From positions 1-44,006 of the forward strand of contig JANNCZ010000565.1 of NCBI GenBank assembly GCA_031387185.1: a stretch of DNA of 44,006 nucleotides. Reading direction: 5' to 3'. The DNA comes from Burkholderiales bacterium (GTDB taxonomy: Bacteria; Pseudomonadota; Gammaproteobacteria; Burkholderiales; JAEUOS01). The position numbers and the translations under genes are program-made. How positions within the stretch are numbered: the first letter of the stretch is position 1; each line of letters opens with the position of its first letter. Below are positions 1 to 44,006 of the stretch, piece by piece. Below the pieces are notes generated by a model. The model ran no database searches. It was given only the letters and a program-made list of their open reading frames with translations, and was not told the origin of the DNA.

Positions 1-1
1 G

Positions 2-238
2 CCCCTGGCGCGCGCACTCTATGCACACGCCGAAATTGAGTCGGAAATCCCGGCAGCGTTGTACAACGCAGTGGCACAGGTACTTGCCTATGTCTATCAG
101 TTGCGTGCTGCCGTGGGGAACCGCATGCCGGCAGCGCCAGGTGAAATTGAGGTGCCGGCCGAGCTCGATCCGTTTAGCGCAGCACGTGATGAAAGTGTGC
201 AGATGCGCGCGCAGCTTTCACAAGGAGTTGCGGCGTGA
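2..238 (+). CDS. flhB: Flagellar export-gate protein FlhB, C-terminal end (5' part outside window)
   Basis: Frame-2 translation from the window edge reads [38 protein letters not shown]..., the conserved C-terminal tail of FlhB/YscU-family proteins. The TGA stop at 236-238 overlaps the flhA GTG (GTGA). The position upstream of flhA is canonical. Confidence 0.85.
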
Positions 239-2430
239 GCGCAGCGCTGAGCCGCGACATGGCAGCTTCTGGCGCGCCGGGCGGCGGTCTCACGAGCAGC
301 TTTACCAGCGGTCTTGCTGGCGGACTGCCCGGTGCGGCAGCCTGGCGCCACTTCCCGTGGCGCACGCTGGCTGCGCCCCTGCTGGTCGTGATGATCATCG
401 GCATGATGATTCTGCCGCTGCCGCCGATCCTGCTCGACCTCTTGTTTACGTTCAACATTGCGCTCTCCTTGATGGTGCTGCTGGCAGCGGTGTATGCCAA
501 CCGGCCGCTCGACTTTGCGGCGTTCCCCTCGGTGCTGTTGTTGACGACGCTGTTGCGGTTATCGCTCAACGTTGCCTCCACCCGCATCGTGCTGCTCAAC
601 GGCCACACCGGCCCCGATGCAGCAGGCAAGGTGATCGAAGCCTTCGGCCATTTCCTGGTGGGTGGCAATTTCGCGGTTGGCCTCGTGGTGTTTGCGATAT
701 TGGTGGTGATCAATTTTGTGGTGATCACCAAAGGCGCGGGACGCATCGCCGAGGTCAGTGCGCGCTTCACGCTCGACGCCATGCCCGGCAAGCAGATGGC
801 GATTGATGCCGATCTCAACGCCGGCCTGATCAACGAGCAGCAGGCAAAAAGGCGCCGCGCCGATGTCGGCCAGGAAGCCGACTTTTATGGCGCGATGGAC
901 GGCGCCTCCAAGTTTGTGCGCGGCGACGCCATCGCCGGCATCCTGATTTTGTTCATCAACATCATCGGCGGCTTTGCCATCGGCATGCTGCAACACAATC
1001 TCTCCGCCGCGACGGCAGCCAACAATTACATCCTGCTCGCCATTGGCGACGGCCTTGTTGCGCAGGTGCCTGCGCTGGTGATTTCGATTGCAGCCGGTCT
1101 GGTAGTCAGCCGCGTCGGCGGCGGCGGCGACGGCACAGCGGGTGAGAGCGAAGACATTGGCTCGCAGATCGTGCGCCAGCTTGTCACCCATCCGCACACC
1201 TTGATGATCACCGGTGGCGTGCTCACCGCACTCGGGCTGATTCCCGGCATGCCGCACTTTGCCTTCATCCTGTTCGGCGCGGCTGCGGGGTGGTATGGCT
1301 GGTGGCGATTGCAGCACCCGGCAGTGAGCGCGGTGCCGTCTGCACCGGTGGCGGCTGCTGTCGATGGAAGCGAGGCCACCTGGGACGATCTCGCACCGGT
1401 CGATGTGCTGGGTCTCGAAGTCGGCTACCGCCTGATTGCGCTGGTCGACCGCAATCAGGATGGCGACTTGCTCAAGCGCATCAAGGCGATCCGCAAAAAG
1501 TTTGCGGGCGAAGCCGGCTTTCTGCCGCCGCAAGTCCACATCCGCGACAACCTTGAGCTGCGCCCCGGTGCCTACCGCATCAGCCTCAAAGGTGTGATCG
1601 CTGGCGAAGGCGAGGTCTATCCGGGTATGTATATGGCGATCAATCCTGGCCGCGTCACCACCAACTTGCCCGGCATGCAGGCCACCGACCCGGCATTCGG
1701 TTTGCCGGCCACCTGGATTGAAGCCGCGCTGCGCGACCAGGCGCTCGCCGCAGGCTACACCGTGGTCGATGCCGGCACCGTGCTCGCAACCCACCTCAAT
1801 CACTTGATGCAGACCCATGCAGCAGCCCTGCTCGGACGTGGCGAAGTGCAGGCCTTGATCGACCATCTCACGCGCATTGCGCCCAAGCTGATCGACGATC
1901 TGGTACCCAAGCAGTTGTCTCTGGCGGTGCTGCAACGTGTGTTGCAAAACCTGCTCGAAGAGGGTGTCCACATCCGCGATATGCGCAGCATCGCCGAGAC
2001 TTTGGCTGAGGCGGTGTCCGAATCGGCCACCGCGCCGGACGCGGCGGCGCTCAGCGCGCGCGTGCGCATTGCGCTCGGCCGCGCGATCATCCAGTCCCAT
2101 TTCGGCAGCGACCGCGATATTGAAATGCTGGTGCTCGACCCGGAACTCGAACGCATGCTGGCGCAGCACGCGGGCCATGACGGTGCGCTGGTGATTGAAC
2201 CGGGCCTCGCCGAAAACCTGATGCGTGAGCTCGGCGCAGCCGCACAACGTCTTGAGGCGCTTGGCTTGCCTGCGGCCTTGCTGGTGCCGGACCGGCTGCG
2301 TGTACCGCTGGCACGCCTGGCGCGGCGCGCGATGCCACGCCTCAAAGTGCTGGCGCATGCCGAAATTCCGGAAGCCTGCTCGATTCGTGTCTCGGCCATG
2401 GTGGGCGCGCGTGCACCACTGCCTGCGTGA
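235..2430 (+). CDS. flhA: Flagellar type III export apparatus protein FlhA
   Basis: 731-aa ORF. It has an N-terminal membrane region with [25 protein letters not shown] and the FHIPEP-type segment [28 protein letters not shown], followed by a large cytoplasmic C-domain. The GTG at 235 is coupled to the flhB stop; the ATG at 259 is an alternative start. Confidence 0.97.
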
Positions 2431-2458
2431 GCGACGCGCGCTGTCAAGCAACACATCA

Positions 2459-2490
2459 GAACTCCGGAACTCCGAAATGCCGAACTGCCA
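2459..2490. repeat. Four head-to-tail 8-bp units (GAACTCCG GAACTCCG AAATGCCG AACTGCCA) in the flhA-flhF spacer
   Basis: Read directly from the sequence. Two units are perfect and two are degenerate. The tract lies 78-109 nt upstream of the flhF ATG. Confidence 0.7.
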
Positions 2491-2567
2491 AACAATTGCC
2501 GTGCCAATGAATCATCACGCAGTCGAAACGAGTCCATGAAACATCTCGACGTAAGAGGGAGTCTTGC

Positions 2568-4106
2568 ATGCAGATGAAAAAGTTCATCGCCGCCACGGCG
2601 CGCGAGGCCATGCGCAAGATGAAGGCTGATCTCGGCAACGAGGCCTACGTGATCTCAAATCGCAAGACCGCACAAGGCATCGAGATTCTCGCGATGGCCG
2701 GTAACGCGATGGAACACCTGACTCAGCGCGCCGAGGGTACGCCGCCGCGCGCACCGGCACGCACGCAAGAGGCCATGCTGGCGGCAGGCAGCGCGCTCGC
2801 GGCACCGTTCAAGACCTTGCGCGACATCGCTGTGCGCATTCCGGCGGCTGAACCGTCCGTGCGATTGGATTCGGCACAACCGCCGCGAACGGCGATGCCC
2901 GCGCAAAAGGTGCAAGCTGCCGGCGCCAACACACGCCGGGTAGCGGCTGCGGGTGCCACTGCAGACGGGCCTGCAGAAACGCTCGCAACCGCAATTCGCA
3001 ACGATCCAAGCGTAGCTGCGCCGGTCAACGAACAGCGCCTACTCGACGAATTCCGTTCGATGAAGAACCTGCTGGAGTCACGTTTGTCAGCGATTGCCGG
3101 CCACGCCGCTGCTGCGCCCCGTCCGCTCGCGGTGACCTTGTGGCGCGAATTGACGCTGGCTGGCTATTCGCCGGGCATCGCGCGGGCAATCAGCAGCCGC
3201 GTGCCCGATGATTTTGGCGAAACCGAGGCGCGTCAGTGGTTGCGCGACGTGCTGACGCGCAATCTGCATTGCGCGCTGCCGGAAAATGATCTCGTCATGC
3301 GCGGTGGTATCTACGCGCTCACCGGCCCCACCGGGGTCGGTAAGACCACGACTGTGGCCAAGCTCGCTGCGCGTTGCGTGGTCAGGTACGGGGCAGCATC
3401 TCTCGGGCTGGTGACGACGGATGGCTATCGCATTGGTGCATTCGACCAGCTTGAAATATACGGGCGCATCCTCGGGGTGCCGGTGCATGCCGCGCAGACT
3501 GCCTCTGACCTGGAAGCCGTGCTCGCCGCGTTACGCGGCAAGCGGCTGGTGCTGATCGATACCGTGGGCATGGGCCAGCGCGATGCCCGGCTCGAAGCGC
3601 ACATGGACTTGCTCAATGTCGCGGGGGTGCGGCGCGTGCTGTTGCTCAATGCAGTGGCGCAGGCCGAGACGCTTGACGATGTTGTGCGGGCCTACTTGCA
3701 GGTCGGGCAGGTCGGGCAGGTCGGGCAGGTCGGGCAGGTGGGGCAGGTGGGGCAGGTGGGGCAGGTGGGGCAAGTCGGGCAGACGGCGCAGGCGGGTGGC
3801 CAACATACCCCCCAGCTTGCCCGCACAGGCATTGGGACACGCCAACCGGTGATTCTCACCAAGCTCGACGAGGCGGTGAAGCTCGCGCCCGTACTCGACG
3901 CCTGCACGCGCCACGCCCTGGAAATCCAGTACATCACCAGCGGGCAGCGCGTACCGGAAGACATTCATCAGGCCAACGCGCGTGCGCTGGCGCACCGCTC
4001 GTTGCATGCGCTGACCAGCGGCGCGTTCATGGTCACAGAGCACGAGTGGGCGGCGCACGAGCTGCCCGCCACCGCGCGCCCCGCCGGCACTATGGAGATG
4101 CATTGA
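2568..4106 (+). CDS. flhF: Flagellar placement SRP-type GTPase FlhF
   Basis: 512-aa ORF with RBS GAGGGAG 6 nt upstream. The N-terminus MQMKKFIAATAREAMRKMKADLGNEAYVISNRK is typical of FlhF. GTPase motifs are GPTGVGKTTT (G1), DTVGMGQRD (G3) and LTKLDE (G4), plus ITSGQRVPEDI. The position between flhA and flhG fits. Confidence 0.93.
   Translation: MQMKKFIAATAREAMRKMKADLGNEAYVISNRKTAQGIEILAMAGNAMEHLTQRAEGTPPRAPARTQEAMLAAGSALAAPFKTLRDIAVRIPAAEPSVRLDSAQPPRTAMPAQKVQAAGANTRRVAAAGATADGPAETLATAIRNDPSVAAPVNEQRLLDEFRSMKNLLESRLSAIAGHAAAAPRPLAVTLWRELTLAGYSPGIARAISSRVPDDFGETEARQWLRDVLTRNLHCALPENDLVMRGGIYALTGPTGVGKTTTVAKLAARCVVRYGAASLGLVTTDGYRIGAFDQLEIYGRILGVPVHAAQTASDLEAVLAALRGKRLVLIDTVGMGQRDARLEAHMDLLNVAGVRRVLLLNAVAQAETLDDVVRAYLQVGQVGQVGQVGQVGQVGQVGQVGQVGQTAQAGGQHTPQLARTGIGTRQPVILTKLDEAVKLAPVLDACTRHALEIQYITSGQRVPEDIHQANARALAHRSLHALTSGAFMVTEHEWAAHELPATARPAGTMEMH
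3699..3779 (+). repeat. In-frame 9-bp tandem repeat x9 inside flhF encoding (QVG)9
   Basis: 4x CAGGTCGGG, then 4x CAGGTGGGG, then 1x CAAGTCGGG, contiguous. The translation is QVGQVGQVGQVGQVGQVGQVGQVGQVG in the flhF frame. Confidence 0.95.
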
Positions 4107-4108
4107 GC

Positions 4109-5026
4109 ATGAATCGCGCACTGGCAACTTCCGCTTTCGCCCGGCCCCGGCCCGTTGAGCGTAGGGCGCCGCCGCTGGACCAGGCCACAGGATTGCGGCA
4201 CCTCCTTGGTGGTGCCTCACCGCAGCTGCCCTCTTTCATCAAGGCACAGCGGCACCTGCGCGTCCTGGCGGTGGCGGGTAGTGCGGCGCAATCGGGCAAG
4301 AGTGCGATCGTGGCCCAGTTGGCGCTGCACGCTTCGGTTTCCGAGCGCGTCCTGGTGCTCGATCAGACTGCCAATGAAATTGCCCGCCAGGCGGGTGTGA
4401 CGACACGGCACGACCTGTTTGATCTGGTGAGTGGCCGCCTTGATTTTGACGCAGTGGTGGTGTCAAACGGTAACTGGAGGCTTTTGCCCGCGCAGCGCGG
4501 ATTGCGCAAGCTGGCAGAGGCGGGCACCAAAGAAGAAGAATTGCTTTGCGCATTTCTGCGCCTGCACGATCCGGTGTCGCTGTTATTGGTCAACCTTGAC
4601 GATCAAGCGCATGCCCCGTTGCCGGTGGGCGCAAGCGGCGGCGAAGTGCTTCTCGTCACTACGCCTGGACAGGCTGCGATAACCGCCGCCTACGCACGCA
4701 TCAAGGCATTGGGCCGTGATGCTGCGCGCCGCAGTGACGGTTTGCCGTGCACACCCGCCACGATTCGCGTGCTGGTCAACGGCGCGAGCCACTACGCCGA
4801 TGCGCGCCGCGTGTTTCGCGTGCTGGCCGATACCGCACGCAATTTTTTGGATGTCGAACCGGTATACGCAGGCTTCCTGCCGCCTGACCGCAGCGGCGTG
4901 CCATTCGGTACCAATCGCCACGTGCCGGCACCGGCATGCGCCGCTGCCCTGGCGCGGCTTACCACAGCCGCACGTTCTTGGCACCTGGCCGAATACAAAT
5001 TGCCCGACACGGGCGGCGTTGAATAA
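4109..5026 (+). CDS. flhG: FlhG/FleN-like MinD/ParA-family flagellar number regulator (divergent ATPase motifs)
   Basis: The ATG at 4109 lies 2 nt after the flhF stop. The N-terminal LDQATGLRHLL matches the DQAxxLR FlhF-activator motif. The MinD-like fold is suggested by VLAVAGSAAQSGKSAIVAQLAL at the Walker A position and by VLLVTTPGQAAITAAYARIK. Synteny is flhF-flhG-fliA. The longer ORF start at 4046 overlaps flhF and was not used. Confidence 0.78.
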   Translation: MNRALATSAFARPRPVERRAPPLDQATGLRHLLGGASPQLPSFIKAQRHLRVLAVAGSAAQSGKSAIVAQLALHASVSERVLVLDQTANEIARQAGVTTRHDLFDLVSGRLDFDAVVVSNGNWRLLPAQRGLRKLAEAGTKEEELLCAFLRLHDPVSLLLVNLDDQAHAPLPVGASGGEVLLVTTPGQAAITAAYARIKALGRDAARRSDGLPCTPATIRVLVNGASHYADARRVFRVLADTARNFLDVEPVYAGFLPPDRSGVPFGTNRHVPAPACAAALARLTTAARSWHLAEYKLPDTGGVE

Positions 5027-5037
5027 GGAGTCATTCC

Positions 5038-5769
5038 ATGTATACCGCGTCCGGCGCGATAGCGCACAGCCAACACGACCCCAGCCACTCGGTGCAGCAG
5101 TTTGCCCCCCTAGTACACAAGATTGCCCATCACATGCAAGCGCGCCTGCCAGCGTCGGTGGCGGTGGACGACCTGATTCAGGCCGGCATGCTGGGGCTGT
5201 TGGATGCGCTCGGCCGCTTTGAAGACGGGCAGGGCGCCCAATTTGAAACCTATGCCTCGCAGCGCATTCGTGGCGCGATGCTCGACGAGTTGCGGCACAA
5301 CGACTGGTTGCCGCGTGGCGTGCGCAAGACACAGCGCGAGATCGAAGCGGGTCTCAGGCGTGTCGAACAGCGGCTCGGACGCAGCGCAGCAGAGAGCGAG
5401 GTTGCCGCCGAGCTTGGCGTCGAAGTGCGCCAGTATCAGGAGATGCTGGCCGAAGCCCGTGGTGGCCAATTGGTTTACTACTCTGAGTATGACGGCGAGG
5501 GCGAGAGCGGCGATCCCTATCTCGACCGCCACTGTGCCGATCATGACAGTGATCCGGGCGAGCAACTGGGCGACGCGCGCTTCAAGGCGGCGTTGATCGA
5601 TGCCATTGACGCGCTTCCCGAACGCGAAAAAATGCTGATGGGCCTCTACTACGAACAGGAACTCAACTTCCGCGAAATTGCGGCGGTGCTGGGCGTGACC
5701 GAATCGCGGGTTTGCCAGTTGCACAGCCAGTCGGTAGCGCGCCTGCGCACGCGCCTCAAGGGCTGGTGA
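5038..5769 (+). CDS. fliA: Flagellar sigma factor sigma-28 (FliA)
   Basis: 243 aa with RBS AAGGAG. Sigma-70 region 2 is DDLIQAGMLGLLDALGRFEDGQGAQFETYASQRIRGAMLDELR. The region 4 HTH is LNFREIAAVLGVTESRVCQLHSQSVARLR. It follows flhFG as in polar-flagellum clusters. Confidence 0.93.
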   Translation: MYTASGAIAHSQHDPSHSVQQFAPLVHKIAHHMQARLPASVAVDDLIQAGMLGLLDALGRFEDGQGAQFETYASQRIRGAMLDELRHNDWLPRGVRKTQREIEAGLRRVEQRLGRSAAESEVAAELGVEVRQYQEMLAEARGGQLVYYSEYDGEGESGDPYLDRHCADHDSDPGEQLGDARFKAALIDAIDALPEREKMLMGLYYEQELNFREIAAVLGVTESRVCQLHSQSVARLRTRLKGW

Positions 5770-5860
5770 GGCGCGCAGCAGGTTGGTATGGCCGGGTTGA
5801 CATAGAATGATTGGCATAACGACGTGCGAAAGCTGCTCTCTCGCGAAGAGGGGGAGTCGA

Positions 5861-8800
5861 ATGGCGCAAGGGCAGGAGATGGAAAAGAAACTGGCTGGCA
5901 GTCCCAGAGTGCCGCGCGATGCCATGCTGGCGGACGCGATCCGCGCTCTGGTCGACTTCGCACCTGAAGGCGTAGCGCTGGTTGATCAGACCAGCCATCA
6001 GATTGTGTATGCCAATCGTGCGGCAGCGCACATGCTGCGTGCTGACGCCGCACGTTTGGCGGGCCAGAGCATCATTGCTGCGGCGGTCCATCCGCAACCC
6101 GGCGGCGGAGCGCCCGAGGCCCTGTTGCAAGAAATGGCGCAGGAGGTGATGGCACGCCGCGAATCCGTGCGCCGCTGGCGCCTGCGGCGGATCGACGGAA
6201 TTTTGATTGATGCGGAAGTGCGCGTCATCCTGCTGCCGGGCGAGGCCGGTATGTTTCGTGTCAGCCTGATTGACCTCACGGCGCAGACTGCGCTTGAAGA
6301 GGCCGCCGTGCGCAGCCAGGCTGCGTTGCGCGCCAGCGAAGCACGCTTCCGCCATTTGACACGGATTTCGAGTGATTGGTACTGGGAAAGCGGCACGGAC
6401 GGGCGTTTTACCTCGGTAGAGGGCGGGACCGACGCACAGGCAGCGGCACGCGCCGGGCTGATCGGCCGCCTTCCGTGGGAGGTACGGCGCTTCGAAGTCG
6501 TCGAAACCGGCTGGGACGAAGTGCGCGCGTGCTGGTCACGCCGGTCCGCCTACCGGCAGGTGCTGCGCTATCTTGTCGCAAGTGAGCCTGGGGAAGTCCC
6601 GCCGGTGATGGAAATCGCCGCTGAGCCGCTGTTTGATGCAGAAGGTGCCTGGACCGGCTATCGCGGTGTGGCACGCGACATCACGGCACGCGTGCGTGCC
6701 GAAGCTGAACTCAAGGAAAGTGAAAGGCATTTCCGGCGCCTTACCGAAATTGCCTCGGATTACAAATGGGCGACCGACGCCGAACACCGTTTTATCGAGC
6801 TGGTTGCTGACGCCGGTGGCCTGGTACGGGGCGACGCATTGGGCAAGCGGCGCTGGGACATCCCGCATCTGCGCCCGCTTGGCGGTAACTGGGATGCACA
6901 CCGGTTGACGCTAGACGCGCGCCAGCCATTTGATGATCTGACCGTGGAAGTGCTGGGCACTGACGGGCGGCGGCGCTTCCGGCGCATCAGCGGCGAACCC
7001 GTGTTCGATCCGCACCTGGGGTTCACGGGCTACCGTGGCGTAGGCATCGATGTTTCGAATAACCAGCGCCAAACGCTCAAGCGTTCAGGCGAAGCACGTC
7101 TGTTCGAGGCTCTGGCGCGTGGCGAATCAATCGCTGCACTGATGGAAATTCTATGTGAAGTGATTGAAGGCGTGACAGAACGACCGTCGCGCGCGGCGGT
7201 CATGCAGGTGGTTGACGGGCATCTGGTGCCGTTGGCCGCATCGCATCTTCCGGACAGCTACACCAGCGCCGTGGACGGCATTGGCATCGAAGCACTCTGC
7301 GGAGCTGCCGCTGCTCTCAACAGGGTTGTCGTTTGCACCGACACGGAGACCGATGAGCGCTGGCGGATGTTGCGCTTGATGGCGCGCAACGCGGGCATTC
7401 GCGCCTGCTGGTCGACACCGATTTGCAGCGCAGATGGACAAGTTATCGGCACGTTGGCGGTGTTCATGGGCGAGGCCGCTGATCCCGGCATCGGCGATCT
7501 CGATGCGACCGCATCGGCGGCGCGCATCGCCGCGCTGGTGATCGACCGTTTCCGTGCCCAGGCAGCCTTGCGCGCAAGCGAGGAACGCTTGCGCCGTTTG
7601 GTGAGCCTTTCGTCCGATTGGGAGTGGGCGCAGGACGAACACTTTCTGTTCACACACGTGGGCGAGTTTCAGGGCGAACACGGCAGGCCGGTCTCCGCTT
7701 CCGTTGGACGGGCGCGCTGGGACAACCCCTGGCTGCGACCGATTGGATTTACCTGGGAGGAGCACCGTGCGCTGCTCGAAGCCCATCAACCGTTCTCGCA
7801 TACCTTGTTTGAATTCACCGACCCAGCGCGGCAACGTTTCTACTGGGCCATTCGCGGTGAACCGGTATTCGACACCGCTGGTCAATTCAGAGGCTACCGG
7901 GGCGTCGGCTCTGACATCAGTGCGCGCTATCGGAATGATGCATTGCGCCTGGGCGAGCGCGCGCTGTTTGAAGGCATGGCGCAGGGCGCAACGCTGCCCG
8001 CGTTGTCGACGCTGCTGGCGCAGACGCTGTGCGGCGTATTGGAGCGCGACAGCGCTGTGATCATCAAGGAACACCGTCACAGTAGGTTGCAGCCGATCGG
8101 CACACACGGAGTACGTCCTGGCTGGAGCACGCTGCTGGAGCACACCCTGACATTGGACGCGGACCCCACCACCTGTGGTGAAGCGGCCCGCACCGGCGGC
8201 ATCTGTGTGGCTGCGGACGCTGCCAGCGAGCCGCGCTATGCCGGCCTGCGCGATCAGATCATCGCGCTTGGAATTGGCGCCACCTGGGCGGTGCCGGTGA
8301 CCGGCAGTGATGGCGTGGTGATGGCGACCATCGGGGTGGCCTGCCCCGCTGCCGCTGCACCTTCGGGGCAGGACATCGAATTTGCCAAAGCGGTGGCGCG
8401 CCTGACTGAATTTGTGCTTACCCGCTTCCGCTCGGCTCAGGCGGTGCGCGAAAGTGCCGAGCGCTACCGCCGTCTGGTTGAACAATCCCAGGAGGGTGTG
8501 CTGATCCACGAATTTGGCATTATCGAGTACGCCAATCCCGCATTTTTGCGCATGGCCGGCGCACCGCGCATGGAAGACCTCATGGGCATGCATGCGGTAA
8601 AGCTCTACGCCAAAGAGTCACAGGCGCGTGCACAGGAACGTCTCGCGCGCCTGCGCGAGGCGGGAGGGTCACTCGGCTTCACCGAGATGACGTTGCAGCG
8701 GCTCGATGGCGGTTTGCTGGAGGTGGAAGTGGCTGCCAATGGGTTCGAGTTGCACGGACGGCGCATGGTGCAGTCGCAGTTCCGCGACATCAGCGCGCGA

Positions 8801-9628
8801 AAATTCACCGAGCGTGAAATCCTCAACCTGAACGAGGAGCTCGAACAGCGCGTCTCCGAACGCACCAGCGAACTGAGTGTGGCAAACCGCGAACTGGAGG
8901 CATTTTCATACACGGTTGCGCACGACTTGCGCGCTCCGCTGCGCGCGATCGACGGTTTTTCGCAATTGCTCAAGGCTGATTTGGGCGGGGCCCTCACCAC
9001 CGAGACGCAACGCGATCTTGATGCCATCAGCACCAGCGCGCGGCGCATGGCCGATCTCATCAACGGGCTGCTCGATTTCTCGCGCTTGGGCCGCAATGAA
9101 CTCAACCGGCGGCGCGTCAACATGCAGGCTTTGGCGGAAAGCATTAGTGCCGAAATGACGGGAGACCATCCGGTGCAGGTTCAAATCGGCCGGCTACCGG
9201 AAGTGCATGGCGATTCAATAATGTTGCGTCAGGTGTGGGCCAACCTCATCGGCAATGCGGTCAAATTCAGTGCCAAAAGAAGCGCACCGCGCGTCACCAT
9301 CGAATGTGTGGTCGAGGCAGGAGAGGCGCGTTTTGCCGTAGCTGACAATGGCGACGGCATCGACATGGCCTACGCGGACAAACTGTTTGGGGTATTTCAG
9401 CGCATGCACAGCGCCGAGGAGTTTGAGGGTACCGGCGTGGGCCTGGCAATCGTCAAGCGTATAGTGGAGCGTCACGGTGGCCGCGTCTGGGTGCAGTCGG
9501 CGCCCGGTGCCGGGGCGAGTTTTTTCTTCACCCTGCCCGTGTCAGGTGTGAACGCAGTGGATGCTGTGGCCGGCACCGGCACCGTCGCCAGCGCGGCGGC
9601 CGCTGCCACGATTGAAATGAAAGGCTGA
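5861..9628 (+). CDS. Cytoplasmic multi-PAS / double-GAF sensor histidine kinase
   Basis: The ATG at 5861 is preceded by GAGGGGGAG. There are several PAS-like modules (SDWYWESGTDGRF, SDYKWATDAEHRF, SDWEWAQDEHFLF, EGVLIHEFGIIEYANPAF) and two GAF-like segments. The HisKA H-box is FSYTVAHDLRAPLRAIDGF. HATPase_c motifs are NLIGNAVKF, DNGDGID and GTGVGLAIV. I saw no obvious TM segment. Confidence 0.9.
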   Translation: MAQGQEMEKKLAGSPRVPRDAMLADAIRALVDFAPEGVALVDQTSHQIVYANRAAAHMLRADAARLAGQSIIAAAVHPQPGGGAPEALLQEMAQEVMARRESVRRWRLRRIDGILIDAEVRVILLPGEAGMFRVSLIDLTAQTALEEAAVRSQAALRASEARFRHLTRISSDWYWESGTDGRFTSVEGGTDAQAAARAGLIGRLPWEVRRFEVVETGWDEVRACWSRRSAYRQVLRYLVASEPGEVPPVMEIAAEPLFDAEGAWTGYRGVARDITARVRAEAELKESERHFRRLTEIASDYKWATDAEHRFIELVADAGGLVRGDALGKRRWDIPHLRPLGGNWDAHRLTLDARQPFDDLTVEVLGTDGRRRFRRISGEPVFDPHLGFTGYRGVGIDVSNNQRQTLKRSGEARLFEALARGESIAALMEILCEVIEGVTERPSRAAVMQVVDGHLVPLAASHLPDSYTSAVDGIGIEALCGAAAALNRVVVCTDTETDERWRMLRLMARNAGIRACWSTPICSADGQVIGTLAVFMGEAADPGIGDLDATASAARIAALVIDRFRAQAALRASEERLRRLVSLSSDWEWAQDEHFLFTHVGEFQGEHGRPVSASVGRARWDNPWLRPIGFTWEEHRALLEAHQPFSHTLFEFTDPARQRFYWAIRGEPVFDTAGQFRGYRGVGSDISARYRNDALRLGERALFEGMAQGATLPALSTLLAQTLCGVLERDSAVIIKEHRHSRLQPIGTHGVRPGWSTLLEHTLTLDADPTTCGEAARTGGICVAADAASEPRYAGLRDQIIALGIGATWAVPVTGSDGVVMATIGVACPAAAAPSGQDIEFAKAVARLTEFVLTRFRSAQAVRESAERYRRLVEQSQEGVLIHEFGIIEYANPAFLRMAGAPRMEDLMGMHAVKLYAKESQARAQERLARLREAGGSLGFTEMTLQRLDGGLLEVEVAANGFELHGRRMVQSQFRDISARKFTEREILNLNEELEQRVSERTSELSVANRELEAFSYTVAHDLRAPLRAIDGFSQLLKADLGGALTTETQRDLDAISTSARRMADLINGLLDFSRLGRNELNRRRVNMQALAESISAEMTGDHPVQVQIGRLPEVHGDSIMLRQVWANLIGNAVKFSAKRSAPRVTIECVVEAGEARFAVADNGDGIDMAYADKLFGVFQRMHSAEEFEGTGVGLAIVKRIVERHGGRVWVQSAPGAGASFFFTLPVSGVNAVDAVAGTGTVASAAAAATIEMKG

Positions 9629-9629
9629 T

Positions 9630-10064
9630 ATGTGCCAGACGCCCACGATATTGCTGGTCGAAGACAACGCCAGTGATGCTGATCTGGTGATCCGTGCGCT
9701 CAAGCGCCATGGCGTGGCGGCGCGTGTCGATCGCGCCCATGATGGCGTCGAAGCCCTTGGCTATTTGAGCGCCGCAGCCGAGCAGGGGCCTGCGGCGCTG
9801 CCGCAGTTGGTGTTGCTCGATTGCAAACTGCCCAAGCTCACTGGCATCGAGGTGTTGGCGCGGGTGCGCGCTGATCCGCGCATGGTGAATCTGGTGGTGG
9901 TGATGCTGACGTCATCGCAGGAACCGAGTGACTTGGCTGCTGCCTATGCGGCCGGTGTCAACAGTTTTGTGGTCAAGCCGGTTGAGTTTGAGGCGTTTTT
10001 CGATGCCATGGGCCGCTTGGCCCACTACTGGCTGGTGCTCAACCAGCGGCCGCCAGTTGACTGA
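9630..10064 (+). CDS. Single-domain CheY/Rcp-like response regulator
   Basis: 144 aa, with the ATG 1 nt after the kinase stop. Receiver motifs are ILLVEDNASDADL, LVLLDCKLPKLTG (acceptor Asp), VVMLTSS and FVVKP. There is no output domain. Confidence 0.9.
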   Translation: MCQTPTILLVEDNASDADLVIRALKRHGVAARVDRAHDGVEALGYLSAAAEQGPAALPQLVLLDCKLPKLTGIEVLARVRADPRMVNLVVVMLTSSQEPSDLAAAYAAGVNSFVVKPVEFEAFFDAMGRLAHYWLVLNQRPPVD

Positions 10065-10065
10065 A

Positions 10066-10082
10066 ACGGTTGGTCCAACCGT
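10066..10082. terminator. Candidate bidirectional terminator palindrome between convergent receiver gene and flgN
   Basis: ACGGTTGG-T-CCAACCGT is a perfect 8-bp inverted repeat lying exactly in the 35-nt convergent gap. There is no clear U-tract, and the real loop would have to open the inner pairs. Confidence 0.3.
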
Positions 10083-10099
10083 CCTTGACCCGCGTTGGC

Positions 10100-10627
10100 C
10101 TACACGCTCACCCGCATTGACGGCATGACCTGCCGTTGCGCAGCGCCCCCCGAGCGGTCATACACCCGCGCCTGACCGGCGCTATGCAGCAGGCCGTTCC
10201 ACCGGCTTTGCAGATATTGGCCGTAACGCTCGATGGCGTGGGTGTGTGCCTGATGGCGGCGTGCGATCTGCGTGCAGGCAGCGCGTACGCTGCGCCACAT
10301 GCGTTGCAACGCCGCATCATTCGAGAGATGGATCAACGACGAGATCGCCGTGGCATTTGGTGCCGCGGAAGTACTTCCCAAAGTGCGGTTGAACAGTTCA
10401 GCGCGGGCCCGCGTGGCTGCCTGCAACTGTGCGGCAAGGCGCGCACGGCGCAGCGCCAGCGCTTCAATGGCGTGGCTGGCGGTCTCCGCATCGCTGGCCG
10501 CTTGCAGCGCGAGCACACGTTCTTCATCGTTCAGGAGCGCGTGCATCTGGCGCAGCAAGGCCAACTCTGCCGCTAGTGCATCAAGCGCGGCGGCAGTGTC
10601 AAGTCTGGGCGGGCGCAATGCAATCAC
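10100..10627 (-). CDS. flgN: Probable flagellar chaperone FlgN
   Basis: 175-aa helical, Leu/Ala/Gln-rich ORF (LDALAAELALLRQMHALLNDEERVLAL...) lying immediately downstream of flgM on the same strand, which is the canonical flgA-flgM-flgN order. It has a GTG start and no clear RBS. The call is mostly positional. Confidence 0.6.
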   Translation of the reverse strand: MIALRPPRLDTAAALDALAAELALLRQMHALLNDEERVLALQAASDAETASHAIEALALRRARLAAQLQAATRARAELFNRTLGSTSAAPNATAISSLIHLSNDAALQRMWRSVRAACTQIARRHQAHTHAIERYGQYLQSRWNGLLHSAGQARVYDRSGGAAQRQVMPSMRVSV

Positions 10628-10653
10628 GCGGTCACGCAGCCATCAATGCGTCG

Positions 10654-10995
10654 TCAATGGGCACGGCCAACCAGTTCGTTGACGCTGGTCAGAAGCTTAT
10701 GGGCCACCATCGCCGAATCAACCTGAAATTCGCCATTGCGGATCGCGTCCTTGATGCGTTCGACTTTGGCTGCGTCGAATGGCCGCACGTCCGGCACGGA
10801 GACCGTCACCGGGCCAGGAGCCGCTCTGGGAGCGGCTTGCAGGCCGGCTACTGTCGCGCCGGCCAGTGCGCCCGGCGTTGTTCGTGCTGCTTCACCCGTA
10901 GTTGCGCCGTGGTTTACGTCCTTGGCACCGCCCTTGGCGGGTGCGGGACGCAAAGCGTCAAGCCGGTTGGTGTCAGTCAGACCATTGATTTTCAT
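10654..10995 (-). CDS. flgM: Anti-sigma-28 factor FlgM
   Basis: The ATG at 10995 has an AGGAGA RBS. The N-terminus is MKINGL..., and the C-terminal KVERIKDAIRNGEFQVDSAMVAHKLL matches the FlgM sigma-28-binding region. It is about 113 aa with a low-complexity middle. Confidence 0.82.
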   Translation of the reverse strand: MKINGLTDTNRLDALRPAPAKGGAKDVNHGATTGEAARTTPGALAGATVAGLQAAPRAAPGPVTVSVPDVRPFDAAKVERIKDAIRNGEFQVDSAMVAHKLLTSVNELVGRAH

Positions 10996-11055
10996 GGTGG
11001 ATCTCCTGGGTGGCAAAGCCGCAGCCTTGCGTGGGCCGCAGATGGTTTGCCCTCT

Positions 11056-11082
11056 CTAACGGCAGTCCGTGCGCAATCTTGA
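11056..11082 (-). promoter_or_regulatory. Candidate sigma-28 (FliA) promoter upstream of flgM
   Basis: The minus strand reads TCAAG-N14-GCCGTTAG, compared with the remembered consensus TAAA/TCAAG-N13-15-GCCGATAA. It lies about 60 nt upstream of the flgM ATG in the flgA-flgM spacer. The -10 element matches 6 of 8 positions. Confidence 0.35.
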
Positions 11083-11165
11083 ATTATTTTTCCAATTAAT
11101 TGAAGTGTGTTTGTGATGGGCGCATACAAATTTTTGTGCGGTGCGGCGGGCGCGCGCCGGTTCGA

Positions 11166-11888
11166 CTATTTCATATCGACCACGCGGCCAGCACGCGCAA
11201 TGCCTTGCACCACACGGCCAGAATTGGTCTGGACGCGCACCGGCTGGCCGTCAGCGGCGTTGGCGAGCGCACGGCCATCCGAGACGATGACGAATCCGGC
11301 GCCGTTGAACACCAGTTGTACGGTGTCGCCTGCGCCCACTGCGGGCGGCGCGCGGAAGGATTCCTGACGCAACACCTGGCCGTTGCCAATCATGTGTGCT
11401 GCCGTTTTGCCGTCTATCTGTGTGGCATGGGTAACCACCACGCCGCTCTGGCGCGTAAGGTCGACTTCCTCTTCGCGTACGTCGAGCGCGCCCGCAGTGT
11501 CCCCCGGTTGCAGTACGCGCGCCGCCACAAGGGCACGCGCAAACACCTTGACATCGATGGGCAGAAACACATTCCATCCAGCGGCGTCCAGGCACTTGAG
11601 ACCAATTGAGCCGCGCCCCCACAAGCGCGCGCCTTGGGGCACATAAGGCTCGACCCGTGCGCAGGGTGCCAGGCGCATGCGCTCGTCCAGCGCGCCAACG
11701 CTGACCTCGACCCGGCCCGGCAAGCCGGTAGTGGCCTGCTCCAGATAGAGCTTGATCGACGCGGCCGGGCCTGCGCTCTGCGCGGGTGCCGAGCGCGCTT
11801 TCAGTGGTGCGGCACACACAAACATGGCGGCAATCACCAGGCCTTGGGCAAACCAGAGCGGGACAGGGTTGCGTGGATTCATGGCCAT
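11166..11888 (-). CDS. flgA: Flagellar P-ring assembly chaperone FlgA
   Basis: It starts MAMNPRNPVPLWFAQGLVIAAMFVCAAPLKA (signal peptide) after GGAGA; the second ATG at 11882 has better spacing. The C-terminal SAF-type segment is GQVLRQESFRAPPAVGAGDTVQLVFNGAGFVIVSDGRALANAADGQPVRVQ. It is divergent from flgB. Confidence 0.85.
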   Translation of the reverse strand: MAMNPRNPVPLWFAQGLVIAAMFVCAAPLKARSAPAQSAGPAASIKLYLEQATTGLPGRVEVSVGALDERMRLAPCARVEPYVPQGARLWGRGSIGLKCLDAAGWNVFLPIDVKVFARALVAARVLQPGDTAGALDVREEEVDLTRQSGVVVTHATQIDGKTAAHMIGNGQVLRQESFRAPPAVGAGDTVQLVFNGAGFVIVSDGRALANAADGQPVRVQTNSGRVVQGIARAGRVVDMK

Positions 11889-11991
11889 TCTCCAGCGGGC
11901 AGGAAACGTTCTCCAAGAGTTCTCCACGATACGCTCCGTGATCGGATGAGAGTGTGCGATCAGGCAGGGAATTGCCGTGTTGTTTTGCAGA

Positions 11992-12006
11992 TGGCGCGAA
12001 GGCTGC
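11992..12006 (+). promoter_or_regulatory. Weak candidate sigma-54 promoter for flgB operon
   Basis: TGGCGC-GAAGG-CTGC has the GG/GC spacing of TGGCAC-N5-TTGC. It lies 140 nt upstream of the flgB ATG. This is a pattern match only. Confidence 0.25.
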
Positions 12007-12060
12007 GTTTGCTCCAATCATCCTGCGCTGAAGAAAGGGTCGCCAGGCTGGCAACACAGT

Positions 12061-12099
12061 CAGGCAGCTCAGGCAGGCAGCTCAGGCAGGCAATGCAAG
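12061..12099. repeat. 13-bp tandem repeat (CAGGCAGCTCAGG x2 plus degenerate CAGGCAATGCAAG) in flgA/flgB divergent region
   Basis: Read directly from the sequence. It lies 47-85 nt upstream of the flgB ATG. Confidence 0.8.
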
Positions 12100-12145
12100 C
12101 AGCGCGGGCAACACTGGGAACACCGGCAACACAGGAGAGCACGCC

Positions 12146-12550
12146 ATGATCGGAATGCTGGACCAATCACTGCAGTTCAACGGTGCCGCGCTGCGCTTGC
12201 GCGCCGAGCGCCAGCAGGTGCTTGCGGCCAATATTGCCAACGCTGACACGCCCGGTTTCAAGGCTGCCGATTTCGATTTCGGCCGCGCGCTTGAAGATGC
12301 CGCGCGCGGCGGATCGGGACCTGCTGGCCGCGGCCTCGCAGCCAGCGCGCCTGGCCACATCGGCGGCAATGCGTCCTCCACGTCCGCACTGCTGGCATTC
12401 CGCACTCCTGCGCAGGGATCGATTGACGGGAACAGCGTCGAGATGGACTCTGAGCGTGCGCGTTTCGCCGATAACGCGGTGCGCTATGAAGCCTCGCTCA
12501 AGTTTCTTAACGGCCAGATCAAGACGATCTTGAGCGCGATTCAGGGTTGA
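12146..12550 (+). CDS. flgB: Flagellar proximal rod protein FlgB
   Basis: 134 aa. It has LRAERQQVLAANIANADTPGFKA (rod N-terminal motif) and a C-terminal SIDGNSVEMDSERARFADNAVRYEASL. Confidence 0.95.
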   Translation: MIGMLDQSLQFNGAALRLRAERQQVLAANIANADTPGFKAADFDFGRALEDAARGGSGPAGRGLAASAPGHIGGNASSTSALLAFRTPAQGSIDGNSVEMDSERARFADNAVRYEASLKFLNGQIKTILSAIQG

Positions 12551-12567
12551 GCGGAGACTATTGGGCC

Positions 12568-13011
12568 ATGTCACTTTTCAATGCATTCAGAATTGCCGGC
12601 AGTGGCGCGGTGGCACAAGGCCAGCGCCTCAATGTGGTGGCGAGCAATCTGGCCAATGCCGACAGCGTCGCCGGGCCGGATGGCCAGGCCTATCGCGCAC
12701 GCCAGGTGGTGTTTGAAGCGGTCGGCCTCGATACCGCTGGCGGCGCCACCACAGATGGTGGCATGGGGGCCAACGGCGGCGCGCAGTCTGTGCGGGTACG
12801 TGACGTCATCACCGACAGCTCAGCGCCGCGCCGTGTACACGACCCCAAGCATCCGATGGCGGACCCCGAAGGCTACGTCAACATGCCCAATGTGAGCGCT
12901 GCTGAAGAGATGGTCAACATGATTTCTGCTGCGCGCTCGTATGAGTCAAACATTGAAGTCATGAATACCGCAAAGACCCTGCTGCAAAAAACGCTGCAAC
13001 TAGGCAGCTAG
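12568..13011 (+). CDS. flgC: Flagellar proximal rod protein FlgC
   Basis: It starts MSLFNAFRIAGSGAVAQGQRLNVVASNLANADS, with GGAGA 10 nt upstream. The C-terminus is VNMPNVSAAEEMVNMISAARSYESNIEV. Confidence 0.95.
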   Translation: MSLFNAFRIAGSGAVAQGQRLNVVASNLANADSVAGPDGQAYRARQVVFEAVGLDTAGGATTDGGMGANGGAQSVRVRDVITDSSAPRRVHDPKHPMADPEGYVNMPNVSAAEEMVNMISAARSYESNIEVMNTAKTLLQKTLQLGS

Positions 13012-13027
13012 ATTACGGAGTATTGCC

Positions 13028-13732
13028 ATGAGTACCACCGCCATTTCTTCCACACAGGCCGGCGCCAGTGCCAATCCGTTCGCCACGCTGGCCAGTGGCG
13101 GCACTGGTAACCCAGGTAACGCAACTTCTGCATCCAGTGCAAGCCAGGATCGTTTCATGACCTTGCTGGTTGCGCAGATGAAAAACCAGGATCCGCTCAA
13201 CCCGATGGACAACGCGCAAGTCACCAGCCAAATTGCGCAAATCGATACGGTCAAGGGCATTGCCCAGCTCAACGAGACGGTGCAAAAACTGTTGGGCAAC
13301 ACGGACGCAGCACAGTCGCTGCAAGCAATGGCACTGCTGGGGCATACGGCGCTGGTGGAAGGCAAATCGATTGAACTGACGGCGACCGGGGCTGCCGGCG
13401 GATTTGATCTCACGTCGCCCGCCGACGATGTCAAGGTCACGATTACTTCCCCAGCCGGTCAGGTGGTGCATCAGGCGTCGCTCGGTGCCATGACGGCGGG
13501 AATCCACAGCTTTGCCTGGGACGGCAAGACCGACGCGGGAGCGGCAGCCACGCAGGGGGCCTATACCTTCAGCGTCAGCGCACTGGCAGGCGGCAAGAGC
13601 ACTGCCGCTGCGTCACTCGCTGCCTTGCGCATCGAGGGCGTCACGCCCGGCACGGTGGGTGCCAGCGGCACCGGCCTGCAACTGCACGGCGGCGGCACGG
13701 TGCAAATGAACCAGATTCGCCAACTTTTCTAA
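13028..13732 (+). CDS. flgD: Flagellar hook capping/assembly protein FlgD
   Basis: 234 aa. It has the FlgD motif SQDRFMTLLVAQMKNQDPLNPMDNAQVTSQIAQIDTV and a FlgD Ig-like C-terminal part (FAWDGKTDAG...GAYTFSV). Confidence 0.92.
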   Translation: MSTTAISSTQAGASANPFATLASGGTGNPGNATSASSASQDRFMTLLVAQMKNQDPLNPMDNAQVTSQIAQIDTVKGIAQLNETVQKLLGNTDAAQSLQAMALLGHTALVEGKSIELTATGAAGGFDLTSPADDVKVTITSPAGQVVHQASLGAMTAGIHSFAWDGKTDAGAAATQGAYTFSVSALAGGKSTAAASLAALRIEGVTPGTVGASGTGLQLHGGGTVQMNQIRQLF

Positions 13733-13743
13733 GGGAGCAGCAC

Positions 13744-14955
13744 ATGAGTTTCCAGCAAGGCTTGAGCGGTCTTAACGCCGCCGCCAAAAATCTCGACGTG
13801 ATTGGCAACAACATTTCCAATTCGAACACCATCGGTTACAAGGGCAGTGAAGCGCAATTTTCCGATGTGTTTGCCAGTTCCGCAGGCGGGTCTTCGGGCA
13901 CCAGTGTCGGCATCGGCACCGCGGTGAGCGCAGTGCGTCAAACCTTTGGGCAGGGCAATATTTCGGTCACCAGCAACCCGCTCGATCTGGCCATCAATGG
14001 AGCGGGTTTTTTTCGCATGGATACCAATGGCAGCGTGACTTACACGCGCAACGGCCAGTTTTCGCTCGACAAAAGCGGCTACATCGTCAATGCGGCGGGC
14101 CAGAATCTGACCGGATTTCCCGCCACGCCGGGAGGCACGGTGACCACTGCCACACCGGTCAAGCTGCAGGTATCGGCGGCCGATTTGGTGCCATTAGCCA
14201 GTACGCAAGCAACGGCAGGCGTCAATCTGGACTCGCGTGTGACTGCATTGCCGTCGGCGGGATTCAACATCAACGATCCGGCCACCTACCACGGTGCCAC
14301 CTCGATGTCAGTCTATGACTCACTGGGTAACTCGCACATCATGTCGTTGTATTTCGTCAAAACGGCGGCCAATAGCTGGGACGCCTTCGCCGGCAACAAC
14401 GGCACGCAAGTGGGTACGGGCGCGGTAGGGTCGTTGACCTTCACGACCAGCGGCGCATTATCGAGTGGCTCGCCGTTCGCGTTGACGCTGCCCGTCACAA
14501 CCGGAGCGGCACCGATATCGATCAGCCTTGAGATGAAGGGCAGCACGCAATTTGGCAGCAATTTTGGCGTGAACACGCTCTCGCAGGATGGCTATGCGGC
14601 GGGCAAGATCACCGGCTACTCGGTCGGCAGCGACGGCATCGTCCAAGGGCGTTACTCAAACGGGCAGACCCGTGCCCAGGGGCAGGTGGCGCTGGTGTCC
14701 TTCACCAATCCGCAAGGGCTGCGCTCGCTGGGTGCCAATCAATGGGGTGAAGCGCCAGATTCAGGTCCGGCCCTTACCGGCGCACCCGACACCGGCAACC
14801 TTGGCGTGCTGCACTCGGGTGCACTCGAGGATTCCAACGTCGATCTCACAGCGGAACTGGTAGACATGATCACCGCGCAACGCGTCTACCAGGCCAACGC
14901 GCAGACCATCAAGACGCAAGACTCGGTATTGCAGACGCTGGTCAATCTGCGTTGA
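13744..14955 (+). CDS. flgE: Flagellar hook protein FlgE
   Basis: 403 aa. The N-terminus is MSFQQGLSGLNAAAKNLDVIGNNISNSNTIGYK and the C-terminus is LEDSNVDLTAELVDMITAQRVYQANAQTIKTQDSVLQTLVNLR. Confidence 0.95.
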   Translation: MSFQQGLSGLNAAAKNLDVIGNNISNSNTIGYKGSEAQFSDVFASSAGGSSGTSVGIGTAVSAVRQTFGQGNISVTSNPLDLAINGAGFFRMDTNGSVTYTRNGQFSLDKSGYIVNAAGQNLTGFPATPGGTVTTATPVKLQVSAADLVPLASTQATAGVNLDSRVTALPSAGFNINDPATYHGATSMSVYDSLGNSHIMSLYFVKTAANSWDAFAGNNGTQVGTGAVGSLTFTTSGALSSGSPFALTLPVTTGAAPISISLEMKGSTQFGSNFGVNTLSQDGYAAGKITGYSVGSDGIVQGRYSNGQTRAQGQVALVSFTNPQGLRSLGANQWGEAPDSGPALTGAPDTGNLGVLHSGALEDSNVDLTAELVDMITAQRVYQANAQTIKTQDSVLQTLVNLR

Positions 14956-15035
14956 TGTGGCGCTGAGACCGTTCTGCACACCATCCTGATCACCGCTGCC
15001 GTTCTCATCCTCACCTGCGCGCAAGGATCGCCACT

Positions 15036-15776
15036 ATGGACCGCATGATCTACACCGCCATGACTGGTGCCAAAACCCTGATGCAGCGGCAGGATGTGCT
15101 CGCCAACAATCTGGCCAACGTCAATACAAATGGTTATCGCGCCACCACCACGGCGTTTCGCGTCGCGCCCGTCACCGGGCCTGGGCTGCCAACGCGCGCT
15201 TTCGCGGTTGAGTCCACCACCGGCTCTGATTTTTCGCCAGGCACGATCCAGACCACCGGGCGCCCGCTCGACATGGCAGTGCAGGGTGCGGGCTGGTTTG
15301 CGGTGCAGGCGCTCGACGGCACCGAGGGCTATACGCGCAATGGCGTGTTTGATTTGAGCGAGCAGGGTACGCTGCAAACATCGAGCGGTCAGGCGGTACT
15401 GGGCGATGGCGGGCCAATTACCGTGCCGGCCGGCCATCGCGTCGAGGTAGCTGCCGACGGCACACTCTCGGCCGTTTCTGCCGCGAACAAAAAGAGTGTG
15501 ATTTCACTGGGCCGCCTCAAGCTCGTGAACCCCGAGGCCAATGCGCTCACACGCAGCGGCGATGGGCTGTTTCGCATGCGTAATGGCGGTTCATCCGATG
15601 CCGACCCGCGCGTGCGCGTGGCCGGTGGCGCAGTTGAAGGCAGCAATGTCAACGCGGTCGAAGCCATGGTCGGCATGATCAGCCTGGCGCGACAGTTTGA
15701 TACCCAAATGAAACTCTTGCAGGCAGCCGAAGGCAATGCACGCAAGGCCACACAATTGCTTGCCGTCAACGGCTGA
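15036..15776 (+). CDS. flgF: Flagellar proximal rod protein FlgF
   Basis: 246 aa. It has MDRMIYTAMTGAKTLMQRQDVLANNLANVNTNGYR and a C-terminal VEGSNVNAVEAMVGMISLARQFDTQMKLL. Confidence 0.93.
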   Translation: MDRMIYTAMTGAKTLMQRQDVLANNLANVNTNGYRATTTAFRVAPVTGPGLPTRAFAVESTTGSDFSPGTIQTTGRPLDMAVQGAGWFAVQALDGTEGYTRNGVFDLSEQGTLQTSSGQAVLGDGGPITVPAGHRVEVAADGTLSAVSAANKKSVISLGRLKLVNPEANALTRSGDGLFRMRNGGSSDADPRVRVAGGAVEGSNVNAVEAMVGMISLARQFDTQMKLLQAAEGNARKATQLLAVNG

Positions 15777-15830
15777 TGCCCCGGCTGCACGTGAAATGAC
15801 GGCTGAAGCGTCAAGAATGGAGACAGAAAC

Positions 15831-16613
15831 ATGATTCGCTCCCTGTGGATTTCCAAAACCGGGCTGGACTCGCAGCAGACCCAGCTCGATGTCATCTCCA
15901 ACAACCTTGCCAACGTGAGCACCAACGGCTTCAAGCGCTCACGCGCGGTGTTTGAGGACTTGCTCTATCAAACCGTGCGTCAGCCCGGCACCCAGTCATC
16001 ACAAACCAGTCAGGTGCCCACCGGCTTGCAACTGGGCACGGGGGTGCGCCCGGTGGCGACCGCACGCATGTTCACCCAGGGCAATCTGCAAGCGACCGGC
16101 AACAATCTGGACCTCGCGATCAACGGCCAGGGATTTTTCCAGGTGCAAATGCCTGACGGCACGGTGGGTTACACGCGTGATGGCAGCTTTCACCGCGATA
16201 GCCAGGGCGTGCTCTCCACTTCGAACGGTTTTCACGTGCAGCCCGCGATCACGATTCCCGCCAACGCACTCAACGTGGCGGTAGGGCAGGACGGCACTGT
16301 CAGCGTGACGGTGCCCGGCAGCGCTGCGCCGCAGACCATCGGCACGCTGCAACTGGCCAACTTCATCAATCCAGCCGGCCTCGCCGCGCACGGGCAGAAT
16401 ATCTATCTCGAATCTGCCGCGTCGGGTACGCCGCAGACCAGCGCACCAGGGCTTAACGGTACCGGCGTACTTAATCAGGGCTATGTCGAAACCTCAAATG
16501 TCAACGTCGTCGAAGAATTGGTATCAATGATCCAGACCCAACGCGCCTACGAGATCAATTCAAAGGCGATCCAAACCTCAGACCAGATGTTGCAGCGCCT
16601 GTCGCAACTCTAG
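15831..16613 (+). CDS. flgG: Flagellar distal rod protein FlgG
   Basis: 260 aa. It has [47 protein letters not shown] and a C-terminal [36 protein letters not shown]. Confidence 0.96.
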
Positions 16614-16642
16614 GAGCGATTCAATTGAGACCTCATTCAATC

Positions 16643-17353
16643 ATGACGCGCCACTCTGCACTCTGGCAATGGCTGCATGATGTGGCGCTGCCGGTAGTGT
16701 TGATTGTGTCACTCGCGTATTTTGCGATAGCCTGCACGCCGCTGCCGCGCGTCGCGGTGCAGGAGCCAACCACTGCCAAAGCGGCACCGCCACCGCGAAT
16801 GGCCGTGGCCAATGGCGCCATCTATCAGGCGGCTGCTTACCGCCCCATTTTTGAAGATCCGCGTCCGCGCTTTGTGGGCGACATTCTCACCATCAACATC
16901 AGTGAAAAATTCAGCGCCAGCCAGCAGAAAAATACCAGCACCAGCAAGGTCGGCAGCGTGGCGACGGACCCTACCAACATTCAATTGCCGATCGGTATTT
17001 TTCAGGGACTCAACGGCATCGGTGTGGCGGGCGGCTCGTCCAACAAGTTTGACGGCAAAGGCAGCACCGCCAGCGACAACTCGTTCACCGGCACCATCAC
17101 CGTGACGGTAATTGACGTGCTGCCCAACGGCAACATGGTGGTGTCGGGCGAAAAGCAGATCGGCAATAACCAGCAGGTTGAGACCATCCGCTTTTCCGGC
17201 GTGGTCAATCCGGTGACGATTTTGGCCGGCAATGTGGTCAGCTCTGCACAAGTGGCAGACGCGCGCATCGAGCTGCGTGGTCAAGGCGCTGTGGATGAGG
17301 CGCAGGTGCTGGGCTGGCTCGGACGTTTCTTTCTCTCCTTCCTGCCGTTTTGA
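16643..17353 (+). CDS. flgH: Flagellar L-ring lipoprotein FlgH
   Basis: The ATG at 16643 (MTRHSALWQW...) is followed by the lipobox-like YFAIAC. FlgH motifs are GDILTINISEKFSASQ and MVVSGEKQIGNNQQVETIRFSGVVNP. A TTG at 16625 is an alternative start. Confidence 0.92.
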   Translation: MTRHSALWQWLHDVALPVVLIVSLAYFAIACTPLPRVAVQEPTTAKAAPPPRMAVANGAIYQAAAYRPIFEDPRPRFVGDILTINISEKFSASQQKNTSTSKVGSVATDPTNIQLPIGIFQGLNGIGVAGGSSNKFDGKGSTASDNSFTGTITVTVIDVLPNGNMVVSGEKQIGNNQQVETIRFSGVVNPVTILAGNVVSSAQVADARIELRGQGAVDEAQVLGWLGRFFLSFLPF

Positions 17354-17394
17354 TCATGCTGCTGCCCACACCAGAACAAATCGGCATTGCCAAA

Positions 17395-18507
17395 ATGCTC
17401 AAGTGGCTGGCATCGATCCTGGTGCTCTGCGCCATGCTCATGCTCGGTATCTCGCAAGCGCGCGCCGAGCGCATCAAGGACCTTGCCAGCGTACAGGGCG
17501 TGCGCAGCAACCAGTTGCTCGGCTACGGCATCGTCGTGGGCCTCGACGGCAGCGGGGACCAGACCACGCAAACGCCATTCACCGTGCAGAGCCTGACCAC
17601 CATGCTCGGCCAGCTCGGCATCAATCTGCCGCCCGGCAGCAACCTGCAATTGAAAAACGTTGCGGCGGTGATGGTGACGGCGCAGCTGGCTGCGTTCGCA
17701 CAGCCGGGGCAGCAACTTGATGTCACGGTGTCGTCGATGGGCAACGCCAAGTCGTTACGTGGCGGCACGCTGCTGCTCACACCGCTCAAGGGAGCGGATG
17801 GCCAAGTCTACGGCCTGGCGCAGGGCAACATCGTGGTGGCCGGCGCGGGCGAGTCGGCGGCCGGCAGCAAGGCGCAGATCAATCATTTGGCTGCGGGCCG
17901 CATCCCCGGCGGCGCGACAGTTGAGCGTGCGGTGGCGACCTCGTTTGCGCTGGGCGATGTGCTGCGCCTCGAACTGCATGCGCAGGACTTCGGCACCGCG
18001 CGGCGCATGGTTGAAGCGATCAATGCGAATCTGGGCGACGGCACTGCGCAGGCGCTTGACGCGCGGGTGATCCAGGTGCGCGCGCCCGTTCCCTCCGACG
18101 AGCGCGTCGGCTTTATGGCGCGCCTCGAAAATCTCAATGTCAATGTCGTCACAGCAGCAGCCAAGGTGATCGTCAATGCGCGCACCGGCTCGATAGTAAT
18201 GAATCAGTCCGTCACACTCGATGCTTGTGCGGTGGCGCACGGCAATCTCTCGGTGACGGTCAATTCAACGCCGGTGATCAGCCAGCCTTCGGCGCTTTCG
18301 CAGACTGGCCAGACGGTGGTGTCGGAGCGTGCCGACATCCAGATCAAGCAGGACGGCGGCAAGATGGTGCTGCTGGACGCCGGGGTCAAGCTGGCCGACG
18401 TGGTCAAGGCGCTCAATTCACTCGGCGCCACGCCGCAGGACTTGCTGGCCATCTTGCAGGCCTTGAAGTCTTCGGGTGCGCTGCGTGCCGAGCTGGAGAT
18501 CATCTGA
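17395..18507 (+). CDS. flgI: Flagellar P-ring protein FlgI
   Basis: The signal peptide is MLKWLASILVLCAMLMLGISQARA followed by ERIKDLASVQGVRSNQLLGYGIVVGLDGSGD. Later motifs are NVAAVMVTAQL and GTLLLTPLKGADGQVY. The start is uncertain, with upstream TTG 17350 and ATG 17356 as alternatives. Confidence 0.92.
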   Translation: MLKWLASILVLCAMLMLGISQARAERIKDLASVQGVRSNQLLGYGIVVGLDGSGDQTTQTPFTVQSLTTMLGQLGINLPPGSNLQLKNVAAVMVTAQLAAFAQPGQQLDVTVSSMGNAKSLRGGTLLLTPLKGADGQVYGLAQGNIVVAGAGESAAGSKAQINHLAAGRIPGGATVERAVATSFALGDVLRLELHAQDFGTARRMVEAINANLGDGTAQALDARVIQVRAPVPSDERVGFMARLENLNVNVVTAAAKVIVNARTGSIVMNQSVTLDACAVAHGNLSVTVNSTPVISQPSALSQTGQTVVSERADIQIKQDGGKMVLLDAGVKLADVVKALNSLGATPQDLLAILQALKSSGALRAELEII

Positions 18508-18508
18508 C

Positions 18509-19483
18509 ATGGATGCGCGCGTGGATGCCAGCATAGCTCTGTCTGCATTCTCTGCGCCAGCCGCAGGCGCGGCGCCCGGTACGCGCTTCGCACTCGATCC
18601 GGCCAGTCTCAACGAACTGAAGCGCAAGTCGCGCGATGGCGGCGGCGAAGCGCAGGGCAAAGCATTGCGTCAGGCGGCGGGCCAGTTCGAAGCCGTATTC
18701 ATGAACATGCTGCTCAAGAGCATGCGCGAAAGTCTGCCCAAAGAGGGCGTGCTCGACAGCGAATCGACGCGCAGCTTCACCGGCATGTATGACATGCAGA
18801 TTGCGCAAAAGCTGGCGAATAAAGGCGTAGGCTTGGCCGACATGATCGTGCGGCAGGTGGAAGCGCGCAGCGGGCCGCAGCCCGGCGCCACGCCGGCTCG
18901 CGCGAGCACTGGCGCCATGTCGACGGTCGAAAAGCTCAAGGCGCTTACGGCTGATGCGCAACGCGCCGAACGCAGCGAGGGTGGCGAAGGTAGCAGAGGG
19001 TCAAGGCCGCCAAGTACGGCGGCACCGCACGAATTCGTGCAGCGCATGTGGGAGAGCGCGAAGTCGGCCGAGCAATCGACCGGTATGCCAGCCCAGTTCA
19101 TCCTTGGTCAGGCGGCGCTTGAGTCGGGCTGGGGGCGGCGCGAGATTCGTCAGCCAGACGGCAGCAGCAGCCACAACCTGTTTGGCATCAAGGCCGGGGG
19201 CAGTTGGAGCGGGCCGACGGTGAAGGCGGTGACCACTGAATTTGTCAACGGCGTGGCACGCAAGACCACTGAGACCTTCCGCGCCTATTCGTCTTACGCC
19301 GACAGCTTCGCCGACTATGCACGTCTGATCAACAACAACCCGCGTTACGCGGCGGCGCGCAATGCCGGCGCCGACGCCTCGGTGTTTGCGCGCAGTTTGC
19401 AAACGGCGGGCTATGCGACCGACCCACTATACGCCGCCAAGCTCACGCGCGTGATCGAGCAAACCGTGCGTGCCACCGCATGA
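18509..19483 (+). CDS. flgJ: Flagellar rod-assembly protein / peptidoglycan hydrolase FlgJ
   Basis: The ATG is 1 nt after the flgI stop. The N-terminal rod-binding motif is AAGQFEAVFMNMLLKSMRES. The C-terminal glucosaminidase-type domain has ILGQAALESGWG...NLFGIKAG...TEFVNG...FRAYSSYADSFADYARLI. Confidence 0.9.
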   Translation: MDARVDASIALSAFSAPAAGAAPGTRFALDPASLNELKRKSRDGGGEAQGKALRQAAGQFEAVFMNMLLKSMRESLPKEGVLDSESTRSFTGMYDMQIAQKLANKGVGLADMIVRQVEARSGPQPGATPARASTGAMSTVEKLKALTADAQRAERSEGGEGSRGSRPPSTAAPHEFVQRMWESAKSAEQSTGMPAQFILGQAALESGWGRREIRQPDGSSSHNLFGIKAGGSWSGPTVKAVTTEFVNGVARKTTETFRAYSSYADSFADYARLINNNPRYAAARNAGADASVFARSLQTAGYATDPLYAAKLTRVIEQTVRATA

Positions 19484-19589
19484 TCGTAGACACCGTGAAC
19501 GCTCAAACCATTTGCGCAGACACCGCGCCCACGGAGCCAAACCCTATTTGCACTGCGAGATGCATGCACCAATTTGGTGACCTGACGCC

Positions 19590-21485
19590 ATGAGTTCGTC
19601 AATCTTTGGCATCGGCGTCTCTGCCCTCAATGTTGCGCAGGCTGGCCTCGCGGCCACGTCGCACAACATCAGCAACGCGGCGACACCGGGCTACAGCCGC
19701 CAGAACAGTGTGCAGACCACGGCATCGCCGCAATTCACCGGTGCCGGTTACTTCGGGCAGGGTGCAACGATTGAAACGGTGCGCCGCTCCTACAGCGATT
19801 TTTTGGTGACGCAACTGCGCGAAGCGGGTACGCAAGCTGCGCATCTGGACACGCTGCGCGACCATTTGTCCAACATTGACAACTTGCTTTCTGATCCATC
19901 GACCGGTCTCACTCCGGCGATGAACGAGTTTTTTGCGAGCGTCAATGGGCTGGCCAACCAGCCAGGCAACACTCCATCGCGCCAGCAACTTTTGTCGAGC
20001 GCGCAGGTGCTGGCCGGCCGTTACCGGGGCCTTGCCGATTCGCTCGCGGGTTTGCGCGAGCAAGTGAATGACGGCATCGGCGTGACGGTGAGCGAGATCA
20101 ACAGCAGGGCGGGTTCGATTGCCCAACTCAACGACCGCATCCGCACCATGCAAGGAGCGGGTCACGCGCCCAATGACCTGCTCGACCAGCGCGATGCGCA
20201 GTTGCGAGACCTTGGGGCGCAGTTGCGCATCAACGTGGTCCCGTTGGCAGATGGCACGCTCAACGTGTTTTTGCCCAATGGCCAAGGCCTGGTGATGGGT
20301 ACGCAAGGCTTCGCGATTGCGGCGCAGGGCGACGCAGCCAATGCCGCCAACATCACGGTGGGCATCAACGCCGGCGCGGGCTTTCGTGCCATGCGCGAGA
20401 GTGATCTTTCTGGCGGAGCACTTGGCGGTCTGCTGGCGTTTCGCAACGGCGTGCTCGATGGTGTGGAAAACGCGCTGGGCCGCAGTGCCGCCACTCTCGC
20501 CGCGAACTTCAATGCCCAGCATATGGCGGGGCAGGATCGCAATGGCGTGTTGGGGGCGGCATTTTTTTCCACTGGCGCCGGTCCGCAGGTGCTGGCCAAC
20601 AGCGGCAACGCGGGCACGGCACAGCTTGCTGCCAGCATCAGCAACGCCAACGCTCTGAAGGCGAGCGACTACCGGGTGCAATACGACGGTGCCAACTACA
20701 CGGTCACTCGCCTGTCTGACAGCAATGCGCAAGTGTTTGCCGTGCTGCCGCAGACCATCGACGGCGTCAGCATATCGCTCGCAGCGGGCGCGCCCGCTGC
20801 GGGTGACAGCTTTGTCATGCAGGCGGTGCGCGGCGCCGCACGTAACCTGACTACGCTGCTGACCGATACTGCGGCGGTGGCCACTGGGTTGCCCATGCGT
20901 GGTGCGGCGGCAGGTGCCAACACCAGCATGGCGACCCTGGCTGTGAGCGGGGTGACGCCGCCGCCGGGTGTCAACCTCAGGCAGCCGGTGACCATCACCT
21001 TCACCGCGCCTGGCGTTTTCGGCGTGTCGGGCACCGGGACGGGAAATCCATCCGGACTGGCGTTTACGCCAGGCATGACGCTGGGCTACAACGGCTGGAG
21101 CGCGACCTTCGGCGGCACACCGGCAGCGGGCGACGTGTTTACCGTCGTGCCGAACACCGGGGGCAGTGGCGACAACGCCAATCTGCTTGCGCTGGCACGC
21201 CTGGGCCAAACCAAGCTTCTCGATGGCGGCACCGCCAGCGTGCAGGATGTCTACGCACAGATCGTGACCGGCATTGGCGTCGAGACCCACGGCGCCATCA
21301 CCGAAGCCAAAGCGCAGGCGGCTGTGGCGGTGCAGGCCGAAGCTGCGCAGCAGTCGGTATCAGGCGTCAATCTCGATGAAGAGGCCGCCGCCTTGCTCAA
21401 GTACCAGCAGGCTTATCAGGCGGCGGGCAAGGTGATCGCCACTGCCAATACCTTGTTCAACGAGATTCTCGCGATCATGCGCTGA
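19590..21485 (+). CDS. flgK: Hook-filament junction protein 1 FlgK
   Basis: 631 aa. The N-terminus is MSSSIFGIGVSALNVAQAGLAATSHNISNAATPGYSRQ and the C-terminus is VSGVNLDEEAAALLKYQQAYQAAGKVIATANTLFNEIL. Confidence 0.9.
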   Translation: MSSSIFGIGVSALNVAQAGLAATSHNISNAATPGYSRQNSVQTTASPQFTGAGYFGQGATIETVRRSYSDFLVTQLREAGTQAAHLDTLRDHLSNIDNLLSDPSTGLTPAMNEFFASVNGLANQPGNTPSRQQLLSSAQVLAGRYRGLADSLAGLREQVNDGIGVTVSEINSRAGSIAQLNDRIRTMQGAGHAPNDLLDQRDAQLRDLGAQLRINVVPLADGTLNVFLPNGQGLVMGTQGFAIAAQGDAANAANITVGINAGAGFRAMRESDLSGGALGGLLAFRNGVLDGVENALGRSAATLAANFNAQHMAGQDRNGVLGAAFFSTGAGPQVLANSGNAGTAQLAASISNANALKASDYRVQYDGANYTVTRLSDSNAQVFAVLPQTIDGVSISLAAGAPAAGDSFVMQAVRGAARNLTTLLTDTAAVATGLPMRGAAAGANTSMATLAVSGVTPPPGVNLRQPVTITFTAPGVFGVSGTGTGNPSGLAFTPGMTLGYNGWSATFGGTPAAGDVFTVVPNTGGSGDNANLLALARLGQTKLLDGGTASVQDVYAQIVTGIGVETHGAITEAKAQAAVAVQAEAAQQSVSGVNLDEEAAALLKYQQAYQAAGKVIATANTLFNEILAIMR

Positions 21486-21568
21486 GCGGCGCGGCATGTG
21501 TACCGGCGCTTGCACCCGCTAGGACGAGATCAGAAGCGAACGCTGCCACTACATACAACTTCATCATC

Positions 21569-22771
21569 ATGCGAATCAGCACCCAACAAATATTTGCGCA
21601 AGGCAGCGCCTCGATCTCGGCGCAATACAGCGATATGTCCCACACGCGCCAGCAAATCGCGACAGGCCGGCGCATCCTCACGCCGTCGGATGATCCGGTG
21701 GCGTCGTCCGCTGTGCTGCACGCCAGCGCGGCGATTGCCTTCAATCAGCGCCACGCTGACAATCAGACCGCCGCACTCGCCACGCTTAATCAGAGCGAGG
21801 TTTCACTCGGCGCATTCGGCGACGGCTTGCAGGAAGCGCGTCAGGCGTTGATTGCAGCCAATAGCGGCAGTCTGAATGACGCTGACCACCGCACCGTTGC
21901 CACCCAGCTTGACAACCTGCGCGGCCAATTGCTCGGCATTGCCAACAGCCGCGATGGCGCTGGTGCGTATCTGTTTGCCGGCTTCAACGAATCTGGTGCA
22001 CCGTTTGCATTGACTGCCACTGGCGCAAGCTACGCGGGCGATGACGGCGAGCGGCAGGTTGAAGTCGCACCGCAGCGCCAACTCGCCGTGTCGGTCAACG
22101 GTGCCAGCACTTTCATGCGTGTACCGGACGGCAATGGCGTGTTCTCCGTTAACGCGGCAGCGGGCAACACCGGTGACGGTATTGTTGATCCGGGCCGCGT
22201 GGTCAACCCCGCTGCACTCACCGGCCACCAGTACCGCATTGCATTCACGGCAGCCGCAACTTATGACGTGGTCGATGTGACCTCGGGCAGCACCGTGTCC
22301 TCCGGCAACGCCTACGCGAGCGGCAACGCCATCTCCGTCGCGGGTATGCAGATGGCCATCTCGGGCGCGCCGGCTGCGGGCGACAGCTTCACGCTCGATC
22401 CGAGCAAACACCAGAACGTGTTCGCCACGCTGACGCAGGCGATCAACGCCTTGCAGACGCCGACGTTGAACAGCGCGGGCCTCGCGCGTAGCACCAATCA
22501 AATCACCGGTGCGCTGCTCAATCTTGACCGCGCCCTCGACACCGCGCTCAGCGCGCGCACCAGCATCGGCGCGCGTCAGGCCGAGATTGCGCGCCTCCAG
22601 GACATCACCAGCGCCACCGGCATCGAGCATCAGCGGCGCTTATCGGAGCTGCAAGACCTTGACTATGCGGCAGCGGCGTCGGATGTCGCGCGCCAGCAAA
22701 CCATGATCGACGCCAACCAGCAAACGTTCGCAAAGATCGCCAAGCTCAGCCTGTTTGACTATTTGCGCTGA
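21569..22771 (+). CDS. flgL: Hook-filament junction protein 3 FlgL
   Basis: 400 aa. It has a flagellin-like N-terminus MRISTQQIFAQG...RQQIATGRRILTPSDDPVAS and a C-terminal helical region. It follows flgK. Confidence 0.88.
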   Translation: MRISTQQIFAQGSASISAQYSDMSHTRQQIATGRRILTPSDDPVASSAVLHASAAIAFNQRHADNQTAALATLNQSEVSLGAFGDGLQEARQALIAANSGSLNDADHRTVATQLDNLRGQLLGIANSRDGAGAYLFAGFNESGAPFALTATGASYAGDDGERQVEVAPQRQLAVSVNGASTFMRVPDGNGVFSVNAAAGNTGDGIVDPGRVVNPAALTGHQYRIAFTAAATYDVVDVTSGSTVSSGNAYASGNAISVAGMQMAISGAPAAGDSFTLDPSKHQNVFATLTQAINALQTPTLNSAGLARSTNQITGALLNLDRALDTALSARTSIGARQAEIARLQDITSATGIEHQRRLSELQDLDYAAAASDVARQQTMIDANQQTFAKIAKLSLFDYLR

Positions 22772-22784
22772 CGCTGTTTCAAGT

Positions 22785-24971
22785 TCAGGCCACTTGTGCG
22801 ATGCGCCCGGTCTGCATCAACGGAATCACACGCGCGCCTGCGGACTTGGGCAAGGCAATATTCCAGTGCTCCGGCAAGCGGCCTGCCGCAAGACTGACGA
22901 GCAGCTCAGTAAGTTGGGGCACTGGTACTGGCTTGCTGAAGTAATAACCCTGCATCAAATGGCAGCCGTGGCGTTGCAGCAGCAGCATTTGCTCGCGCGT
23001 CTCCACGCCCTCGGCCACCAGCTCCAGTTTGAGGGTGCGGCCCATCGCGATGATGGCCGCCGTGATGATCTCGTTGTCGTTGTCTTCATTCATGTCGGCG
23101 ACGAAAGACTTGTCGATCTTGAGCTGATGGATGTCGAAACGCTTGAGATAGGCGAACGACGAGTATCCTGTGCCGAAGTCATCAATTGACAAGTGCACGC
23201 CCAGTTTTTTCAACTGTTTGAGGCTGGCGATGGTCGAAGATACATCCTGCATCAGCATGGTCTCGGTGATTTCAAGTTCAAGCAGGTGCGCAGACAGACG
23301 CGCGTCGCTTAGGGTTGACTGAATCATTTCCACAAAGCCGGGCCGCTGGAAATGCGAGCCGGGGATGTTGACCGCCACGCGTACTGGTGGCAGGCCCTGT
23401 GCCAGCCACGCTGCGGCCTGGCGCGCTGCACAGGTGAGCGCCCATTCGCCCATTGCCGCGATGACACCGGTCTCTTCGGCAATCGGGATGAAGACGCCGG
23501 GTGGCACCAGCTTGCCGCCGCGATTCCAGCGCATGAGGGCTTCGGCGCCGACGATGCCCCCAGTCTGCGCATCGATCTGCGGCTGATAGTGCAGCACCAG
23601 TTCATTGCGCTCCTGCGCCTTGTGCAGATCCTTTTCCATTTCCCAGCGCTGGCGGTCGGCGACATTGAGTTCGGGCGTGTAGCTGCGCATGGCATTGCGG
23701 CCCTGTGCCTTGACCGAATACATCGCGGCGTCCGCGTTGCGCATCAGTGCTTCGGCGTCGCTGCCATCTTCCGGGTAGCGTGCGATGCCAATGCTGGCGC
23801 TGATGATGTTTTCGTGACCGTTGATGTTAAACGGCTTGCGCAGTGCTTCGAGCATGCGCTCGGCGATGCTCTGCGGCTGATGCGGCTCGTTGATGGCCGT
23901 CAGCAGAATGACAAATTCGTCACCGCCGATGCGTGCCACGATGTCGCGGCTGCCCTCGCGCCAGCGTACACACTGTGACAAGCGCTCGGCGACTTCACGC
24001 AGCAGCGCATCACCGGCGCCGTGGCCTTGGGTGTCGTTGACATTTTTGAAACGGTCGAGATCAACGAACAGAGCTGCGAGGCGGGTGCTTTTACGCGCTG
24101 CTGCGTCGATCTCGCCTGTCAGCGCCTCTTGAAACAAGCGGCGGTTCGGCAGGCCTGTGAGGCTGTCATAGTTGGCCAGCGACAAAATTTGTGCTTCGGC
24201 ACGTTTGCGCTGGGTGATGTCCTGTGTCGTGCCGGCAATGCTGACAGTCTTGCCGTTGGCATCGGACTCGGTCTCGGCTTCGATGTGCACGAAGAATTCT
24301 GTGCCTTGCGGGTTGAGTGCACGCACTTCAATGTCAAATTCGCCGGGGCCGGCCTTGAGGCGTTCCGCCGCACCATTGAACTGAGGCGCATCAGCCGGAT
24401 GAATGAACTCGAAAAATTGTTGCGACGACAGCGGCGCGCCGCTGTTACTGAGGCCGGCCATGGCAAAGCAGATGTCAGAGGCGGTGACGGTGTTGTCGCC
24501 AAGGTTCCACTCCCAACTGCCAAGGCGGGCAATGCGTTGTGCGCGCGCCAGCTTGGAGCGGCTCTGTTCGAGTTCGGCGCGCATGCGCGCTGCACGTAGC
24601 AGGTAGCGTGCGCGCTGTGCCAGCAGCGTCCACTGCGAGGACTTGACGAAGAAATCGGTGGCGCCGGCTTCATAGGCGCGCGCAATCGAGCCTTCATCGT
24701 CCAGGCCGGTGAGCATCAGTACCGGCACGTTGGCTCCCAGCGGCTGCTTGCGCAGGGCCACGCAGGCGTCGAAGCCGTTCATGCCCGGCATCAAGGCATC
24801 GAGCAGTACACAGTCGCAGTGATGGGCTGCAAACATGGTCAGGGCTTCGCACCCGCTGCCGGCCTGTAGCACCCGGAAGGCATGCTGTTCGAGTACTGTG
24901 GCGGTCAATAAACGGGCGACCGGATCGTCATCGACCAGAAGAATAGTGTCTTGTTGGGCAGTATGGTTCAT
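22785..24971 (-). CDS. REC-PAS-GGDEF-EAL c-di-GMP turnover protein
   Basis: 728 aa. The receiver is TILLVDDDPVA, CVLLDALMPGMNG, VLMLTG and FFVKS. A PAS-like middle follows. The GGDEF site is ARIGGDEFVILL. EAL motifs are GAEALMRW, DDFGTGYSS and KIDKSF. Both catalytic signatures look intact, and there is no RxxD I-site at the canonical position. Confidence 0.92.
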   Translation of the reverse strand: MNHTAQQDTILLVDDDPVARLLTATVLEQHAFRVLQAGSGCEALTMFAAHHCDCVLLDALMPGMNGFDACVALRKQPLGANVPVLMLTGLDDEGSIARAYEAGATDFFVKSSQWTLLAQRARYLLRAARMRAELEQSRSKLARAQRIARLGSWEWNLGDNTVTASDICFAMAGLSNSGAPLSSQQFFEFIHPADAPQFNGAAERLKAGPGEFDIEVRALNPQGTEFFVHIEAETESDANGKTVSIAGTTQDITQRKRAEAQILSLANYDSLTGLPNRRLFQEALTGEIDAAARKSTRLAALFVDLDRFKNVNDTQGHGAGDALLREVAERLSQCVRWREGSRDIVARIGGDEFVILLTAINEPHQPQSIAERMLEALRKPFNINGHENIISASIGIARYPEDGSDAEALMRNADAAMYSVKAQGRNAMRSYTPELNVADRQRWEMEKDLHKAQERNELVLHYQPQIDAQTGGIVGAEALMRWNRGGKLVPPGVFIPIAEETGVIAAMGEWALTCAARQAAAWLAQGLPPVRVAVNIPGSHFQRPGFVEMIQSTLSDARLSAHLLELEITETMLMQDVSSTIASLKQLKKLGVHLSIDDFGTGYSSFAYLKRFDIHQLKIDKSFVADMNEDNDNEIITAAIIAMGRTLKLELVAEGVETREQMLLLQRHGCHLMQGYYFSKPVPVPQLTELLVSLAAGRLPEHWNIALPKSAGARVIPLMQTGRIAQVA

Positions 24972-24982
24972 GATGCCTCCAG

Positions 24983-27247
24983 TTACAACGGGGACTGCGT
25001 GACACGGGAAGACAGGGCAACTATTTGCGCACTGGCCGGGCTGCCAGGCGGTATGGCGAGCGCCGTCACTGCATCCATCACGCGTGCGTATTGGTCTTCG
25101 GCTTCGGGCAGGCAGGCAAGGGCGGCAGTGGGCTGATGACCGTGGGCATGTGCTTCAATGCGGGCACACAGTGCGCTCATCTCCAGCGCACCGAGATTGG
25201 CGTGGCTGGTCTTGAGGGTGTGGGCGGCGTTGCGTGCGTCGTCCAGGTGCCCGCCTTCGAGTGCAGCGCGCAACTGTTCGAACAAGGCCGGGGTGCTGTC
25301 GAGGAAGGTGCGGGCGAGACGCGGGATCAGACCGCGCGTGCCATTGCGTTCAAGCGCCAGGAGCCGTTGCAAAGTGTGAGGGTCGAGCACTGTGGCGCCA
25401 GTCACGCGTCCGGGAGTCGCTGCGGCGAAGTCCGTTCGGGCGCTGACTGGCTCTCTCCTGGGGTCTCTCGCGGCGATGCTGGCCATCGCATTTGGTGCCG
25501 CTGCTTCACTTTGCTGCGCGCCATCACGGTGATCCCCATCCTGAGCAGTCACCGGCAGCCATTGCCGGAGCATTGCGTGCAGTGCGGCTTCGGCATAGGG
25601 CTTGGCAAGATAGCCGTCAAAGCCAGCAGCCAGACAGCGCTCACGGTCGCCCGCCATTGCATTCGCCGTGAGTGCAATCACCGGCACGTCACTGGGTACG
25701 GCGAGCACACCGGGGCCGCAGCTCGGGCTTGCACGGATCAGCCTGACCGCCTCAAAGCCATCCATTTCGGGCATCTGGCAATCCATCAGCACCAGATCGA
25801 CGGCTTGATCGGCCAACTGTGCGAGGGCCTGGCGGCCATTTTCTGCAATCGCCACACGGCAGGCCGTGCTGTCGAGCATCGCAATGGCAATTTCTCGATT
25901 GACCGGGTTGTCCTCTACCAGCAGGATGCTGCCGCGCAGTCTTGCCGCCGGCGGTAAGGCTGATGCAACTGCCCCCGCAGCCGCACCCGGCGCGGTCAGC
26001 GCGCTGGCGAGTGCCTTGTACAGCTCGCTGGCGCGTACCGGCTTTTCCAGCCACACCGATACACCGGCCGCGCGTGCACGCGCAATTTCGCCCGGCGCGG
26101 AAATCGAGGTCAGCATCAAGCGCGGCAGGGCAGCGAAGTGGTCATCGCGCTGCAGGGTTTCGGCCAGTTCAACACCGGACATGCCCGGCATCTTCATGTC
26201 GATCAAGGTGGCGGCAAATGGCTGGCCTGCGCATTGGGCGGCGCGCAGCATGTCGAGGGCTTGGTAGGCATCACTCGCGGCGGCGCAGCCCGCTCCCCAG
26301 CGGTGCAACTGGCCGACCATGATGCCGCGATTGGTTGCGTTGTCGTCCACGATCAGCACACGCTGGCCAGCGAGTGCGCCAGCGGCGGCGCTGCGTGGCG
26401 CCAGCAGAGCCGCATCGTGCGTCTGTGCGTCCGGATTGACCGCGGGCAGGGCAATCGCGAAACTGAAGGAGGAGCCGCATCCCGCAGTGCTGCGCATCTC
26501 GAGGTGCCCGCCCATCATGCCCAGCAGACGCTGGCAGATGATGAGCCCCAAACCGGCACCGCCCAAACGGCGCGATGCCGTGGTGTCACCCATCTCGAAG
26601 GCGTGGGTGAGATGCCGCTGCATCTCGGTGCTGATGCCGATGCCGCTGTCGGTCACACTGAAGCGCACCGGGCGCGGCGGTGCAACGGCTAGCAGGGTAC
26701 TGCCAGTGTTGGCGTCTGTGCTGCGGCTCGTGTTGGTGTCTGCGGCGCCTGCGGTGCTTCCGGCGTCATCGGCGTGGGCGTCTTCGCAGGTGACACGCAC
26801 ATTGATCTCGCCACTGGCAGTGAACTTGATGGCATTGCCGATCAGGTTGACCAGCACTTGCGACAGACGTGCGGCATCTGCCATGACCACTGCAGGTACG
26901 GCGGGATCGATCTGGCAAGTCAGCTCCAGCCGTTTTTGGTGGGCGCGTGGTGCCAGCAGATCGGCGGCTTCCTCCACCAGGGCGGCCAGTGCACAGGACT
27001 GTGCATGCAGTTCGAGCCGGCCGGCTTCAATCTTCGAGTAGTCCAGGATGTCGTTGATGATGGCCAGCAGCGCCTCACCGGAGTCATACACGGTTTGCGC
27101 ATAGCGGCGCTGCTGCGCGCTCAGCGCAGTATTGAGCAACAGCTCGGTCATGCCCAGCACGCCATTGAGCGGTGTGCGGATGTCGTGGCTCATGCTGGAG
27201 AGAAACTGCGACTTGGCGCAATTGGCCAACTCGTGTGTGGCTGTCAT
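24983..27247 (-). CDS. Input-less hybrid histidine kinase (HisKA-HATPase_c-REC-REC-Hpt)
   Basis: The ATG at 27247 has AAGGAG 6 nt upstream. The H-box FLSSMSHDIRTPLNGVLGMTELL begins at residue about 16. HATPase motifs are NLIGNAIKFT and GGAGLGLIICQRL. REC1 is LIVDDNATN, TLIDMKMPGMSG, LMLTS and LEKP. REC2 is LLVEDNPVN, LVLMDCQMPEMDG, IALTANA and LAKP. The C-terminal Hpt is AAHTLKTSHANLGA. Confidence 0.9.
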   Translation of the reverse strand: MTATHELANCAKSQFLSSMSHDIRTPLNGVLGMTELLLNTALSAQQRRYAQTVYDSGEALLAIINDILDYSKIEAGRLELHAQSCALAALVEEAADLLAPRAHQKRLELTCQIDPAVPAVVMADAARLSQVLVNLIGNAIKFTASGEINVRVTCEDAHADDAGSTAGAADTNTSRSTDANTGSTLLAVAPPRPVRFSVTDSGIGISTEMQRHLTHAFEMGDTTASRRLGGAGLGLIICQRLLGMMGGHLEMRSTAGCGSSFSFAIALPAVNPDAQTHDAALLAPRSAAAGALAGQRVLIVDDNATNRGIMVGQLHRWGAGCAAASDAYQALDMLRAAQCAGQPFAATLIDMKMPGMSGVELAETLQRDDHFAALPRLMLTSISAPGEIARARAAGVSVWLEKPVRASELYKALASALTAPGAAAGAVASALPPAARLRGSILLVEDNPVNREIAIAMLDSTACRVAIAENGRQALAQLADQAVDLVLMDCQMPEMDGFEAVRLIRASPSCGPGVLAVPSDVPVIALTANAMAGDRERCLAAGFDGYLAKPYAEAALHAMLRQWLPVTAQDGDHRDGAQQSEAAAPNAMASIAARDPRREPVSARTDFAAATPGRVTGATVLDPHTLQRLLALERNGTRGLIPRLARTFLDSTPALFEQLRAALEGGHLDDARNAAHTLKTSHANLGALEMSALCARIEAHAHGHQPTAALACLPEAEDQYARVMDAVTALAIPPGSPASAQIVALSSRVTQSPL

Positions 27248-27263
27248 GGTGTGCTCCTTTTCC

Positions 27264-27761
27264 TCAATGCAGTGCGCGTGAGTGCAGTATCGGTGCGTCG
27301 AACTGCAACTCGCCGGCATGGGCGTTGGCGCCGGCCGCAGTGCCCGCCGCTATGCCGCTGCGCGCGCGCAGAGTATTGAGCTGGCGGCGTGCGTAACGCA
27401 GCGCCAGCAGGTTGACCATGCGCGCTACCAGCTCGGGAAAGTCGACCGGCTGGGTGAGGAAATCAGTCGCACCAGCGCGCAGCGCATCACCGCGTACAAA
27501 CGCCGCCGCCGCTTCGTGCATCAGTACCACCGGCACTTCAGTGCTGGCCGGGTTGGCGCGATAGCGGCGGATGAATTCGAGTCCATCGGTGGCGCGCATC
27601 AGGTGCGCCACCAGTATCAGGTCAGGCTCATGATGCAGGCACCAGTCGAGCGCAGGGGCAGGGTGCGTGAAGGTCAGAACGGTGGCGAGATGGCATTGCC
27701 CGACCGCGTGTGAAAGCCAGGCCAATTCGGATTCGCTGTCGCTGACGATGAGAATTTCCAT
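27264..27761 (-). CDS. Stand-alone pseudo-receiver (REC fold lacking phospho-acceptor Asp, Thr and Lys)
   Basis: The ATG at 27761 has AAGGAA 7 nt upstream. The sequence is MEILIVSDSESE...PDLILVAHLMRATDGLEFIRRYR...VPVVLMHEAA...DFLTQPVDF. Anchored on the conserved DG and on CheY numbering, this gives D57->A, T87->H and K109->Q. It ends 16 nt before the hybrid kinase start. Confidence 0.75.
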   Translation of the reverse strand: MEILIVSDSESELAWLSHAVGQCHLATVLTFTHPAPALDWCLHHEPDLILVAHLMRATDGLEFIRRYRANPASTEVPVVLMHEAAAAFVRGDALRAGATDFLTQPVDFPELVARMVNLLALRYARRQLNTLRARSGIAAGTAAGANAHAGELQFDAPILHSRALH

Positions 27762-27913
27762 GGCGGTGTTCCTTGAGGCGAAGTGGAGCTCGCAGCCGTC
27801 CCGCCCGCCCAATTGCCGCCTGCACAATGGTATGGCCGGATGCTTGGACGAGGTGTCGAGTGCGAATCGGGAATGAAGGTGGACAGTGGGCTTTACGGCA
27901 GCTTTGACCAAAG

Positions 27914-27954
27914 CTTGAGAGCGGCGTGCCGTGCCGGTAACTCTTGAGAGCGGC
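27914..27954. repeat. 12-bp direct repeat CTTGAGAGCGGC x2 (29 bp start to start) in divergent promoter region
   Basis: The copies lie at 27914-27925 and 27943-27954, between the pseudo-receiver operon and the divergent cyclase gene. A second small direct repeat, GGCCATCCC x2, lies at about 28036-28053. Confidence 0.75.
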
Positions 27955-28075
27955 AATACGCGGATCACATCAGCCAATAGTGGTCTGTTCGCGCGAATGC
28001 AAACTGCCCCGCCACCGTAATCTGCGCAGGTTGACGGCCATCCCGGCCATCCCGTTTCCGCCGAGCGCCCCGCCT

Positions 28076-29830
28076 ATGTCCGCCGTTCTGAGCCGATCAG
28101 GAAGTCACAGCAACATCAACCCCGGCGAGGTCGCGCGTGATGTGATCCGTCAGCTTGCCACCCGTCGCCTAGCGCCCACACCCGACAACTACGCCAGTCT
28201 CTACGCCGAGATCTCTGGTGCGGAATCAACCCATCCGGCAGTGACGCTGCTGCGCAACCTCGCCCAGGAGTGGATGCACCAGCCCACCGGCGCAGCGCTC
28301 GCCCGTTCGTTGCACGCTGCAATCAACAAGCTGGCCTGGAAGGATGTGGAAACCGAGCTGGCGCGCCTCGTCAATGCCTTGCGGACGCCTGCCCAAACCT
28401 GGGCGGATCTGCTGCGTGGCCTGTTGCGCCAATGGGAAGCCCGCCACGTCAGCGTCAGCGCGACGCAAAAGCGCGATGCGCTTGAGCAGGCCTTAGGCGG
28501 TGCGGGCGGCGATGTTCATAAACTGCAGCAGCGTGTCAGCTTCCTGGTTAAAAGTTGGAGCGACCTGCCGCAGGTGTCAATGGAAACGGTTAACGCGGGC
28601 GCGCTGGAGCCGGTCAAGACCGATCTCGCAGCAGGTATTGCCTTGCGTGAACTGCTGGCGCAAACACTGGAACTGGCGGTGGTGGCACGCATGGGCTATA
28701 CGCCCGATCTCGCAGCGCACGCGCAGCGCCTCGCACAGGCCTGCCGGGAGGCGGCTACCGTCAAAGAGGTCAACCGCCTGACGCAAGACCTCAAACAATT
28801 CTGGATCCGCCTCGAATTGCGTGGCGAAACCGTTGATGAAATCGTCAGTGGCCTGCGCGGGCTCTTGCAGATACTGCTCGATAACGCCGCTGAATTGGCG
28901 GGGGACGATCCGTGGATGAAAGCGCAAATGGAGCGCGCCCAGACCTTGCTTGCCGATCCGGTTGACGCAGGCGCATTGCGTGAAGCGGAAAAAAGCTTTC
29001 GTGAAGTCGCGGTACGCCAGGGCACGATCCGGCACAGTCTTGACGAGGCCAAGATCGCTCTCAAGAGCATGGTCACCATGTTTATCGACCGCTTGGGTGC
29101 GATGACCGAGAAAACCGGCGACTATCAAAAGAAGGTCGGCCAATACGCGGTGCAGATCGAGGGTGCAGACGACATCGCGCAGTTGTCGAGCGTGCTGTCG
29201 GGGCTGTTGTCCGACACGCGCGGCGTGCAGGCGGACATGCAGCGCACGCGCGATGAACTGGAGCGCACGCGCCAGGAAGCGCAGCAGCGCGAAGAGCGTG
29301 TGCGCCATCTGGAGCATGAACTGGAAGTAACAGCCAATCTGGTGAAGGTGGACCCGCTCACCAATGTACTCAACCGGCGCGGCATGAATGACGCTTATGC
29401 CGCCGAGGAAGCGCGCTGCACGCGCAGCGGATCACCGATGTGTGTCGGTTTGATCGATATTGACAATTTTAAAAGTCTGAACGACCGCCTCGGCCACCAT
29501 GCAGGCGACGGTGCCCTGCAGCACTTGGCAACGATTATGCGCGAGACCGTGCGGCCGTCGGATGTGGTGGCGCGCTTTGGTGGTGAAGAGTTTGTCTTGC
29601 TGTTGCCTGAAACGCCCATTGACGAGGCCGAAAAAGTCATGTCGCGCGTGCAGCGCGAACTGACCAAACGTCTCTACCTGCACAACAACGAGCGTGTGCT
29701 CATTACCTTCAGCGCCGGGGTTGCGCTCGGCCGGCCGGGTGAAAACCGCGACGAACACATTGCGCGCGCCGATGCCGCGATGTACGAAGCCAAGGCGAAC
29801 GGCAAGAATCGCGTGTGCCGTGCATCGTGA
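28076..29830 (+). CDS. Diguanylate cyclase with about 400-aa uncharacterised helical N-terminal domain
   Basis: It starts with the ATG at 28076 (MSAVLSRSGS...). The C-terminal GGDEF domain has DPLTNVLNRRG, IDIDNFKSLND and the active site RFGGEEFVLLL, with RPSD (an RxxD I-site) five residues upstream. A coiled-coil-like stretch QRTRDELERTRQEAQQREERVRHLEHELE precedes it. I saw no TM segment. Confidence 0.88.
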   Translation: MSAVLSRSGSHSNINPGEVARDVIRQLATRRLAPTPDNYASLYAEISGAESTHPAVTLLRNLAQEWMHQPTGAALARSLHAAINKLAWKDVETELARLVNALRTPAQTWADLLRGLLRQWEARHVSVSATQKRDALEQALGGAGGDVHKLQQRVSFLVKSWSDLPQVSMETVNAGALEPVKTDLAAGIALRELLAQTLELAVVARMGYTPDLAAHAQRLAQACREAATVKEVNRLTQDLKQFWIRLELRGETVDEIVSGLRGLLQILLDNAAELAGDDPWMKAQMERAQTLLADPVDAGALREAEKSFREVAVRQGTIRHSLDEAKIALKSMVTMFIDRLGAMTEKTGDYQKKVGQYAVQIEGADDIAQLSSVLSGLLSDTRGVQADMQRTRDELERTRQEAQQREERVRHLEHELEVTANLVKVDPLTNVLNRRGMNDAYAAEEARCTRSGSPMCVGLIDIDNFKSLNDRLGHHAGDGALQHLATIMRETVRPSDVVARFGGEEFVLLLPETPIDEAEKVMSRVQRELTKRLYLHNNERVLITFSAGVALGRPGENRDEHIARADAAMYEAKANGKNRVCRAS

Positions 29831-29836
29831 CGGCGC

Positions 29837-30469
29837 TCACTCCACCAATCCACGCTTGATCGCGTAGTGGGTGATCTCGGAATTGTTGCGCAGGCCAGTC
29901 TTCTCCAGCAGGCGTGCGCGGTAGACGCTGACGGTCTTGGGACTGAGTGAGAGCGTTTCGGCAATCTGCGACAGTTGTTGGCCAGAGGCAATCAGTCGCA
30001 TGGTTTGAAATTCGCGGTCCGACAGCAATTCATGCGGCGCAAGGTCGGTGTCCTGCGCCAAATTGGTCGCCAGCATCTCCGCCACGCTGGGCGTGATGAA
30101 GCGGCGTCCACGCGCTACAGTCTGGATTGCTTCTACCAGTCTCTCGGGCGCACTGTCCTTGGTCAGATAGCCGGCCGCGCCAGCCTTGAGCGCGCGCAGG
30201 GCGTACTGGTCTTCCGGATACATCGACAGGATCAGCACGCGCATCTTAGGGTACGACTCGTGCACGATCTTGAGAATGTCGATGCCGTTCTTGCCGGGCA
30301 TGCCGATGTCGAGCAGCAGCACGTCGCACTCGCCCTTGCGCAACAAATGCATCAGTTCGCCGTAGTCGGCGGCCTCGCCGCACAGTTCGATGCCGGGCTG
30401 GTCACCGGCAATCAGGCGCATGCCTTTGCGTACCACGGCATGGTCATCGGCGATGATGACGCGGATCAT
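29837..30469 (-). CDS. NarL/FixJ-family response regulator (REC + LuxR-type HTH)
   Basis: 210 aa. Receiver motifs are MIRVIIADDHAVVRKG, VLLLDIGMPGKNG, ILSMY and YLTKD. The C-terminal HTH is LSDREFQTMRLIASGQQLSQIAETLSLSPKTVSVYRARLLEK. Its ATG overlaps the upstream kinase stop (ATGA). Confidence 0.92.
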   Translation of the reverse strand: MIRVIIADDHAVVRKGMRLIAGDQPGIELCGEAADYGELMHLLRKGECDVLLLDIGMPGKNGIDILKIVHESYPKMRVLILSMYPEDQYALRALKAGAAGYLTKDSAPERLVEAIQTVARGRRFITPSVAEMLATNLAQDTDLAPHELLSDREFQTMRLIASGQQLSQIAETLSLSPKTVSVYRARLLEKTGLRNNSEITHYAIKRGLVE

Positions 30470-32574
30470 GCATCCGCCCCGTAGGCGGTTTGACCAATGC
30501 GATCATCTGCGGCAGGCAGGCCATCGCGCGCTGCGCTCACGACTCCTGCGTCGCCGGCAGTGACCACAGTACCTGTCGTCCCCGCAGCCCCCACTGCGCG
30601 CGACAGCCCGGCATGCCGGCGCGGCACCGACACCATCAAGGTTGTGCCGCCGTGCTCGTGACCGGCAATGTCGAGCCAGCCGCCCAGTGCACGGGCGCGC
30701 TCCATCATGCCGCGCACACCAAATGAAGCCGGCTTGGCGAGGTCAGCTTCCGAAAAACCGCAGCCATTGTCACGAATCTCCAGGGAGACGTTGCTGCTGT
30801 TGGCAAACATTTCGACATCCACGCGTGAGGCCTGTGCGTGCTTGGCGATGTTGGTGAGTGACTCCTGCAACACGCGAAACAGCGCGGTCGATTGCAACAA
30901 ATCCATCGCCACCTCGTCCTGATTGGTCCTGAACGATACTTCAAGACCCATGCGCGTGCCGAAATCCTTGAGCTGCCAATCGAGCGCCGGGCCGATGCCG
31001 TAATCGAGGATGCCTGGGCGCAATGACGATATGATGCGGTTCGCGGACTGCACCGTGCCATCGATCAACGCGCTCATGTCAGTAAGCTTGGCGGCAGCAG
31101 CGGGATCATCTTCGAGGCGCTTTTTTAGCCAGGCAGCGTCGGCCTTGAGGCCGGCCAGAATGCTGCCAATGTCATCATGAATCTCCCGCGCAACGGCGCG
31201 GCGCTCGTCTTCGCGCACCGACTCCATGTGTGCGGTGAGACGGCGCAGCTCTTCACGTGATTGGGTAAGTTCCGCTTCGGCTTGTTTTTGCGCTGACAGG
31301 TCGGTGATGACGCCGTCAAAGAGGGGATCACCACTGGCGGTCGCTTGCACTGAAGCTGAAATCTGGATCCAGCGCTCCGCGCCATCGGGGCGCATGATGC
31401 GCCACACGCCTTGCAGTGCCTCGCGTGATGCGAGTGACGTGGCTACCGCATCGCGGATCTGGTCGCGCGAGACCAGGTCAAACAGGTTCATGAAATGCTG
31501 CGGCGAGGCAGTGAATTCTTCCGGCGCAATGCCAAACAAAGTGACCGCGCCTGGGCTCATGTAGGGCAAGCGTGCCTCACCACTTGCTTTGTCAAACACC
31601 ATGCGAAACAACACTCCCGGCAGATTGTCCGAGATTGCCGTGACCCGTGATTCGCTTTCACGTTGCGCGGCTTCGGCTTTCTTTTGACCGGTAACGTCCA
31701 CGGCAAAGAGCACAGCGCCTTCGTTGTCTGCCCGACGCAAATGCAGAGGCGCTGCCGAAAAAAGTAGATGGGCCTGCCGGCCGCTGGGAAATGTCCATTG
31801 AACGGGCCGCTGTGAGAAGGCTCCACCGGAACGCATCTCGCGCAGCAAATTCTCGAATTTGACGTTGCTGTCCTGCACGGCAAACGCTGGGCGCCTTCCC
31901 AGAAGGGCGGGCAATTGCTCGAACAGCGCGTTTGCGGCGGGATTGAACAGGGTGATCCTGCCCTCGCCATCGAGTGCCACGATCGCCACCGGCGCAGCCG
32001 CGACGAGGGTACGGAAATAATCTTCGGAAACCCGCAGGCTCTCAACCGCTACGCGGTGTTCGCGCCGCACCGCAGCGGCCTGCAGCGCCAGCGCGAGGGC
32101 GGCCGGCAGGCGCGACAGATTGTGTTTCATCACATAGTCGTCGGCGCCGTCGTGCATCAGTTGCACGGCCACGTCTTCGCCCACCGCGCCGGAGACCACA
32201 AGGAAAGGAATATCGCGTCCGCTGGCGCGCACCAGCCGCATCGCCGCCTGCGCATTGAAGCGCGGCAAGCGGTAGTCGGAAATCACCACATCCCACGGCG
32301 CGCCATCCGGGAGGCTGTCTGACGTCAAGTCGTCCCTGCTGCCGAGCGCCTTGCGCATGGCGGTTTCTTCTTCGACCCGAATTGAATCGGGACTGAGCGG
32401 AAACTTGGCTGCCTTGAGCGCGCGCAGCATCAACTCGTAGTCGAGCTCAGTGTCCTCGACAAACAGAATGCGCACTGGTGCGGCCGGATCGTAGCTAGGC
32501 AGCGGTCCGCGCGGTGAGGCGTGCAACAGCTGCGGCAGGGTAAATCGCTGATCGACGGGAGTGATGGCGTCCAT
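30466..32574 (-). CDS. REC-PAS-PAS-HisKA_3-HATPase_c sensor kinase
   Basis: 702 aa. The N-terminal receiver is ILFVEDTELD, VVISDYRLP, LVVSG and YVMKH. Two PAS-like segments follow. The HisKA_3 H-box is AREIHDDIGSILAGLK. HATPase motifs are LQESLTNIAKHA, IRDNGCGF and FGVRGMMERA. Confidence 0.9.
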   Translation of the reverse strand: MDAITPVDQRFTLPQLLHASPRGPLPSYDPAAPVRILFVEDTELDYELMLRALKAAKFPLSPDSIRVEEETAMRKALGSRDDLTSDSLPDGAPWDVVISDYRLPRFNAQAAMRLVRASGRDIPFLVVSGAVGEDVAVQLMHDGADDYVMKHNLSRLPAALALALQAAAVRREHRVAVESLRVSEDYFRTLVAAAPVAIVALDGEGRITLFNPAANALFEQLPALLGRRPAFAVQDSNVKFENLLREMRSGGAFSQRPVQWTFPSGRQAHLLFSAAPLHLRRADNEGAVLFAVDVTGQKKAEAAQRESESRVTAISDNLPGVLFRMVFDKASGEARLPYMSPGAVTLFGIAPEEFTASPQHFMNLFDLVSRDQIRDAVATSLASREALQGVWRIMRPDGAERWIQISASVQATASGDPLFDGVITDLSAQKQAEAELTQSREELRRLTAHMESVREDERRAVAREIHDDIGSILAGLKADAAWLKKRLEDDPAAAAKLTDMSALIDGTVQSANRIISSLRPGILDYGIGPALDWQLKDFGTRMGLEVSFRTNQDEVAMDLLQSTALFRVLQESLTNIAKHAQASRVDVEMFANSSNVSLEIRDNGCGFSEADLAKPASFGVRGMMERARALGGWLDIAGHEHGGTTLMVSVPRRHAGLSRAVGAAGTTGTVVTAGDAGVVSAARDGLPAADDRIGQTAYGADA

Positions 32575-32589
32575 CCGGAATGGCGGCTA

Positions 32590-34174
<1,585 letters not shown>

Positions 34175-34369
34175 AGAGGGCTCCTTGATGAGGCAATGAT
34201 GCGTTGGTAAATGGTTGTTGGCAGTGGTTGTGGGCAGCGAAGCTTATTTATCCGATGATAACTTATGGTGTACATTTACGCCTCGAAAATTTGCAGTGCT
34301 GCTGCGTGTATTTGCCCTTGGCACCGCATCACGCGCCGCACATCGCCATCAGTCAACGCAGGAGTCACC

Positions 34370-35248
34370 ATGCACATTGCCATCGCCGGAACCGGAAAAA
34401 TGGGCAGCGCCATGGCGCGCCGCCTGCTCGCGCTGGGGCACCAAGTGAGTGTGTGGAACCGCACGGCAGAGCGTGCGAAACCCTTGGTGGATGCGGGTTG
34501 CAGCCTGGTAACCGAGTTGGCCGCGTTACCCGCCGGCACCGATGCGGTGATTACCATGCTGACCGATGATGCGGCGCTCGACCAGGTCTACGCCGGCGGT
34601 TTGCTGGATAAGGCAGCAGGGCATTTGATCATCGACATGAGCACGGTAAAGCCGGACAAGCAGCGCGAAATTGGGGCACGCACGGCTGCGGCAGGAGCCT
34701 CTTACGTTGAGTGCCCGGTCGGCGGCACAGTGGGACCAGCGCTCGAAGGCAAGTTGCTCGGCTTTGCCGGAGGTGCCCAGGCTGATGTTGCACGCGCGCG
34801 GCCCTTGCTTGATCTGTTGTGCCGCCGTGTTGAACATGTCGGACCGCTTGGCGCGGGCGCGACGATGAAGCTTGCGATCAATTTGCCGCTGATGGTGTAC
34901 TGGCAGACGCTGGGCGAGGCGTTGTCGCTGATCGCACCGCTCGGGCTGGATCCGGCGCGGGTGATTGATATCTTTTCGGAAACCTCTGGCGGGCCGAACA
35001 TGCTCAAGGCGCGCGGGCCGAATATCGCCAAGGCGCTCGCCGGGCAGCCGGTGCCATTGACGGTGGAGTTGGCCACCATGCGCAAGGATGTGCGCACCAT
35101 GCTCGGCTACGGCGCAGCGCGCCAGTTGCGCCTGCCGCTCACCGAGGCCACACTCAAATCATTTGACACGGCGGCTAAGAAGGGTATGAACGCGGCTGAT
35201 TGCACCGAGTTGCCGGCGTGGTGGATCAAAGAGGGCAGCAAAACCTGA
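34370..35248 (+). CDS. NAD(P)-dependent beta-hydroxyacid dehydrogenase (3-hydroxyisobutyrate dehydrogenase family)
   Basis: The ATG at 34370 follows AGGAG. The Rossmann motif is MHIAIAGTGKMGSAMARRLLALGHQVSVWNRT. The mid-protein MSTVKP...YVECPVGG and GAGATMKLAINL are typical of the family. Confidence 0.88.
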   Translation: MHIAIAGTGKMGSAMARRLLALGHQVSVWNRTAERAKPLVDAGCSLVTELAALPAGTDAVITMLTDDAALDQVYAGGLLDKAAGHLIIDMSTVKPDKQREIGARTAAAGASYVECPVGGTVGPALEGKLLGFAGGAQADVARARPLLDLLCRRVEHVGPLGAGATMKLAINLPLMVYWQTLGEALSLIAPLGLDPARVIDIFSETSGGPNMLKARGPNIAKALAGQPVPLTVELATMRKDVRTMLGYGAARQLRLPLTEATLKSFDTAAKKGMNAADCTELPAWWIKEGSKT

Positions 35249-35366
35249 GCGAGAGCGAGGCCGATCGGTGCGGCGCAGCAGGGCGGAGCGCCCCTGCGCT
35301 TGGCAAACCTGATAATCTTTACCCGTTGGCAAAATAAATGACGTCAAAACCACAGGAGACAGTACG

Positions 35367-36638
35367 ATGAAAGACACTTCCACCAAAAACATCACGCGCC
35401 GCAAATTTGTGGCGGCAGCGGGCGCAGTCACCGCAAGTGCCGCATTGCCGTCTACCAGCTGGGCGCAGGGCGCACCCATCAAGATCGGCCTGTCGATTGC
35501 ACAAACCGGCCCGCTTGGCGCTGGTGGCAAGGCGGCGTTGATCGGCCAGCAGATGTGGCGCGACGATGTCAACGCCAAGGGCGGCCTGCTGGGCCGCAAG
35601 GTGGAATTGATCGTCTATGACGACCAGTCCAACCCCTCGATCACCCCCGGCATCTACACCAAGCTGCTCGACGTTGACAAGGTCGATCTGCTGATTGCGC
35701 CCTACGGCACCAACCCGACCGCACCCATCATGCCGCTGGTCAAACAGCGCGGCAAACTGCTGATGGGCAATTTTTCGTTTGAGGTCAACGACCGCATTCA
35801 GCACGACATGTGGTTCAACAATTCGCCGTGGAATGATGCGCTGAGCTGGTCAACCGGTTTCATGGGGCTGGGCATGAAGCGTGGCGCCAAGTCAATGGCC
35901 ATTCTCGCCGCCGATGCCGAATTCTCCGGCAACCTCGCGGCCGGCGCGCGCAGTCTGGCGACACACAACAACCTCAAGATTGTGTACGACCAGAAGTATC
36001 CGCCGAACACCAGCGACTTCTCGTCCATGATCCGTTCGCTCAAGGCGGCCAAGCCCGACATCGTGTTTGTGGCGTCCTATCCGGGCGAGTCGGTCGCGAT
36101 CGTGCGCGCAGTCAATGAAATTGGTGTCGGCGCCGATGTCAAATTGTTCGGTGGCGGCATGGTTGGCCTGCAATTCGCGCCAATCATGGAAAGCCTGGGC
36201 TCGCAGCTCAACGGCATCACCAATTACACCTCCTACGCGCCGGAGAAAACGGTGGACTTCCCCGGCCTCAAGGACTTTCTGACGCGCTACGCGGTCAGGG
36301 CCAAGGCCGAGAAGGTCGATCCGCTCGGCTTCTACCTGCCGCCGTTCAACTACGCGATTGGCCAGATGATTGAGGCTGCAGTCAATGCGACCAAGAGCAT
36401 TGACGACAAGACGATCGCCAAGTATTTGCGCGAGAACGAGCACAAGACCATCGTCGGCCCGATCAAGTTCCAGCGAAATGGCGAATGGGCCAGCGCACGC
36501 GTGCTGATGGTGCAGTTCAATGGCGTCAAGGACAAGGACGTCGAGCAATTCCGCCAGCCCGGCAAGCAGGTCATCCTGTACCCGGACAACTACAAGACCG
36601 GTGAACTCAAGTACCCGTTCGAGAAAGCGCGCAAGTAA
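35367..36638 (+). CDS. Periplasmic Leu/Ile/Val-type (LivK-family) ABC substrate-binding protein with Tat-like signal
   Basis: 423 aa with RBS AGGAGA. The signal is MKDTSTKNITRRKFVAAAGAVTASAALPSTSWA (twin-Arg). It continues APIKIGLSIAQTGPLGAGGKA, typical of type-I PBPs of the HAAT family. Confidence 0.92.
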   Translation: MKDTSTKNITRRKFVAAAGAVTASAALPSTSWAQGAPIKIGLSIAQTGPLGAGGKAALIGQQMWRDDVNAKGGLLGRKVELIVYDDQSNPSITPGIYTKLLDVDKVDLLIAPYGTNPTAPIMPLVKQRGKLLMGNFSFEVNDRIQHDMWFNNSPWNDALSWSTGFMGLGMKRGAKSMAILAADAEFSGNLAAGARSLATHNNLKIVYDQKYPPNTSDFSSMIRSLKAAKPDIVFVASYPGESVAIVRAVNEIGVGADVKLFGGGMVGLQFAPIMESLGSQLNGITNYTSYAPEKTVDFPGLKDFLTRYAVRAKAEKVDPLGFYLPPFNYAIGQMIEAAVNATKSIDDKTIAKYLRENEHKTIVGPIKFQRNGEWASARVLMVQFNGVKDKDVEQFRQPGKQVILYPDNYKTGELKYPFEKARK

Positions 36639-36658
36639 CGCGCCATGCACTTGCCGGC

Positions 36659-36686
36659 GGGGCGCAGCCGTGCGCCCCTCTTTTTT
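36659..36686 (+). terminator. Rho-independent terminator/attenuator after the binding-protein gene
   Basis: GGGGCGCA-gccg-TGCGCCCC is a perfect 8-bp GC stem followed by TCTTTTTT, 21 nt after the stop codon. Confidence 0.78.
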
Positions 36687-36756
36687 GGCGGGTCGGTTCT
36701 GTGACCACCATGGTGCTTGATCTTTCTTTGCTTTCCGTGCGTTTCTTGATGGGTGG

Positions 36757-37638
36757 ATGATCGTGTTCTCCTGGGATTTGCTGATTGGAGCGCTGGTGTT
36801 TGGCGTGCTGGTGGGCTGCTTTTATGCGGCGGTGTCGATTGGCCTGTCGGTTTCGTTCGGGTTGCTCGATGTGCCGCACATTGCGCATCCGTCCTTCCTC
36901 GTGGCGGGGGCCTACGGCACCTGGTGGCTGAGCGGACTGGGCCTCGATCCGATACTCTCCGGGTTGATTCTGGCACCGCTGTTTTTTGTGATTGGCGTGG
37001 TGATGTACCGGCTCTATTACGCCATGTTCGAAAAGCATGGCAGCGATGCCGGGCTGCGCGGACTGGCCTTTTTTTTCGGCGTGGCCTTCATCATTGAGGT
37101 GTGTTTGATCCTCGCCTTTGGCGTGGACCAGCGCCTGGTCGAGGCGGTGTACATCGGCAAAAGCATTGATGTCACCGACGATTTGCGGGTGCCGATCCGG
37201 CTGCTGGTGGGGTTTGCGGTGGCGCTGGCGCTCACCATTGGCCTGACGCTGTATCTGGGCAAGACCTACATGGGGCGCGCCATCAAGGCGGTGGCGCAGG
37301 ACCAGATCGCGCTGTCGTTGATGGGCGCAGACCCGGTCAAGGTCAAGCAGTGGGCGTTTGGCATCGCCACCGCCGTGACCGCCATCGCTGGCGCGCTGCT
37401 CATCATTATTGGCCCGGTGGATCCGCAACTGGGGCGGATCTACATCGGCCGCACTTTTTGTGTGGTGGTGCTGGCGGGCCTGGGCAGCATGAGCGGCACG
37501 CTGGTGGCGGGCATCATTCTCGGTGTCGCCGAAACCATTGTGCTGACATTTTTTGGCGCGTCATGGGCGCCAGCGGTGGCATTTGGCCTGCTGCTGGTGA
37601 TGCTGGGTGTGCGGCCGCAAGGCCTCTTTGGCCGTTGA
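36757..37638 (+). CDS. Branched-chain amino acid ABC transporter permease (LivH family)
   Basis: 293-aa polytopic membrane ORF with MIVFSWDLLIGALVFGVLVGCFYAAVSIGLSVSFGLLDVPHIAH and KAVAQDQIALSLMGADP. Confidence 0.92.
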   Translation: MIVFSWDLLIGALVFGVLVGCFYAAVSIGLSVSFGLLDVPHIAHPSFLVAGAYGTWWLSGLGLDPILSGLILAPLFFVIGVVMYRLYYAMFEKHGSDAGLRGLAFFFGVAFIIEVCLILAFGVDQRLVEAVYIGKSIDVTDDLRVPIRLLVGFAVALALTIGLTLYLGKTYMGRAIKAVAQDQIALSLMGADPVKVKQWAFGIATAVTAIAGALLIIIGPVDPQLGRIYIGRTFCVVVLAGLGSMSGTLVAGIILGVAETIVLTFFGASWAPAVAFGLLLVMLGVRPQGLFGR

Positions 37639-37671
37639 ACCGGCAATCACTGGACGGGGCGGGACAGGGCG

Positions 37672-38709
37672 ATGAGCAGCATGGGCGGCAATAACAGGAT
37701 ATTTGTGATCGGGTCTCTGGCCGTGGTGCTGGCCAGCATCGCCTTGATGGCCGGGGTGAAAACCGACTACGTGTTTACCGCGTCCTACGTGGTGTTGCAG
37801 TTCGTGGTGCTGGCGACTGCCTGGAACATACTGGGCGGCTATGCGGGCTACGTCAATTTCGGCACCAGCGCGTTCTTTGCGCTGGGCGGCTATACGGCGT
37901 TGCTGACGATCAAGCTGTTCGACGCGCCGCTGCTGGTGCAGATCGTCGCGGCGGCCTGCCTGACCGGCACGCTGGGGCTGTTGATCGGCTTGATCTCGCT
38001 GCGTCTCAAGGGTATTTTCTTTTCGATTGGCACGGTCGCGGTCTCGATCATTTTTGAGACCATCATCCTCAACATGGACTATCTGGGTGGTGCCAAGGGC
38101 GTGCAGATGCTGCGGCCCGAGCCCATGGCGCCGTTTGCCAGCTACGACAAGATGCTGTTTTTTGTCATGGTGCTGATGGCGATTGCAGCGGTAGCGATCG
38201 CGCGCTATATCCAGAACTCCTGGATCGGCCGCGGTCTGCGCGCGATCAAGGACAACGAAGAGGCAGCCGAGTGCGCCGGGGTGCCGACGCTCAAGCTCAA
38301 GTTGATTGCCACCGTGGTGTCGGGTGCGCTGATGGGCGCAGCGGGGGCGCCGCTGGTGATGTACATGCGCTTCATCGAGCCGGTGAGTGCCTTCAGCCTC
38401 AACTACTCGGTGTCAGCATTGGCAATGCCGATCATCGGCGGCACCTCGTCGTGGATCGGACCGGTGATTGGCGCCTTGCTCCTGGGCACGGTGCAACAGG
38501 TGGTGACGGTGACGATCTCGTCGGAACTCAACGTGCTGATTGTGGGTGTGTTGCTGGTGTTTTTTGTGGTGGTGGCGCCGGACGGCATTCTGGGTCTGTT
38601 GCGCAAGCTGCGCGACAAGAGCAAAGGCAAGGACAAGGCAGGCAAGGCGCAGGTGGGCAAGGCGCAGGCAGGCAACGTCAACAGCGGCGTGGCGGGAGCG
38701 GCCAAATGA
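37672..38709 (+). CDS. Branched-chain amino acid ABC transporter permease (LivM family) with Lys-rich C-terminal tail
   Basis: 345-aa polytopic ORF with WNILGGYAGYVNFGTSAFFALGGY and GRGLRAIKDNEEAAECAGV. The tail is RKLRDKSKGKDKAGKAQVGKAQAGNVNSG. Confidence 0.92.
   Translation: MSSMGGNNRIFVIGSLAVVLASIALMAGVKTDYVFTASYVVLQFVVLATAWNILGGYAGYVNFGTSAFFALGGYTALLTIKLFDAPLLVQIVAAACLTGTLGLLIGLISLRLKGIFFSIGTVAVSIIFETIILNMDYLGGAKGVQMLRPEPMAPFASYDKMLFFVMVLMAIAAVAIARYIQNSWIGRGLRAIKDNEEAAECAGVPTLKLKLIATVVSGALMGAAGAPLVMYMRFIEPVSAFSLNYSVSALAMPIIGGTSSWIGPVIGALLLGTVQQVVTVTISSELNVLIVGVLLVFFVVVAPDGILGLLRKLRDKSKGKDKAGKAQVGKAQAGNVNSGVAGAAK
38641..38670 (+). repeat. 15-bp in-frame tandem repeat (GGCAAGGCGCAGGTG / GGCAAGGCGCAGGCA) in the livM-like tail
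   Basis: Read directly from the sequence; it encodes GKAQV GKAQA. Confidence 0.85.
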
Positions 38710-39431
38710 GCGCCCTGCTCTCGGTCGCCGGTGTCTCCAAGCATTTTGGCGGCTTCACCGCGCTTTCCAACATTAATCTCGATGTCAGGCAGGGCGAGCG
38801 TCTCGGTTTGATCGGGCCAAATGGCTCGGGCAAGACAACACTCATCAACTGCGTGTCCGGCGCGTTAAAGAATGATGCCGGCACCGTCACTTTCAAAAAT
38901 GAGAATCTCAACGGCCTGGCGCCGCATCAGCGCACCCGGCGTGGCATTGCGCGTTCGTTCCAGATTCCGCGCCCGTTTCACAGCATGACGCCGGTTGAAA
39001 ACCTTGCGGTGCCGCTCGAATATGTCACCTATCGCGGCGTCGCACACAAACATGACATCGTCGGTGAAGCCGAAAATATTCTGCGCGACATGGGGCTGGG
39101 CGACAAGATGCACGCGTCGTGCGCCGGCTTGTCGCAGGTCGAACTGCGCAAGCTCGAACTGGCGCGTGCGATGGCGGCGCGCCCGGCCTTGCTGATTTCA
39201 GACGAAGCGATGGCGGGTCTGTCGCACGGCGAAATCGACGAGGTGCTCGGCATCCTGTTCAAGCTCTCGAAAACCGGCATCACCATCATCATGATTGAAC
39301 ACATCATGCACGCCATCATGCGCTTCTCCGAGCGCGTCATTTGTCTCGACGCCGGCCAATTGATCGCCGAAGGCGCACCTGCCGACATCGTGAAGAACCC
39401 CGAAGTGCGGAGGGCTTATCTTGGCGCTTGA
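38706..39431 (+). CDS. Branched-chain amino acid ABC transporter ATP-binding protein (LivG family)
   Basis: The ATG overlaps the permease stop (ATGA). The sequence is MSALLSVAGVSKHFGGFTALSNINLDV..GLIGPNGSGKTTL (Walker A), with signature LSQVELRKLELARA and Walker B LLISDEAMAGL. Confidence 0.92.
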   Translation: MSALLSVAGVSKHFGGFTALSNINLDVRQGERLGLIGPNGSGKTTLINCVSGALKNDAGTVTFKNENLNGLAPHQRTRRGIARSFQIPRPFHSMTPVENLAVPLEYVTYRGVAHKHDIVGEAENILRDMGLGDKMHASCAGLSQVELRKLELARAMAARPALLISDEAMAGLSHGEIDEVLGILFKLSKTGITIIMIEHIMHAIMRFSERVICLDAGQLIAEGAPADIVKNPEVRRAYLGA

Positions 39432-40152
39432 ACTCACCATTACCGGCCTCGAAGCCGGCTACGGCGCGGTGCGCGCGTTGCAGGGTGTGTCGCTCAGCGT
39501 GCGCGAGGGCGAGACGGTGGCTCTGCTCGGCACCAACGGCAATGGCAAGAGCACGCTGATGAAATGCCTCACCGGTCTGGTACGGCCCACTGCCGGCAGC
39601 ATCACGCTCAAGCTTGATGGCGTGGAGCACAACCTGATCGGCAAAGGTCCGCAGGAGATTGTCGATCTGGGTGTGGCGATGGTGGCAGAGGGCCGCCGCT
39701 TGTTTCCGCGCCTGACGGTGGAAGAGAACCTCTACCTCGGTGCTTACCGTCCGCTGGCGCGCGCTGAACTCAACAAGAACCTGGACTTCTGCTACACCAC
39801 CTTCCCGATCCTCAAGGAGCGCCGCAAGCAACTAGCCGGCAGCATGTCGGGTGGGCAGCAGCAGATGGTGGCGATTGCCCGGGCGCTGATGTCGGCACCC
39901 AAGCTGCTGCTGGTCGATGAGCCCTCGGTTGGCCTGTCACCACTGCTGGTGACCCAGACCATCGAAAAAATCGGCGAGCTCAATCGCCAGCACGGCATGA
40001 CGGTGCTGATGGCCGAGCAGAATTTTCACCAGACCATCAAGATTGCGCACCGCGGCTACGTGCTGGTGCACGGCGAGATCGCATTCGAGAGTAGCAATGT
40101 GTCCGAGCTCGAGAACAACGAGATGGTGAAAAACCTCTATCTGGGCGCGTAA
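39421..40152 (+). CDS. Branched-chain amino acid ABC transporter ATP-binding protein (LivF family)
   Basis: 243 aa. The TTG start overlaps the livG-like stop by 11 nt. Motifs are LLGTNGNGKSTL (Walker A), MSGGQQQMVAIARAL (signature) and LLLVDEPSVGLSP (Walker B). Confidence 0.9.
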   Translation: MALELTITGLEAGYGAVRALQGVSLSVREGETVALLGTNGNGKSTLMKCLTGLVRPTAGSITLKLDGVEHNLIGKGPQEIVDLGVAMVAEGRRLFPRLTVEENLYLGAYRPLARAELNKNLDFCYTTFPILKERRKQLAGSMSGGQQQMVAIARALMSAPKLLLVDEPSVGLSPLLVTQTIEKIGELNRQHGMTVLMAEQNFHQTIKIAHRGYVLVHGEIAFESSNVSELENNEMVKNLYLGA

Positions 40153-40171
40153 TTTCGCCCAGAGACACAAA

Positions 40172-40202
40172 CCTGAAAGCCTTGGTGAGAGCAGCTTTCA
40201 GG
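40172..40202. terminator. Hairpin (9-bp stem CCTGAAAGC / GCTTTCAGG, 13-nt loop) after the ABC operon
   Basis: It is a perfect inverted repeat 20 nt after the livF-like stop, in a convergent gap. There is no U-tract, so it is only a weak terminator candidate. Confidence 0.3.
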
Positions 40203-40281
40203 CCGTTGGATACCGAAGAGGCGCATCCACCAAGGGTTTTGGGCCGGTGGCCTTGCCGGTTTTCAGGTGGCCGCCCCGGAC

Positions 40282-40479
40282 TCAGCGCGGGATGGCCTGG
40301 TTCAGTGCCGGCATCACTTTTTCGGCCATCAACTCCATCGAGCGCTTGCCCAGCTTCGCATCCGCCCAGTCGATGGCGCAATAAAGCAGGGTGCCGAAGT
40401 CGCCGATCTGTTCGCGAAATGCGAGGTGTTGTTCCGTCACCTGTTCCGGCGTACCAGCAATGACGAGATCATCGGCCAC
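40282..40479 (-). pseudogene. C-terminal fragment of a luciferase-like (LLM-class) flavin monooxygenase
   Basis: The 65-aa ORF ADDLVIAGTPEQVTEQHLAFREQIGDFGTLLYCAIDWADAKLGKRSMELMAEKVMPAL resembles the last about 60 residues of LLM oxidoreductases (IAGTPEQV...FGTLL...RS.EL.A.EV.P). The whole TIM-barrel body is missing. The fragment starts 1 nt from the stop of the thioesterase gene. Confidence 0.55.
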
Positions 40480-40480
40480 G

Positions 40481-40957
40481 CTACCGCCGCGTGCTCGCAG
40501 AAATCACTTTGAACGTTCCACTTGCGCGAGCTATCAGACCGGCCGCCGTTCGAATAAGACATTGCGCGACAACAATGGAATGCGTCGCGCGCAGAACTTC
40601 CACCTCTCCCTCCACCCAGTCGCCCTCGCGGGCCGGTGAGAGAAAGTCAACTTGCAGGCTCATCGAAGGCAATTGACAACCACGAAGATCTGAACGCAGG
40701 CATTGCGCGACGATCGGCATGAGCATGTCGCAAAAGGTCGCCAGCATGCCTCCGTGGCAACTCCCCATTGGGTTCAGGTGGCGCCCCTCAACCCTGAAGC
40801 CCAAGCGTACCGGGTTCGCGTCCGTCTCGAAAATATAGAGAGGACTGCAATGAAGAGCGAACGGTCCGGTGTCCGCGTCCGCTACGCGTACGAAGCCATG
40901 CGGAACACTGTTGATCGGTCGTTGCGTGTCTGCCTGCTCACCCATCTGAGCGGTCAT
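40481..40957 (-). CDS. PaaI/hotdog-fold thioesterase
   Basis: The ATG at 40957 lies 2 nt after the Bug gene stop. Motifs are NPMGSCHGGMLATFCDMLM (the PaaI-type HGG motif) and the C-terminal GDWVEGEVEVLRATHSIVVAQCLIRTAAGLIARASGTFKV. Confidence 0.8.
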   Translation of the reverse strand: MTAQMGEQADTQRPINSVPHGFVRVADADTGPFALHCSPLYIFETDANPVRLGFRVEGRHLNPMGSCHGGMLATFCDMLMPIVAQCLRSDLRGCQLPSMSLQVDFLSPAREGDWVEGEVEVLRATHSIVVAQCLIRTAAGLIARASGTFKVISASTRR

Positions 40958-40959
40958 GG

Positions 40960-41952
40960 CTATTGAACCGTGCCTTTGAACCCGGATTCCTCGACGACCC
41001 GCTTCCACTTTGGTATTTCATCGTTCAGGAGCTTCGCCATCTCGCCTGGGGTGGAACCAACCACAATGAAGCCGACTTCGACCAGTTTCTGGGCCATGAC
41101 AGGATCCTTCGCCAGGTCTCGAATGGCATTGCCAACACGGGTGATCACTGCTGGCGGTGTTCCTGCCGGCGCAAGCAGCGCAAACCATCCCGCAAACTTC
41201 AGCTCGGCAAAACCGGCTTCGCCTGCCGTTGGTACGTCCGGGAGAAGTTTCGAACGCGATTCGCCGGTCTGGGCCAGGGCTGCGATCTTTCCGCCCTTCA
41301 ATTGTGCTGACGCAAATGCCACCGACACAAACGCGCCTTCAACGTCGGCATTGGCAAGCGCCGTTAGGCCATCTCCCACTTGGCGGAAGTGGACCGGTTC
41401 GATTGGAAACATCGCTCTTTGCGAGAAAAGTTCGGCTCCAATATGCCCGGGGGAGCCGCCACCAAACGTCCCGACGAAGACTTTGCCCGGGCTCTTCTTC
41501 GCTTTTTCCACGAAGTCGGCGAGGGATTTGTAGTTGCGCTTTGCGGGAACGATCCAGACGAATTCGGTGCGCGCAACTTCGGAGATGGGCACAAAGTCCT
41601 TGACGCCGTTGTAAGCGGTTTTGAAGGCGAATGGCGCAATTGCGATCGACCCGACTTCACCCAGAAGGATCTGATAGCCATCTGGGGCGCTCTTGGCGAC
41701 AGCTGTTGCGGCAATTTGTCCGCCAGCCCCGCTCTTGTTGTCGACGATGACGCTTGTGTTCAGGACCTTTCCCAGTGGTTCGGCGATGTGGCGCGCAAGA
41801 ATGTCGGGAGCAGTGCCAGGGGCGAAGCCCACGACCAGGGTGATCGCCTTATCAGGGTATGCCGTCTGAGAATGCGCACTGGCGGCGCAAAGCGCGGCAA
41901 TGAAGCACAGAGCTTTTGCCGTGCTCATCCGGACAAGCGAATTTGGTTTCAT
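40960..41952 (-). CDS. Bug/TctC-family tripartite tricarboxylate transporter substrate-binding protein
   Basis: 330 aa. The signal peptide is MKPNSLVRMSTAKALCFIAALCAASAHS. It continues AYPDKAITLVVGFAPGTAPDILARHIAEPL...VIVDNKSGAGGQIA, typical of the Bug family. Confidence 0.9.
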   Translation of the reverse strand: MKPNSLVRMSTAKALCFIAALCAASAHSQTAYPDKAITLVVGFAPGTAPDILARHIAEPLGKVLNTSVIVDNKSGAGGQIAATAVAKSAPDGYQILLGEVGSIAIAPFAFKTAYNGVKDFVPISEVARTEFVWIVPAKRNYKSLADFVEKAKKSPGKVFVGTFGGGSPGHIGAELFSQRAMFPIEPVHFRQVGDGLTALANADVEGAFVSVAFASAQLKGGKIAALAQTGESRSKLLPDVPTAGEAGFAELKFAGWFALLAPAGTPPAVITRVGNAIRDLAKDPVMAQKLVEVGFIVVGSTPGEMAKLLNDEIPKWKRVVEESGFKGTVQ

Positions 41953-42890
41953 CAGTACTCTCCTTGGGTTAATGGATCTCTCTTACCTTGGTACTGGCTC
42001 TCCCACATACCAAGAATTTCGCTTGCGCGAAGCGTTGCCTTGGAAGCGCCGACGCCTTGCCCGGTACTCCAGATTTCTTTCCAGGGCTTGGCCGACATGC
42101 CAGCCGGTTCAATGCCGTGGAACCCGCCGGCTGATTTGTCCGGATCAATGTTCCACTTCGTCAAACTGGCCTTTAGAATGTTTGACGGAATGCCAGTTAC
42201 GGCGCGGGTCAGTACAACGTCATCCGCATGCGCCACGTGCACCTCGTGGCGGTATTCGTCAGAGGCAAGACTCTCCTTGGCAACGATGAAAGGCGTGCCG
42301 GCATAGCCCAAGTCAGCGCCAAGAATCTCCAACGCACGCAGTGCTTTGCCGGAGTTGACGCAGCCTGCGACTGCGAGCGGCCCGTCGTAGAAGGTGCGAA
42401 GCTCCGAGACAAAGGCGAATGGATTCAGCCAGCCGGTATTTCCTCCAGCACCAGCGCAAAGAAGAATGAGCCCGTCGACCCCTGCGTCGATTGCCAACCG
42501 GGCATGCCGAATAGTCGCAACATCAGACAGCACCCGTCCGCCGTAGGCGTGTACGCGCGCAACAACGCTGGCCGGGCTGCCTATGCTGGTGATCACCCAA
42601 GGTACCTCGTGCTTCACGATCAGGTCAAGATCTGCCTGCATCCTCGCGTACTTGTTGTGCACAATCAAATTGATGGCAAAGGTGCCTGGCGCGGCTGAGG
42701 TCTCTCGCCGGATGCGCAACAACCAGCGTTCAAGCGTGTCCAAATCTCTCGCATTCAGGGTTGGCATGGCGCCGACAACCCCCCAGTTCGCAGCACTTAT
42801 CACCAAGTCGGGCCCCGAGACCAGAAACATGGGCGCAACGATCAGGGGCAGGCGCAACGCGGCGAAACTGGCTTGCGTGGCAGTTTTCAT
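41952..42890 (-). CDS. Nitronate monooxygenase (NMO / 2-nitropropane dioxygenase-like, FMN-dependent)
   Basis: 312 aa. Motifs are LRLPLIVAPMFLVSGPDLVISAANWGVVG, GVDGLILLCAGAGGNTG and GADLGYAGTPF. Its stop overlaps the Bug start by 1 nt (TGATG). Confidence 0.88.
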   Translation of the reverse strand: MKTATQASFAALRLPLIVAPMFLVSGPDLVISAANWGVVGAMPTLNARDLDTLERWLLRIRRETSAAPGTFAINLIVHNKYARMQADLDLIVKHEVPWVITSIGSPASVVARVHAYGGRVLSDVATIRHARLAIDAGVDGLILLCAGAGGNTGWLNPFAFVSELRTFYDGPLAVAGCVNSGKALRALEILGADLGYAGTPFIVAKESLASDEYRHEVHVAHADDVVLTRAVTGIPSNILKASLTKWNIDPDKSAGGFHGIEPAGMSAKPWKEIWSTGQGVGASKATLRASEILGMWESQYQGKRDPLTQGEY

Positions 42891-42921
42891 TTTGAATTCC
42901 GCTGCAATGGAAACGTGCTTT

Positions 42922-44006
42922 TCAAGACTGACTCCAACTTTGCCAGAGGGCTTTTTTGTCGATCTTGCCGAGCGCAGTCATCGGCATCGACGCGATGAAT
43001 GCCAGCCGCTTGGGCGCCTGAAAGGAGCCCTTCAATTGGCGTACCCAAGCGGTCAGTTCGTCTGCCGTCGCCAGGTTCTCGCTGCGCAAGACAACTGAGG
43101 CGGTAACCGCTTCACCCCATTTGGCATCGGGAATTCCATAGACCGCCGCGACCTCTACAGCGGGATGGGCTTCCAAGGCCGCCTCTACCTCCCGTGCGTA
43201 AACATTGAATCCACCCGAAATGATCATGTCCTTGGTGCGCCCTACGATTTCAATAAATCCGTCGGTGTGTGCATAGGCAAGATCGCCCGTGTGAAGCCAA
43301 CCGCTCTGCAAAGCATTGGCAGTCTCCTCAGGGCGATTGAAGTATTCGCCCATGACCTGACCACCATTGGCGATCATCTCCCCGACTTTGCCTTGCGCAA
43401 CATCCTTTCCGCTCGAATCGACGATTCGCAGCTTGATGGAGGGCACGGGCGTGCCACACGAGCGCCATCTGTGCGGCAAGTCGGGGTCGAGGTCCGTGGG
43501 TTTGAGGCGACACAGTGGATAACATTCGGTCTGCCCGTACACCTGGTAAAGAACCGGGCCAAAGACCCCGACCGCGCGCCGGAGCTGGTCGGTAGTTATG
43601 CTCGCGCCCCCATAGAAAAATTTCGTCAGACTGGCCAGGTCACGCGGTCGCGCAGCTTGCTCCTCAGCCAATGCAGACAGGGCAGTGGGAACGAGCAGCG
43701 TCGAGGTGATGCGCCAGCGTTCGATGGCGGCCGCCACGGCGCGCGGCGTCGCCTCTTCAAGAGCGTATGCCGTGCCGCCACACATCAGGGTCGGCAGAAT
43801 CTTGGTTCCACTGACATGAGAAATCGGCCCAGCGACAAGGTAACGACTTTCCAATTCGATTTCGTAGTCGTCGACGATGCGCTTGGCGATCAAAGCCCAG
43901 TCCGCCTGCGTGCGGATCACAGCTTTAGGCTTGCCTGTTGTGCCGCCGGTGTATGCGAGCAAGGCCAGCTCGTCTGGCAATGACCTGTCAACGACCTCAG
44001 CGGATG
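42922..44006 (-). CDS. AMP-dependent acyl-CoA synthetase/ligase (N-terminus beyond window)
   Basis: It has the AMP-binding signature LAYTGGTTGKPKAV, plus YGQTE, GWLHTGDLAY and ISGGFNVY, and a C-terminal ...MTALGKIDKKAL. The frame stays open to the window edge (SAEVVDRSLPDEL...), so the TTG/M given in the ORF track is not the true start. Confidence 0.9.
   Translation of the reverse strand, partial: SAEVVDRSLPDELALLAYTGGTTGKPKAVIRTQADWALIAKRIVDDYEIELESRYLVAGPISHVSGTKILPTLMCGGTAYALEEATPRAVAAAIERWRITSTLLVPTALSALAEEQAARPRDLASLTKFFYGGASITTDQLRRAVGVFGPVLYQVYGQTECYPLCRLKPTDLDPDLPHRWRSCGTPVPSIKLRIVDSSGKDVAQGKVGEMIANGGQVMGEYFNRPEETANALQSGWLHTGDLAYAHTDGFIEIVGRTKDMIISGGFNVYAREVEAALEAHPAVEVAAVYGIPDAKWGEAVTASVVLRSENLATADELTAWVRQLKGSFQAPKRLAFIASMPMTALGKIDKKALWQSWSQS

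Follow-up and report, generated by a model that had tools for sequence, protein, structure and literature searches.

Pseudo-receiver, sensor-less hybrid kinase and GGDEF-EAL response regulator encoded in a likely single operon behind a sigma-28-type promoter in an uncultured Burkholderiales bacterium

Overview

Coupling of flagellum completion to c-di-GMP turnover is the best explanation for the three-gene cassette analysed here, which lies on a chromosome contig of a Burkholderiales MAG from an uncultured organism. The window, meaning the whole stretch of DNA that was analysed, is 44,006 nt long. In the reading to which we give about an even chance of being right, the cassette is an operon under FliA control, comparable in this to pdeH or bifA; its kinase, probably constitutive, would phosphorylate the GGDEF-EAL enzyme, and the pseudo-receiver would act as an accessory independent of phosphorylation. 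The features on which the analysis was built are the following.

27264 to 27761, minus strand: PsR, a stand-alone aspartate-less pseudo-receiver of 165 aa
24983 to 27247, minus strand: the kinase, a sensor-less hybrid (unorthodox) histidine kinase, HisKA-HATPase-REC1-REC2-Hpt, 754 aa
22785 to 24971, minus strand: GE, a REC-PAS-GGDEF-EAL response regulator of 728 aa
21569 to 22771, plus strand: flgL, the convergent neighbour, given as context
27892 to 27918, minus strand: sigma-28 (FliA)-type promoter motif, TCAAG-N14-GCCGTAAA, 130 nt 5' of the PsR start codon
27762 to 27891, minus strand: predicted operon leader (5' UTR), exceeding that of most relatives by about 95 nt according to alignment and promoter-to-ATG distances

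Operon structure and promoter

The open reading frames bear out the layout described in an earlier note on this DNA, namely three minus-strand genes with gaps of 16 nt (PsR to kinase) and 11 nt (kinase to GE), each with its own ribosome-binding site. The Shine-Dalgarno-like sequences are GGAAAAGGAG and GGAGG at the two gaps and AGGAA 5' of PsR; an alternative ATG of the kinase at 27319 would overlap with PsR, and the ribosome-binding site points to 27247. Inside the cassette no promoter-like or terminator-like site was found above chance, and the Rfam search of the 130-nt leader and the cassette for known RNAs and riboswitches returned only a sub-threshold isrN match within the GE coding region. 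Purifying selection, as gauged by dN/dS, acts on PsR, kinase and GE alike. From the tight gaps, the ribosome-binding sites and the single conserved promoter it is likely that the three genes form one operon, as had been proposed, and would be co-transcribed.

In an alignment of nine lineages the sigma-28-type motif is the sole conserved block upstream of PsR. Its sequence in the window is TCAAGCTTTGGTCAAAGCTGCCGTAAA (27918-27892), which has three mismatches to the sigma-28 consensus, an enteric one, and upstream of PsR in lineage L094 the consensus is perfect (TAAAGTTT-N11-GCCGATAA). Three matches to the motif were found in the window against 0.18 expected, one of them 40 nt before flgM, which serves as an internal control. 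Short PsR genes with available upstream sequence are preceded by the motif in most loci when searched by regular expression, and in L001 and L088 by alignment. Candidate sigma-70 and sigma-54 promoters upstream of PsR gave no convincing match. We infer from the motif that the operon would be sigma-28 (FliA)-dependent in vivo, as a late unit of the flagellar regulon, although the three mismatches and the 130 nt between motif and ATG speak against this. The earlier statement that the cassette abuts the flagellar operon is right as to distance, with 13 nt from the end of flgL to the GE stop codon, but it understates the link, for the cassette itself bears a conserved sigma-28 promoter; GE and flgL also adjoin each other in L001, L008 and L094, and do so neither in L092 nor in L093.

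Relay kinase and GGDEF-EAL enzyme

Pfam recognises HisKA, HATPase_c, two Response_reg and one Hpt domain in the kinase, and neither a sensor domain nor a transmembrane region, HisKA beginning at residue 11.

27020 to 27217, minus strand: HisKA (DHp) domain, beginning 10 residues from the start codon; H21 is the phospho-acceptor
25115 to 25318, minus strand: Hpt domain, with H676 in the motif AHTLKTSHANLGA

H21 is embedded in SHDIRTP, the N, G1 and G2 boxes are present (NLIGNAIKF, DSGIG and GGAGLGL), and both receivers are canonical (D350, T380 and K402 in REC1; D489, T527 and K549 in REC2), where one had been counted before. The protein has the make-up of the unorthodox hybrid kinases of the TorS/BarA/ArcB type except for the N-terminal signal-input module, and its partial matches to NCBIfam TorS and BarA lie below the cut-offs, so that it is an equivalog of neither. 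As PsR, kinase and GE all score under every NCBIfam equivalog cut-off, no named orthologue can be assigned.

In GE, Pfam finds REC, PAS_3, GGDEF and EAL. The receiver is canonical, with D14/D15, D58, T88 and K110 conserved in all eight lineages aligned, and the enzymatic motifs are intact and conserved (GGDEF at 349, EAL at 477, DDFGTGYSS at 597, KIDKSF, EGVET and QGYYFSKP), while an RxxD I-site is absent. Its best PDB relatives are the GGDEF-EAL modules of PA0575, MorA, DosP and RbdA, and its dN/dS is 0.06-0.13. By its sequence GE has the properties of a receiver-controlled GGDEF-EAL enzyme of the PdeR, RavR or Lpl0329 kind. Since both the GGDEF and the EAL domain look catalytically competent, the direction of the switch is not readable from the sequence. 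The His-Asp-His-Asp relay onto the GE receiver that the earlier note proposed is permitted by the domain inventory.

The kinase resembles ShkA of Caulobacter in being cytosolic, in having no N-terminal sensor and in its DHp-CA-REC-REC order, and ShkA is among its best PDB matches (6qrj, E 2e-68, spanning CA-REC1-REC2). With this core architecture and no other input domain in the kinase, c-di-GMP might be imagined to bind REC1 and release autoinhibition, so that the kinase would sense the pooled product of GE and of the adjacent cyclase. However, REC1 of ShkA is a pseudo-receiver with c-di-GMP contacts (R324, Y338, I340, R344, S347 and Q351; 10.1101/675454) and a DDR linker, whereas in the cassette kinase, to which an Hpt is fused in addition, two of these six contacts are counted as retained (R344 kept, Y338 replaced by W) and the others are exchanged (R324 to P, I340 to E, S347 to E, Q351 to A), a DDR motif is missing from the REC1-REC2 linker, and REC1 keeps the acceptor D350 that ShkA REC1 is without. 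ShkA-type gating was ruled out on this residue comparison with 6qrj, and feedback of such a kind is regarded as extremely improbable.

Distribution of the triad and reduction of the kinase

The gene order PsR-kinase-GE recurs in L005, L092, L093, L094 and L132, and the triad is confined to a small clade of uncultured Burkholderiales. When synteny was checked, conservation as a unit held in so far as the triad recurs in relatives, but it is limited to that clade and the kinase has been lost repeatedly. PsR and GE are kept in every lineage of the clade; PsR occurs without any kinase in L001-L006 and L009 (L005 being also listed with the triad order) and beside kinases with full dCache/HAMP/PAS sensors in L132 and L094.

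Kinase orthologues at the same position range from 727 to 1470 aa. The kinase of L132 has 1470 aa with dCache-HAMP-PAS×3 and that of L094 1061 aa with TM-PAS×2, a single PAS is left in L093 (881 aa) and L091, and the kinases of L092 (781 aa) and the window (754 aa) are sensor-less; the middle gene is REC-Hpt only in L008 and L095, is reduced to relics in L001 and is missing altogether in L009. On this sequence comparison the sensor-less state is a derived truncation, because the outgroup kinases carry large sensors (dCache-HAMP-PAS×3 or TM-PAS×2), and what had been taken for a design is one step in a reduction that has occurred repeatedly across related lineages.

These distributions bear directly on the model of the earlier note, in which PsR senses an input or relays it to a purpose-built sensor-less kinase and a self-contained motile/sessile toggle flips GE between synthesis and hydrolysis. 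The placement of PsR directly before the kinase, their coupled spacing, the lack of an input domain in the kinase and the purifying selection on PsR speak for that model, as does the regulation of kinases by pseudo-receivers, stand-alone or fused, for example in ShkA and CikA (PMC12632262). Against it, PsR is found both where the kinase is missing and beside kinases with complete sensors, so that its role cannot be that of a sensor replacement, and its dN/dS constraint is alike with or without a kinase neighbour. PsR and GE persist in every lineage, sensor or kinase present or not, and the claim that the pseudo-receiver supplies the input is hence not sustained. Nor is the cassette self-contained, as the GE receiver keeps D58, T88 and K110 in lineages without the kinase; the adjacent kinase cannot be the sole phosphodonor, other donors must exist, and the adjacent kinase may therefore be redundant. 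Taken as a whole, we consider the sensing model distinctly unlikely.

Redundancy could go further, the kinase being an intact but decaying passenger and the working unit being PsR and GE under sigma-28, with GE phosphorylated by a distant kinase or by acetyl phosphate. Such a reading would fit the history of the sister lineages, where the middle gene was independently reduced or lost at least three to four times and PsR and GE were always kept; it would also fit the conserved GE receiver of the kinase-less lineages and the closest comparison, that of the window with L005, in which the kinase has the highest dN/dS (0.40 against 0.09 for GE). It is nevertheless fairly unlikely, for between the sensor-less kinases of the window and L092 dN/dS is 0.155 over a dS of 1.36, every catalytic and phosphotransfer residue of the kinase is intact, and its ribosome-binding site and tight coupling are kept.

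Identity and origin of the pseudo-receiver

The receiver fold of PsR is recognised by Pfam (Response_reg, PF00072, 52.1 bits against a cut-off of 30.2) and the acceptor aspartate is missing, which places the protein among the pseudo-receivers or aspartate-less receivers as defined in PMC12632262. The name given to it in the earlier note is thereby confirmed: of the five residues that receivers conserve, four have been replaced (S7-D8 stands for DD, A52 for the acceptor Asp, H82 for Thr and Q104 for Lys). The outgroup PsR proteins (L094, L009, L097-L132) keep the Asp and miss the first acidic residue, the T and the K. An AF2 model shows the (beta-alpha)5 fold with a mean pLDDT of 84 and values of at least 90 up to residue 130, the best PDB match is PleD D1, and the C-terminus consists of a long alpha-5 helix followed by a disordered tail with a conserved ...ALH end. 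The dN/dS of PsR is 0.12-0.24.

PsR aligns with receivers of REC-HD-GYP proteins at 98-103 bits in blastp and with all other receivers of the window at no more than 34 bits, so that descent as a copy of a neighbouring receiver (GE, kinase REC1 or REC2, the NarL-type regulator or the REC at 9630) was rejected. REC-HD-GYP proteins made up 71 of the 75 genome loci and 58 of the 80 metagenome loci retrieved, the retrieval having used peptide patterns that favour the receiver subfamily of PsR. An unbiased profile search covered 1.8 billion proteins, and REC-HD/HD_5 proteins made up 7 of its best 10 next single-receiver matches; multi-receiver proteins score higher in sum, and REC-HisKA and REC-cyclase proteins also appear, so that REC-HD-GYP proteins are not the exclusive nearest relatives and the claim is limited to the dominance of REC-HD/HD_5 among single-receiver neighbours of PsR. 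The relatives of 343-361 aa carry the HHEKxDGxGYP motif and Pfam HD_5, while PsR has no HD or HD_5 domain and stops after the extended alpha-5.

The divergent neighbour of PsR is needed to place this kinship on the chromosome.

28073 to 29830, plus strand: diguanylate cyclase gene, divergent from PsR, with an N-terminal region of about 420 aa without Pfam hit followed by GGDEF

In the outgroup L057, the corresponding slot, flanked by the cyclase gene and flgL, holds a REC-HD-GYP gene preceded by a sigma-28 motif. Judged from these sequences, a REC-HD-GYP phosphodiesterase seems once to have occupied this promoter slot, and PsR seems to be its receiver, kept on after the rest was lost. We put forward, tentatively and as somewhat doubtful, that the output of the sigma-28 slot was swapped, an ancestral FliA-driven REC-HD-GYP phosphodiesterase having lost its HD-GYP domain and four of five receiver residues, the acceptor Asp among them, and its receiver having been kept as a phosphorylation-independent regulatory subunit for GE, the new occupant of the slot; PsR may in that case be an Hpt decoy, or a heterodimer partner of the GE receiver or of the EAL domain. 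REC-HD-GYP genes commonly adjoin, or lie one gene from, HisKA-HATPase-REC(-REC)-Hpt kinases, and the contention that the cassette is not Rpf-like in gene content is not supported, PsR being closest to RpfG-type REC-HD-GYP receivers, which are usually found beside hybrid kinases. Orthology of the cassette kinase with these adjoining kinases was considered and dropped: identity is 33-42%, no better than to generic hybrid kinases, so its ancestry is not established.

At every PsR locus with upstream sequence the cyclase gene lies divergent from PsR, and the cyclase-receiver pairing extends to L057, which lacks GE. This pairing, the most constant feature of the locus, could mean that PsR mainly partners the cyclase, for example as a regulatory subunit, and not the kinase or GE. 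We hold this to be very unlikely, given that divergent adjacency is weak functional evidence, that the receiver in L057 is part of a full REC-HD-GYP enzyme, which has an output of its own, and that no receiver-docking domain is recognisable in the cyclase.

Proposed mechanism and its implications

In the preferred reading, that of a FliA-driven operon with PsR as accessory, transcription would start from the TCAAG-N14-GCCGTAAA promoter and read through PsR, kinase and GE. Without its ancestral dCache/HAMP/PAS input the kinase would probably autophosphorylate constitutively on H21, and the phosphoryl group would then pass from D350 or D489 of the kinase to H676 of the Hpt and on to D58 of GE. 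Phosphorylation of GE would shift the balance between GGDEF and EAL, the likely direction, by analogy with PdeH, BifA and PdeR, being net hydrolysis, so that c-di-GMP would be low in flagellated cells. PsR, which is not phosphorylatable, would most likely act by binding another protein with its conserved alpha4-beta5-alpha5 face, as an accessory and not a sensor, with GE or the Hpt/DHp of the kinase as putative partner.

A 2025 review of pseudo-receivers calls the mode of action of the stand-alone ones a mystery. If the preferred reading is true, PsR, under selection with and without the kinase, offers a tractable case for how pseudo-receivers act; a betaproteobacterial lineage ties c-di-GMP degradation to the last flagellar tier, like enteric pdeH, via a phosphorelay; and signalling operons can be remodelled by domain loss that removes the sensor first and the kinase next but spares the enzyme and a "dead" receiver. 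Should the output swap be true, the kinase series (full sensor, one PAS, no sensor, REC-Hpt, none) would amount to a natural experiment on PsR.

Comparison with known systems

VieSAB of Vibrio cholerae likewise consists of three genes: one for a hybrid sensor kinase, one for a phosphodiesterase with receiver and EAL domains, and one for an auxiliary receiver protein by which the kinase is modulated. It differs in the periplasmic sensors of VieS, in VieA being without PAS and GGDEF, in VieB having a phosphorylatable receiver and an extra domain, and in gene order and regulation.

RpfC/RpfG, in which a hybrid kinase is paired with a REC-HD-GYP phosphodiesterase, is approached through PsR, which belongs to the REC-HD-GYP receiver subfamily, and through the REC-HD-GYP gene in the same slot of L057. 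The Rpf output, however, is HD-GYP, which is absent here, the output of the cassette being EAL/GGDEF; four of five receiver residues are replaced in PsR, and no DSF-synthesis genes were seen near the cassette.

The phosphodiesterase genes pdeH (PMC6119863) and bifA (PMC5026340) are controlled by FliA, and PdeH (YhjH) of E. coli and BifA of Pseudomonas putida are thus like the cassette in that c-di-GMP degradation is placed under the flagellar sigma factor, which is here predicted from the motif only; in those species the arrangement holds c-di-GMP down while flagella are being made. PdeH is a stand-alone EAL protein and BifA a GGDEF-EAL protein without a receiver, and no kinase or pseudo-receiver gene lies ahead of either.

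Comparable systems are described in Xanthomonas. In RavA/RavS-RavR (X. campestris) and PdeK-PdeR (X. oryzae) a kinase and a GGDEF/EAL response regulator are clustered as in the cassette, and c-di-GMP, flagella and swimming are under their control (PMC6707612, PMC6637768). RavA, like the cassette kinase, has no recognisable input domain and phosphorylates RavR, and RavS deprived of its TM and PAS domains is a stronger autokinase (PMC6707612), which sets a precedent for constitutive activity of a truncated kinase. The receiver domain of TriP binds the EAL domain of PdeR and raises its phosphodiesterase activity (PMC6637768, PMC6707612), a precedent for a stand-alone receiver that modulates a GGDEF-EAL enzyme. 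In contrast to the cassette proteins, the Xanthomonas kinases lack the unorthodox REC-REC-Hpt hybrid architecture, with no orthology to the cassette established; RavR has a C-terminal receiver and a degenerate GGDEF; TriP is phosphorylatable, is a transcription-type regulator and is encoded elsewhere; and no sigma-28 promoter is reported for these systems. The view that the cassette matches no named system and is a candidate for something undescribed thus holds for the name, no NCBIfam equivalog being assignable, but not for the principle, as comparable kinase/GGDEF-EAL-receiver systems, one with an input-less kinase, are already described in RavA-RavR-RavS and PdeK-PdeR. The cassette is a reduced version of a well-known scheme, the relay from a kinase to a c-di-GMP enzyme, and not a new class of signalling system.

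Organization and domain content of the cassette

The cassette consists of three closely spaced minus-strand genes, located as the earlier note had placed them, with gaps of 16 nt between the pseudo-receiver gene (PsR) and the kinase gene and 11 nt between the kinase gene and the gene of the REC-PAS-GGDEF-EAL protein (GE).

27264-27761, minus strand: PsR, 165 aa, a single receiver (Pfam)
24983-27247, minus strand: hybrid histidine kinase, 754 aa, with HisKA, HATPase_c, two receivers and Hpt (Pfam)
22785-24971, minus strand: GE, 728 aa, with REC, PAS_3, GGDEF and EAL (Pfam)
21569-22771: flgL, convergent to GE and 13 nt from its end

The architecture is operon-like, and a purine-rich Shine-Dalgarno-like sequence precedes each of the three genes. 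None of the three products could be given an NCBIfam name, every match falling under the equivalog cut-off. The kinase is indeed sensor-less, since its HisKA domain starts at residue 11 (Pfam); its domains were also correctly described, except that it carries two canonical receivers (D350/T380/K402 and D489/T527/K549) and not one. Its relay residues are intact, comprising H21, the N, G1 and G2 boxes and H676 of the Hpt domain. A low-complexity insertion rich in Ala, Thr and Asp (residues ~155-192; 26660-26790, minus strand) sits between the N and G1 boxes of its HATPase, varying in length and sequence among orthologues. GE retains the receiver residues D58/T88/K110, GGDEF at 349, EAL at 477 and DDFGTG at 597; no RxxD I-site was present on inspection of its sequence.

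In PsR, S7-D8, A52, H82 and Q104 replace the DD, D, T and K of canonical relatives, which makes it an aspartate-less pseudo-receiver as PMC12632262 defines the term. AlphaFold models it as an ordinary (beta-alpha)5 receiver (mean pLDDT 84), with alpha-5 extending to about residue 145 and a disordered tail, and the first receiver of PleD is the top PDB match by structure and sequence alike. With a dN/dS of 0.12-0.24, PsR is non-phosphorylatable yet under constraint.

Further signalling genes lie in the surroundings. The GGDEF cyclase gene divergent from PsR (28073-29830, plus strand), whose N-terminal ~420 aa have no Pfam match, is the most constant neighbour of PsR. A partnership of PsR with this cyclase, for which their adjacency is the one argument, is considered very improbable. 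Beyond it, on the minus strand (29837-32574), the genes of a NarL/GerE-type regulator (29837-30469) and of a REC-PAS-PAS-HisKA_3 kinase overlap by 4 nt; most PsR lineages have this pair beside the cyclase gene too, a CHASE-PAS kinase taking its place in the related locus L094. A second signalling pair within the flagellar region (5807-10064, plus strand) directly adjoins flgN and comprises a 1273-aa PAS-GAF-PAS-HisKA-HATPase kinase followed by a canonical stand-alone receiver (9630-10064).

A conserved putative sigma-28-type promoter

Alignment of the PsR upstream regions of nine lineages, otherwise divergent, yielded one conserved block, TAAAG/TCAAG-N14-GCCG(A/T)(A/T)AA, which in L094 matches the FliA consensus perfectly (CTAAAGTTTGGCGGCCGCCAGCCGATAAC). 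The corresponding features are as follows.

27918-27892, minus strand: sigma-28 motif upstream of PsR, TCAAGCTTTGGTCAAAGCTGCCGTAAA, from the nine-lineage alignment
27762-28072: region upstream of PsR, with the GCCGTAAA box as part of the putative sigma-28 promoter
11056-11082, minus strand: sigma-28-type motif 40 nt upstream of flgM (10654-11016)
12507-12533, minus strand: sigma-28-type motif between flgA (11166-12017) and flgB (from 12547)

Three motifs were found in the window against 0.18 expected. As flgM, beside which flgN and flgA were also identified, is a classic sigma-28 target, its copy of the motif serves as an internal positive control. Among loci with upstream DNA, the motif precedes the short PsR genes found in genomes and metagenomes, lying 34-45 nt from the ATG in most of them and 92-132 nt in the subclade of the window. 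The difference is accounted for by an insertion of ~95 nt in the leader (27762-27891, minus strand), which places the window's promoter 130 nt from the ATG; the leader had no Rfam match. Nothing that would rival the motif was found among sigma-70, sigma-54, terminator or Rfam signals. Given this conservation and the lack of a rival signal, the cassette is best read as a putative member of the late flagellar regulon and not as a mere neighbour, so that its earlier description as abutting the flagellar operon was right about flgL and understated the relationship. A sigma-28 promoter together with an operon is, judged from the sequences, highly probable.

Distribution of the cassette and erosion of the kinase gene

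The aspartate-less PsR family is tiny, with ~15 clusters at 90% identity among 5.8 billion proteins and, in a set of 1.84 billion, two representatives at 50% identity accompanied by a few short pseudo-receivers related to them. In GTDB it is present in five species representatives, each an uncultured member of the Burkholderiales. The contig of L005 (MAG "Burkholderiales bacterium VAR_79_metabat_185") is nearly identical to the window. The triad is conserved as a unit whose middle gene is eroding: the loci share a frame of divergent GGDEF cyclase, PsR and GE, followed in many by flgL-flgK-flgJ, and differ in the gene between PsR and GE.

Table. Middle gene between PsR and GE in the window and in related loci of other genomes and metagenomes (L numbers)
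L132: dCache-HAMP-PAS×3-HisKA-HATPase-REC-REC-Hpt, 1470 aa
L094: TM-PAS×2 kinase, 1061 aa
L093, L091, L088: kinase with one PAS; 881 aa in L093, L091 and L088 seen from the gene start only
Window, L005, L092: sensor-less kinase, complete copies, 754-781 aa
L085, L086: sensor-less kinase, gene start only
L008, L095, L096: REC-Hpt only, ~315 aa
L001-L004, L006: replaced by a 323-nt gap with a relic (L001 7902-8224)
L009: replaced by a ~115-nt gap

The L001 gap holds a fused kinase relic, whose PAS N-terminus matches the L088 kinase (E = 5e-13) and whose Hpt C-terminus matches residues 690-734 of the window kinase (E = 4e-4); the PAS fragment is still an open ORF of 59 codons, and the Hpt end then lies out of frame. 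The REC-Hpt proteins (L008 10472-11419; L095 and L096 ~6570-7370) share 39-40% identity with the kinase over its REC2-Hpt part, and might work as free phosphotransfer shuttles on behalf of a kinase whose gene lies elsewhere.

In a midpoint-rooted GE tree the full-sensor forms lie outside, and the one-PAS form and the sensor-less clade are sisters, so the loss of the sensor module is derived, by truncation. The relic, REC-Hpt and empty states occupy separate branches, which implies that reduction or loss of the kinase occurred on at least three to four occasions. Such repeated losses would fit a kinase that is a redundant passenger, but purifying selection on the gene (dN/dS 0.155 over a dS of 1.36 between the sensor-less copies of the window and L092) does not, and the gene is no pseudogene; we regard the passenger explanation as unlikely. 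In the closest comparison, that with L005, the kinase nevertheless has the highest dN/dS (0.40, against 0.09 for GE).

PsR and GE are kept in every lineage. In GE (dN/dS 0.06-0.13 within the clade) the receiver triad and the two catalytic motifs stay intact also where no kinase is adjacent. The earlier note had proposed that PsR supplies the input to a self-contained switch. PsR coexists with full-sensor kinases and with no kinase at all and is therefore no stand-in for a missing sensor, a distribution that renders this model distinctly unlikely; nor is the cassette self-contained, as kinase-less lineages must supply GE with other phosphodonors.

Divergence between the window and L005 is mosaic across 21569-32574. 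PsR and the divergent cyclase have a dS of ~0 and the NarL-type regulator and its kinase one of ~0.03; values are higher in the hybrid kinase (0.07), GE (0.10) and flgL (0.21). This pattern suggests that a boundary of recombination lies close to the junction of PsR and the kinase (~27250).

Origin of the pseudo-receiver

Outside its own clade, the closest relatives of PsR are for the most part the receivers of REC-HD-GYP proteins (343-361 aa, HHEKxDGxGYP, Pfam HD_5, canonical DDDYTK residues), with blastp scores of 98-103 bits against at most 34 bits for the other receivers of the window. Among further loci, this type accounted for 71 of 75 in genomes and 58 of 80 in metagenomes, counts biased by retrieval with peptide patterns. 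An unbiased profile search is for that reason the fairer test; of the 10 single-receiver proteins checked that ranked next in it, 7 are REC-HD/HD_5 and the remaining ones REC-HisKA, REC-cyclase and REC-only.

An independent argument comes from gene order. In the outgroup locus L057 (Burkholderiaceae MAG FW300_bin.58) a sigma-28 motif and then a complete REC-HD-GYP gene lie between a divergent cyclase homologue (46% identity) and flgL (43%), consistent with PsR having arisen in a REC-HD-GYP slot. Outgroup PsRs of the L094 type keep the acceptor Asp and have lost the first acidic residue, Thr and Lys; in the clade of the window the acceptor Asp is lost too. The over-long alpha-5 of the PsR model is what a truncated receiver-to-output linker would be expected to look like. 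As a HisKA-HATPase-REC(-REC)-Hpt kinase directly follows the REC-HD-GYP gene in ~21 loci and lies one gene away in ~30 more, the PsR-kinase pair may descend from an RpfG/RpfC-like pair, an ancestry kept tentative by kinase identities of only 33-42%.

Proposed mechanism and relation to known systems

We propose that, after completion of the hook-basal body, FliA would drive PsR, kinase and GE. The truncated kinase would be constitutively active by analogy with RavS, which gains autokinase activity on removal of its TM and PAS domains, and with the input-less RavA, which phosphorylates RavR (PMC6707612). ShkA-like gating of the kinase by c-di-GMP is exceedingly improbable, as 4 of 6 contact residues are not matched, the DDR motif is missing and D350 is present. 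From the constitutive kinase, phosphate would pass from H21 to D350 or D489, to H676 and to D58 of GE, and phosphorylated GE would, on the model of PdeR, PdeH and BifA, favour c-di-GMP hydrolysis. PsR would act by binding, most likely through its conserved alpha4-beta5-alpha5 face (GATDFLTQP...NLLALR), either as an Hpt or DHp decoy or in partnership with GE; precedents for action by binding are TriP, a receiver that binds the EAL domain of PdeR (PMC6637768), and pseudo-receiver heterodimers (PMC12632262). We give the whole chain about even chances, and place less confidence in the direction of the switch and in the partner of PsR.

FliA-controlled phosphodiesterases and pseudo-receivers are established concepts, and Lpl0330/Lpl0329, RocS1/RocR and VieSAB are among the kinase-controlled GGDEF-EAL systems of motility. 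GGDEF-EAL response regulators that govern motility under kinase control are likewise established in RavA/RavS-RavR (PMC6707612) and PdeK-PdeR-TriP (PMC6637768). The cassette, confined to a small uncultured clade, is a variation on such known systems and not an undescribed class of switch. Its interest is modest and evolutionary, and it may offer a way into the function of pseudo-receivers. What is particular to it is that it combines a sigma-28 slot with a domesticated receiver, apparently the relic of an HD-GYP enzyme, and with a natural series of kinase truncations.
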